From a virus (lineage: Duplodnaviria > Caudoviricetes), in the IMG/VR virus record IMGVR_UViG_3300021066_000083, positions 1-36,778 of that record: a stretch of DNA of 36,778 nt, one strand, 5' to 3'. Of the stretch, positions 1-36,778 are shown piece after piece. The notes below the pieces were generated by a model. The model worked only from the letters and a program-made list of their open reading frames with translations. It searched no databases and was not told where the DNA came from. The translations under genes were made by a program, and so were the position numbers. The first letter of the stretch is position 1, and each line of letters begins with the position of its first letter.

Positions 1-1
1 A

Positions 2-43
2 GCCAAAGAGGCGGCGGTGAAGGACCAACTCGGTCGGGTCTGA
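2..43 (+). CDS. 3' end of an upstream gene (possibly capsid scaffold/assembly protein), partial
   Basis: Open frame AKEAAVKDQLGRV ending TGA at 41-43. The scaffold call rests only on position upstream of the capsid gene. Confidence 0.35.
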   Translation, partial: AKEAAVKDQLGRV

Positions 44-213
44 TCACGACCTTGAGGCCGCCGTAGTAGTAGCCGTCGCTTCGACGGTCGAACAGTGAGC
101 GTAGTCGGCGGAATTCCATCGCCGATACCACGAGGGGCTGGGGGGCCGACTCGTTTTCCATCCCCGCCATCATCCGTTTCGGGTCGAGCATCGATCCGGT
201 TTGGCACTTTTCG

Positions 214-400
214 GCCCGGTGGGGAACCACTGGGAGATCAAGGCCCGCAGCACTGGCTCGCCCGGCAACGGCGGCTGGCACGGCCCGTCATCTCGACGGC
301 ACCCCGCGCCCCCGCGACCGCCCGGTACACGATGAAGGCGCTGCTCTCTGAAGCATCTGCAACGGCTCGCCCGCTCACGGGCAGCCAAGCTCCAGGAGCA
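214..400 (+). promoter_or_regulatory. Structured 5' leader of the capsid gene
   Basis: Within a ~360-nt non-coding gap. Several GC hairpins; GGCTCGCCCG repeated at 255-264 and 364-373; hairpin 364-386 just before SD AGGAG (394-398). Confidence 0.45.
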
Positions 401-405
401 CCATC

Positions 406-1230
406 ATGGTCGAGAATACCGTTACCGCAACCCTCTATGCCTCCGAGTTCACGGAGAACTACGAGCAGAAGCAGTCGATGCTTCGCGGCACCGTGACCAC
501 CAAGGGCGAAGTGAAGGGCGAAAGCTTCATCTTCATCATCGAGTCGACCGCCGACACCGCCGTGACGCGCGGTGCCGATGGCCTCATCCCGCCGGCCGAC
601 GACAACCAGACGAGCGCCACCTGCACGCTGAACGAATACCATCACTTGGCGCGCAAGACGCAGTTCAACGTCTTCTCGTCCTCGGTTGATCAGCGCATGT
701 CGATGCAGCGCCGCGGCATCATCTCCATCAACAACAAGACCGACCAGCTGATCTTAACCCAGCTGGCCACCTCGGCCTACAACACTTCGTCTGCTGCCGC
801 GGCCTCGCTCGCCAAGGCACTGCTCGCGGTGTCGACGCTCGATACCAACTTCGTGCCCAACGACGGCGAGCGTTACGGCCTGCTGACGCCCGCCGCCTGG
901 GCGCAGATGATGAAGGTGACGCAGTTCGCCTCCGGCGACTACGTCCCCGACAAGCCGTTCATGAAGTACGTCCAGTGGCGCCAGTGGATGGGCGTCAAGT
1001 GGGCGATGCACCCGAACCTGCCGGGCAAGGGCACCAACAACGCCTCGTGCTTCGTCTATCACAAGTCCTCGGTGGGCCACGGCCTCAACCGCGGCGAGAT
1101 GCAGACGAAGATCGGCGTCAACGAGGAGCAGGACTACTCGTGGGCCCGCACCTCGTCCTTCCAGGGCGCCAAGATGCTGCTCGACGAGGGCACGGTGATC
1201 TGGGCGCACGACGACACGGCGGCCTTCTAA
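406..1230 (+). CDS. Major capsid protein, 274 aa
   Basis: SD AGGAG and strong codon bias. Pattern EF..YEQKQSMLRGTVTT...AVTRG.DGLIP...CTL.E.H.L.RKT.FNVF...INNKTDQLI is typical of HK97-fold capsids of podovirus-like proteobacterial phages. First gene of the structural module. Confidence 0.88.
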   Translation: MVENTVTATLYASEFTENYEQKQSMLRGTVTTKGEVKGESFIFIIESTADTAVTRGADGLIPPADDNQTSATCTLNEYHHLARKTQFNVFSSSVDQRMSMQRRGIISINNKTDQLILTQLATSAYNTSSAAAASLAKALLAVSTLDTNFVPNDGERYGLLTPAAWAQMMKVTQFASGDYVPDKPFMKYVQWRQWMGVKWAMHPNLPGKGTNNASCFVYHKSSVGHGLNRGEMQTKIGVNEEQDYSWARTSSFQGAKMLLDEGTVIWAHDDTAAF

Positions 1231-1231
1231 G

Positions 1232-1298
1232 CGCTGTCAACAATCCCCTGGGGCTGCGGCCCCGGGGGACTTGAACCACCTTCCTCGCTTGGACAGCG
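1232..1298 (+). promoter_or_regulatory. Intergenic RNA stem-loop after the capsid gene
   Basis: Hairpin TCCCCTGGGGC-TGCG-GCCCCGGGGGA (1244-1269) enclosed by CGCTGTC (1232-1238) / GACAGCG (1292-1298). No U-tract, so more likely an mRNA stability or processing element than a terminator. Confidence 0.5.
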
Positions 1299-1319
1299 AG
1301 CCCATTTAGGAGACCGACC

Positions 1320-2015
1320 ATGGCTTACAACACGCGCGAGCTGCGCCTGCTCACCTCGAAGTTCAACAACGGTGGTGGCGGCAACATCTGGACCTACGAC
1401 GATACCATCGCCGCTTCGGTCGCCTTTGCGGCCAACTACATCTCCGACGCTTCGGCGCGGGGCATGGAGGTGGGCGACAAGGTCATCTACCGCCGCTATG
1501 CCGACCTCGCCGCCAAGACCACGGCACCGACCGGCTACGCCGAGGGCTGGGTGACGGCCGTCGGCAGCTCCGGCGCTACGATCGTCGACTTCGGCGGCAC
1601 GCAGCCGCCGGTCGAGGACGCCCTGTCGGTGACGCTCACCGCCGCCCAGTCGGGCAGCGTCTGCATCTTCGACAAGGCCGACGGCGCCAAGTTCATCCTG
1701 CCGGCGGCGGCCCCCGGGCTCGAATTTGAGTTCGTCATCGCCGGCACGCCGTCGTCGGTCGGCCACCGCATTGAATGCGCCTCCGGTGACTTCCTCATCG
1801 GCTCGATCCTCATGGATGACGGCGACACGGGGCTCACCACCTCGGCCGCCGCCTTCAACGGCTCCTCGCACTTGGCTTGCGACATGAGCGAAGTTGCCAA
1901 GGGCTGGCTCGCCGGCGGCTTCCTCAAGGTCTCGGCCCGCACCGAGGTGCAGTGGCTCATTCGCGGCCACCTCCTGCACACCGGCAACGTTTCCTCGCCG
2001 GCCGCCACCTCGTAA
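1320..2015 (+). CDS. Putative capsid decoration/cement protein, 231 aa, apparently two domains
   Basis: SD AGGAG; directly follows the capsid gene. N-half (MAY...IWTY...NYISDA..RGM.VGD.VI) and C-half (VTLTAAQSG.V..FDKADG.KFILPAAAPGLEFEF) resemble small beta-rich phage structural proteins. Confidence 0.6.
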   Translation: MAYNTRELRLLTSKFNNGGGGNIWTYDDTIAASVAFAANYISDASARGMEVGDKVIYRRYADLAAKTTAPTGYAEGWVTAVGSSGATIVDFGGTQPPVEDALSVTLTAAQSGSVCIFDKADGAKFILPAAAPGLEFEFVIAGTPSSVGHRIECASGDFLIGSILMDDGDTGLTTSAAAFNGSSHLACDMSEVAKGWLAGGFLKVSARTEVQWLIRGHLLHTGNVSSPAATS

Positions 2016-2029
2016 GAGGCCGAACAGGG

Positions 2030-2058
2030 TTGACACGAATCGGGCCCGGCGGGACATT
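2030..2058 (+). promoter_or_regulatory. Candidate sigma70 promoter
   Basis: TTGACA (2030-2035), 17 nt, GACATT (2053-2058). Confidence 0.45.
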
Positions 2059-2073
2059 CTCGCCGGGCCTTTG
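2042..2073 (+). terminator. GC hairpin with short T tail after the decoration gene
   Basis: GGCCCGGCGGG-ACATT-CTCGCCGGGCC followed by TTTG. Confidence 0.5.
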
Positions 2074-2101
2074 CCGTCCTCGTGCGGCAGCGGACTCCAC
2101 C

Positions 2102-2149
2102 AGGGAAGCCGTCACGTCCTATCATGGGGCGGGCGGCTTTTCCCGTTTC
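2102..2149 (+). terminator. Long hairpin, terminator-like
   Basis: GGGAAGCCGTC...GGCGGCTTTTCCC stem with inner CGTCCTA/TGGGGCG pairing, followed by GTTTCT. Confidence 0.45.
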
Positions 2150-2209
2150 TGGCACACGTCGAATCGCATAAGAGTTTCTCCACAAGTTTCGCACCTGGGA
2201 GCCAGCGCC

Positions 2210-2548
2210 ATGGACAAGCACGAATACCTCTATCGCCTGCGCCTGCAGTGGGCGCCGGATGGCGAGCTGGCGTTGGCCGAGACGGTGCACAAGACGCAGT
2301 TCGTCGACGCCGGCAAGGTGGTCGGCGCCGGCGAGGACCGGGTGACCACGGTGACGCCGGCGAAGATGAGCAAGACGGCGCAGGCGGCGCTCGACGCCTT
2401 CGCCAAGGCGCTCGCCTCCGACCAAGCCGAGGCCGAAGCCGAGGCCAAGCGCAAGGCCGCCGCGGAGGAAGCCGCCGCCAAGAAGGCCGCCGAGAAGGCG
2501 GAAGCCGATCGCAAGGCCGCCGAGGAGGCCGCCAAGGAAAAAACGTAG
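2210..2548 (+). CDS. Hypothetical protein, 112 aa, Ala/Lys/Glu-rich helical C-terminus
   Basis: ATG 2210 preceded by GGGAG; typical codon usage from this ATG onward; C-terminal AEEAAAKKAAEKAEA-type repeats. Confidence 0.75.
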   Translation: MDKHEYLYRLRLQWAPDGELALAETVHKTQFVDAGKVVGAGEDRVTTVTPAKMSKTAQAALDAFAKALASDQAEAEAEAKRKAAAEEAAAKKAAEKAEADRKAAEEAAKEKT

Positions 2549-2554
2549 GGTGCC

Positions 2555-2773
2555 ATGCACAAGTTGGTCACACCGCAACGCAGTGAAGCATTGAACGAAG
2601 CATTGAACGTTCTCTGCGACGAGGAGGCCAACTGGGCGACACGGGCGGCAGTGGCCCAGCGCCTGCGGGCCGCCTTCAACATGCCGACCGAGCACGTCGA
2701 GGAGTGCGGCGTGCACCAGGACGACTGCGACTGCGACTGCGAGTTCTGGGATGCGCCGCACGTCGAGCACTAG
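2555..2773 (+). CDS. Small hypothetical protein, 72 aa, with Cys/His-rich acidic C-terminus
   Basis: Fills the gap between neighbouring genes; HVEECGVHQDDCDCDCEFW motif. Confidence 0.6.
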   Translation: MHKLVTPQRSEALNEALNVLCDEEANWATRAAVAQRLRAAFNMPTEHVEECGVHQDDCDCDCEFWDAPHVEH

Positions 2774-2805
2774 CCGAGGCAGGGCTAATCGAGACAGGGG
2801 GACCT

Positions 2806-3420
2806 ATGACGACCGAAGCGGACAAGGCGAAGATCGACAAGAAGAAGCGGGAGGAGACCCGCGAAGCCATGCAGGCCGAGGAGGATGCGCGCAACGCCGT
2901 GGCGGTGAGCACCGATAGCGCCAAGCCGGCGGCGGTTGTGCCGATGAGCAACGTGGCGAAGGCGGCGATGCCGCGCCACCGGCAGATCGTGTCGACCGCC
3001 TACAACACCCACGCCATCGAGTGCCCGGGGATGAGCTTGGCGGAGTTCCTGGCGCTGCAGATCGATGAGGGCGCTGAGAAGCGCTATCTCTACACGCTGA
3101 TCAAGTATTTCAAGCGCTACGATCTGCTCGTCCTCTACGACGAGCCGCGCTCTTGGGAGGTGCACGCCCGCCTCATGAAGATCGATACCGAGCTGCAGAC
3201 CGTGCACCTCTCGCCCATCCACATCGTCGAGCACAATCTGGTGGCGACGGCGCGCGTTAAGCTCGGCGACATCACGGTGCTACACCTGGGCGATGCTCTC
3301 AAGTGGTGCGTACTGCACGGCAAGACGCGCCTCAAGACGGGGTTCGATTCCAAGGTCGAGGCCGAGCAGTGGCTCTCCCGCTACAAGGCGGCAGCGGTGG
3401 CCGACGGCAAGGCAGCTTAA
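2806..3420 (+). CDS. Hypothetical phage protein, 204 aa
   Basis: SD AGGGGGA before ATG 2806; strong codon bias; globular C-terminal two-thirds. Confidence 0.8.
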   Translation: MTTEADKAKIDKKKREETREAMQAEEDARNAVAVSTDSAKPAAVVPMSNVAKAAMPRHRQIVSTAYNTHAIECPGMSLAEFLALQIDEGAEKRYLYTLIKYFKRYDLLVLYDEPRSWEVHARLMKIDTELQTVHLSPIHIVEHNLVATARVKLGDITVLHLGDALKWCVLHGKTRLKTGFDSKVEAEQWLSRYKAAAVADGKAA

Positions 3421-3452
3421 AGAGTTTAGCAGCTGGGCGAGTGCAGCGCGTA

Positions 3453-3478
3453 GGGCCTCACGGGAAACTGTGAGGCCC
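3453..3478 (+). promoter_or_regulatory. GAAA-tetraloop hairpin upstream of the tail genes
   Basis: GGGCCTCACGG-GAAA-CTGTGAGGCCC; no U-tract. Confidence 0.45.
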
Positions 3479-3498
3479 GCATCGTAACGGGGGGAACG

Positions 3499-4110
3499 AT
3501 GGCGACCAAGCTCTCTGTGTTCAACGAGGCGCTGCGCATTCTTGCCCAGCCGCTGGTCGCCTCGCCCTCCGGGCCCGGCGAGGACCTGCGCCAGCTCAAC
3601 GGCGCCTGGGACAGCGTCATTCGCGCCTGCTACGAGATCGGCAACTGGAACTTTCTCGTCACCCGCGCCGAACTGGCGCGCGCCGCCGAGGTTCCGGTGT
3701 GGGGCTACAGCTATTACTACACGCTGCCCACCGACTTCTCGCGCGTCGTGGAAATCAGCGAGACCGGCGTCAATCACGACCCTTTGCTGCGCTATGAGAT
3801 CGAGCGCGGCAAGGTGGCGACCAACGTCGAGACCGTTTACCTCAAATACATCTCGACCAACATCGCCGCCATCACGCCCGGCGATTGGAGCCAAGCTTTT
3901 GCCGATTACGTCGGCGCCTCGCTGGCCCTGCGCACCGCTCCCAAGCTCAACCCCGCCAACCTGGAGCTGGCCGACGGCTTGGTGAAGTCGAGCCGTGTGC
4001 GGGCGCTGTCGACCGACGCCATTCAGAATCCCCCGGCCATGCGCCAGCAAGGCAACTGGGCCCGAGCGGCACGCGGCATGCGCCGCAACCAGGAGCAGGG
4101 GAGTTTCTGA
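3499..4110 (+). CDS. Tail adaptor / tail tubular protein A (T7 gp11-like), 203 aa
   Basis: MATKLSVFNEAL..L; WNF..TRAEL...P.WGY.Y.Y.LP.DF.R; Y.IE.G...TN...VYLKYI; W...FAD.V...LA; synteny. Confidence 0.85.
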   Translation: MATKLSVFNEALRILAQPLVASPSGPGEDLRQLNGAWDSVIRACYEIGNWNFLVTRAELARAAEVPVWGYSYYYTLPTDFSRVVEISETGVNHDPLLRYEIERGKVATNVETVYLKYISTNIAAITPGDWSQAFADYVGASLALRTAPKLNPANLELADGLVKSSRVRALSTDAIQNPPAMRQQGNWARAARGMRRNQEQGSF

Positions 4111-7100
4111 TGGCTCCGAAGATTGCCCTCGCCTCCAGCCAGAACCTCGACGTCACCTCTTTCAATGCCGGCGAGATCGGCAAGGAAATCCAGGGACGCA
4201 CCTCGCTGGAGCGCTACGCGGCGACTGCCGACATCCTGGAGAATATGTGGCCCCTGCCGGAAGGGCCAATGACCTTGCGTCCGGGCTTTGGCTTCTATTC
4301 CGAGTTCGAGAGCCTGACGCGACTGCGCCGCTGGGTGTTTTCGCTCGACCAAAAGCACTTGATGGCGTTTTCCGACAATGAGCTGCGCATCGTTCAGGAT
4401 GGCGGCGTGCTGGCCCGTCCCGCGGTTTCCTCGACCGTCACCAACGGCGCCTTTGCGGCGCTCACCGGGTGGACAAACATCTCGGCCGGCGGCGGCAGCG
4501 CTGCCGCGTCCTCCGGCTTCCTGACGCTGGCTTCCGACGGCACCTCGATTGCCGGGGTGCGGCAGCAGGTTTCGACGTCCAACGCCGGCACCCTGCATGC
4601 CCTGCGCGTCGTCGTTGCGCGCGGACCCGTCAAGCTCAAGGTCGGCTCGGCGTCGGGCGGCGATCAGTACATCACCACCACCGAGCTGCGCACCGGCACG
4701 CACTCGCTGGCCTTTACCCCGACGGGTTCCTACTGGATCGAAATCTGGTCGAGCCTGAAGCGCACCATCCTCGTCGATAGCGCCACCATCGAGGCGGCCG
4801 GCGACCTCGTGCTGCCGACGCCGTGGCTGGCCGCCGACTACAATACCCTGCGCTTCGAGCAGTCGCGCGACGTGCTCTACGTCTCCTATGGAACCGGCGT
4901 CAAGAAGCGCATCGAGCGGCGCGCCGCCAACTCCTGGTCGATCACCGACTCGGACGAAAAAGACGGACCGTTCCTCGAAGCCAACGTCGATGAATCGATC
5001 TCGATTACCCCGTCGGTCACCTCCGGTAATGGCACCCTCACCGCCTCGGTTGGCGTCTTTCAGGCGGGCCACGTCGGGGCGCTGTGGAAGCTGACCCACG
5101 CCGGGCAGCTGGTCTCTCGCGCCGTCACCGCCGAAAACCAGTTCTCCGACCCGGTGCGCGTCACCGGCGTCGGCGCGGCCTCGCGCACCGTTACCGTCAA
5201 CATCACCGGCAGCTGGTCGGACATCACCGTCACGGTGCAGAAATCGATCGGCAACCCCGGCGACTGGTCGGACGTCTCCTCCTACACCGCCAATCAGTCG
5301 AGCGTCACCATCGTCGACGGCTCCGACAACGAGATCGTCTACTACCGCATCGGCGTCAAGACCGGCAACTATCCGGCCGGCGTCGCCGTCTCCAATGCCG
5401 TCAATAACGGCTCCGGCCTCATTCGTCTCACCGTCACCTCGACCACCGGCTGGTCGACCGGCGAAGCCAAGCTCATCTCCGGCGTCGGTGGCGTCACCAA
5501 CGCCAACGGCACGTTCACCATCACCGTCATCAATGCCACGACCATCGATCTGCAGGCCTCGACCTTTGCCGGCACCTACACCTCGGGCGGCTCGGTCGGT
5601 CCCGGAATTCCGACCGTGCAGCTGTCCTACGGCGGCGGCTCGACCGACGGCATCGCTCGCATCACCGGCTACACCTCGCCGACGCTGGTCGACATCGAGG
5701 TGCTTTCCCAGTTCGCCGCCGCGACGGCGACCAGCTTCTGGTCGGAAGGTTCGTGGAGCGATGTGCGCGGCTGGCCGAAGGGCATTGGCCTGTTCGACGG
5801 CCGCCTGTGGAACGGCTACGCCGATGAGTTCTGGGGCTCGCAGTCCGACCTCTATGAAAGCCAAGCCATCGGCGATGAGGACGATGACGCCATCAACCGG
5901 CTGATCGCCACCGGCAACGTCGCGCAAATCCAGGCCATCCTGCCGCTGCGCCGGCTGATCATGCTCACTGACTCGGGCGAGGTGGTGGTCAAGGCGTCCG
6001 ACTACGACGAGGCCCTGACCCCGGCCAACAACTCGGTGCGCGACGTTGCCTCCTTCGGCGCTGCCGACCTTGCGCCATACAAGCTCGACAACAAGGGCAT
6101 CTACGTCGACCGCTCCAGCATCCACGTCATGGAGCTGAGCTACTCGGTCGATGCCCAGGACTATGTGGCGAGCCCCTTGACGCGCCTGCACAAGAACATC
6201 GGCCGCCCGGGGCTCACCAAGATCGCCTTCTCGCGTCGCCCCGAGACGCGCATGTGGGCAACACGTTCCGATGGGCAGCTGGTGGTCAAGCTCTACGAGC
6301 CGGGCGAGAACGTGCTCGGCTGGGCGCGCGCCAAGACGGCACTCGGCGACAAGATGATCGACGTCGAGGTCCTGCCCGGGGCGGCCGGCGAGGGCGAGGA
6401 CGAGGTGTGGGCGATGTTCCAGCGGCGTCTCACCGACGGCTTCCACTACTACCTGGAGAAGCTCGGGCCGTTCTACTACGAGACGCTGGCCGACGCCTCC
6501 TGCCTCGACAGCTTCGTGCGCGTCGATGGGCCGGAGTGCGAGGCGGTCACCTTCTCCGGCAGTACCTACCTGGAGCGCGGCGCCGATCTCACCGGCGTCG
6601 CCAACGGCAAGGCGGGGCTCGTCTCCTTCTGGACGAAGTTCGCCTCGGACAGCGACGACGTCGAGCAGACCCTCTATGCCTCGACCGGCGAATACCTGCA
6701 CATCCGCCGCACCTCCGGCAACAAGTGGCGCATCTCCGGCAAGAACGCCGCCGGCGCCGTCATTCTCGACATGACCTCGGCCTCGGAGTGGACGGCGGAC
6801 AGCGGCTGGCACCACGTGCTTATCGCCTGGGACTTGGCGACGGGCGCCGGCCGCCTGCGCATCAACGGGGTAGACGACCGCGCCGCCGCGCCAACGCTGA
6901 CCAACGACACGCTCGACTATACGCGCGTCAACCATCATCTGGGCGTCAAGTCGGACGCTACCTTGAAGCTCAACGCCGACATCGCCCAGCTGTACGTCAA
7001 TCTGGCGGCGACCCTCGACATCTCGACCGCCGCCAACCAAGCCAAGTTCCGCTCCGCCTCCGGCTGGCCGGTGCAGCTGGGAACAAGCGGGGCAACGCCG

Positions 7101-7751
7101 ACCGGGGCTGCCCCGGCGATCCTCCTCAATGGCGACCAGGACGGCTTCGGCACCAACGCCGGCACGGCCGGCAACTTCACCACCATCGCCGGGGTGCTCT
7201 ATGACGCCGAAGACGGTCCGCCCAAAGCCCACCTCGCCGCCACCTCGACGGTGATCAGCGGCCTCGATCACCTGGAGGGCTTGGAGGTGACGGCCTGGGT
7301 CGACGGCATCGACCTCGGCGAATACACGGTCGAGGACGGGGAGATCGACGTCGGCATCCAGCCGGGCCAGAGCGTCGTCGGGCTGACCTACACCGGCCGC
7401 TACCGCTCCTCGAAGCTGGCGCTGTCATCGCAAATGGGGACTTCGCTGGCCCAGCGCCAGCAGAGCACTTCTATCATCCTGCTGCTCAATGAATCGGGCA
7501 CCGACATCGAGTACGGCTCCGACTTCACCACCATGGACAATGTCGGCAACAAGGACTTGGCGCTCTACTCGGCCGGCATTGACGATGAGGGAGAGCTGAT
7601 TGAGGGGGCGCTGATTTCCGGCATCACCGAGCAGCTGCCGATGCCGGGCGGCATGAACCGCGATCCACGCTTGTGCATTCGCTGCACCGGCCCGGCGCCG
7701 GCGACCATTCAGGGCTACGTGGTGGGCGAGAAAATGGCGGAGCGCACATGA
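4110..7751 (+). CDS. Tail nozzle / tail tubular protein B (T7 gp12-like), 1213 aa, with inserted domains
   Basis: ATG overlaps the upstream TGA. N-terminal SFNAGE...GRT.LERY...LENM.PLP.GP...RPG; EQSRDVLY; GWP...LFDGRLW; C-terminal ISGLDHLEG.EV...VGL.Y. Confidence 0.88.
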   Translation: MAPKIALASSQNLDVTSFNAGEIGKEIQGRTSLERYAATADILENMWPLPEGPMTLRPGFGFYSEFESLTRLRRWVFSLDQKHLMAFSDNELRIVQDGGVLARPAVSSTVTNGAFAALTGWTNISAGGGSAAASSGFLTLASDGTSIAGVRQQVSTSNAGTLHALRVVVARGPVKLKVGSASGGDQYITTTELRTGTHSLAFTPTGSYWIEIWSSLKRTILVDSATIEAAGDLVLPTPWLAADYNTLRFEQSRDVLYVSYGTGVKKRIERRAANSWSITDSDEKDGPFLEANVDESISITPSVTSGNGTLTASVGVFQAGHVGALWKLTHAGQLVSRAVTAENQFSDPVRVTGVGAASRTVTVNITGSWSDITVTVQKSIGNPGDWSDVSSYTANQSSVTIVDGSDNEIVYYRIGVKTGNYPAGVAVSNAVNNGSGLIRLTVTSTTGWSTGEAKLISGVGGVTNANGTFTITVINATTIDLQASTFAGTYTSGGSVGPGIPTVQLSYGGGSTDGIARITGYTSPTLVDIEVLSQFAAATATSFWSEGSWSDVRGWPKGIGLFDGRLWNGYADEFWGSQSDLYESQAIGDEDDDAINRLIATGNVAQIQAILPLRRLIMLTDSGEVVVKASDYDEALTPANNSVRDVASFGAADLAPYKLDNKGIYVDRSSIHVMELSYSVDAQDYVASPLTRLHKNIGRPGLTKIAFSRRPETRMWATRSDGQLVVKLYEPGENVLGWARAKTALGDKMIDVEVLPGAAGEGEDEVWAMFQRRLTDGFHYYLEKLGPFYYETLADASCLDSFVRVDGPECEAVTFSGSTYLERGADLTGVANGKAGLVSFWTKFASDSDDVEQTLYASTGEYLHIRRTSGNKWRISGKNAAGAVILDMTSASEWTADSGWHHVLIAWDLATGAGRLRINGVDDRAAAPTLTNDTLDYTRVNHHLGVKSDATLKLNADIAQLYVNLAATLDISTAANQAKFRSASGWPVQLGTSGATPTGAAPAILLNGDQDGFGTNAGTAGNFTTIAGVLYDAEDGPPKAHLAATSTVISGLDHLEGLEVTAWVDGIDLGEYTVEDGEIDVGIQPGQSVVGLTYTGRYRSSKLALSSQMGTSLAQRQQSTSIILLLNESGTDIEYGSDFTTMDNVGNKDLALYSAGIDDEGELIEGALISGITEQLPMPGGMNRDPRLCIRCTGPAPATIQGYVVGEKMAERT

Positions 7752-8176
7752 GCCTGGGCGCCCTGCAGCTGGCCCTATTCAAGGCCGCCGACGCCGCCAT
7801 CGAAGGCTTCGACGGCAGCTGGCCGATCTGCGGGCTCACCTGCCGCACCCATACCGGACGGCTCATCGCCTACGGCGGGGTGCAGGTGTTCGACAACCAC
7901 CGCTGGGTGTTTTTCAAGGCCTTCGATTCGCGCATTCGCCGTCACCGCTTCCTGGTGCATCGCCTCGCCGTCAAACTGATCAGGGAAGCAACGAGCGTCG
8001 ATGACCGGCCGCTGTATGCGCTGTGCGATGAAAGCCAGCCGCGCGCCGCGGTCTGGTTGCAGCGGCTCGGCTTCCGGCCGCTGGCGCCCCATGAAAAGAA
8101 TGCGTCGATTCGTATAGCGGAAAAGTCAGAGAATCAGCCAGCGTGGATTCGTGAACATAGAAGGGGGACAGTCTGA
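7748..8176 (+). CDS. GNAT-fold internal virion/assembly protein (T7 gp13-like), 142 aa
   Basis: ATGA overlap with the nozzle stop; LYALCDESQPRAAVWLQRLGFRP motif; position after the nozzle. Confidence 0.7.
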   Translation: MSLGALQLALFKAADAAIEGFDGSWPICGLTCRTHTGRLIAYGGVQVFDNHRWVFFKAFDSRIRRHRFLVHRLAVKLIREATSVDDRPLYALCDESQPRAAVWLQRLGFRPLAPHEKNASIRIAEKSENQPAWIREHRRGTV

Positions 8177-8829
8177 TGGCCGCGATTGCACCGTTCATTG
8201 CCATCGCCGCGACCGTCGCCTCGACGGGTGTGGCGGTCTATAGCCAGTACCGGCAGCAGCAGGCGAGCGAGGCGGGGGCAGAGACGCAGCGTCGTCTCGA
8301 CGAGGAGCGTGCCGTCGCCCTCGGCCGGCAGGCGACCCAAGAGCGGGTCAACGCCGGCCAGCAGCGGGCCGTCGCCCAGCGCCGCGCCGAGGAGCGCCAG
8401 GACGAAGCTCGGCGGCTCGTCGCCAAACAGAACGCCCGCTTCGCCGCATCCGGCGGTGGCACCGAGGGCTCGGCCGCGGCGATCATGGGCGAAACCGTCA
8501 AGCAGGGCGACTACAACGCCGAGCTGGAGCTGTGGCAGGGCAAGGAAAAAGGCCGCGCCCACCTCGCCAACGCCTACGACGCCGACACGCAGGCGACCAT
8601 CACCCGCGCCGGAGCCAATGCCCGGGTCGAGGCGGCGAAGAACGCCCGCGGCGGCACCTATCTCAATATGGCGGGGACTATTCTTTCGGGGGTCGGGAAG
8701 GTTGCCGGGCAGATGCCGGCCGGCGGCGGCTCCGACGGCGGCACGGCGCGCATCGCCTATGACCATGACGAGCCCTCGGGCTGGCGCACCTCGACCTATC
8801 GCAACGTCCCCGAGTACGAGTTCGGCTAA
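8176..8829 (+). CDS. Internal virion (ejection) protein, T7 gp14-like, 217 aa
   Basis: Hydrophobic N-terminus, Q/A/R-rich coiled coil, Q.ARFAASGG...GSA motif, C-terminal AGTILSG; synteny. Confidence 0.8.
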   Translation: MAAIAPFIAIAATVASTGVAVYSQYRQQQASEAGAETQRRLDEERAVALGRQATQERVNAGQQRAVAQRRAEERQDEARRLVAKQNARFAASGGGTEGSAAAIMGETVKQGDYNAELELWQGKEKGRAHLANAYDADTQATITRAGANARVEAAKNARGGTYLNMAGTILSGVGKVAGQMPAGGGSDGGTARIAYDHDEPSGWRTSTYRNVPEYEFG

Positions 8830-8847
8830 GAGAGCGAGACCTGACGC

Positions 8848-11088
8848 ATGGCCAAGATTCCGACCGCGGAAGCGCTCGACCAGCCCAACGTCTCGGCGGT
8901 GCCGGTGACGACGCGCGTCCCGAGCTACGACGACAGCGCCTTTACCGCCAGCAATCGCGTCGATGCGCAGAATGCCAAGGCGCTCGGCAACCTCGGCGAT
9001 GGCGTCGAGGACTTCGGCCTCGCCCTGCAGAAGCGGCAGGACGAGGAAGACGAGTATGAGATGCAGAAGCGCTTTGTCGATTTCGACGTGCAACAGGAAA
9101 AGCGTCTGATCGACATGCAGAACAACCCCGGCAAGGAAGCCAAGGGGTTCACCTCATCGTTTGTCGACGGTTACAACCGCGACGGCCGCGAGTTCTTTAA
9201 GTCGGTGCCGTCGCGCCTCAAGGCCAAGTACGACGAGGCGCTGGTGCGCCGCCGTGGCGGCTATGAAAGCCGCGCCTATCGCTACGAGATCGGCGAGCGC
9301 GACCGTCAGCATCGCGAGGACCTCGACACCAAGCTGCTCGATCTCAGGAACGTCACTGCCGTCAACCCCGATGCCTACCGGGAGAACGTGGCGCGCGGGG
9401 TTTCGATCATCTCCGCATCGCGCCTGCCCCCGGCCGACAAGGACAAGGCGATGAAATCCTTTGCGCAGGGCGTCGAGGAGGACGCCGTGCGTGCCCGCAT
9501 CGACCGCGGCGACGACATTTCGCAGATCATCAGGGACCTGAAGGCGCGTCCCGGCACGGTGGCGCCGGAGAAGGCCGAGGTCGAGGGCCTGCTGGTGCCG
9601 GGCAACATCGATTTGGCCGCCCGCAAGATCGTGCACAACCCCGACGGCAGTATTTCGACCCTGAAGTCGATGAGCTTTAAGGACGGCAAAACGGAAGTTC
9701 TGATTCCGACCCTCGATCCGCAGGGCCAGCCGCTCAGCGACGAACAAGCCATCGCCCTCTACAAGGCGACCGGCCAGCATCTGGGGCAGTTCAAGGACGC
9801 CGACACGGCGACGCGCTTTGCCAAGCAGCTCTCCGAGGACATGGAGGCAGCGGCGCTCGGCGAGCCAAGCGAGGCCGACAAGGTCGTCTACCGGCACCTG
9901 AAGCCCGACCAGCGACTGAGGCTGATCAACGTGGCGCGCGTCGCCGGGCGCGGCGAAGCCGTGTCGCGCATTGAAGACGACATTGAGAAAATCCGCGACG
10001 GTATTGATGTGGACATCGTCGACGGCAAGACGAGCCTGGAGCGCGGCGGCGAGTTCCTCACCGACATGCAGCGCGAGCGCTACAGCCGCCGCTGGAACGC
10101 CGCCATCATCGAGAACGCCGCCAAGGCGCCGCTCGCCAACATGAGCAACGACGAGGGCGACGAGCACCTCGGCAACATTCTCGACAAGGCCGAGCAGAGC
10201 AGCGAGGAGGGCTATAAGCTCACCCAGGACGCGCTGCGCGCCGCCAATCCTTACTGGGAGAAGATCAAAAAGCTACGCGACGACGACCCGGCGCGCGCCG
10301 TGTTCGGCTCGCCCGAGGTGCAGGCAGCGGTGCAGACGGCCAAGGCCAAGCGTCTTGCCCCCAACATGAGCGGCGGCGGCGTCGGCACGGCGATCGACGC
10401 CGGCTGGGCGGTGCCGCCGCAGCAGGCGCAGGAGCTGGTGATCGCGGCGCGGCTTGCCGCCCAGAAGCGGCTCGGCATCCGGCTGATGGCGATCACCAAG
10501 CGGGAAGCCGTCGCCCTGATGAACATGCCGCCCGACGACGGCAAGATGACCGATCGTGAATTTGCCGATCACCTGAAGGCCGCCGAGCAACGCGCCCTGG
10601 AAATCTATGGCCCGAAGTACGCAGGCCTCGCCTTCGAGGCCGGCGTCTCGACCCTCGCCAAGCAAGATCGGCGTGACACGGGCTATGGAATCGCTCGAAA
10701 GATCATCGCCGGGGAGCCGATCGGCGAGTTTGACCTCACCCAGCTGCGCGCCATGGCGCGTGTCTCGGGCGGGGACAGGCTGTTCTATCCGGTAGAGGCC
10801 CCTGAGATCGCCCGGGGAGGGATGCGCGATCTCCCCGAGATGCCGGCGCTGCCCGCACCCGGCTTCAACGACGCCAAGCGCGGGGCATCGCCGCCCGGAT
10901 TCAGCCCGGCAACGGCTTACCCGGAACCGACGCCGGAGGACATCGAGCGGTTGCGTCAGAAGCCGTCACGTTACCAGGAGTTCGAGCGCACCTACGGCCC
11001 CGGCGCGGCGGCTCGCGCTCTCAGCACCAAGCCGGCGTCAACGCAGTCCGCGTCCCAGTCGAAATCCAAGTCTGCGAAGGACCGTTGA
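8848..11088 (+). CDS. Internal virion (ejection) protein, T7 gp15-like, 746 aa
   Basis: MAKIPT start, mostly helical, inserted GNIDL...HLGQF domain at ~9590-9840; synteny between the gp14-like and giant genes. Confidence 0.72.
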   Translation: MAKIPTAEALDQPNVSAVPVTTRVPSYDDSAFTASNRVDAQNAKALGNLGDGVEDFGLALQKRQDEEDEYEMQKRFVDFDVQQEKRLIDMQNNPGKEAKGFTSSFVDGYNRDGREFFKSVPSRLKAKYDEALVRRRGGYESRAYRYEIGERDRQHREDLDTKLLDLRNVTAVNPDAYRENVARGVSIISASRLPPADKDKAMKSFAQGVEEDAVRARIDRGDDISQIIRDLKARPGTVAPEKAEVEGLLVPGNIDLAARKIVHNPDGSISTLKSMSFKDGKTEVLIPTLDPQGQPLSDEQAIALYKATGQHLGQFKDADTATRFAKQLSEDMEAAALGEPSEADKVVYRHLKPDQRLRLINVARVAGRGEAVSRIEDDIEKIRDGIDVDIVDGKTSLERGGEFLTDMQRERYSRRWNAAIIENAAKAPLANMSNDEGDEHLGNILDKAEQSSEEGYKLTQDALRAANPYWEKIKKLRDDDPARAVFGSPEVQAAVQTAKAKRLAPNMSGGGVGTAIDAGWAVPPQQAQELVIAARLAAQKRLGIRLMAITKREAVALMNMPPDDGKMTDREFADHLKAAEQRALEIYGPKYAGLAFEAGVSTLAKQDRRDTGYGIARKIIAGEPIGEFDLTQLRAMARVSGGDRLFYPVEAPEIARGGMRDLPEMPALPAPGFNDAKRGASPPGFSPATAYPEPTPEDIERLRQKPSRYQEFERTYGPGAAARALSTKPASTQSASQSKSKSAKDR

Positions 11089-14000
11089 TGGCCGAGAACG
11101 ACGATCTCGACATCCCGTTTGGCCAGCACCTTGACCAGCCGGAGGGCTCGCGCGAGCTGGTCCCGGTTGTCAAGCCGACGCTGCGCGAAACGCAATCGCC
11201 GGTCGAGATCGACCCCGATCCGAATATCGGCGGCCTGCAGATCGAGCGCCGCGTCAATAAACGTCGCGAGCAGGATGACGCCACCGACCGCTCATTCCTC
11301 GATACCTTCGGCCGCTGGGGCTACCTGGAGCCGGAGGAAAAGGACCAGTGGGCGGCTGATACCGAGGCGTATGCCAAGGAGGCGCAGGGCTACTGGGGGT
11401 CGATCAGCTCGATCGCCAAGCGCACCAAGGCGGCAACCGGCTACGACCGGGTTTCCGGCCCGCTGCCCGGGATCGGCGGTGCCGGGCTCGGCCTGCTCGA
11501 TTTTGCCGAGCGCAAGGGCGCCGAAATGCAGGCGTTCTACCAGCGGCGCGAGTTGCTGGCCAAGGCGGTGGCCGAGGGTCGCGCGGCGCTGCCCAAGTAT
11601 TCGCTGGCCCGCAACATTGTCGAGGAGACGCTGAAGGCCGGCGGCGACACGGCCGGCTCCGCCATCAAGGGCTGGGGACGTGGCGCCGGCTATGCGGCCG
11701 ATGCCAGCTATGGGATGACCAGCGAGGAGGAGCGCCGCCAGCAGCGGGCCCGCATGTCGTTCGCCGGCGGCATGATTGCCCCGGAAAAGGCGCCGACCTA
11801 CGCGCAGGAGATCGTCAAGGCCGCCGGCTACGCCTTCGAGCGCGATACCGGCTCGGCGGAAAAGGCGGCCGAGTTCGTGCACCGCCTGTCGGGCAAGACG
11901 CTGGAGCACTTCGGCGGTTTCATTTCCGAGAAGGCGAAAGAGCTGTTCCCCGGCGACGAGGCGCGGCAGGAGGAGTTCGCCACCAAGTTCGCCGCCGGCA
12001 CCGGCTCGATGATCACCTTCTGGGGCACCGGGCTCACCGCGTACTTTCTGACGCGCGCCGGGCCGAAGACGCTGATCCGCACCGCCGACGAGACGGGCGG
12101 CAAGTGGGCGTCCGAGTTCGCCCCCGAGTACATGAGCAAGGAGCTGGCGCAGAAGACGGCCAAGAATCAGGCAGCCGCCGTCTCTGGCGCCACCGGCGCC
12201 ATGATGCAGGGCGAAAGCGCCGCGCAGGAGGCCGAGTTCTACCGCGACGAGCTGGGGCGGTCGGTGTCGCAGCGCGACATCATGATGACCTACCTCTTGA
12301 ACCTGCCGGGCGGCGCCTCGGAAGCCTTGCCCATCGCCAAGCTGTTCGCCAATCCGACCGGCTCGGCGATCAAGAACGTGATCGAGCAGGCGATCGAGGA
12401 GGGCGGGCAGGAGTTCGGCCAGCAGGTCCTGCAGAACCTCATCGCCCAGCAGTATTACGATCCCTCGCGCACCTGGGATGACGGAGCCTGGGAAGGCGCC
12501 GCCATCGGCCTGATGCTCGGCGCCGGCATGGAAAGCGCCCGCGCCGCCTACGAAAAGGGCAAGGTGCAGCTCGGCACGCGCGAGCCGGCAACCACGGGCG
12601 CCGACGGGGAGACCGTCGAGGGCGCGCCGGAGACCGAGAAGGCTCCCAAGCCGGGCGAGACCCTCGACGGCACTGAACAACCTTCGTCTGACGCCGGTGG
12701 GGCAGCAAAGCCCGTCCGCGAGGCCAAGCTCGGCCGCAAGGGCGTCGTCACCGACGTCGAGCCGATCCCGGCCGGTCCCGAGGAGGACCAGCCGGTCGCC
12801 GCCATGACCCAGGGGGCGCCGCAGGGCGAGGACCTCGCCACCGACGCCGCCGACGCCGATCTCAACGAGGATTTTGCCAACCTGATGGGCGGGGCGGTCT
12901 CGGTCGAGGAGATTCGTGCATTCGGTGACGGAGGTGACGCAGTTTCGGTAACTGGCGTACCTGCTGACCAGGGGGGTGTAGAACCGAGCGAGAACCTCAC
13001 TGAAAACACTGGGCAAATAGCAGGTGTGGGCGCGGAACAGGGCGAGAACTCGCCCGAACTTGACGGACTCCGGGCCGAACTTGACGGCATGAAGCGCAAG
13101 GCGCAGCTGATCGCCCGTGCCGAGGCGGCCGGCATCGAGCTGCCCGACGAGGTGACCGATCAGCCGATCGAGACGCTACGCGGCTCGATCCTCAATGCGC
13201 TGGCCAACAAGGACACGGCCCGTAGACAAGTGCTCGCCGGCCGCTCGCCGATCGAGGACGTCTCCGAGGTGGTGACCCCCGACGGGTCGATGAAGCTCAA
13301 GGTGAAGACGGAGCTGGTCGAGCTGTCCGACCTGACGGCCCTCAAAAAGCAGTCGGACCTGCAGCCGCGCGACCGGACCACCAAGGAATCGGAAGCGCAG
13401 GTCAAGAACCGCGCCGCCAACATGGACGTGGCTCGCCTGATGCCGCGCCGCGTCTCCTCCGGCGGGGCCCCGATCGTCATGGCCGACGGCACGGTGCTTT
13501 CCGGCAACGGCCGGGTCCTGTCGCTGAATGAGGTCTACAACAATCCCGAGCTGAAGGCGAAGGCCGATGAGTATCGCGCCGCGCTGCCGCCGGAGGCCGC
13601 GGGCATGCGCGCCCCGGTGCTCATCACCCGCATTGTCGACGAGCCGGATCGCAAGCAGCTGGCCCGCTTCGCCGACCTCTCCAATCGTCCCGGCATGGGG
13701 CAGCTCTCGGCTTCCGAGAAGGGCCTGCGCGACGCCAAGATGGCGGGCGAGGCGATCATGGGCCTCTACCAGGGCGGCTCGTTCACCGCCCCGCAGAACC
13801 GCGACTTCTACCGCGCCTTCCTCGACAACGTCATCGTCGCTTCCGAACGTGGTTCTGTTTCACGTGAAGGGATGCTGACCAAGGAGGGCGAGGACCGCAT
13901 GTCGGCGGCGGTGCTCGCTGCCGCCTACGGCGACCCGCAGCTCCTGGTGCGCATGCTGGAATCGACCGATGATTCGATCCGCTCGGTGACCGGGGCGATG

Positions 14001-17000
14001 CGCGATGCCGCCGGCGCCGTGCTGCGTTTGAAGGCCGCCATCGCTTCCGGCGAGGCTTCCCCGCAGTTCGACATCACCCCGCAGATCGTCGAGGTGGCCA
14101 AGCGCATCGGCGATCTACGCGAGCGCGGCATCAAGCCGGCGGCGTTCCTCGCCCAGCTCGACGCCTTCACGCAGCTCGATCCGATCGTCGAGACCTTGCT
14201 GCGCGCCTTCTACAATGACAACCTCGCCCGCACCTTGTCGCGCGAGAAGTTGACGGAGGTCATCACCCGCTATGCCGACGAAGCCGCCAAGCACGCGGAA
14301 GGCGGGCTCATCCCCGACGAGACCCGCCCGCAAGACATCATCGTCCAGGCCCGCGAGAAAGCCCTCGTTGCCGAAAGGCTTGCCGCCCTCCAAGGCGACA
14401 TCTTCGAAAGCCGCGCAGGCGCTGCTGGCCGGGATACTGCAGGGGACGGGGGCGCGGCGGCAGGACAAGGCACTGCAGCTGGCGGGGCTCGACCTGGAAC
14501 AGAAATCGACGATGCCCTCAAAGGCGCCTTCGTCCAAATCCTCGCCGGAAAAGCCCCACGTGCGGACTGGGCGGCTCAACTCGGGGTCGACGAAAAAACG
14601 CTAGGCGCCCTGGAGAAGTGGGCGATCAGCGGCGGGCTTCTGCGCCAAGCCGCCAACGGACAGGTGCGCCGCACCGGCGCCGCCAAGCTGCAGGCGGCAA
14701 AGCCACAGGCGCAGCAGGACGTCGAGCAGGCGAACGACCAGCTGGCGGAGCGCGAGCGGGCCGCGCGCGCCTTCATGCAAACGCCGGAATGGCTCGGAGC
14801 GGCGGCCGAGGTCGGCGTCGACACGACCCAGCAGCCCGGCTACCTCACCGACGAATGGAAGGCCAATCGCCAGTACATGGCGGCCGACGGCTCGATCATC
14901 CGCGGCTACGAGGCGGTCATCGCTCATCAGTACGCCAAGGCCAAGTCCGAGGTGAAGGGCGGGCCGCGCTATGAGAAGAAAGCCTATATCGTCATCGGCC
15001 TGCCGGCCGCCGGCAAGTCGGGATTGTCGGAGCGCATCCGCGACATTCAGGGTGCGGTGATCGTCGACGGCGACGACTTCAAGCCGATGATCCCCGAGTA
15101 CGGCGGCGGCTGGAATTCTTCCGGCGTGCACGAGGAAGCCTCGAAGCTCTCCAAGGAGTTGCTCGCCGAGGCCTCGCTCGACGGCATCAACCTCATCGTT
15201 CCCAAGCTCGGCTCCTCGGACGCCTCGATCTCGCGCCCGGCCCAGGTGCTGCGCGATCACGGCTACACCGTGCACCTCATCTATGTCGACGTGCCGAAGG
15301 CCGTGGCCATGGAGCGCGCCATCAAGCGCTGGCGCTCGACTGGACGCACGGTGCCGCTGAGCATATATGACGAGCTACGCGCAGGAGAAGTCTATGGCTC
15401 CCTCAAAACCAACGGCGCGGTCGACGAAGCCGCCGTCATCCAATGGGTCGAGCCCAGTGGCTGGGCCGTCACCGATCACACCCAAAACCTCGCCGGACTC
15501 CGGGGAGCCATTTCCGGTGACAGCGCAGTGGGGCAGCCCCCTGTGGGCGGACCAAGTGTCGACGCGCGACCAGCTGGAAGGGCTGCACGAGGCGCTGGAG
15601 CGGCGCAAGAAGCTGCGCGAGCGCCAGAGCCCGTCAACCCCCGAGGAAACGGAGGCGTAAGCCTCGCCGTCTCCCCGGGCGAGCGCATCGAACGCGCCGC
15701 CCGCGGCCGCCGTATTGCCCCGGCGCTCATCGACTACGCGACGCGCCTCGACGCCGCGCTGGGCACGCCTGAGTTCGGCCCCATCCTGGCCGAGCTGAAA
15801 GCCGACAAGACTGTTAAGAAAGATGACGCGGTCGACGTCGCCGGGCTCATCCTCGGTACGACGCTGCCCCGCTCGACCACCAAGAAAGCGGCCTTCCAGT
15901 CGATCGAACGCCGCAACTGGAGCCACGTGCGCACGGCGCAGCGGCTGCCGCACATCGGCGACGTCTTCTCCGCCGTCCTGGAGCTGCCGGCCGGCGTGTG
16001 GGCGATCAAGTCGAGGTCCAACGAGTTCGCCCGCAACTTTGATGGCTCGGTGATCGCCTTCGCCACCAAGGCCGAGGCCGAGGCCTACAACAACCGGCGC
16101 GGGTCGCAGCTCGACGACGCCCACGAAATGATCGAGTCGCTGTTCGACGACATGACCATGTACTCGGCGGTGCTGGGCGCTCCGCGGCGCCGCTACTACC
16201 ACGGCTCCAAGGCGGCCGGCGTCACCCAGCTCGATGCCGCGCGCGCCGGCTCCAACACGCCCTCGCCCAATACGGTGCTTGGCGCCTTCCTCACCTCCGA
16301 CAAGGGCTTTGCCACGGCCTACGGCCCGAACGTGACGCCGTTCGACGTCGACCTTGCCAATCCGCTCACCATCACCGCCCCGAAGGGCTATCCGCCCGAT
16401 CCGACGGCGGCGATCGACGACGTCGTCGCGCGCGCGCTGGGCAAGCCGATCAACAAGCTGACGCGCGAAGACTTCGCCAGCTGGCGCGACGGTCTCATCA
16501 CCAAGGGCCACGACGGCATCTTAGTCGAGAACCCGCACAAGGGCATCGACAATGTCGTCGTGTTCGACGCGAAGAAGGCTAAGCCGGCAACGCCGACGCT
16601 GGCATCGATGGTGGGCGAGCAGGCTGCCGCCTATCCGCCCGGCGTCCAGACCTTTGGGCCGCCTCCGTTCGACCCGGGCGAGCTTCAAAAGGTCGCCGGC
16701 AGCAAGAACGGAGTCAGCCTGTTGCGCGGCACCAAGAGCTACTACTTCCCCCACGAGCGGTTCTACTGGATGATGCTCGAAGGGCAGGCGGAGCCCGTCG
16801 GCTACATCGGCATGAACCGCGAGGGCCGCGACGACGGCGACGCCCAGGAGAACAAGCCCTACGCGCAGCGCCAGGGCGGGCGGTGGATGGTCGACGCCGT
16901 CGAGGTCAACAAGGATTTCCGCGGCAAGGGGCTGGCGCAGAGCGCTTATGACCTCGTCGAGAAGGACCTCGGCATCAAGCTAGCCCCGTCCGACGCGCTC

Positions 17001-20000
17001 AGCGACGACGGCTATAAGCTATGGAAAAAGCGCGATCCGGCGGCGATTGCCGGCTATCAGAAGCTCTCCGGCATGTGGGTTCCCGCTACGACGTTTGCGG
17101 AGCGCGTTGCTGCCGGCAAGACGATCCGCGCCTTCCACGGCATGTCGGGCGCACTGGAGGGCGGGCGCTTCGACGTCGACCGCGCCGGGCAGAACTTCGG
17201 CGATGACGCCGGCATCTTCTTCACCACCGACCCGCGCGAGGCCGGCACCTGGGGGGAAAGCGCCGATTTCATCCCCGAGCGCGGCGCGGCGGTTGTTCCG
17301 GCCGACGTCACCTTCCACAATCCGTTGCGCGTCTCGGCGGCCGGGCACGCCAACGGCCCCGCCGACTACTGGTGGAACCACAAGAGCTATTTGCTGCCGC
17401 AGGCGCACAAGGGCGGCCACGACGGCGTCATCGTCACCGGCAACCCGGGCACAGGCGCCATGCTGGTGGCGCTCTCCCCCAACACCGTGCGCTCGCCGCT
17501 GGTGCCGGACCTCACCTTGTTCTCGATGATGGGGCCCTCGCCGGCCGAGCTGGCGGGGACAAGCCCCCTTGCAAATCCGCGTTCCGATACCGATCCTGAG
17601 CTGGTCGCACTCCTGAAGGAGGCCCTGGGCGATGACTTTATTGCCGCACGAGAAGACGACGGCGGCGCTGGCGCTGCTGGCGAAGATCGAGCAGCTGCCG
17701 AAGGGCGATCCGCTGCGCCGGCAGATGCTGGTCAAGGCGGCCAGCTTGATGGGTCCGCCGCCTCCAAAAAGCGCCCCGTCCCCGAGCGGGTCCGCTTCCG
17801 CGCCTTCGACAAAGTCCTCGGCGGCAAGTACGCGCCGGAAAAAGTAAAGGCGCGCGCCAAGGCGCAGGGCTTCACCGTCGAGGGCTGGCACGGCACCCGG
17901 GCGCCGCAGATCGACGTGCCGCGCGTCGCCCCCACCTATGAGCAGGGCGATAGCAGCGACTTCGGTTTCCACGTCGCCATCGGCCGCCCCAACGCGGCCA
18001 ATCGGATTGTCGGCGTCAAGCCCGGGCTGTTCAGCAAATTCTTGAGCGCCCTGCAAGGCGACTCGGCGACCGCGAACGAGCAGCTTTACGGCGGCATGGG
18101 ACCGGCCAACATCCTGCCGGTGCGCCTCAACGCCCACAAGCCTTATCGCATGGTAGACATCGGCCGCTGGGATACGGCTTTCCAGTGGGAAGCGGCGTTG
18201 GGCGACGCCCGCTTCGCCAACACCAAGCTCGGCAAGCAGCCGGGCACCAAGAAGATTTTTGCCGTCGTGCTGGAACACGTCGAGCGCTACAACAAGCGGG
18301 TCGGCCGCAATACGGCATCGTTCGATGGCGAGGATTTTGTTGCGGTCAACGAAAACGGCGCATGGGTCAAAAAGCCGAAGACTAAAGCTCAGCAGCAGGT
18401 ATCCGTCTCCGATCTAAACCGCGAGTTCCAGCGCGACCTCGTGGCCGCGCTGGAGGCCGAGGGCTACGACTCGGTGATCTACGCCAACGACATCGAGGAC
18501 GCCGGCAAGGACAGTATGTTCGTGTGGGATGCCGCGCGCGTGCGCTCCGCCTACGATATGTTCGATGAGCGCGCCATCGGCAAGCCGGGCACGCTCGCCT
18601 CCAAGGAATTTGTCGACCAGGACATCCGCGACGCCTTGAACGCCATCGCCCTGGAGGAAGGGCTCTCGGGCGAGACGCTGTTCTCGTTTATCGGCGACCA
18701 GGGCGCCAAGGCGCTGGCGCTGGCCGATCGTCCGGCGGCGCAGGAAGCCATTGCGCTGGCCGAACAGCTGGAGGCCGACGGCGCCGATCGGGACGGCATC
18801 TGGGATGCCACGGTCGAGCTGCTCGCTGCCAAGGACCCGGAGCTGATCGGCGCCTTCCGCGGCGCCGACGGGATGTGGCGGGTCGAGGCAGCGGATACCG
18901 GCTTCGGACTGACGCCCCGGGCTGTCGGCATGATGAACGACCAGTGGGACGTCAAGAGCCTAGGCAGGTTCAATAAGACATTCGGTTACATGCCGGCGCC
19001 GCTCGGCAATTTCATCAGCCACCCGACCGTCTTCGCCGCCTATCCGAAGCTGGCGGCGCGCACCGCCTATCTCGGAACTGTCGACCCGGAGTCCCCGACT
19101 GACGGCGGGGGCGCGCAAGAGGTTGGCGCCGACATTGAAAAGTACGACTACGGCATCGAATTGCTGGCCCGCAGCGTGGCGCAGCTCAATTCGTTCAACG
19201 CCCACGAAATACAGCACCTCATCCAGTTCATTGAGGGCTTTGCCTCCGGTGGTAACACGCGCACGGCGCCGGCGGCCTTCCAGCGGCAGATCACCGACGT
19301 CATGCTCGGCGGCGAGGCGACCGACCCGCGCTTCCCGCATGACCTCATCGACTTCAATGATCTGCTCGCCTCGTTGCGCGAACTCAAGGCCGATGGCGTC
19401 GACGTGCGTCAGCACCCATTCGCCAAAGGGGCGAGCACCATCCTCTTTCAACTCTATCAGCGCCTTGCTGGCGAGGTCGAGGCCCGCAACGTTCAGGCGC
19501 GCCTCGCCATGACAGTCGAGGAGCGCCGCGCCGTGCCGCCGTGGCATACCGAGGACACGCCGCAGGCGCAGCAGATACCGATCACTCAGGATGAGCGTCT
19601 CGGCCATGCCGCCCGCCAGATCGCCGGCGTCTCCTCGTGGGACAGCGAGGCGATGCAGGAAGCCGCCGCCAAGCTGCGCTGGTTCACCCTCGGCAAGGCG
19701 GTGACCGCGTGGTTCACCCTGGGGCTGCCGCCGCGTGAGGCCACTGTTTCCAATGTGGAAAACGTGGTTGACCGCGCCGTCGAGCCGCAGTTTACCGACC
19801 CGGCTCCCGCCAACGATACAGCTCCGGCGCTTAACGACAACGACCGCGTGCTCTTGCGCCTCCTGCCGGCGCTGGAATCCGACCCGCTGCGCATCGCTCC
19901 GGTCTCGCAGGAGCTGGCGCGGCAGCTGGAGGCGGAGATCAAGAAGGCGCTGCCGCCGGAGATCGGCGTGCGCGTCGTCGACCGGCTGCGCATCGCCGGG

Positions 20001-23000
20001 CATAGCGCGCTCGGCGCCAGCAACGCCGGGCAGCGCATCCTCGCCGTCTCCCTGGCGCAGGGCATCGGCGTCGCCCGTGAGACCGCCCGCCACGAGATCA
20101 TTCATATGGCGCGCGAGCTGCACCTCTTTACCGAGGTCGAGTGGCAGGCGCTGGTCAATGAGGCGAAGCGCCAGCTGGTCGCCCAGCAGATCACCATGCG
20201 CTTGGCCGACGGGCAGATCGTCGCCGACATGGACGCCTATCGCACGGCATACCGGGCACAGCTTGAGGGGCTTGGCTACGCTGGGGCGCCGCTGGAAGCC
20301 CGTCTGCAGGAAATGCTCGACCAGGAGCTGGTCGCCAAGCTGGCGGAGACCTTTATCGACGGGGCCCGCACCGGCACGCCGCTCGATCAGCTCTTGGAGC
20401 GCCTGTCGCGCTTTTTCGAGGCGGTGCTCAATGCGTGGCGCGGGGCGGGGCTCATTTCCCCGCGCGATGTGCTGAGCAAGACGTTCTCCGGCGAGCTGGC
20501 GCAGCGCGCCGCCGCGGAAGCCCGCGCCAAGGAAGCCGAGCTGCTGCCGCCCGGCCTGCAGGAGCTGCTCGACGACGTGCGCTTGTCGGGGCGCGGCATG
20601 CCCTTCCCGGTCACCGCCCGCGGCGACTTCGTGGCCGCGTCGATGGTCGGCTATCACGGCTCCTCGGCCGACTTCGAGGGGTTCGAGTGGGAGAAGATCG
20701 GCGGCGGCGAAGGCTCGACCTCCTATTTCACGCCCGGCATCCACTACTTCGCCTACGGCCACAACTTCGCCTCGGCGCCCAACGTGGCGCGCGAGTATCA
20801 TCGCACCTTCGGCCGCGTCGTCTATGACGGCCGGGCCCACGATCCCAATAACCCGGCGCACCGCGCCGCCGACCTCCTGCTGCAGTACAATAATGATCGC
20901 GAGGCGGCGATCCAAGCCGCGATCGACGAGGCGGCTTATCAGGACCAGCAGCGGGCGCAGGCGCCGTTCCTCGACCGGGCGTCGCGCTCCTGGCACGGCG
21001 AGCGGGCCCGTCTTGCCCGGGAGGCCGAGGCGAAGCTGCGCCATAACGCCGAAGCCAAGCTCAGCAAGACGGGCGGCGTCTATGAGGCGCGCCTTGACGT
21101 CGACGCCGAGGCCTTGCTCGATCTCGATACGCCGCTCGCCCGGCAGAGCCCGCGCATCCAAAGCTTCGCCAAGGAGGTCATCGACGGGGCGATGAAGCGC
21201 CTCGAAGCCCACGGCCACAAGCAGACCTTGGAGGCGATCAAGGACGGCACCGTCAACGGCTTCCATTTGATCCGCATCATGGGCGGGCCGATCGAGGCCG
21301 TCTCCAAGCAGCTCGACGCCGCCGGCATCAAGGGCGTGCGCTATGCCGACCAGTATTCGGAGGCCGCGCCCGGCACCCCCAACTATGTGGTGTTTGACGA
21401 CAAGCTGATCACCATCACCGCCAAGAACGGCAAGCCGGTGCCCGAGGCGGCGCGGCAGCGGGCGATCGACGGCGGCTCGGTGCCGCTCGGGCCCGGCGAT
21501 GTCACCTTCGCCTCCTACGTCGCCTATCACGGGACGCCCAACGACTGGACGCCGGAGCGGCGCGTGCGTCTCGCTGACGGCAAGGAAATCTACGTGGGGC
21601 TCGCCGAGCCGCTGCCGCCCGACGCCACCGTCATCAAGGAATACCCGGCGGGGCGCGTCGACCTGTCCAAGATCGGCACCGGCGAGGGCGCTCAGGCCTA
21701 TGGCCCGGGGTTCTATGCGGCCGATAAGCTGGGCGTCGCCAAGAGCTATTACGACACCCTGTCGAAGCGCAAGCGCGTGCGCCGCGCCATCGTCCGCCTC
21801 GACGGGGAGACCAGCGGCGAATACGCCGACAAGCGGCTGGAGAAGATGCAGGCGCAGCTTGGCAAGCTGCCGCCTTATGATGCGGCCGAGCACCAGCGCT
21901 GGCATACCATCGCGGCGGAGATGGCGTTCCTCTCTGCCGACCGTGCCATTGCGCAACCCCACTACTCCTTGGTGCCGGCCGTCAAGCGGGCAATGGCGCG
22001 CGGCGGCGGCCCGAAAGCCTACTACCCCGAGGCGCTGAAGGGTATGGTGCCGGTCGACAGCCGACAGCCGCTGGCGGTGCAAGCGGCCGCCTATCTCGAC
22101 GGCTACAGTCATCTGCCGAACGCGCGCGCGGCGGCGCTTATCAACCAGCGCGAGCAGATCAACGCCGCGGTCAGTGCCCTGACGCCGCTCGGCTTCAGCC
22201 GCGAGGACAAGATCGAACGCGCCGCCATCCAGGCTCGCATTGAGCGCAACCGCCAGCTCATCCAGATTATCGAAGCTGGCGGCGAGGCGAAGGGCATCCC
22301 GGCAACCGAGATCATCGCCAAGCTCACCGAATTCGAGAAGGCGCGCGACCTCACCGAGGCCATTGCGGCGCACGAAGCCGGCGACAACCCGCCCGACCTG
22401 CGCTTCGACAACGCCACCTTGCGCGAGTCCGGTATCGCCATGCTGGAGGAGTACGAGAGCGCCGACGCGTTCATCCGCGAGCACGGCTACTACGACAAGC
22501 ATTCGGTTCACGCCCTCGCCGCCGAGGAAGTGCGGCAGTTGGCGCGTGACAACCGCCTCACCTGGGAGCCGCTGCCCGACTCTAAGAGCGGCGGCCTCTA
22601 CAAGCTCGACATCAAGGTCGACGACAGCCAAATCCTCGATTGGGACCTGAAGATCAGCCAGCAGCACCCGAAGGTGCAGGCGGCGCTGAAGCAGGCGAAT
22701 ATCGTCTCTCCGGCCTCCGGCAACTGGCTGCAGCGCATCCTCAATGCCGGGCGCGACGACACCCCGCCCGCCGCCAAGGTGATCCGCGACAAGCAGGCGA
22801 TGAACCCGGCCGGGTTGCGCAAGGCGCTGGCCGACAACGGCATCAAGGTCATTCGCTATCTCGACGGCACCTCGCGCGCCAAGGGCGCTGGCTCCTACAA
22901 TTACGTGGTGCTCGATGAGGAGGTTGTCGACGTCGTCGCCAAGAACGGCGAGGTCGTGGGCGACGATTTCCGCAAGGGGCTGATGCAGAAGGCGAGGGAG

Positions 23001-26000
23001 AGCGCGCTCGCCGCCTCGCCGATGGGCGCCGCCTTCCTCGCTCAGGTGACCGCCGAAAACCCGGGGGCCTCCCCGTTCGATTGGGTGCAGGGCGCTATTC
23101 AACGCGCCAATCTGGAGGCCGACCGCTACGAGCGTGGCACGCCCGCCCACCAGGACGCCATCGGGGCGCTCGCCTCCTTGCGCCGGGTCGAGGCAACCTA
23201 CCTGTCGGGCGTGCTGGAGATGGGTGGCGAACCGCGTTTGCGGCGCGCCGAGGCGCAAGGCTTTGACACGAGCACGGTGTACTACCACGGGACCGGCGCC
23301 AAGTTCGATCGTTTCAACCCGGCGAAACAGCACCGCAACTCGGACGCCGAATATAGCGCCGTGTTCGTCACCGAGGACCCGAAGTTCGCCGACCTATTCG
23401 CCGAGGCGGCCTATGCGCCGTCGCCGCAGACGGGCGTGCCGCGCACTCTCGCCCTTTATGTGCGCACGCCGCAGCGCGCCGATCTCACCTCGGAGGCCGA
23501 CCTCAATCGTATTGCCGCAGCCTTGGCCGCGCGCCTAAGCGTTGCCCGAGAGCGTGAGACGAGCGTTGAGGACGCGCGTCAACAGCTCGTCCAACATATC
23601 GCCGATGGCCGCCTCGAATGGGCGTATGGCTTTGGCGTTGCCGCCGCGCAGGACGCCGGCTTTGATGCCGTGCCGCTGCACGATTCCTATGGCCCCTCGC
23701 TGGCCATCTTCGACCCGAGCAACATCCGCTCCGTCGACGCCGAGTTCGCCGACGGCACGGAAAACAGCGACCTGCTGATGGCCTCCGCCGTGCTCGACGA
23801 GCAGACCCTGAAGGGCCTCGACGGGCTCGCCGCCAAGATCGAGACCGGCACGCCATCGTCGCGGGCGGCGACCAAGTCGGGAACGAAGCCGGGTGACGTC
23901 AAAGCCTTGGGCGATCTCATCGCCGACATCAAGGACGCCATCGGCATGACGGCGACCCAGGGCCGCTACGGCTTCACGGTCACCGACCGCACCGCCGGCC
24001 CCGAGCAGAACCGCCCCCCGCGCTCCTGGCGCTTCCGCCCGCAGTCCAACCTGCGCGGCCAGTATGACATGCGCGCCGGCGTCGCCCGCTATCGCCTCGC
24101 CACCGACATTGAAGCCATTGCCCACGAAGGTGGCCATCACTTGGAGCGCCTGTTCGGCGGCGACCTGCGACAGGTGACCGACGCGCACCGGCGCGAGCTG
24201 CTCGACTACGCGGCGCGCGGGGCGATTCCCGCCGCCCCCGATCGCCCCGTCCCGGCCATGCCGGAGACCGGCTACTCTGGCCTCGATCTCGACGCCGACG
24301 CCCAGCGCATCCTCGTCGAGGCTTCGAGCGCGTGGTCGACTCTGTCGGCCGCCCAGACGCTGCCGGCGGGCAGCCCCGTCCACCAGATCGCCACCAACAA
24401 GTTCGGCCGCTACTCGGAGGAGCTGGCGCACCGGGTGGGGGCGCAAATCGCCGAGGCCTTGATCCAGGAGGTCGCCTCCAAGACGCTGCCCAATACGCGC
24501 ATCGACTACGTGCGCCAGCGCTTCTCGGCCACCGGCACGCCGCGCCCGGCACCCAAGGACCTGCGCACCTCGATGTCGGAGGGCTTCGCCGAGTTCTTCC
24601 GCGAGTACGTCACCGATCCGAACCGGGCGGCGCGCTTCGCCCCCGGCTTCTATCAGGCGTTCGAAGATTTCCTCGACGTCGAGGGCCCGCAACTCCTCGA
24701 AAAGATCGAGCGGTTGCAGATCGTCACCACCGCCAAGGAATATGAGCAGTATCTGCAGGCGACCACAGTCGACCGCGGCGTCGCCGATCTCGTCACCAAC
24801 GCCGACTACCGCTGGTCGGCCAAGTGGAAAGCGTTGAAAGAGACGCTAGCCGACATGGGGCAGGCAGAGACCATCTCCGGCAAGGCGGCGGAAATCTACG
24901 CCGGCGCCGTCGACGAGGTGCACCCCTGGTATGTGGCGGTCAAGAACCTGCTGCTGCAGCGCGACGAGAACGACGCCGACGTGCATAAGCGCGCCGTCGC
25001 CAATGCTCAGAAGCTGGGGCTGCCGATCCCGGAGACGCCGCGTGCCGCCTCGCTCGCCGTGCACGAGAACCCCTACAAGCTGATCCGCGCCATCGGCGAC
25101 AGCTTCAAGACGGGGCTGCGGTGGATTCAGGACGGCATGCCGCACTATCGCCGCGCCGACGGGCCGCGCTCCGCCTCGTTGTGGGATGCGCTCAATCTGG
25201 TGATGAGCGGCAAGTGGGACAACGACGCCTATCAGAAGTTCGGCGTCTACCTGGAATCGCGCCGCGCCGTCGAGGAGTGGAAGCTGTGGGAGGCCAAGCG
25301 CGTCGAGATGGCCAATCTCGATCGGCGCATCGCTACGGCGCGCGGTCAGCTTTCCGCCCTGCGCGAACAGCGCCGCAAGGCCGAGGCCATGCTGGAGCGG
25401 CGCAGCAAAGCGACCACCGGCAACGAAGCGGTGGCCCGCGAGCTTGACCGGCAGCTGCAGAAGCTGATCACCCAGGAGGCTGGTCTCGTTCTCGCCCTGC
25501 AGGAGGGGCAGGTGGCGACGCCGGGCATGCAGGACGGGCAGGTGGTCCGCGTGCACGCCCAGCTGGCCGACGTCCGCCGCCAGCTCAATGCCCTGGAAGC
25601 GCGCCGCGGCGACGTACTGACCCGGGCGCTGGGCGTCGAGGGCGACGCGGCGACGCTCTCCGATCAGGTCGACCGCCTCAACGAGGCAATCCTCAAGCGC
25701 GAGTCGGCGATCGAGCAGGCGAGCGAGCGCCGCGACGAGCTGCACAATAACGGCCTGCAGCGCGCCCCGCACCGCGTCTCCCAGGCCGAGCACGAGGCAC
25801 GCATCGCCGCGCTCGAAACCGAGAATGGCAACTTCGGGCAAGCGGCCGAGCACGTCTACGCCTTCCTCTGGGCAACGGCGGTGCACGATTTCGAGGCAGG
25901 GCGCCTGACGCAGGCAGAGCTGGACTACCGCAAGACGCGGCGCCATTTCTACGTGCCCTTTGCCCGCGACCTGTCCGACATCATCGAGGAGCGCGGCTTC

Positions 26001-29000
26001 GGTGGGCGCTCGACCACCCGCCGCTTCCAGAAGGACAAGGCCTTCGCCGGCTCCGATCGCGCTATCGTCAATCCGATCGAGACGATCATCGATCAGATGT
26101 TCCACCGCGCCGCAGCAACCCACTTCAACGACACGGTGAAGGCGCTGGCGACGCTGGCCGACAACACCGGCCCGGGCGGCAACGCCATCGCCGAGCGGGT
26201 CGAGAAGTCGGCGCTGCTCGCCGCCAACGCCGACGGCTTCGCCAAGCTCGAAGGCCACCTCATGTCGCTCGGCTACAGCCAAGAGGACGCGCGCGAGATG
26301 GTGAAGCGCGTCGAGAGCGACTTCGGCGACACGCAGCTGCTGCTCACCTGGGCCCCGGAGAACATGGGCGCCAAGCGGCCGCTGCTGCTGCCGCTGTGGG
26401 AGAACGGCGAGCGCAAGTTCGTGCGCATCAATGACCCCGAGTTCGCCAAGGCGGTGCATGAATCGGTGAACGGCATCGGCCGCGAAATGAGCGGGCTGAT
26501 CATGGATTGGGCGGCGGCGCCGGCGACGTGGCTGCGCCTCGGCATCACCACCAACCCGACGTTCGTCATCCCCAACATCATCCGCGATATGTTCGCCGCC
26601 TTCCAGATCACCGGCTCGATCATGGACCCGCGCACGTGGCCGGTGATTACCCAGGCGCGCGGCCTCTACCACGAGCTGCGACAGACCGATATGGCCCGCC
26701 TCTATCAGGAGGTCGCCGGCATCATGGGCGGGCAGAACGTCGCCGCCTTGTCGAAGGTGCGCGATAAGATGGACGTCATGCAGCTGCAGGACCGCGGCCT
26801 GCGCATCAAGCCGATGCGCCTGCTGATCGCCGGCGGCATCGGCGCCACCGCCGGCTTCGCCCTGGCGGGTCCGGCCGGTTCGCTGTTCGGCGCCTTCCTC
26901 GGTGCCGGCCTGCACCGCGCCGGCAAGTCGGGCACCAACTTCTGGGAAACGATGGCGCTGTTCTCCGATATGTCGGAAACGGCAACGCGGCTTGGCGTGT
27001 TCACCACCGCCTTCGATGCGGCCAAGAGCTACAACCCGCAGCTCACCAAATTCCAGGCGGCGCAGGAGGCCGCCTACGTCGCCCGCGACCTTATCGACTT
27101 CGGCCGCCGCGGCTCCAAGATGCTCGCCGCTTCCCGCCTCGTGCCGTTCCTCAATGCCAACATCCAGGGCCTCGACAAGACGGTGCGCACGCTGGCGACG
27201 GCGCGCTCGGATCGCGGCGCTTCCCTGTCGCCCACCAAGATGGCGGCTGCGGTTGCCGCCGGCGCCGGCGTCGGCATGGCTGCTGGGCCGATCGGCGCCG
27301 CCGTCGGTGCCGTGGTCGGGCCCGCCGTCGCCGCTCAGTTCGCCTCCCGCTCGGAAAAGGTGCGCCGCCTCTTGGCGCCGTTCTATAAGCGCAACTCGGG
27401 CTTGAAGCTCAGCCGCGACGAGGAGCGGGCGCTCGCCGATTCGGCCAAGGCATGGATGAACCTGCTGCTCTATACCGCCTTCCTGCTGTCCTTCCGCTGG
27501 CTCTACGACGACGATGATGAGTACAAGATGATCGAGCCGAAGCTGAAGTACCGCGCCCAGCCGGTGAAGGTCGGCGACGAGTGGGGCGGCATCCCCAAGG
27601 CCTTCGAGTGGTCGATCCCGGCGACGATCATCGAGGCGGCGATCGACGCGCAGCTCGACAGCGACCCACGTTTGAAAGAGCGCATCATCGGGGCGCTGTA
27701 CGAGAACGCCGTGCCGCCGCTGCCGATCCCGCAAGGCTTCACCCTGTGGTCGGACATCCGCTCTAATTTCGACGCCCGCCGCGGCCGCCCCATCGTCCCC
27801 TCGTTCATGCAGAACCGCCCGCCACAGGAGCAGTACAACGCCTATTCGTCCAAGTTCGCCATGTGGCTCGCCCGGCAGATCAACGAGAACGCCGCCCTCA
27901 AGGCGGGCGTCGAAGCGCAGGGCCGCAAGCTGTTCGGCGTCGACCGCTTCCAGGTCTCGCCGCTGCTCATCGACTACGCCATTTCCACCGGCGGCGGCTA
28001 CTGGGGCAAGGATGTGCAGAAGCTCTCCAACTTCGCCGGCGAGGTAGGCCCACGCTCGGGGCGGGTCACCGAGTGGCCAATCATCGGCACGCTGCTGCAG
28101 CGCCTGTCGATCGATCCCTACCGGGCGAACGACGCCAAGGAGGGCTACTGGAAGCGCATGGCCCAGTTCGGCGGCACCTTCATGGTGGCGGCCGGCGGCT
28201 ATGATTCGATCCTCAAGGACCGCAGCCAGGAGGCAGCCAACCAGTTCCTGGCGACGCTCCCCGAGGAGGAGCGCGCCTTCGCCCTGGTCATGGCCCAGGA
28301 GGACACGAAAAAGCGCCGCCTGCACCCGTTCAAGCGCATGGCCGACGTCTACGACGCCACCAAGGACATCAGCCAGGAGATCATCGCCGGCCGCCTGGAG
28401 GATACTTCGGTCAAGAGCGATCCGAAGCGGATCGTCCTCGCCCCCGACAAGGCCTTCGAGGTCCTTAACGCCCTGGAGCAGCTGCAGGGCATCGAGATGA
28501 CCAACACCATGATCGCCTTGAAGATCGATCAGTTCGCCGCGCGCAAGCCGCTCGATACCGCCCCGGCGCTGGCGCTGTTGCAAGCCGCCTCGCCCGCCGT
28601 GGCTGCCGAGTTGCAGGAACGCTACAAACGCAAGCACGTGGTCGACTACGCCGACGCCGTCAAGGAGTGGCCGCTCATCAAAGACGAGCTTATGGAGGAG
28701 TGGGAGGCGAGCATGGCCGGCGGCAACGCCGCCCTGCCCAACGCCAAGCCGCGCAAGATGCGCCTCGGCGGGCCACCAGCCGATCCGCGCGGCAAATGGG
28801 AGGACAGCGGCACCACGCGCCGGGCCCCGGGCGCGGATTCGCAGGACTGGGTCGATCGCCTCCCGGCCATCACCGGAGGACGTGACCGGCCGTCACCCAT
28901 GCCGGTGCTGCCTGGACAAGTGACTCGCGACGACGATGCCGGCGGCGTCTACCACCCGGATGTGATGCTAGATCAGCAGGGCCAGCCGACCGACGAGTTC

Positions 29001-29003
29001 TAA
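11088..29003 (+). CDS. Giant polyvalent ejection protein (~5971 aa) in the T7 gp16 position
   Basis: ATG overlaps the upstream TGA; uninterrupted 17.9-kb frame with strong GC3 bias; recognisable ParB, P-loop kinase, ART, GNAT, HExxH and LPD38-like segments. Confidence 0.92.
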   Translation: MAENDDLDIPFGQHLDQPEGSRELVPVVKPTLRETQSPVEIDPDPNIGGLQIERRVNKRREQDDATDRSFLDTFGRWGYLEPEEKDQWAADTEAYAKEAQGYWGSISSIAKRTKAATGYDRVSGPLPGIGGAGLGLLDFAERKGAEMQAFYQRRELLAKAVAEGRAALPKYSLARNIVEETLKAGGDTAGSAIKGWGRGAGYAADASYGMTSEEERRQQRARMSFAGGMIAPEKAPTYAQEIVKAAGYAFERDTGSAEKAAEFVHRLSGKTLEHFGGFISEKAKELFPGDEARQEEFATKFAAGTGSMITFWGTGLTAYFLTRAGPKTLIRTADETGGKWASEFAPEYMSKELAQKTAKNQAAAVSGATGAMMQGESAAQEAEFYRDELGRSVSQRDIMMTYLLNLPGGASEALPIAKLFANPTGSAIKNVIEQAIEEGGQEFGQQVLQNLIAQQYYDPSRTWDDGAWEGAAIGLMLGAGMESARAAYEKGKVQLGTREPATTGADGETVEGAPETEKAPKPGETLDGTEQPSSDAGGAAKPVREAKLGRKGVVTDVEPIPAGPEEDQPVAAMTQGAPQGEDLATDAADADLNEDFANLMGGAVSVEEIRAFGDGGDAVSVTGVPADQGGVEPSENLTENTGQIAGVGAEQGENSPELDGLRAELDGMKRKAQLIARAEAAGIELPDEVTDQPIETLRGSILNALANKDTARRQVLAGRSPIEDVSEVVTPDGSMKLKVKTELVELSDLTALKKQSDLQPRDRTTKESEAQVKNRAANMDVARLMPRRVSSGGAPIVMADGTVLSGNGRVLSLNEVYNNPELKAKADEYRAALPPEAAGMRAPVLITRIVDEPDRKQLARFADLSNRPGMGQLSASEKGLRDAKMAGEAIMGLYQGGSFTAPQNRDFYRAFLDNVIVASERGSVSREGMLTKEGEDRMSAAVLAAAYGDPQLLVRMLESTDDSIRSVTGAMRDAAGAVLRLKAAIASGEASPQFDITPQIVEVAKRIGDLRERGIKPAAFLAQLDAFTQLDPIVETLLRAFYNDNLARTLSREKLTEVITRYADEAAKHAEGGLIPDETRPQDIIVQAREKALVAERLAALQGDIFESRAGAAGRDTAGDGGAAAGQGTAAGGARPGTEIDDALKGAFVQILAGKAPRADWAAQLGVDEKTLGALEKWAISGGLLRQAANGQVRRTGAAKLQAAKPQAQQDVEQANDQLAERERAARAFMQTPEWLGAAAEVGVDTTQQPGYLTDEWKANRQYMAADGSIIRGYEAVIAHQYAKAKSEVKGGPRYEKKAYIVIGLPAAGKSGLSERIRDIQGAVIVDGDDFKPMIPEYGGGWNSSGVHEEASKLSKELLAEASLDGINLIVPKLGSSDASISRPAQVLRDHGYTVHLIYVDVPKAVAMERAIKRWRSTGRTVPLSIYDELRAGEVYGSLKTNGAVDEAAVIQWVEPSGWAVTDHTQNLAGLRGAISGDSAVGQPPVGGPSVDARPAGRAARGAGAAQEAARAPEPVNPRGNGGVSLAVSPGERIERAARGRRIAPALIDYATRLDAALGTPEFGPILAELKADKTVKKDDAVDVAGLILGTTLPRSTTKKAAFQSIERRNWSHVRTAQRLPHIGDVFSAVLELPAGVWAIKSRSNEFARNFDGSVIAFATKAEAEAYNNRRGSQLDDAHEMIESLFDDMTMYSAVLGAPRRRYYHGSKAAGVTQLDAARAGSNTPSPNTVLGAFLTSDKGFATAYGPNVTPFDVDLANPLTITAPKGYPPDPTAAIDDVVARALGKPINKLTREDFASWRDGLITKGHDGILVENPHKGIDNVVVFDAKKAKPATPTLASMVGEQAAAYPPGVQTFGPPPFDPGELQKVAGSKNGVSLLRGTKSYYFPHERFYWMMLEGQAEPVGYIGMNREGRDDGDAQENKPYAQRQGGRWMVDAVEVNKDFRGKGLAQSAYDLVEKDLGIKLAPSDALSDDGYKLWKKRDPAAIAGYQKLSGMWVPATTFAERVAAGKTIRAFHGMSGALEGGRFDVDRAGQNFGDDAGIFFTTDPREAGTWGESADFIPERGAAVVPADVTFHNPLRVSAAGHANGPADYWWNHKSYLLPQAHKGGHDGVIVTGNPGTGAMLVALSPNTVRSPLVPDLTLFSMMGPSPAELAGTSPLANPRSDTDPELVALLKEALGDDFIAAREDDGGAGAAGEDRAAAEGRSAAPADAGQGGQLDGSAASKKRPVPERVRFRAFDKVLGGKYAPEKVKARAKAQGFTVEGWHGTRAPQIDVPRVAPTYEQGDSSDFGFHVAIGRPNAANRIVGVKPGLFSKFLSALQGDSATANEQLYGGMGPANILPVRLNAHKPYRMVDIGRWDTAFQWEAALGDARFANTKLGKQPGTKKIFAVVLEHVERYNKRVGRNTASFDGEDFVAVNENGAWVKKPKTKAQQQVSVSDLNREFQRDLVAALEAEGYDSVIYANDIEDAGKDSMFVWDAARVRSAYDMFDERAIGKPGTLASKEFVDQDIRDALNAIALEEGLSGETLFSFIGDQGAKALALADRPAAQEAIALAEQLEADGADRDGIWDATVELLAAKDPELIGAFRGADGMWRVEAADTGFGLTPRAVGMMNDQWDVKSLGRFNKTFGYMPAPLGNFISHPTVFAAYPKLAARTAYLGTVDPESPTDGGGAQEVGADIEKYDYGIELLARSVAQLNSFNAHEIQHLIQFIEGFASGGNTRTAPAAFQRQITDVMLGGEATDPRFPHDLIDFNDLLASLRELKADGVDVRQHPFAKGASTILFQLYQRLAGEVEARNVQARLAMTVEERRAVPPWHTEDTPQAQQIPITQDERLGHAARQIAGVSSWDSEAMQEAAAKLRWFTLGKAVTAWFTLGLPPREATVSNVENVVDRAVEPQFTDPAPANDTAPALNDNDRVLLRLLPALESDPLRIAPVSQELARQLEAEIKKALPPEIGVRVVDRLRIAGHSALGASNAGQRILAVSLAQGIGVARETARHEIIHMARELHLFTEVEWQALVNEAKRQLVAQQITMRLADGQIVADMDAYRTAYRAQLEGLGYAGAPLEARLQEMLDQELVAKLAETFIDGARTGTPLDQLLERLSRFFEAVLNAWRGAGLISPRDVLSKTFSGELAQRAAAEARAKEAELLPPGLQELLDDVRLSGRGMPFPVTARGDFVAASMVGYHGSSADFEGFEWEKIGGGEGSTSYFTPGIHYFAYGHNFASAPNVAREYHRTFGRVVYDGRAHDPNNPAHRAADLLLQYNNDREAAIQAAIDEAAYQDQQRAQAPFLDRASRSWHGERARLAREAEAKLRHNAEAKLSKTGGVYEARLDVDAEALLDLDTPLARQSPRIQSFAKEVIDGAMKRLEAHGHKQTLEAIKDGTVNGFHLIRIMGGPIEAVSKQLDAAGIKGVRYADQYSEAAPGTPNYVVFDDKLITITAKNGKPVPEAARQRAIDGGSVPLGPGDVTFASYVAYHGTPNDWTPERRVRLADGKEIYVGLAEPLPPDATVIKEYPAGRVDLSKIGTGEGAQAYGPGFYAADKLGVAKSYYDTLSKRKRVRRAIVRLDGETSGEYADKRLEKMQAQLGKLPPYDAAEHQRWHTIAAEMAFLSADRAIAQPHYSLVPAVKRAMARGGGPKAYYPEALKGMVPVDSRQPLAVQAAAYLDGYSHLPNARAAALINQREQINAAVSALTPLGFSREDKIERAAIQARIERNRQLIQIIEAGGEAKGIPATEIIAKLTEFEKARDLTEAIAAHEAGDNPPDLRFDNATLRESGIAMLEEYESADAFIREHGYYDKHSVHALAAEEVRQLARDNRLTWEPLPDSKSGGLYKLDIKVDDSQILDWDLKISQQHPKVQAALKQANIVSPASGNWLQRILNAGRDDTPPAAKVIRDKQAMNPAGLRKALADNGIKVIRYLDGTSRAKGAGSYNYVVLDEEVVDVVAKNGEVVGDDFRKGLMQKARESALAASPMGAAFLAQVTAENPGASPFDWVQGAIQRANLEADRYERGTPAHQDAIGALASLRRVEATYLSGVLEMGGEPRLRRAEAQGFDTSTVYYHGTGAKFDRFNPAKQHRNSDAEYSAVFVTEDPKFADLFAEAAYAPSPQTGVPRTLALYVRTPQRADLTSEADLNRIAAALAARLSVARERETSVEDARQQLVQHIADGRLEWAYGFGVAAAQDAGFDAVPLHDSYGPSLAIFDPSNIRSVDAEFADGTENSDLLMASAVLDEQTLKGLDGLAAKIETGTPSSRAATKSGTKPGDVKALGDLIADIKDAIGMTATQGRYGFTVTDRTAGPEQNRPPRSWRFRPQSNLRGQYDMRAGVARYRLATDIEAIAHEGGHHLERLFGGDLRQVTDAHRRELLDYAARGAIPAAPDRPVPAMPETGYSGLDLDADAQRILVEASSAWSTLSAAQTLPAGSPVHQIATNKFGRYSEELAHRVGAQIAEALIQEVASKTLPNTRIDYVRQRFSATGTPRPAPKDLRTSMSEGFAEFFREYVTDPNRAARFAPGFYQAFEDFLDVEGPQLLEKIERLQIVTTAKEYEQYLQATTVDRGVADLVTNADYRWSAKWKALKETLADMGQAETISGKAAEIYAGAVDEVHPWYVAVKNLLLQRDENDADVHKRAVANAQKLGLPIPETPRAASLAVHENPYKLIRAIGDSFKTGLRWIQDGMPHYRRADGPRSASLWDALNLVMSGKWDNDAYQKFGVYLESRRAVEEWKLWEAKRVEMANLDRRIATARGQLSALREQRRKAEAMLERRSKATTGNEAVARELDRQLQKLITQEAGLVLALQEGQVATPGMQDGQVVRVHAQLADVRRQLNALEARRGDVLTRALGVEGDAATLSDQVDRLNEAILKRESAIEQASERRDELHNNGLQRAPHRVSQAEHEARIAALETENGNFGQAAEHVYAFLWATAVHDFEAGRLTQAELDYRKTRRHFYVPFARDLSDIIEERGFGGRSTTRRFQKDKAFAGSDRAIVNPIETIIDQMFHRAAATHFNDTVKALATLADNTGPGGNAIAERVEKSALLAANADGFAKLEGHLMSLGYSQEDAREMVKRVESDFGDTQLLLTWAPENMGAKRPLLLPLWENGERKFVRINDPEFAKAVHESVNGIGREMSGLIMDWAAAPATWLRLGITTNPTFVIPNIIRDMFAAFQITGSIMDPRTWPVITQARGLYHELRQTDMARLYQEVAGIMGGQNVAALSKVRDKMDVMQLQDRGLRIKPMRLLIAGGIGATAGFALAGPAGSLFGAFLGAGLHRAGKSGTNFWETMALFSDMSETATRLGVFTTAFDAAKSYNPQLTKFQAAQEAAYVARDLIDFGRRGSKMLAASRLVPFLNANIQGLDKTVRTLATARSDRGASLSPTKMAAAVAAGAGVGMAAGPIGAAVGAVVGPAVAAQFASRSEKVRRLLAPFYKRNSGLKLSRDEERALADSAKAWMNLLLYTAFLLSFRWLYDDDDEYKMIEPKLKYRAQPVKVGDEWGGIPKAFEWSIPATIIEAAIDAQLDSDPRLKERIIGALYENAVPPLPIPQGFTLWSDIRSNFDARRGRPIVPSFMQNRPPQEQYNAYSSKFAMWLARQINENAALKAGVEAQGRKLFGVDRFQVSPLLIDYAISTGGGYWGKDVQKLSNFAGEVGPRSGRVTEWPIIGTLLQRLSIDPYRANDAKEGYWKRMAQFGGTFMVAAGGYDSILKDRSQEAANQFLATLPEEERAFALVMAQEDTKKRRLHPFKRMADVYDATKDISQEIIAGRLEDTSVKSDPKRIVLAPDKAFEVLNALEQLQGIEMTNTMIALKIDQFAARKPLDTAPALALLQAASPAVAAELQERYKRKHVVDYADAVKEWPLIKDELMEEWEASMAGGNAALPNAKPRKMRLGGPPADPRGKWEDSGTTRRAPGADSQDWVDRLPAITGGRDRPSPMPVLPGQVTRDDDAGGVYHPDVMLDQQGQPTDEF
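13263..13700 (+). other. DdrB-like ParB domain within the giant protein
   Basis: ELVELSDL...LQPRDR...GAPIV..DGTVLSGNGR.L.L...YRAAL...MRAPVLITRI...FADLSN. Confidence 0.8.
13856..13871. promoter_or_regulatory. parS-like site
   Basis: TGTTTCACGTGAAGGG, 13/16 to the consensus TGTTTCACGTGAAACA, inside a run of A/T-ending codons. Confidence 0.45.
14272..14604 (+). CDS. Nested +1-frame small ORF A (110 aa) inside the giant gene
   Basis: GGAGGT at 14255-14260 before ATG. At ~14400-14520 about half of the main-frame codons end in A/T while the nested frame reads AAQALLAGILQGTGARRQDKALQLAGLDLEQ with preferred codons. Candidate promoter TCGAGA-17-TACAAT (14188-14216). Confidence 0.55.
   Translation: MPTKPPSTRKAGSSPTRPARKTSSSRPARKPSLPKGLPPSKATSSKAAQALLAGILQGTGARRQDKALQLAGLDLEQKSTMPSKAPSSKSSPEKPHVRTGRLNSGSTKKR
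14982..15450 (+). other. Zeta-toxin-like P-loop kinase domain within the giant protein
   Basis: Walker A GLPAAGKS (14997-15020), VDGDDFKPMIPEY, VHEEAS, GYTVHLIYVDV...A.ERA..R...TGR.VP. Confidence 0.85.
15340..15368 (+). promoter_or_regulatory. Internal sigma70-type promoter for nested ORF B
   Basis: CTGGAC-N17-ATATAT, 5/6 + 5/6 to the rhizobial RpoD consensus CTTGAC-N17-CTATAT, in an otherwise very GC-rich coding context. Confidence 0.6.
15394..15660 (+). CDS. Nested +1-frame small ORF B (88 aa), candidate antitoxin of the zeta-like domain
   Basis: SD AGGAG (15383-15387) 6 nt before ATG, with an upstream promoter. At 15540-15660 about 22 of 40 main-frame codons end in A/T while the nested frame (LWADQVSTRDQLEGLHEALERRKKLRERQ) uses preferred codons. 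TAA stop arises from a rare main-frame GTA codon. Confidence 0.7.
   Translation: MAPSKPTARSTKPPSSNGSSPVAGPSPITPKTSPDSGEPFPVTAQWGSPLWADQVSTRDQLEGLHEALERRKKLRERQSPSTPEETEA
16185..16570 (+). other. ADP-ribosyltransferase-like module 1 (ART-PolyVal type)
   Basis: YYHGS...GAFLTSD...A.AYG..V....V.L.NPL...GHDGILV...VVVFD. Confidence 0.8.
16740..17030 (+). other. GNAT acetyltransferase domain within the giant protein
   Basis: VDAVEVNKDFRGKGLAQSAYD acetyl-CoA motif; LSDDGYKLWKK. Confidence 0.75.
17124..17495 (+). other. ART-like module 2
   Basis: AFHGM...GIFFTTDP.EA..WG...VVPADV.FHNPL...GHDGVIV...VALSPNTVRS. Confidence 0.8.
17632..17847 (+). CDS. Nested +1-frame small ORF C (71 aa) between ART modules 2 and 3
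   Basis: AAGGAGG SD 9 nt before ATG. About 24 of 41 main-frame codons end in A/T while the nested frame reads MTLLPHEKTTAALALLAKIEQLPKGDPLRRQMLVKAASLMG with preferred codons. TAA stop from a rare GTA codon. Possible -35 CTTGCA at 17568-17573. Confidence 0.72.
   Translation: MTLLPHEKTTAALALLAKIEQLPKGDPLRRQMLVKAASLMGPPPPKSAPSPSGSASAPSTKSSAASTRRKK
17856..18570 (+). other. ART-like module 3
   Basis: AKAQGF...GWHGT...FGFHV...NILPVRL...GYDSVIYANDIED...SMFVWD..RVRS..D.FD. Confidence 0.78.
18681..19560 (+). other. LPD23-like domain with HExxH motif
   Basis: GAFRGADGMWRVE..D; HP.VFAAYPKL; HEIQHLIQFIEGFASGGN (19203); YQRLAGEVEARNVQARL. Confidence 0.8.
19950..20510 (+). other. Zincin-like metallopeptidase domain 1
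   Basis: ILAVSL...TARHEIIH (20091)...QELVA. Confidence 0.65.
20643..21430 (+). other. ART-like module 4 (GxGEG subtype)
   Basis: GYHGS..DFEGF...KIGGGEG...YGHNFA...GGVYEARL...LLDLD.PL..QS...L.AAGIKGVRY.D...NYVVFDD. Confidence 0.75.
21516..22950 (+). other. ART-like module 5 (GTGEG subtype) with a large helical insertion
   Basis: AYHGTP...DLSKIGTGEGAQAYGPGFY.A...GGLYKLDI...ILDWD..ISQQ...GIK.IRYLDG.SR..G.GSYNYVVLDE. Confidence 0.78.
23244..23755 (+). other. ART-like module 6
   Basis: RAEAQGFDT..VYYHGT...FDRF...AVFVTEDPKFA..FA...LYVR...GFDAV...AIFDPSNIRSVDAEF. Confidence 0.82.
24050..24670 (+). other. Zincin-like metallopeptidase domain 2
   Basis: LRGQYD...AIAHEGGHHLE (24123)...SEGFAEFFREYV.DP..A...APGFY..FE. 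Confidence 0.7.
26400..28200 (+). other. LPD38-like C-terminal region of the giant protein
   Basis: LRLGITTNP.F...NIIRD.F.A; E.ATRLG.F; ARDLIDFGRRG...LVPFLNANIQGLDK; DDDEY..I...K; IPKAFEW; GRPIVP. Confidence 0.75.
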
Positions 29004-29007
29004 CAGC

Positions 29008-29016
29008 TTATCCACA
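29008..29016 (+). promoter_or_regulatory. Perfect DnaA box
   Basis: TTATCCACA, 4 nt after the giant gene stop codon. Confidence 0.35.
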
Positions 29017-29036
29017 GGGCGCGAATCGCGTACCTC

Positions 29037-29079
29037 AAGGCCTTGTGCTGGCGTTCGCCCGCACGGGGCCTTTTCATTT
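29037..29079 (+). terminator. Rho-independent terminator after the giant gene
   Basis: AAGGCCTTGTGC...GCACGGGGCCTT stem followed by TTCATTT. Confidence 0.7.
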
Positions 29080-29089
29080 GGGGGAATGA

Positions 29090-30388
29090 ATGACCCGCAA
29101 CGCCGTCGAGCCGCGCATCGTCTACGCCGGCAACGGAGTTGTCGACGAGTTCTTCATCGGCGACGATACCGCCGAGCCCATCCCTTTCAGCCAGGATTCC
29201 GACATCGTCATCCAGGAGCGCGACGCCGACGGCGTCATCACGCTGCTGGAGGAGGAGAGCGGCTACATCATCTCGGAGACGGAGAGCGGCCATATCGCCA
29301 CCCGCGTCGCCGGGGCGCTGCCCTCCGGCTACAAGTGGTCGATCCGCCGCGACACCGACCTCTCCCAAGAAAGCGACGTCTCGACGATCGGCTCGTGGAC
29401 GGCGGCGCGGGTCACGGTCGCCGAGACCTTCGACCGCCTTGTCGAGCAGATTCAAGACGTCGACAGCCGCGCCATGCAAGGGCTGCGGCTCGACGATTTC
29501 GACGTCGCCTATGACGGTGGCGGCAAGCAAATCCGCGACATCGCCGCCGGCACCATCGCCTCCGATGCCGCCACGTATGGGCAGCTGCAGGCGGTGATCG
29601 TCGACGCGATCACCAACTTCTCGATCGGCGGCCTCGACCCGCTCGTCTCGATCGACATGGCCAACGATCGGCTGATCATCTATGACTGGTCGGCTGGCCT
29701 GCACAAGTCGCTGACCCCCAATGCGTGGCTGGACTTGTTCGACCTCCAGCCGGCCTCCGCCAATCTCGATAGCTGGGCGGCGGTCTCCCCCGCCAGCTAC
29801 TACACGTCCTCCCAGGTCAACGCGCTGGCGGCGCAGATCGTCCCCGTCGGCGTGATGTTCGATTGGCCCGGCACCACCGCTCCGACCGGCTGGCTGTTCT
29901 GCTACGGGCAGGCGATCTCGCGCGTCACCTACAGCGTCCTGTTCGCCGTCATCGGCACCACTTTCGGCGCCGGCGACGGCTCCCTCACCTTCAACCTGCC
30001 CGACGCGCGCGGCCGCGTCATCGCCGGGCGCGACGACATGGGCGGCGCCGCCGCCAATCGCCTGACCGGCCTCTCGGGAGGCGTTGCCGGCACGCTCGGC
30101 GCCGTCGGCGGCGGCGAATCCGACACGCTCACCGTCGCCGAGCTGCCCATCGTCGACATGGACAGCTTCATGGCCGACCCGACGCACCGTCACAGCTTCT
30201 CCGGCCCGGTCAACAACGGCAACGTGCAGTCGGGCGGCGGCGAAAACGTTTCCGACATTCTCAGCGCCGGCAACACGGCGTTTGTCGCCACCGGCATCAC
30301 CTTCACCGCCTTCGGCTCGGGCGAGGCCCACAACAACGTGCAGCCGACCCTCGTTCTCAACAAGATCATCTACACCGGGGTGGCGTGA
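29090..30388 (+). CDS. Tail fibre 1 (432 aa): N-terminal tail-anchor domain plus phage tail collar domain
   Basis: N-terminal YAGNG...F...IRRDT.LSQE...ETFDRL...IQ anchor as in T7 gp17-type fibres; collar motif VPVGVMFDWPGTTAPTGWLFCYGQAISR.TY..LFAVIGTTFGAGDGS.TFNLPDARGRV; C-terminal HNNVQPTLVLNKII. Confidence 0.88.
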   Translation: MTRNAVEPRIVYAGNGVVDEFFIGDDTAEPIPFSQDSDIVIQERDADGVITLLEEESGYIISETESGHIATRVAGALPSGYKWSIRRDTDLSQESDVSTIGSWTAARVTVAETFDRLVEQIQDVDSRAMQGLRLDDFDVAYDGGGKQIRDIAAGTIASDAATYGQLQAVIVDAITNFSIGGLDPLVSIDMANDRLIIYDWSAGLHKSLTPNAWLDLFDLQPASANLDSWAAVSPASYYTSSQVNALAAQIVPVGVMFDWPGTTAPTGWLFCYGQAISRVTYSVLFAVIGTTFGAGDGSLTFNLPDARGRVIAGRDDMGGAAANRLTGLSGGVAGTLGAVGGGESDTLTVAELPIVDMDSFMADPTHRHSFSGPVNNGNVQSGGGENVSDILSAGNTAFVATGITFTAFGSGEAHNNVQPTLVLNKIIYTGVA

Positions 30389-30864
30389 TGGACATCGACG
30401 ACATCAAGACGATGAGCGTCTCCATTGCCGAGCGCACCATCGCCATCAATGGCGAGGGCTATGTCTGCCTTGCCGGCTACTTCAATGACCTCGACCCCAA
30501 CCTCAAGGCGCTGCAGTGGCACCCCGAGCGGCAAGGCCGCTGCAAGGGCACGATCTTCCGCCACCAGGGCGGCAGCCATGGAATCGACGACTTCGCTCCG
30601 CTGCTGCGCTTCATTCAAGCGTGGGAAGACGGCAAGGCGCGCAAGCTCGCCGCCGTCGCCTTGGCCCACGCCGAGGCGGCGGGCGCCTTCACCCCGGCCG
30701 GCTTGGCACTGGCCGCGGCCGAGGCGCGCGGCATCGCCGGGGCCGTGTTCGTGACGCCCAAGCAGTTCACCGCCTTTGACGCCAGGATGCGGCTTGTCGA
30801 GCGCGTCGCCGACGAAGACGGCGCCACGCTCGGCTACGTCGTGGTCCCCGAGGAGGCGCCATGA
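30388..30864 (+). CDS. Hypothetical protein, 158 aa, possible tail fibre assembly chaperone
   Basis: Translationally coupled at both ends; ALQWH...G.I motif; lies between two fibre genes. Confidence 0.6.
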   Translation: MDIDDIKTMSVSIAERTIAINGEGYVCLAGYFNDLDPNLKALQWHPERQGRCKGTIFRHQGGSHGIDDFAPLLRFIQAWEDGKARKLAAVALAHAEAAGAFTPAGLALAAAEARGIAGAVFVTPKQFTAFDARMRLVERVADEDGATLGYVVVPEEAP

Positions 30865-33800
30865 CCCGCAACGCCGTCGAGCCGCGCATCGTCTACGCCG
30901 GCAACGGGTCGGCCGACGACTTCAATCTCGTCGACGACACGTCGGAGCCGATCTATTTCCGCGACAATTCCGACATCGTCATCCTGGAGCGCGACGACGA
31001 CGGCAACGTCACCACCCTGGTCGAGGGCTCCGATTACGATCTCACCGGCGGTCCCGACAACGGCGTGGCGACGCGCACCGACGGGGCCTTGCCCAGCGGC
31101 TACAAGTGGTCGATCCGCCGCCAATCGGAGCTGAGCCAAGAGACCGACATCGCCTCGGTCGGCGCCTGGAGCGCCGCGCGCGTCGTCATCGCCGATATGT
31201 TCGATCGCACCATCGAGCAGCTGCAGGAGGTCAATGACAAGGCCGAGCGGGCGCTGAAACTCGACTATTTCGACGTTGCCTACGACGCCACTTCCAAAAA
31301 GATCATCAACGTCGCCTCCGGCACCTTGAGCCATCACGCCGTCAACTACGGGCAGCTGCAGACGGCGACCATCGACGGCGTCTTCGACTTCTTGGGGCTC
31401 GACGTGCTCACCGTCTACGACGGCGGCGACCTCTTGCTCCTCTACGACGTGTCCGAGGAAGAATTCAAGCAGATCACCACCGCCAACTTCATTGCCGAGA
31501 TCATCGCCGACGGCGGCTTGACGATCGGCGAGGATGTGCAGGCCTGGGATACGCACCTCGACCAGATCGCCGCCCTCACCCCCACCGACAACAACATCAT
31601 CGTCGGCAACGGCACGGCCTGGGTCGCCGAATCGGGCGCCACGGCGCGCACCTCGCTGGGCATCACCACCGGGGCCACCGACAACGCCGTGCTGCGCGCC
31701 GACGGTGCCGGCGGGTCGACCCTCCAGTCCTCTGGCGTGCTGATCGACGACAGCCACAATCTCTGCCCGGTGACGTCCGACGCCGGCGGGCTGGGCACGG
31801 CGCTGCTCATGTGGGCCGATGCCTTCTTCGCCTCCGGCGCCGTCATCAATTTCAACAACGGCGACCTCACCCTGACGCACGCCGCTGACACGTTGACGCT
31901 TGCCGGCGGGTCGCTGGTGCTGCCCAGCGCCGGCCTCACCGTCGGCGCCTCCGTCCCCTTCTCCGACTCGGCCGGCACCTTGACGCTGCAAAACGTCGAC
32001 GCGCTCGACGCCACGACGGAAGCGACGATCGAGGCGGCGATCGACACGCTGGCGAACCTCACCTCGATTCAAGGGCACACGGTCACCTTGACGGGGGCGT
32101 TCATTCGCGCCGGCGCGCATTCGCTGACGCTGACGACCACGGCGACCACCGACGTGACGCTGCCGACGACCGGGACGCTGGCGACGCTCGCCGGGGTCGA
32201 AACCTTCACCAACAAGACGCTGACGGCGCCGAGCCTCACCGGCACGGTGGCGCTCGCCTCGGGGCTCGTCTTCAACTGGAACAGCGGCGACCTGACGCTG
32301 ACCCACAGCGCCGACACGCTGACGCTCGTCGGCGGCAGTTTGGTGTTGCCGTCTGCCGGCCTGACGGTGGGCGCCTCGGTGCCCTTCTCCGACTCGGCCG
32401 GCACCCTCACCCTGCAGAACATCGACGCCATCGACACGACGACGCGCGACACGCTGGAGGCGGCGCTGGAGCTGGCATTCGATACGCTCGACAGCCTCAC
32501 CTCGATTGTCGTCACCAACACGGTCAACACAGCGCGCTTCATCAACAACGCCGATTCGGCCTCGGTGCAGGTCGCCCGCTTCGAGGGCGACCGCGCCAGC
32601 ATGGCCGACAACGATGAGGCCTACCTGTCGTTCATGCTGTCGAACGACGCCGGCACGCAGACCGAGATGGGCCGCTTCACCTGGGTCGCGACCGACGTCA
32701 ACGTCGCCACCAGCGTTGACAGCCAGCTCGAATGGGACGTCGCCATCGCCGGGACGCTGACCCGCGCCCTGGTCCTCAACGGCACGAACCTCGCCTCCGG
32801 CACCAACGACCTCATCGCCCTCGGCGTCTCGGGGACGGCCTTTGCCGATTTGTTCCTCGCTTCTGGCGGGGTCATCAACTGGAACGCCGGCAACGCCACC
32901 CTTACGCACTCGGCGGGGCTGCTGACCACCAACGTGCCGCTGACCATCACCGGGCTCGCCACCGCCGGCGGCTTTTCGCCGACGGAGACCACGGCGGCCG
33001 GCAATCGCATGTATCTGCCGGCGGCCAATACGCTCGGCTGGTCGATCAACGGCAGTGGCGAATTGCAGCTCACCGCCACGGCGCTGTCGCCGATCACCAA
33101 TGACGGCCAAGCGCTCGGCGTCGCCTCGACGAATATGTGGGCCGATGCGTTCTTTGCTTCTGGTGCGGTGCTCAACTTCAACAACGGCGACGTGACGGTC
33201 ACGCACGCCACCAACGCCCTCGCCTTCGCCGGCGCTTCCTCCGGCTACACCTTCGACGCGGCGGTGCTGCCGTCGGCCAACGACATCGGCGCCCTCGGCG
33301 CCTCGGGGCAGGCGTTTGCCGATCTGTTCCTTGCCGATGGCGGAGTCATCAACTTCGACGCCGGCACCGCGACGATCACCCATGTCGGGGCGTCCAACTC
33401 TTTGACCATCGCCGCCGACACCGGCAACGCACTGGGCTCGACCCTTATCACCTTCGCGCTCGATGGCGCCAACGAGCTGCACATTTCCAGCGCGGCGCTC
33501 TATCCGGCGTCCGACGATGGGCTGGCCCTGGGCATTGTCAGCACCAATCAATGGGCCGACTTGTTCCTCGCCACGGGCGGCGTGATCAATTGGGCCAACT
33601 CCGACGTCACCGTCACGCACAGCGCCAATCTCCTGGCGTTCGCCGGATCGACCGGCGGCTACACCTTCGATAACTTGGCTATTGTCGGTCACACCACCTC
33701 GCTGGCGGTCGGCGGCACCGCCCGCAACCTGCAGGTCTGGGGCACGACGGCGGCGACCGGCGGGCTGTCGCTCGGCGTCGCCAGCGCTACGGCCGGCACG

Positions 33801-36632
33801 GCGGCGGCGCTCGACTTCTACCGCTCCAAGAACGCCGCCATCGGCACGGCGACGGTGGTGGCCTCCGGCGATAGCCTCGGCGCCATCAGCTGGTACGGCG
33901 CCCAGCAGACCGGCACCTTTGCGACGCAGACGCTCGGCGCGCAAATCCGCGCCGAGGTCGACGGCACCGTCACCTCCGGTGCCGCCGGCGACATGCCCGG
34001 ACGTATCGTCTTCTCGACCACGGCCGACGGCGGCGCCACCGTCACCGATCGGCTGATCCTCGATGCGGCTGGTATCTTGAAGCCCAACGCCAATGACGGC
34101 GTGGCGCTGGGCACCGGCGCACTCAGCTACGCCGACCTGTTCCTCGCCTCCGGCGCGGTCGTCAATTTCAACAACGGCGATGTGACGCTGACCCATAGCG
34201 CCGACACGCTCACCTTGGCGGGCGGCACGCTCGTCGTGCCCGCCTCGGGCCTGCAGGTTGGCGCCTCTAATCCCTTTTCGGACAGCGCCGGGACGCTCAC
34301 CCTACAAAACGTCGACGCGCTAGACGCCACGACGGAAGCGACGATCGAGGCGGCGATCGATACGCTGGCCAACTTGGTGAGCGTCCAGGGGCACACGGTC
34401 ACCTTGACCGGCGCCTTCGTCCGCTCCGGCGCGCACTCGCTGACCCTGACCACCACGGCAACGACGACCCTCACCCTGCCGACCACGGGGACGCTGGCGA
34501 CGCTGGCTGGGACGGAAACGCTGTCCGCCAAGACGCTCACCTCGCCAATCATCACCACCGCACCGACCGCCGCCGGCGCCACCTGGACCGACCTCGGCAC
34601 GGTGACCACGGCCGACATCAACGGCGGCACCATTGACGGCGTCGTCATCGGCGGCGCCTCGGCTGCGGCGGCGACGGTGACCACGCTCACCGTCAACACC
34701 AACGCCAACCCGGATGCCAACGACGGCGCCGGGCTCGGCACTGGGGCACTCGGCTGGTCCGATTTGTTCCTCGCTTCTGGGGCGGTGATCAACTGGAATA
34801 ACGGCGACGTCACCGTCACGCACGCGGCCGACACGCTGGCCTTCGCCGGCGCCGCCTCGGGATATAGCTTCGACGCGGTGGTGACCGTCTCCGGCCTCAT
34901 CACCACCAGCGCCACCATCAGCGCCAACCTGTCGCTGACCGGCGACATCTCGCCGACGCAGCTCACCGCCAACCAGAACGACTACAACCCGACGGGTCTG
35001 TCGACGGCGAGCGTGTTGCGCCTTTCTGCCGACGCCTCGCGCTCGATCAGCGGCTTGGCTGGCGGCGCCGACGGGCGGGTGCTGTTTATCCACAACGTCG
35101 GCTCCAACGACATCGTCCTCCTCAACAACGGTCTCGACTCGTCGGCGGCCAATCGCTTCGCGATGCCGCAGAACCTGACCGTCACCGAGAACATGCTCGT
35201 CGTGCTGATGTACGACGCGACCTCCTCGCGCTGGCGCGCCGTGGGCGGCGGCACCGGCGGCGGCAGCTCCGGCCCGCCGGTCAGCGTCTCGGCCACCGCC
35301 CCGGTCGGCCCCGACGACGGCGACCTGTGGTTCGATACCGCGGTCGGCGGCCTCTACGTTTATATCAACGATGGCGACACCGCGCAGTGGATCGAGGCCT
35401 CGACCGGCGTCGCCGAGGGCACGCCCTCCGGCTACGACGAGCTGCGCCTCGCCACCACACTCTTGGGACTGCAGACCGCCGACAACGCCGGGGCGGCGCT
35501 GATCTTCGGCGACCGGATGTACGACAGCTTCGACGCCCTAACCTACGTGGATACGGCCGGCGCGACGAATCTGGATTCAGCCACGGCCGGGCTTCTGAAG
35601 CCTTCCCTTAACGGGCTCGACAGCTTTGTCGTGCTGCTCTTGCATTTCAACGGTGCCGACGGCGCGACGACGACCACCGACAGCTCCAACTCGGCGCACG
35701 CCGTAACCTTTGTCAACGGTGCGCAGCTCGATACGGCGCAATCGAAGTTCGGCACCGCGTCGCTGCTCTGCGGCGACGGCGTCGATGACTACGTTTACAT
35801 GGAAGATTCCGCCGACTGGGCGTTCGGCACCGGCGACTTCACGATCGACTTCTGGATCAAGCGCGCGGCCGTCTCTGGTTCTCAGGAGAATATGTTTGGC
35901 CAGGGCAACTCCGGCCTCACGGGCGGTTATCACTCTGGTCTCATTTCTTCATCCGTCGCGTCCCCGGCGCATACATTTCGCTTCGGCATGAACGACGAGA
36001 CCTTCAACGCGTCCGGCCCGGCCAGCGCCCTCAACAACACCAACTGGAACCACATCGCCATTGTGCGTAGTGGCAACAACTTGGCCGTTGCCGTCAACGG
36101 TTCCTGGGGCTCCAACGTCAACGTCACCGGACAGACCTACACCAACACAGCGACCCGCCTCGCCATCGGGCAGACGGGCGAGTTTACCGGGGGCTCATCC
36201 TTCAATGGCTGGGTCGACGAGTTCCGCGTGTCGAAGGGCATCGCCCGCTGGACGCCGCAAGTTAGCTTCACGTCGCCGACGACCGAGTACAGCAACACCG
36301 CCAACAACCTGACGGTCGCCTCGACCGCGTTCACCGCGGCGGTGGCGCCGGCCAGCATGCGGGCGGTGATCCGCGTCAAGGAGGTCGACGCAGCAGTCGC
36401 CAACACCGACTACACGCTGGAATTTTCGCGCGACAACGGCACCACCTACACGGCGGCGACCTTGACCGAGGACTTCACCTCGCCCTCGCCGACTGCCTCG
36501 ATTCGCGTGTGCAAGACGGCCGATGTGGACGTGTCGGGGCAGCCGTCCGGCACCTCGGTCAAGTGGCGCTTCAAGACGCTCAACAACGACAGTGTCGAGT
36601 TGCACGACGTGGCTCTGGAGTGGGCGGCATAG
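30861..36632 (+). CDS. Long tail fibre 2 (1923 aa) with repeated shaft motif and LamG/concanavalin-like domain
   Basis: SD GAGGAGG; same anchor domain as fibre 1; Thr/Ala/Gly-rich repeats; LLLHFNGADG...SKFG.ASL...DFTIDFWIK...WNHIAIVRSG...FNGWVDEFRVSKG.ARWT at ~35630-36290. Confidence 0.9.
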   Translation: MTRNAVEPRIVYAGNGSADDFNLVDDTSEPIYFRDNSDIVILERDDDGNVTTLVEGSDYDLTGGPDNGVATRTDGALPSGYKWSIRRQSELSQETDIASVGAWSAARVVIADMFDRTIEQLQEVNDKAERALKLDYFDVAYDATSKKIINVASGTLSHHAVNYGQLQTATIDGVFDFLGLDVLTVYDGGDLLLLYDVSEEEFKQITTANFIAEIIADGGLTIGEDVQAWDTHLDQIAALTPTDNNIIVGNGTAWVAESGATARTSLGITTGATDNAVLRADGAGGSTLQSSGVLIDDSHNLCPVTSDAGGLGTALLMWADAFFASGAVINFNNGDLTLTHAADTLTLAGGSLVLPSAGLTVGASVPFSDSAGTLTLQNVDALDATTEATIEAAIDTLANLTSIQGHTVTLTGAFIRAGAHSLTLTTTATTDVTLPTTGTLATLAGVETFTNKTLTAPSLTGTVALASGLVFNWNSGDLTLTHSADTLTLVGGSLVLPSAGLTVGASVPFSDSAGTLTLQNIDAIDTTTRDTLEAALELAFDTLDSLTSIVVTNTVNTARFINNADSASVQVARFEGDRASMADNDEAYLSFMLSNDAGTQTEMGRFTWVATDVNVATSVDSQLEWDVAIAGTLTRALVLNGTNLASGTNDLIALGVSGTAFADLFLASGGVINWNAGNATLTHSAGLLTTNVPLTITGLATAGGFSPTETTAAGNRMYLPAANTLGWSINGSGELQLTATALSPITNDGQALGVASTNMWADAFFASGAVLNFNNGDVTVTHATNALAFAGASSGYTFDAAVLPSANDIGALGASGQAFADLFLADGGVINFDAGTATITHVGASNSLTIAADTGNALGSTLITFALDGANELHISSAALYPASDDGLALGIVSTNQWADLFLATGGVINWANSDVTVTHSANLLAFAGSTGGYTFDNLAIVGHTTSLAVGGTARNLQVWGTTAATGGLSLGVASATAGTAAALDFYRSKNAAIGTATVVASGDSLGAISWYGAQQTGTFATQTLGAQIRAEVDGTVTSGAAGDMPGRIVFSTTADGGATVTDRLILDAAGILKPNANDGVALGTGALSYADLFLASGAVVNFNNGDVTLTHSADTLTLAGGTLVVPASGLQVGASNPFSDSAGTLTLQNVDALDATTEATIEAAIDTLANLVSVQGHTVTLTGAFVRSGAHSLTLTTTATTTLTLPTTGTLATLAGTETLSAKTLTSPIITTAPTAAGATWTDLGTVTTADINGGTIDGVVIGGASAAAATVTTLTVNTNANPDANDGAGLGTGALGWSDLFLASGAVINWNNGDVTVTHAADTLAFAGAASGYSFDAVVTVSGLITTSATISANLSLTGDISPTQLTANQNDYNPTGLSTASVLRLSADASRSISGLAGGADGRVLFIHNVGSNDIVLLNNGLDSSAANRFAMPQNLTVTENMLVVLMYDATSSRWRAVGGGTGGGSSGPPVSVSATAPVGPDDGDLWFDTAVGGLYVYINDGDTAQWIEASTGVAEGTPSGYDELRLATTLLGLQTADNAGAALIFGDRMYDSFDALTYVDTAGATNLDSATAGLLKPSLNGLDSFVVLLLHFNGADGATTTTDSSNSAHAVTFVNGAQLDTAQSKFGTASLLCGDGVDDYVYMEDSADWAFGTGDFTIDFWIKRAAVSGSQENMFGQGNSGLTGGYHSGLISSSVASPAHTFRFGMNDETFNASGPASALNNTNWNHIAIVRSGNNLAVAVNGSWGSNVNVTGQTYTNTATRLAIGQTGEFTGGSSFNGWVDEFRVSKGIARWTPQVSFTSPTTEYSNTANNLTVASTAFTAAVAPASMRAVIRVKEVDAAVANTDYTLEFSRDNGTTYTAATLTEDFTSPSPTASIRVCKTADVDVSGQPSGTSVKWRFKTLNNDSVELHDVALEWAA
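31812..34547 (+). repeat. Intragenic ~420-bp duplication (31812-32230 and 34128-34547) plus recurrent shaft motif
   Basis: Both copies encode ...LTLQNVDALDATTEATIEAAIDTLANL...GHTVTLTGAF.R.GAHSLTLTTTATT..TLPTTGTLATLAG.ET; partial third copy near 32250-32430. Confidence 0.85.
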
Positions 36633-36633
36633 C

Positions 36634-36778
36634 ATGGCAATCAACTTCCCATCCTCGCCGAGCGACGGCCAGATTTACGTCTACAACGGCCGCACCTGGG
36701 TCTATCGCTCTGCCAACACCGCCTGGGCGGCGCAGGCGACGCTGACCCCGGCCTACTACTCGTCGACCTCGGCGCCGT
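36634..36778 (+). CDS. Virion structural protein, 5' part only (runs off the window)
   Basis: ATG 1 nt after the fibre stop; MAINFPSSPSDGQIYVYNGRTWVY N-terminal motif common in phage fibre-associated proteins. Confidence 0.7.
   Translation, partial: MAINFPSSPSDGQIYVYNGRTWVYRSANTAWAAQATLTPAYYSSTSAP

Follow-up and report, generated by a model that had tools for sequence, protein, structure and literature searches.

Does a single giant phage gene carry small genes of its own, written out of frame inside it, and what might their products do to the enzyme domains beside which they lie? This question arises from a polyvalent protein gene in the window, the whole stretch of 36,778 nucleotides of tailed-virus DNA analysed here. 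The protein combines DdrB-ParB, zeta, ART-PolyVal, GNAT and LPD38 domains, with Pfam matches to PF18763, PF06414, PF18760 (in two places) and PF18857, and the GNAT domain besides. Its neighbours encode capsid, tail and T7 gp14-like proteins; with multiple conflict-related domains on one chain and this late/virion context, it is a polyvalent protein. A Pfam search found no MuF domain, and the enzyme domains are internal, without a single C-terminal toxin. The earlier note raised the possible protection of a lysogen; scans of 16 and 14 ORFs showed no lysogeny gene. Contigs of run X1, which may be the source run, span 12500-18700 with 0 differences, and identical pieces, including 15473-15699, are present in a second study (X2), which excludes an assembly artefact.

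Three nested frames and their signals

The earlier note described three ORFs in the +1 frame, defined relative to the ATG at 11088, and their coordinates, ATG starts, Shine–Dalgarno (SD) motifs and stops are all confirmed (Table 1). Each is wholly embedded, has its own ribosome-binding site and start, and is conserved in relatives; all three lie in the +1 frame, none in frame with the long protein. The SD motifs are GGAGGT at 14255-14260 for ORF1, with a long spacer of 11 nt, AGGAG at 15383-15387 for ORF2 (6 nt) and AAGGAGG at 17616-17622 for ORF3 (9 nt). The stops arise, as had been observed, from rare main-frame codons: CTA is used for 16 of 893 Leu codons and GTA for 12 of 666 Val codons.

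Table 1. Features in and around the nested frames (window positions)
Feature	Position	Strand	Remarks
Giant polyvalent protein gene	11088..29003	+	5971 aa; podovirus-like structural module
DdrB-like ParB domain (aa 735-848) and conserved helical region, putative cognate of ORF1	13290..14387	+	PF18763 E 3e-24; alignment A2
Candidate sigma70 promoter, ORF1	14188..14216	+	TCGAGA-17-TACAAT; predicted
Nested ORF1	14272..14604	+	+1 frame, 110 aa; helix-D-helix core ~14407-14510
Zeta-toxin-like P-loop kinase domain, putative cognate of ORF2	14742..15500	+	PF06414 E 1e-19
Weak candidate promoter, ORF2	15341..15369	+	TGGACG-17-TATATG; predicted
Nested ORF2	15394..15660	+	+1 frame, 88 aa; core ~15502-15640 in linker
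ART-like domain 2 (ART-2), upstream neighbour of ORF3	17115..17441	+	PF18760 E 3e-4, below Pfam cut-off
Candidate sigma70 promoter, ORF3	17569..17597	+	TTGCAA-17-GATCCT; predicted
Nested ORF3	17632..17847	+	+1 frame, 71 aa; helical hairpin core 17632-17760
ART-like domain 3 (ART-3), travelling partner of ORF3	17850..18590	+	PF18760 E 6e-4, below cut-off; alignment A4

Codon usage changes at the same places. The GC3 of the main frame, ~0.85-0.9 elsewhere, drops to 0.52-0.54 at the nested ORFs, and A/T-ending codons make up 57-58% of the main frame in the three nested cores. The inversion of codon bias that had been claimed for each ORF is found in its helical core but does not extend beyond it, and the S/T/P/K-rich tails are the usual +1 shadow of a coding frame. 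Codon adaptation was scanned in 1049 windows of 30 codons over six large genes; within the giant gene, stop-free windows with a +1 advantage over the main frame of more than 0.1 fall only in these three ORFs. Apart from these, the scan flagged a gene start that is mis-set (3885-4005), as well as windows at 12948 and 28848-28878 that contain stops.

Gly/Ala/Arg linkers in a GC-rich genome could by composition mimic a coding +1 frame. The giant gene holds 11 SD-led +1 or +2 ORFs of at least 45 aa, so open +1 frames are by themselves not rare, and a fourth GC3 dip (12813-13000), absent from the earlier note, has no nested ORF, its +1 frame being interrupted by stops; no gene before ParB was found at this dip here or in relatives L090-L092. 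Against such an artefact stand the positional enrichment of the partners behind the kinase and ParB domains (31 against 0.7 and 21 against 1.8 expected), which persists in genomes of 33-69% GC, and the sequence homologues that exist for all three nested peptides. These comparisons largely refute the compositional explanation, which retains only the slightest probability.

A sigma70 promoter had also been proposed upstream of each ORF. When the plus strand of the whole gene is scanned with an E. coli sigma70 matrix, the ORF1 site ranks first and the ORF3 site second, but the ORF2 site falls outside the top 14, and its score is reached by 5% of 369 control windows. A consensus scan yields 2 sites against 1.3 ± 1.4 in shuffles. 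Promoter scores of relatives reach the top decile in a modest 12/31 and 5/20 cases, and the Tyr-codon test for a conserved -10 box is null (TAT 15/26 versus 14.9). The proposal is supported in part, with a weak candidate before ORF2, and internal promoters are only suggested.

The zeta-like kinase and its nested frame

The kinase domain gives a structure model with a pLDDT of 94, whose top folds in Foldseek (E 1e-10 to 1e-6) are zeta (1gvn), PezT (2p5t) and AvrRxo1 (4z8q). Every one of these closest solved folds is a toxin co-crystallized with a small partner protein. The Walker A Lys, Asp, His-Glu and Arg residues are invariant in all 36 rows of the alignment. The domain is modelled as a zeta fold with intact catalytic motifs.

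Relatives of this kinase carry a partner at the same place. We grouped 80 loci at 70% identity into 36 clusters, with one incomplete cluster omitted, and looked for an SD-led +1 ORF of at least 45 aa starting within a 14-codon window, chosen post hoc. Such an ORF is present in 31/36 clusters, against 0.70 expected from equal-size windows elsewhere in the same genes, and in 0/36 in the +2 frame, in keeping with the conserved start and SD that the earlier note had anticipated. Four of the five exceptions have the partner by another route: the start is shifted in L003 and L070, the L010 clade has the partner fused to the next gene, and in L054 it is a gene of its own downstream. This brings the total to 35/36 once the exceptions are inspected. 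The ATG is created by an Asp codon, which reads GAT in 20/22 clusters versus 12.5 expected (P 3e-4; the clusters are not fully independent). Reduced synonymous variability, also anticipated, is evident in a comparison of 14 disjoint pairs. At main codon positions 1/2/3 their mismatch is 0.14/0.08/0.36 ahead of the core and 0.18/0.17/0.35 beyond it, but 0.27/0.17/0.18 within the nested core. Variation moves to the wobble position of the nested frame, and this substitution pattern indicates purifying selection on that frame in the kinase relatives.

SD-like motifs can stimulate frameshifts. Programmed frameshifting, yielding shortened giant proteins that end in alternative tails, or translation whose only role is to regulate the long mRNA, would accommodate these motifs and the location of the ORFs at domain borders. 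It accounts poorly for the selected ATG-creating codons (GAT 20/22), the initiation-type spacing between SD and ATG and the occurrence of the same partner as a separate gene, and we regard it as highly improbable.

ORF2 itself has homologues in P0005 (E 1.2e-6, 57% identity) and in L180-L183. Its tail overlaps the last two kinase strands, and an in-frame ATG upstream at 15367 lacks an SD. The homologous start codon is ATG in L180-L183 and ACG here, where a new SD-ATG lies ~10 codons upstream; the alignment thus indicates that the start has turned over within the 14-codon window. The mutated ancestral start would suit vestiges, that is, captured downstream genes no longer needed here and decaying, with the codon flip as a fossil, as would the ORF1 start, unlike that of its relatives, and the fourth low-GC3 linker with its +1 stops. 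None of the three ORFs, however, is disrupted, and each has an ATG and a strong SD; the lost start of ORF2 has been replaced, its homologue in P0005 is still 57% identical, and the nested frame is under selection in relatives. Decay is very unlikely.

Separate, overlapping, nested and fused forms of the kinase partner gene all occur, and it is also present in a cultured archaeal virus. Behind the C-terminal kinases of L059, L060 and L064 the ORF overlaps the end of the domain and continues past the stop. A stand-alone kinase homologue on a Bacillus plasmid is followed by a separate, unannotated 36-aa ORF with an SD and a promoter-like motif. In halovirus HCTV-1 gp109 the main frame is Arg/Gly-rich at the same place, and the +1 frame there holds an acidic ORF of 39 aa (38% D/E). 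All kinase relatives keep the catalytic motifs whether or not the nested start is present, so partner loss was not seen to go with enzyme death. Single-protein locus scans with the kinase, ART-2 and ORF3 gave no confirmed relatives, and the 'n2 core' nested query had no positional match among distant loci. Back-translation on P0007 places the ORF3 core (22/28) and the ORF2 core (15/21) at the expected linkers, both top-ranked, a partly circular result; it found nothing in P0008, P0009 and P0001.

The frames beside the ParB and ART-like domains

Behind DdrB-ParB the conservation of the +1 start and SD that had been anticipated is only partial. The partner is found in 21/53 clusters versus 1.8 expected, with 0 in the +2 frame, but it is missing in about half of the relatives (27/56 rows are positive in a count by eye), including the close relative L090 and phage P1, whose ddrB has no partner-like +1 ORF after ParB. 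On a quickly built tree its gain and loss take 11 changes, of which no fewer than 7 are forced. Being so often absent, this partner looks more like an optional regulator than an obligate antidote. P1 iddB, considered as prior art, was rejected: it lies inside ddrB but antisense, within the ParB match.

The ORF1 start is uncertain, since the first ~40 codons are lineage-specific and its ATG lies ~25-35 codons upstream of the starts of relatives. Among all fetched loci the best match to ORF1 is its positional homologue in L161 (score 59, 0/1000 shuffles), followed by L165 (2/1000) and four weaker ones (24-211/1000). The close relative P0007 lacks ParB and the ORF1 linker together. The substitution test for ParB is weak, with 5 pairs, and position-3 variability does not return past the stop. 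Profile HMMs of the nested peptides of relatives, one set built on 17 rows chosen by eye, failed to pick ORF1 or ORF2 among 546 window segments.

The claim that each nested ORF follows its effector holds for ORF1 with ParB and ORF2 with the kinase, whereas the partner of ORF3 is the downstream ART-3 and not ART-2. The one DNA-level homologue of ORF3 lies in L177 (6846-7076; 15/43 identical, score 54 versus 22 ± 4, 0/2000 shuffles), directly upstream of ART-3, and no ART-2 was found ahead of the ORF3 region in P0007, P0009 or L177. Protein searches with ART-2 and ORF3 gave no relatives; a phmmer match to P0004, a repeat protein, is spurious. The ESM Atlas offered no usable match for ORF3, PDB sequence searches with the ParB and ART-3 alignments returned nothing, and the ART-3 structure model has a pLDDT of 40.

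Taken together, comparative sequence evidence makes it likely that the three nested ORFs behave as genuine domain-specific small genes. They could instead be independent small cargo genes, such as early effectors or regulators, placed in tolerant flexible linkers and merely physically linked to a domain. The first and second ranks of the promoter-like sites agree with this, as does the fast divergence of the partners, for which no common profile could be made. Each partner family, however, keeps one domain despite changed neighbours across bacterial and archaeal viruses, and the ORF2 start is written into folded kinase strands rather than a free linker; independent cargo is an improbable account.

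Origin, function and relation to known systems

The proposal that each ORF moves with its enzyme domain as a cassette is borne out, since pairing with one domain is retained in relatives. The accompanying idea, that antidotes were overprinted on older linkers, is probably incorrect. In some relatives the kinase partner is a downstream gene, separate or overlapping, and it is the nested frame that has preferred codons; the linker is thus more likely the read-through frame. Judged by these comparisons, the small gene is probably older than the linker, which would be its read-through shadow. As it grew, the giant gene would have taken up an enzyme gene jointly with the small partner gene that lay downstream (or upstream) of it. 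Once the enzyme stop codon was lost, the giant frame would run through the partner gene out of register, giving a Gly/Ala/Arg linker.

Each nested product would bind, and probably inhibit, one domain: ORF1 the ParB module, ORF2 the zeta-like kinase and ORF3 the following ART-like domain. The enzymes would be kept off in the producing cell and act once injected without their partners, a scheme in which translation of the nested frames, use of internal promoters, packaging and injection are all presumed steps. We give an even chance to the reading that the partners are domain-specific inhibitors, captured jointly with their enzymes, that keep them off in the virus-producing cell. Real partners that bind their domain as folding, solubility or packaging chaperones, or as activators, would show the identical domain-specific linkage; the ParB partner is optional, and P1 DdrB is described, in the part of that source seen, as aiding DarB addition to the capsid and not as a toxin (PMC9024508). 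Yet the kinase partner also stands behind the plasmid homologue, to which packaging is irrelevant because that kinase is stand-alone and non-virion, and the nearest kinase folds are toxin–antitoxin toxins. Such a helper role is on the whole unlikely, though it deserves weight.

Several known systems come close to this arrangement. The epsilon/zeta, PezAT and AvrRxo1-ORF1/ORF2 pairs (1gvn, 2p5t, 4z8q) likewise join a kinase fold to an adjacent small partner gene, with helical partners; here, in contrast, the kinase is internal to a 5971-aa protein and the partner is out of frame in the same gene, downstream. Epsilon and PezA are encoded upstream of their toxins. Pfam and PHROG searches matched the kinase partner to no family, epsilon and PezA included. 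For MuF toxins, also virion-associated phage enzymes, the passages available report small ORFs, proposed as immunity genes, after 89.4% of the toxin genes (Jamet et al., 2017, PMC5576092). Theirs is a single C-terminal toxin with the ORF past its stop, whereas here several internal domains have nested partners, ORF1 and ORF2 after their domains and ORF3 before its own. The Rpn intragenic antitoxins are likewise encoded inside a longer gene, that of their toxin, and have an internal promoter and start of their own; RpnS, however, forms the C-terminal domain of RpnL, in the same frame and in a host defence gene (Zhong et al., 2023, 10.1101/2023.05.02.539157). The present partners are out of frame, multiple, phage-encoded and unrelated in sequence to the long protein. 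Lambda Rz/Rz1 likewise has a small gene wholly within a larger phage gene; Rz1 is a lysis lipoprotein, embedded out of frame.

The polyvalent proteins of Iyer et al. (2017, PMC5512222) are of the same type as this one, giant late-gene proteins with DdrB-ParB, zeta-like kinase, ART, GNAT and LPD domains, and zeta-like kinases are named there in both polyvalent and MuF proteins. Nested partner genes are absent from the passages seen, and the main text has 0 matches for 'overlap', 'immunity protein', 'small protein' or 'cognate', although its supplements could bear on this. Within the literature covered, mostly abstracts with few subscription papers, we found no description of out-of-frame partner genes inside polyvalent proteins.

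Our broadest proposal is offered tentatively, at a little under even probability: in tailed viruses of bacteria and archaea, giant injected proteins would grow by swallowing enzyme-plus-antidote operons, whose antidotes persist as a hidden +1 layer with the linkers as read-through shadows, one cryptic antitoxin per toxic domain, amounting to unannotated self-immunity. The arrangement occurs in cultured systems, halovirus HCTV-1 and Pseudoalteromonas phages Y7 and Y3, and is thus directly testable. If true, it would explain how a phage protein studded with toxic enzymes is mass-produced without early death of the factory cell, and the low-complexity linkers of polyvalent proteins would be by-products of hidden genes. 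A toxicity rule would follow, in which a near-obligate hidden partner marks a domain as likely dangerous, and these viruses would hold a large unannotated set of small enzyme inhibitors.

The giant gene and its nested frames

The record is linear, about 69% complete and 67% GC, and carries a structural module with genes for the major head protein, for tail proteins and for an internal virion protein resembling T7 gp14. Its sequence is present in soil metagenome runs and is matched with 0 differences by contigs from two studies, one of which is possibly the source of the window. Apart from the domains listed in the table, the giant protein contains three more ART-like stretches with scores under the Pfam cut-off. 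Short LAS/FAS/LFS motifs are repeated by eye at the ends of the domain cassettes, both in the giant protein and in its relatives, and are possibly processing or recombination boundaries. Elsewhere in the window (3885-4110), a start placed at 3885 by the longest-ORF rule is too early: the coding bias of this stretch lies in the frame of the overlapping tail-tubular gene (3499-4110), and the tail gene begins further downstream.

Coordinates of the giant gene, its domains and the nested or accompanying ORFs
Feature	Sequence	Position	Remark
Giant ORF	window, + strand	11088-29003	5971 aa
DdrB-ParB match	giant protein	aa 735-848	
Zeta-like kinase match	giant protein	aa 1294-1430	
ART-PolyVal matches	giant protein	aa 1703-1835 and 4064-4219	
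GNAT and LPD38 matches	giant protein		
ORF1	window	14272-14604	+1 frame
ORF2	window	15394-15660	+1 frame
ORF3	window	17632-17847	+1 frame
HCTV-1 nested ORF	L184	2123-2242	NC_021330.1 72114-72233
ORF after plasmid zeta-family gene	L186	2256-2366	36 aa
860-aa ORF, Hyphomicrobiaceae genome bin	L180	344-2938	
Y7 ORF after ParB cassette	L086	2956-3087	+1 frame
Y3 ORF after ParB cassette	L089	4019-4156	+1 frame

The earlier note had placed ORF1-ORF3 in the +1 frame behind ribosome-binding motifs (SDs) and read them as candidate antidotes of the preceding effector domains. Its coordinates, frame and SDs are correct, with spacers of 11 nt in ORF1, 6 nt in ORF2 and 9 nt in ORF3, and the nested stops are indeed formed by rare main-frame CTA/GTA codons. 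In the sliding comparison, main-frame GC3 drops from 0.85-0.9 to about 0.52-0.54 at the nested ORFs, and the codon adaptation of the +1 frame (40-codon windows) rises from a background of 0.26 ± 0.08 to 0.45-0.67. Across 1049 windows of six large genes, every stop-free codon flip within the giant gene falls in ORF1-ORF3. The codon inversion claimed for each ORF holds in the helical cores, but the tails show only an ordinary frame shadow. Since the giant gene holds 11 SD-led off-frame ORFs of at least 45 aa, openness and an SD prove little by themselves; the case for nested genes is carried by the codon flip and the relatives. The nested +1 frames, with their initiation signals and domain-specific linkage, are a real feature, and ORF1-ORF3 are very probably translated. 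A fourth GC3 dip (0.52) lies at window 12813-13000, immediately 5' of the ParB cassette, where +1 and +2 stops accompany a GGAGGT motif; it is possibly a decayed nested gene, and the segment is without a match in the related protein P0007.

The proposed sigma70 promoters fared unevenly. Scanning for the plain consensus finds no more sites than chance would give. Under an E. coli sigma70 matrix, the top two + strand sites of the giant gene precede ORF1 and ORF3; the ORF2 candidate is weaker. Among relatives, top-decile promoter scores occur in 12/31 and 5/20, a modest enrichment, and the Tyr-codon test is null. Separate transcription of the nested ORFs is plausible. On the - strand, a promoter-like site at window 14193 (rank 3 on that strand) stands back to back with the ORF1 candidate.

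A probable partner of the zeta-like kinase

Out of 142 confirmed IMG/VR relatives of the kinase, the best 80 were grouped into 37 clusters, of which the 36 untruncated ones were counted. An SD-led +1 ORF of at least 45 aa is present in 31 of these 36 (0.70 expected), and the same test in the +2 frame gives 0 SD-led ORFs in the 36 clusters. The partner starts 140-153 codons past the Walker A motif, mostly at exactly 144; this start window was picked post hoc, and the control windows were equal in width. Its ATG arises from an Asp-Gly pair, and 20 of 22 clusters use GAT for this Asp, versus 12.5 expected. The check for selection on the nested frame came out positive: over 14 disjoint kinase pairs, mismatch at main position 3 is 0.36 before the nested core, 0.18 within it and 0.35 after it, and main position 1 reaches 0.27 within the core, so that variability shifts from main position 3 to the nested wobble position. 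The partner is wholly nested in 28 of the 31 positive clusters and overlaps the end of a C-terminal kinase in three. Of the five exceptional clusters, two keep a nested ORF whose start is shifted and one has a separate downstream gene; in one clade (L010, L068 and L077, by eye) the next large gene carries a partner-like segment at its N-terminus, and locus L033 is without a partner, though its cluster-mate L079 has one.

The kinase query also matches 59 Bacillus plasmid records. Directly after the stand-alone zeta-family gene of a Bacillus plasmid (NZ_CP035996.1) lies a separate unannotated ORF, preceded by a promoter-like motif and an SD. Similarly, gp109 of HCTV-1, a cultured archaeal virus of Haloarcula californiae, carries an unannotated acidic 39-aa +1 ORF with a GGAG SD at the same place after the zeta domain. 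For ORF2 itself, a search of 1.84 billion representatives returned an independent homologue, P0005 (E 1.2e-6, 34/60 identical), and comparison with nested ORFs beside more closely related kinases gave 0/2000 shuffles for L183, 1/2000 for L182 and 242/2000 for L181. The start in L180-L183 sits at a codon whose counterpart in the window is ACG; the window has an SD-ATG about 10 codons upstream instead, and we infer that the ORF2 start has turned over under selection for expression. In L180, the kinase and its nested partner share an ORF whose neighbours are ordinary cellular genes, and a phage module is not evident.

The kinase domain covers window 14742-15500. Its model has a pLDDT of 94, with zeta, PezT and AvrRxo1 as the closest folds, and catalytic-type residues are invariant in 36/36 rows. 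The ORF2 tail overlaps the final two strands of the kinase, and the ORF2 core lies within the linker. We propose that operons of an enzyme and its partner would have been captured into the giant gene, that main-frame read-through of the captured partner gene would have yielded the linker, and that the nested products would bind their cognate domains. The partner is near-obligate for an intact zeta-fold kinase and holds the same position behind the stand-alone plasmid homologue, and the toxin-immunity gene layout is established (PMC5576092). On these grounds, we give about even odds that the partners inhibit their enzymes and shield the cell in which the giant protein is made; the protein would then be packaged and delivered with its partners left behind.

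Probable partners of the ParB and ART domains

The ParB set comprises 94 loci; leaving the window aside, these give 53 clusters. In 21 of the 53 (1.8 expected), an SD-led +1 ORF of at least 40 aa is present where the ParB-linked helical region ends, with 0 SD-led ORFs in the +2 frame of the same clusters, and a helix-Asp-helix pattern is common to many of these partners by eye. Among all fetched loci, the ORF1 core best matches its positional homologue in L161 (0/1000 shuffles); among the homologues L165 follows, and four further ones are weak; profile searches with the relatives' nested peptides did not recover ORF1. The true start of ORF1 is uncertain because the ORFs of the relatives begin well downstream of its ATG, and the substitution test for ParB partners is weak (5 pairs). 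The partner is patchy, with 27/56 rows by eye and 11 changes on a quick tree. Sister loci differ, L091 having a partner, L090 none and L092 only a doubtful 33-aa ORF; in the close relative P0007, ParB and the ORF1 linker are missing together. The main rival to inhibition is a non-inhibitory chaperone or regulator role, which we regard as less likely but which suits the optional ParB partner better. Inhibition is the reading we prefer, and the three partners need not share one mode of action. The cultured Pseudoalteromonas phages Y7 (OR791114.1) and Y3 carry unannotated SD-led ORFs after the ParB cassette. In L152, a second nested +1 ORF (129 aa) with a strong codon flip and a folded-looking sequence lies beyond the ParB-linked ORF of the same giant gene.

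The related proteins P0007, P0008 and P0009 and the locus L177 keep together ART-3, the Gly/Ala linker and the main-frame helix in which the SD of ORF3 lies. The upstream neighbour of this unit varies: it is an unrelated stretch, an ART closer to ART-1, a kinase or a domain with an HExxH motif. In L177, the sole ART-3 relative with DNA (ART-3 34% identical), a +1 ORF with an SD stands immediately before ART-3 and is homologous to ORF3 (15/43 identical, 0/2000 shuffles). Thus, the pairing of ORF3 with the preceding ART-2 is unsupported, and the ORF3 region travels with the downstream ART-3.

Relation to known systems

By domain content and context, the giant protein qualifies as a polyvalent protein. 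The nested arrangement would work like a toxin-immunity pair, a putative function, and by the features tested it is not a member of the epsilon/zeta, MuF or Rpn systems. Rz1 is a known nested phage gene, and iddB of phage P1 is likewise known. Searches of openly accessible papers, and a keyword search of the main text of the paper that defined polyvalent proteins, turned up no description of partner genes lying out of frame within such proteins. The window adds a near-universal kinase partner that occurs in four gene arrangements and is shared by archaeal viruses. It also adds a partner encoded upstream of its ART-like domain, and cultured systems suited to testing (HCTV-1 and phages Y7 and Y3).

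Follow-up and report, generated by a model that had tools for sequence, protein, structure and literature searches.

The window, which is the whole stretch of DNA analysed here, has 36,778 nucleotides and comes from a virus record that is 69% complete. Its genes follow the order major head protein, tail proteins, two internal virion proteins, a 746-aa gene, a 5972-aa gene and tail fibre. According to Pfam, the 5972-aa gene carries a ddrB-like ParB domain, a zeta-like kinase, two ART-PolyVal domains, a GNAT domain and LPD38. By PHROGs, its place is between the two internal-virion-protein genes and the tail fibre gene. This gene order suggests that the product is an ejection protein, packaged and injected. 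It combines unrelated enzyme domains with an LPD domain and sits among virion genes (Pfam, PHROGs), as the polyvalent proteins described in the main text of PMC5512222 (Iyer et al. 2017) do, and it is one of them. Zeta-toxin-like kinases of polyvalent and MuF-fused proteins are mentioned in that text, with cell-wall weakening suggested as their effect. The words "overlap" and "linker" are absent from its main text, and no nested partner was found in the part available. The nearest named relative of the window kinase is from a Hyphomicrobiaceae MAG. On this ground, the host is presumably alphaproteobacterial. The features of the locus are the following.

11085 to 29003, plus strand: polyvalent host gene, 5972 aa, 17.9 kb (open reading frame list, Pfam, PHROGs).
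14817 to 15491, plus strand: zeta-fold P-loop kinase domain, about amino acids 1245-1470 of 5972 (Pfam, model, residue map).
15340 to 15368, plus strand: predicted sigma70 promoter CTGGAC-N17-ATATAT (sequence; activity only predicted).
15383 to 15387, plus strand: Shine-Dalgarno (SD) sequence AGGAG (sequence; GGAG at the same place in the related locus L005).
15394 to 15660, plus strand: ORF B, 88 codons, in the +1 frame of 11085-29003, from ATG 15394 to TAA 15658-15660.
15502 to 15519, plus strand: possible second start, GGGGAG 15502-15507 with GTG 15517, giving a 47-aa product (sequence).
15529 to 15627, plus strand: conserved part of ORF B, with the motif W46-G-S-P-L-W51 and a predicted helix (relatives, AlphaFold model).

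A sequence-only reading of this DNA had described a promoter-like site, an SD sequence, ATG 15394 and an 88-codon +1 ORF at the end of the kinase domain. All of them are present at these coordinates.

The kinase domain matches Zeta_toxin (PF06414, E 1e-19) and its model has a pLDDT of 94. The best fold match is zeta (1gvn_B; Z 19.6, rmsd 2.4 over 196 residues), with the N-terminal part included. It is followed by PezT (Z 18.5), AvrRxo1 (15.8) and polynucleotide kinase (15.3), and the best 8 Foldseek matches are all zeta/PezT. In sequence, the neighbours are zeta (E 5.4e-11) and Pnkp1 (E 1.2e-9). The N-terminal extension is matched by the zeta fold and is absent from the polynucleotide kinase matches. 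The domain had earlier been delimited as 14940-15480. The folded domain begins near 14817, and the shorter span loses the N-terminal helices aligned with zeta. The Walker A lysine is at 15015, the catalytic aspartate at 15072 and the lid arginines at 15327 and 15345. These residues are invariant in all 49 kinases of the set described below, the equivalent of zeta Asp67 being mapped via an HMM alignment to 1gvn. That the P-E-Y and V-H-E-E motifs are invariant too follows largely from the search pattern.

The substrate pocket of this kinase family differs from that of zeta. As described in the text available of PMC3062530, zeta binds UDP-GlcNAc via Thr118, Arg120, Glu100 and Thr128, and a change of threonine to valine at the site equivalent to Thr118 makes PezT non-toxic. 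In the 49 kinases, the Thr118 column consists of valine (38), leucine (5), isoleucine (4) and threonine (2). The Arg120 column presents serine, aspartate, histidine, glycine or lysine, and the Glu100 column is mixed, not glutamate as a rule. The window kinase has lysine, leucine and serine at the Glu100, Thr118 and Arg120 columns, all mapped by sequence profile and not by superposed coordinates. At these three columns, the earlier expectation that this kinase phosphorylates UDP-GlcNAc as zeta and PezT do finds no support. The enzyme looks catalytically active, probably on another acceptor, and its substrate is probably other than UDP-GlcNAc as bound by zeta. With these contacts lost, the kinase may also lack toxicity, in which case it would have no need of an antitoxin.

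ORF B begins over the last helices of the kinase. Its conserved part overlies a main-frame linker rich in glycine, alanine, arginine and proline. The +1 frame of the host gene holds 12 units with an SD, a start and an ORF of at least 40 aa. Only 3 of them show a positive codon signal, and ORF B is the strongest. Its 40-codon +1 score is +38.7, compared with a host-gene median of -52 (sd 16.7), and the second half of ORF B gives the strongest +1 codon signal within the 17.9-kb gene. Likewise, the GC3 of residues 42-88 is 0.89 in the +1 frame versus 0.51 in the main frame. The -35 box, the -10 box and the SD are spelled with main-frame codons of 1-5% usage (ACT, GGA, ATA, GCA, GGA), the SD AGGAG being made of the rare codons GCA GGA. 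The window-only synonymous-shuffle p is 0.043. By themselves, this p, the promoter match and the presence of an SD-start-ORF unit are modest signals; it is the codon use that sets ORF B apart.

The N-half of ORF B is rich in serine and threonine, and residues 36-66 have a net charge of -4. The C-half had been read as a helix, and the AlphaFold model agrees: it predicts a single helix, at residues 49-78, preceded by an unstructured stretch. At E 0.01 Pfam gives no match to ORF B, PHROGs assigns it to no family, and its best match in the ESM Atlas (0.79) is below lead level. No homologue was found for the 47-aa form among predicted proteins of 25-83 aa, nor for ORF B alignment A3 among those of 24-154 aa. 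This is expected because gene callers skip such genes.

The predicted promoter consists of a -35 box CTGGAC (15340-15345), a 17-nt spacer and a -10 box ATATAT (15363-15368). It matches the Sinorhizobium meliloti sigma70 consensus CTTGAC-N17-CTATAT, as given in the text available of PMC2873474, at 10 of 12 positions. The window contains two such sites, versus 0.43 expected, and 6 of 100 shuffles reach two. By itself, this match is modest evidence. The synonymous-shuffle p of the window promoter is 0.02. A scan of the window for E. coli-type promoters did not pick up 15340-15368. The second match to the alphaproteobacterial consensus is at 5332-5360 on the minus strand, antisense in a tail gene.

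Two other +1 segments with coding signal follow other domains of the host gene. One of them, at 17632-17847 (plus strand, 71 aa), comes directly after an ART-like segment. It has the SD AAGGAGG, a TTGCAA hexamer upstream and the second-best +1 codon score, with no PHROG match. The other, at 14272-14604 (plus strand, 110 aa), follows the ParB region and has its coding signal around 14406-14510. The only plus-strand site of the E. coli-type promoter scan (14188-14216) is upstream of its ATG. Nesting is therefore not peculiar to the kinase. The host gene also presents a GC3 dip at 12900-13050 with stops in both other plus-strand frames, perhaps a decayed nested gene or a regulatory stretch. As a nested +1 gene it was rejected, since it has no open +1 frame.

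We searched for the same arrangement in relatives. Among the best 150 of 3725 matches (E 0.001) of a protein-representative search, the closest kinase homologues mostly keep the main-frame linker motif able to encode tryptophan in the +1 frame. A profile search gave five foreign loci at 38-46% identity. All five present an SD, an ATG, a +1 ORF ending in the linker and a tryptophan motif around the W-G-S-P-L-W region of the window. L005 carries CTGGAC-N17-CTATAT (11 of 12 consensus positions), GGAG and an ATG, all at the codons where the window has them. In the other four, the start is 10-12 codons further on, each with its own promoter-like site. A single-protein scan of viral contigs found nothing, and in GenBank phages the only matches were 8 halovirus records, 33-35% identical.

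These comparisons also bear on the start codon. The earlier preference for 15394 over the in-frame ATG 15367 holds because L005 has the same cassette at the same codon; ATG 15367 was rejected since it overlaps the -10 box. GTG 15517, with GGGGAG 9 nt upstream, was considered as the main start but ranked second once a cassette of the 15394 type was seen in L005. The relatives showed neither a promoter-like site nor a start to match it. The spacing between the -10 box and the ATG is mostly 20-26 nt in the family, and the 24 nt of the window fits. A 72%-identical protein (P0005) is compatible only with a start at codon +17.

A pattern scan added 119 loci. With these, 124 of 126 loci match the kinase profile and form 75 clusters at 70% identity. 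After 26 clusters with a short flank or no anchor were dropped, 49 were kept: 40 with the kinase fused and 9 with it terminal. Our strict rule asked for an SD-ATG and a +1 ORF of at least 40 aa starting at codons +15 to +35 past the G-R anchor. It holds in 33 of the 40 fused loci (32 of 39 without the window), which share descent, so that the counts are not independent events. Synonymous shuffles give 3.93 as the expected number; the rule holds for 0 of 40 in the +2 frame and for 29 of 1436 positions elsewhere in these genes. The prediction of a +1 ORF at the same position in other phage zeta-like domains is borne out in this set. A relaxed rule, set post hoc, covers 40 of 40 fused loci versus 64 of 965 controls, with a median length of 62.5 aa. 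The promoter score, calculated with our own weights, is above the shuffle mean in 26 of the 33 loci and reaches p<0.05 in 12.

The ATG is kept while the main-frame residue that carries it varies (D, Y, N or H). The start has moved between codon +17 and codons +27 to +31, with promoter and SD moving along. On the other hand, the nested peptides are highly divergent, with a mean column identity of 16%. The most acidic 15-mer of 41 nested peptides has a median charge of -4 and contains an aromatic residue in 33 of them. ORF B of the window has no significant BLAST match to the peptides of the other clusters, which leaves its position and a short motif as the basis for placing it in the family.

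An independent second scan gave 70 loci, 66 of them kinases, and 14 new clusters (1 without an anchor, 2 kinase-terminal and 11 fused). The strict rule holds in 4 of the 11 fused clusters versus 1.08 expected, and in 7 of 11 without the SD requirement. The remaining four are AT-rich and alike, with GGAG and TTG starts further downstream, by a post hoc reading. L173, L157, L194 and L128 are AT-rich kinases without the V-H-E-E motif, and their nested ORF begins later, at a TTG after GGAG. The pocket change is accompanied there by the moved start.

We estimated selection in both frames from 15 pairs of 5 clusters (8 examined), all outside the clade of the window, with uncorrected Nei-Gojobori pN/pS. 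Two DNA sequencing runs, one of which may be the source of the window, yielded no usable variants. The C-half of the ORF has a pN/pS of 0.31 in +1 against 1.24 in the main frame. Over the kinase core the relation is the opposite (main 0.14, +1 1.37), and it is so again downstream (main 0.21, +1 1.36). Both frames are constrained over the N-half (0.27 and 0.64), where main-frame synonymous change halves. The flip over the C-half means that the "linker" is selected as a small protein. A conserved start, SD, open frame and +1 purifying selection, the last measured in other clades, are the marks of an overprinted gene. We regard it as almost certain that ORF B is a real gene.

The small gene is repeatedly and tightly linked to the kinase gene, in the 33 of 40 fused loci and also where the locus has been rearranged. 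In L035, the kinase is the C-terminal end of a portal protein (PHROGs). There, a free 57-aa gene on the opposite strand abuts the stop of the kinase gene, as the last of a convergent run of small ORFs. Along 34 aa, its product is 47% identical to the peptide nested in L033 (E 2e-7, BLAST against 5906 segments), and the L035 and L033 kinases are sisters (SH-aLRT 88, quick tree). Such a free homologue, encoded on the other strand, speaks for a product that acts in trans rather than for a cis effect on translation. In L062 and L163, the +1 gene is kept across the kinase stop. In L039, of the L081 cluster, a weaker homologue (E 0.006) of the L029 peptide opens the next gene. The peptide-like segment forms there the N-terminus of the next long ORF (L039:1919-3043, plus strand), as if the polyprotein had been split by a shift of frame where the nested gene ends. 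By position or homology, the peptide is seen in only these 4 of 11 kinase-terminal loci. Three others have an unrelated-looking gene alongside (L084, with 61 aa, L069 and L182). In L050, L083, L012 and L060 the next ORFs have 229-396 aa, with no homologue detected.

Compared with the type II systems epsilon/zeta and PezAT (1gvn, 3q8x, 2p5t), the locus has in common the kinase fold (Z 19.6 and 18.5), the Walker A lysine, the catalytic aspartate, the lid arginine and a small helical partner gene. Here, however, the partner gene has a predicted promoter of its own and lies downstream and out of frame, within the gene for the kinase. Pfam recognises no family in ORF B, and the residues with which zeta contacts UDP-GlcNAc are not kept. 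No epsilon- or PezA-family antitoxin in a bicistronic operon was found; the DNA upstream of the kinase belongs to the same giant ORF. Given the different substrate contacts and antitoxin type, this is not a member of the epsilon/zeta family. In its working, the locus likely resembles a toxin-immunity pair, judging by sequence. The MuF/portal-linked polymorphic toxins of phages with downstream immunity ORFs, as presented in the main text of PMC5576092, share an enzyme domain associated with the virion and, directly behind it, a short and divergent ORF. L035, with its portal-fused C-terminal kinase, is such a case. In those systems the toxin is C-terminal and the small ORF separate, whereas in the window the kinase domain lies within the protein and ORF B overprints the linker. 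Pfam finds no MuF domain in the window, and the word "zeta" is absent from the main text of PMC5576092.

Rhs toxins made from internal promoters as type II modules, as described in the text available of PMC7043789, also have a promoter inside a large toxin-delivery ORF. Their promoter yields an in-frame toxin, with a separate immunity gene downstream, whereas the one predicted here would yield only the out-of-frame peptide. Overlapping alternate-frame insertion (OAFI), in the available text of bioRxiv 10.1101/2024.11.07.622342, is engineered and its inner gene is the toxin, whereas the present overlap is natural and its inner gene is a likely inhibitor of the adjacent domain. Among the titles and abstracts searched, with most subscription journals and supplements outside this scope, none reported a nested partner of a phage zeta-like kinase.

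We hold it as fairly probable that ORF B is the cognate inhibitor, antitoxin or immunity peptide, of the zeta-fold kinase. The sequence-only reading had taken it for the antitoxin. Its promoter-SD-ORF unit is real, and independent support comes from the rearranged loci, which keep the peptide beside the kinase; the zeta/PezT-type substrate UDP-GlcNAc is not supported. The host-type promoter and ribosome site predicted inside the last helices of the kinase would allow the peptide to be made apart from the late giant gene. The acidic, aromatic motif and the helix of ORF B would bind the kinase, probably at its basic nucleotide site. The bound peptide could silence the kinase during synthesis and packaging of the polyprotein, or in the lysogen. 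The polyprotein would then be injected into a new cell without the peptide, and the kinase would be active until the incoming DNA expresses ORF B. With the inhibitor overprinted on the linker, a toxin-immunity cassette could sit in the middle of a polyprotein. We infer in this way the expression of ORF B, its binding and inhibition, the injection, the timing and any toxicity of the kinase.

A real partner could also have another role than protection. The kinase would then be non-toxic, for example one that phosphorylates a nucleotide or RNA end against host defence, and ORF B would serve it as substrate, activator, adaptor or folding chaperone. The same linkage and selection would be explained, and the lost UDP-GlcNAc contacts agree with it. 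Polynucleotide kinases are close in sequence (Pnkp1, E 1.2e-9) and also in fold (Z 15.3), although the zeta match covers the N-terminal extension and theirs do not. The serine and threonine of the N-half would suit such a role, but richness in serine, threonine and proline is expected in the +1 frame of a GC3-rich gene. Moreover, the own host-type promoter and the opposite-strand copy of L035 indicate separate control, which suits protection better than a cofactor. We consider this role unlikely.

We judge it quite improbable that ORF B is a phage gene unrelated to the kinase, with a job such as superinfection exclusion or inhibition of a host protein, riding in the linker and inherited with the cassette. 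Linkers after other domains hold +1 genes too (14272-14604, 17632-17847), shared descent alone makes peptide similarity track the kinase clades, and 4 of 11 kinase-terminal loci show no small partner. Against it, the L035 copy left the linker, switched strand and still abuts the kinase gene, and the cassette has not been lost but set up again at different codons. That ORF B has no function as a protein, and is only a side product of codon bias and of what the linker is made of, or else a translation signal acting in cis, is very hard to maintain. Open +1 frames with SD-like starts are common (12 in the host gene), the window-only shuffle p is just 0.043 and predicted proteins include no homologue. 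Against this stand the 33 loci versus 3.9 expected, the frame flip in pN/pS, the +1 GC3 of 0.89 and the free-standing homologue on the opposite strand.

The cognate-inhibitor reading matters because an enzyme domain that sits within a polyprotein leaves no room for the usual immunity gene downstream of it. A partner gene overprinted on the linker, with its own promoter, is a candidate answer to how the producer cell survives. A broader proposal is possible but tentative, and we place it below even chance: giant injected polyproteins would be strings of toxin-immunity cassettes, with the inhibitor of each effector overprinted on the following linker. The kinases would have a new substrate, and a peptide made from a host promoter would protect the producer and time the kinase after injection. 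If this is true, many "orphan" zeta-like kinases and "floppy linkers" are mis-annotated pairs. The locus bears on the "orphan" PezT/zeta homologues, whose antitoxins were sought among upstream genes in the part available of a review (PMC10532202), and gene callers miss nested genes of this kind. Among the matches listed, four proteins (P0004, P0017, P0037 and P0082) carry two copies of the zeta-like kinase each.
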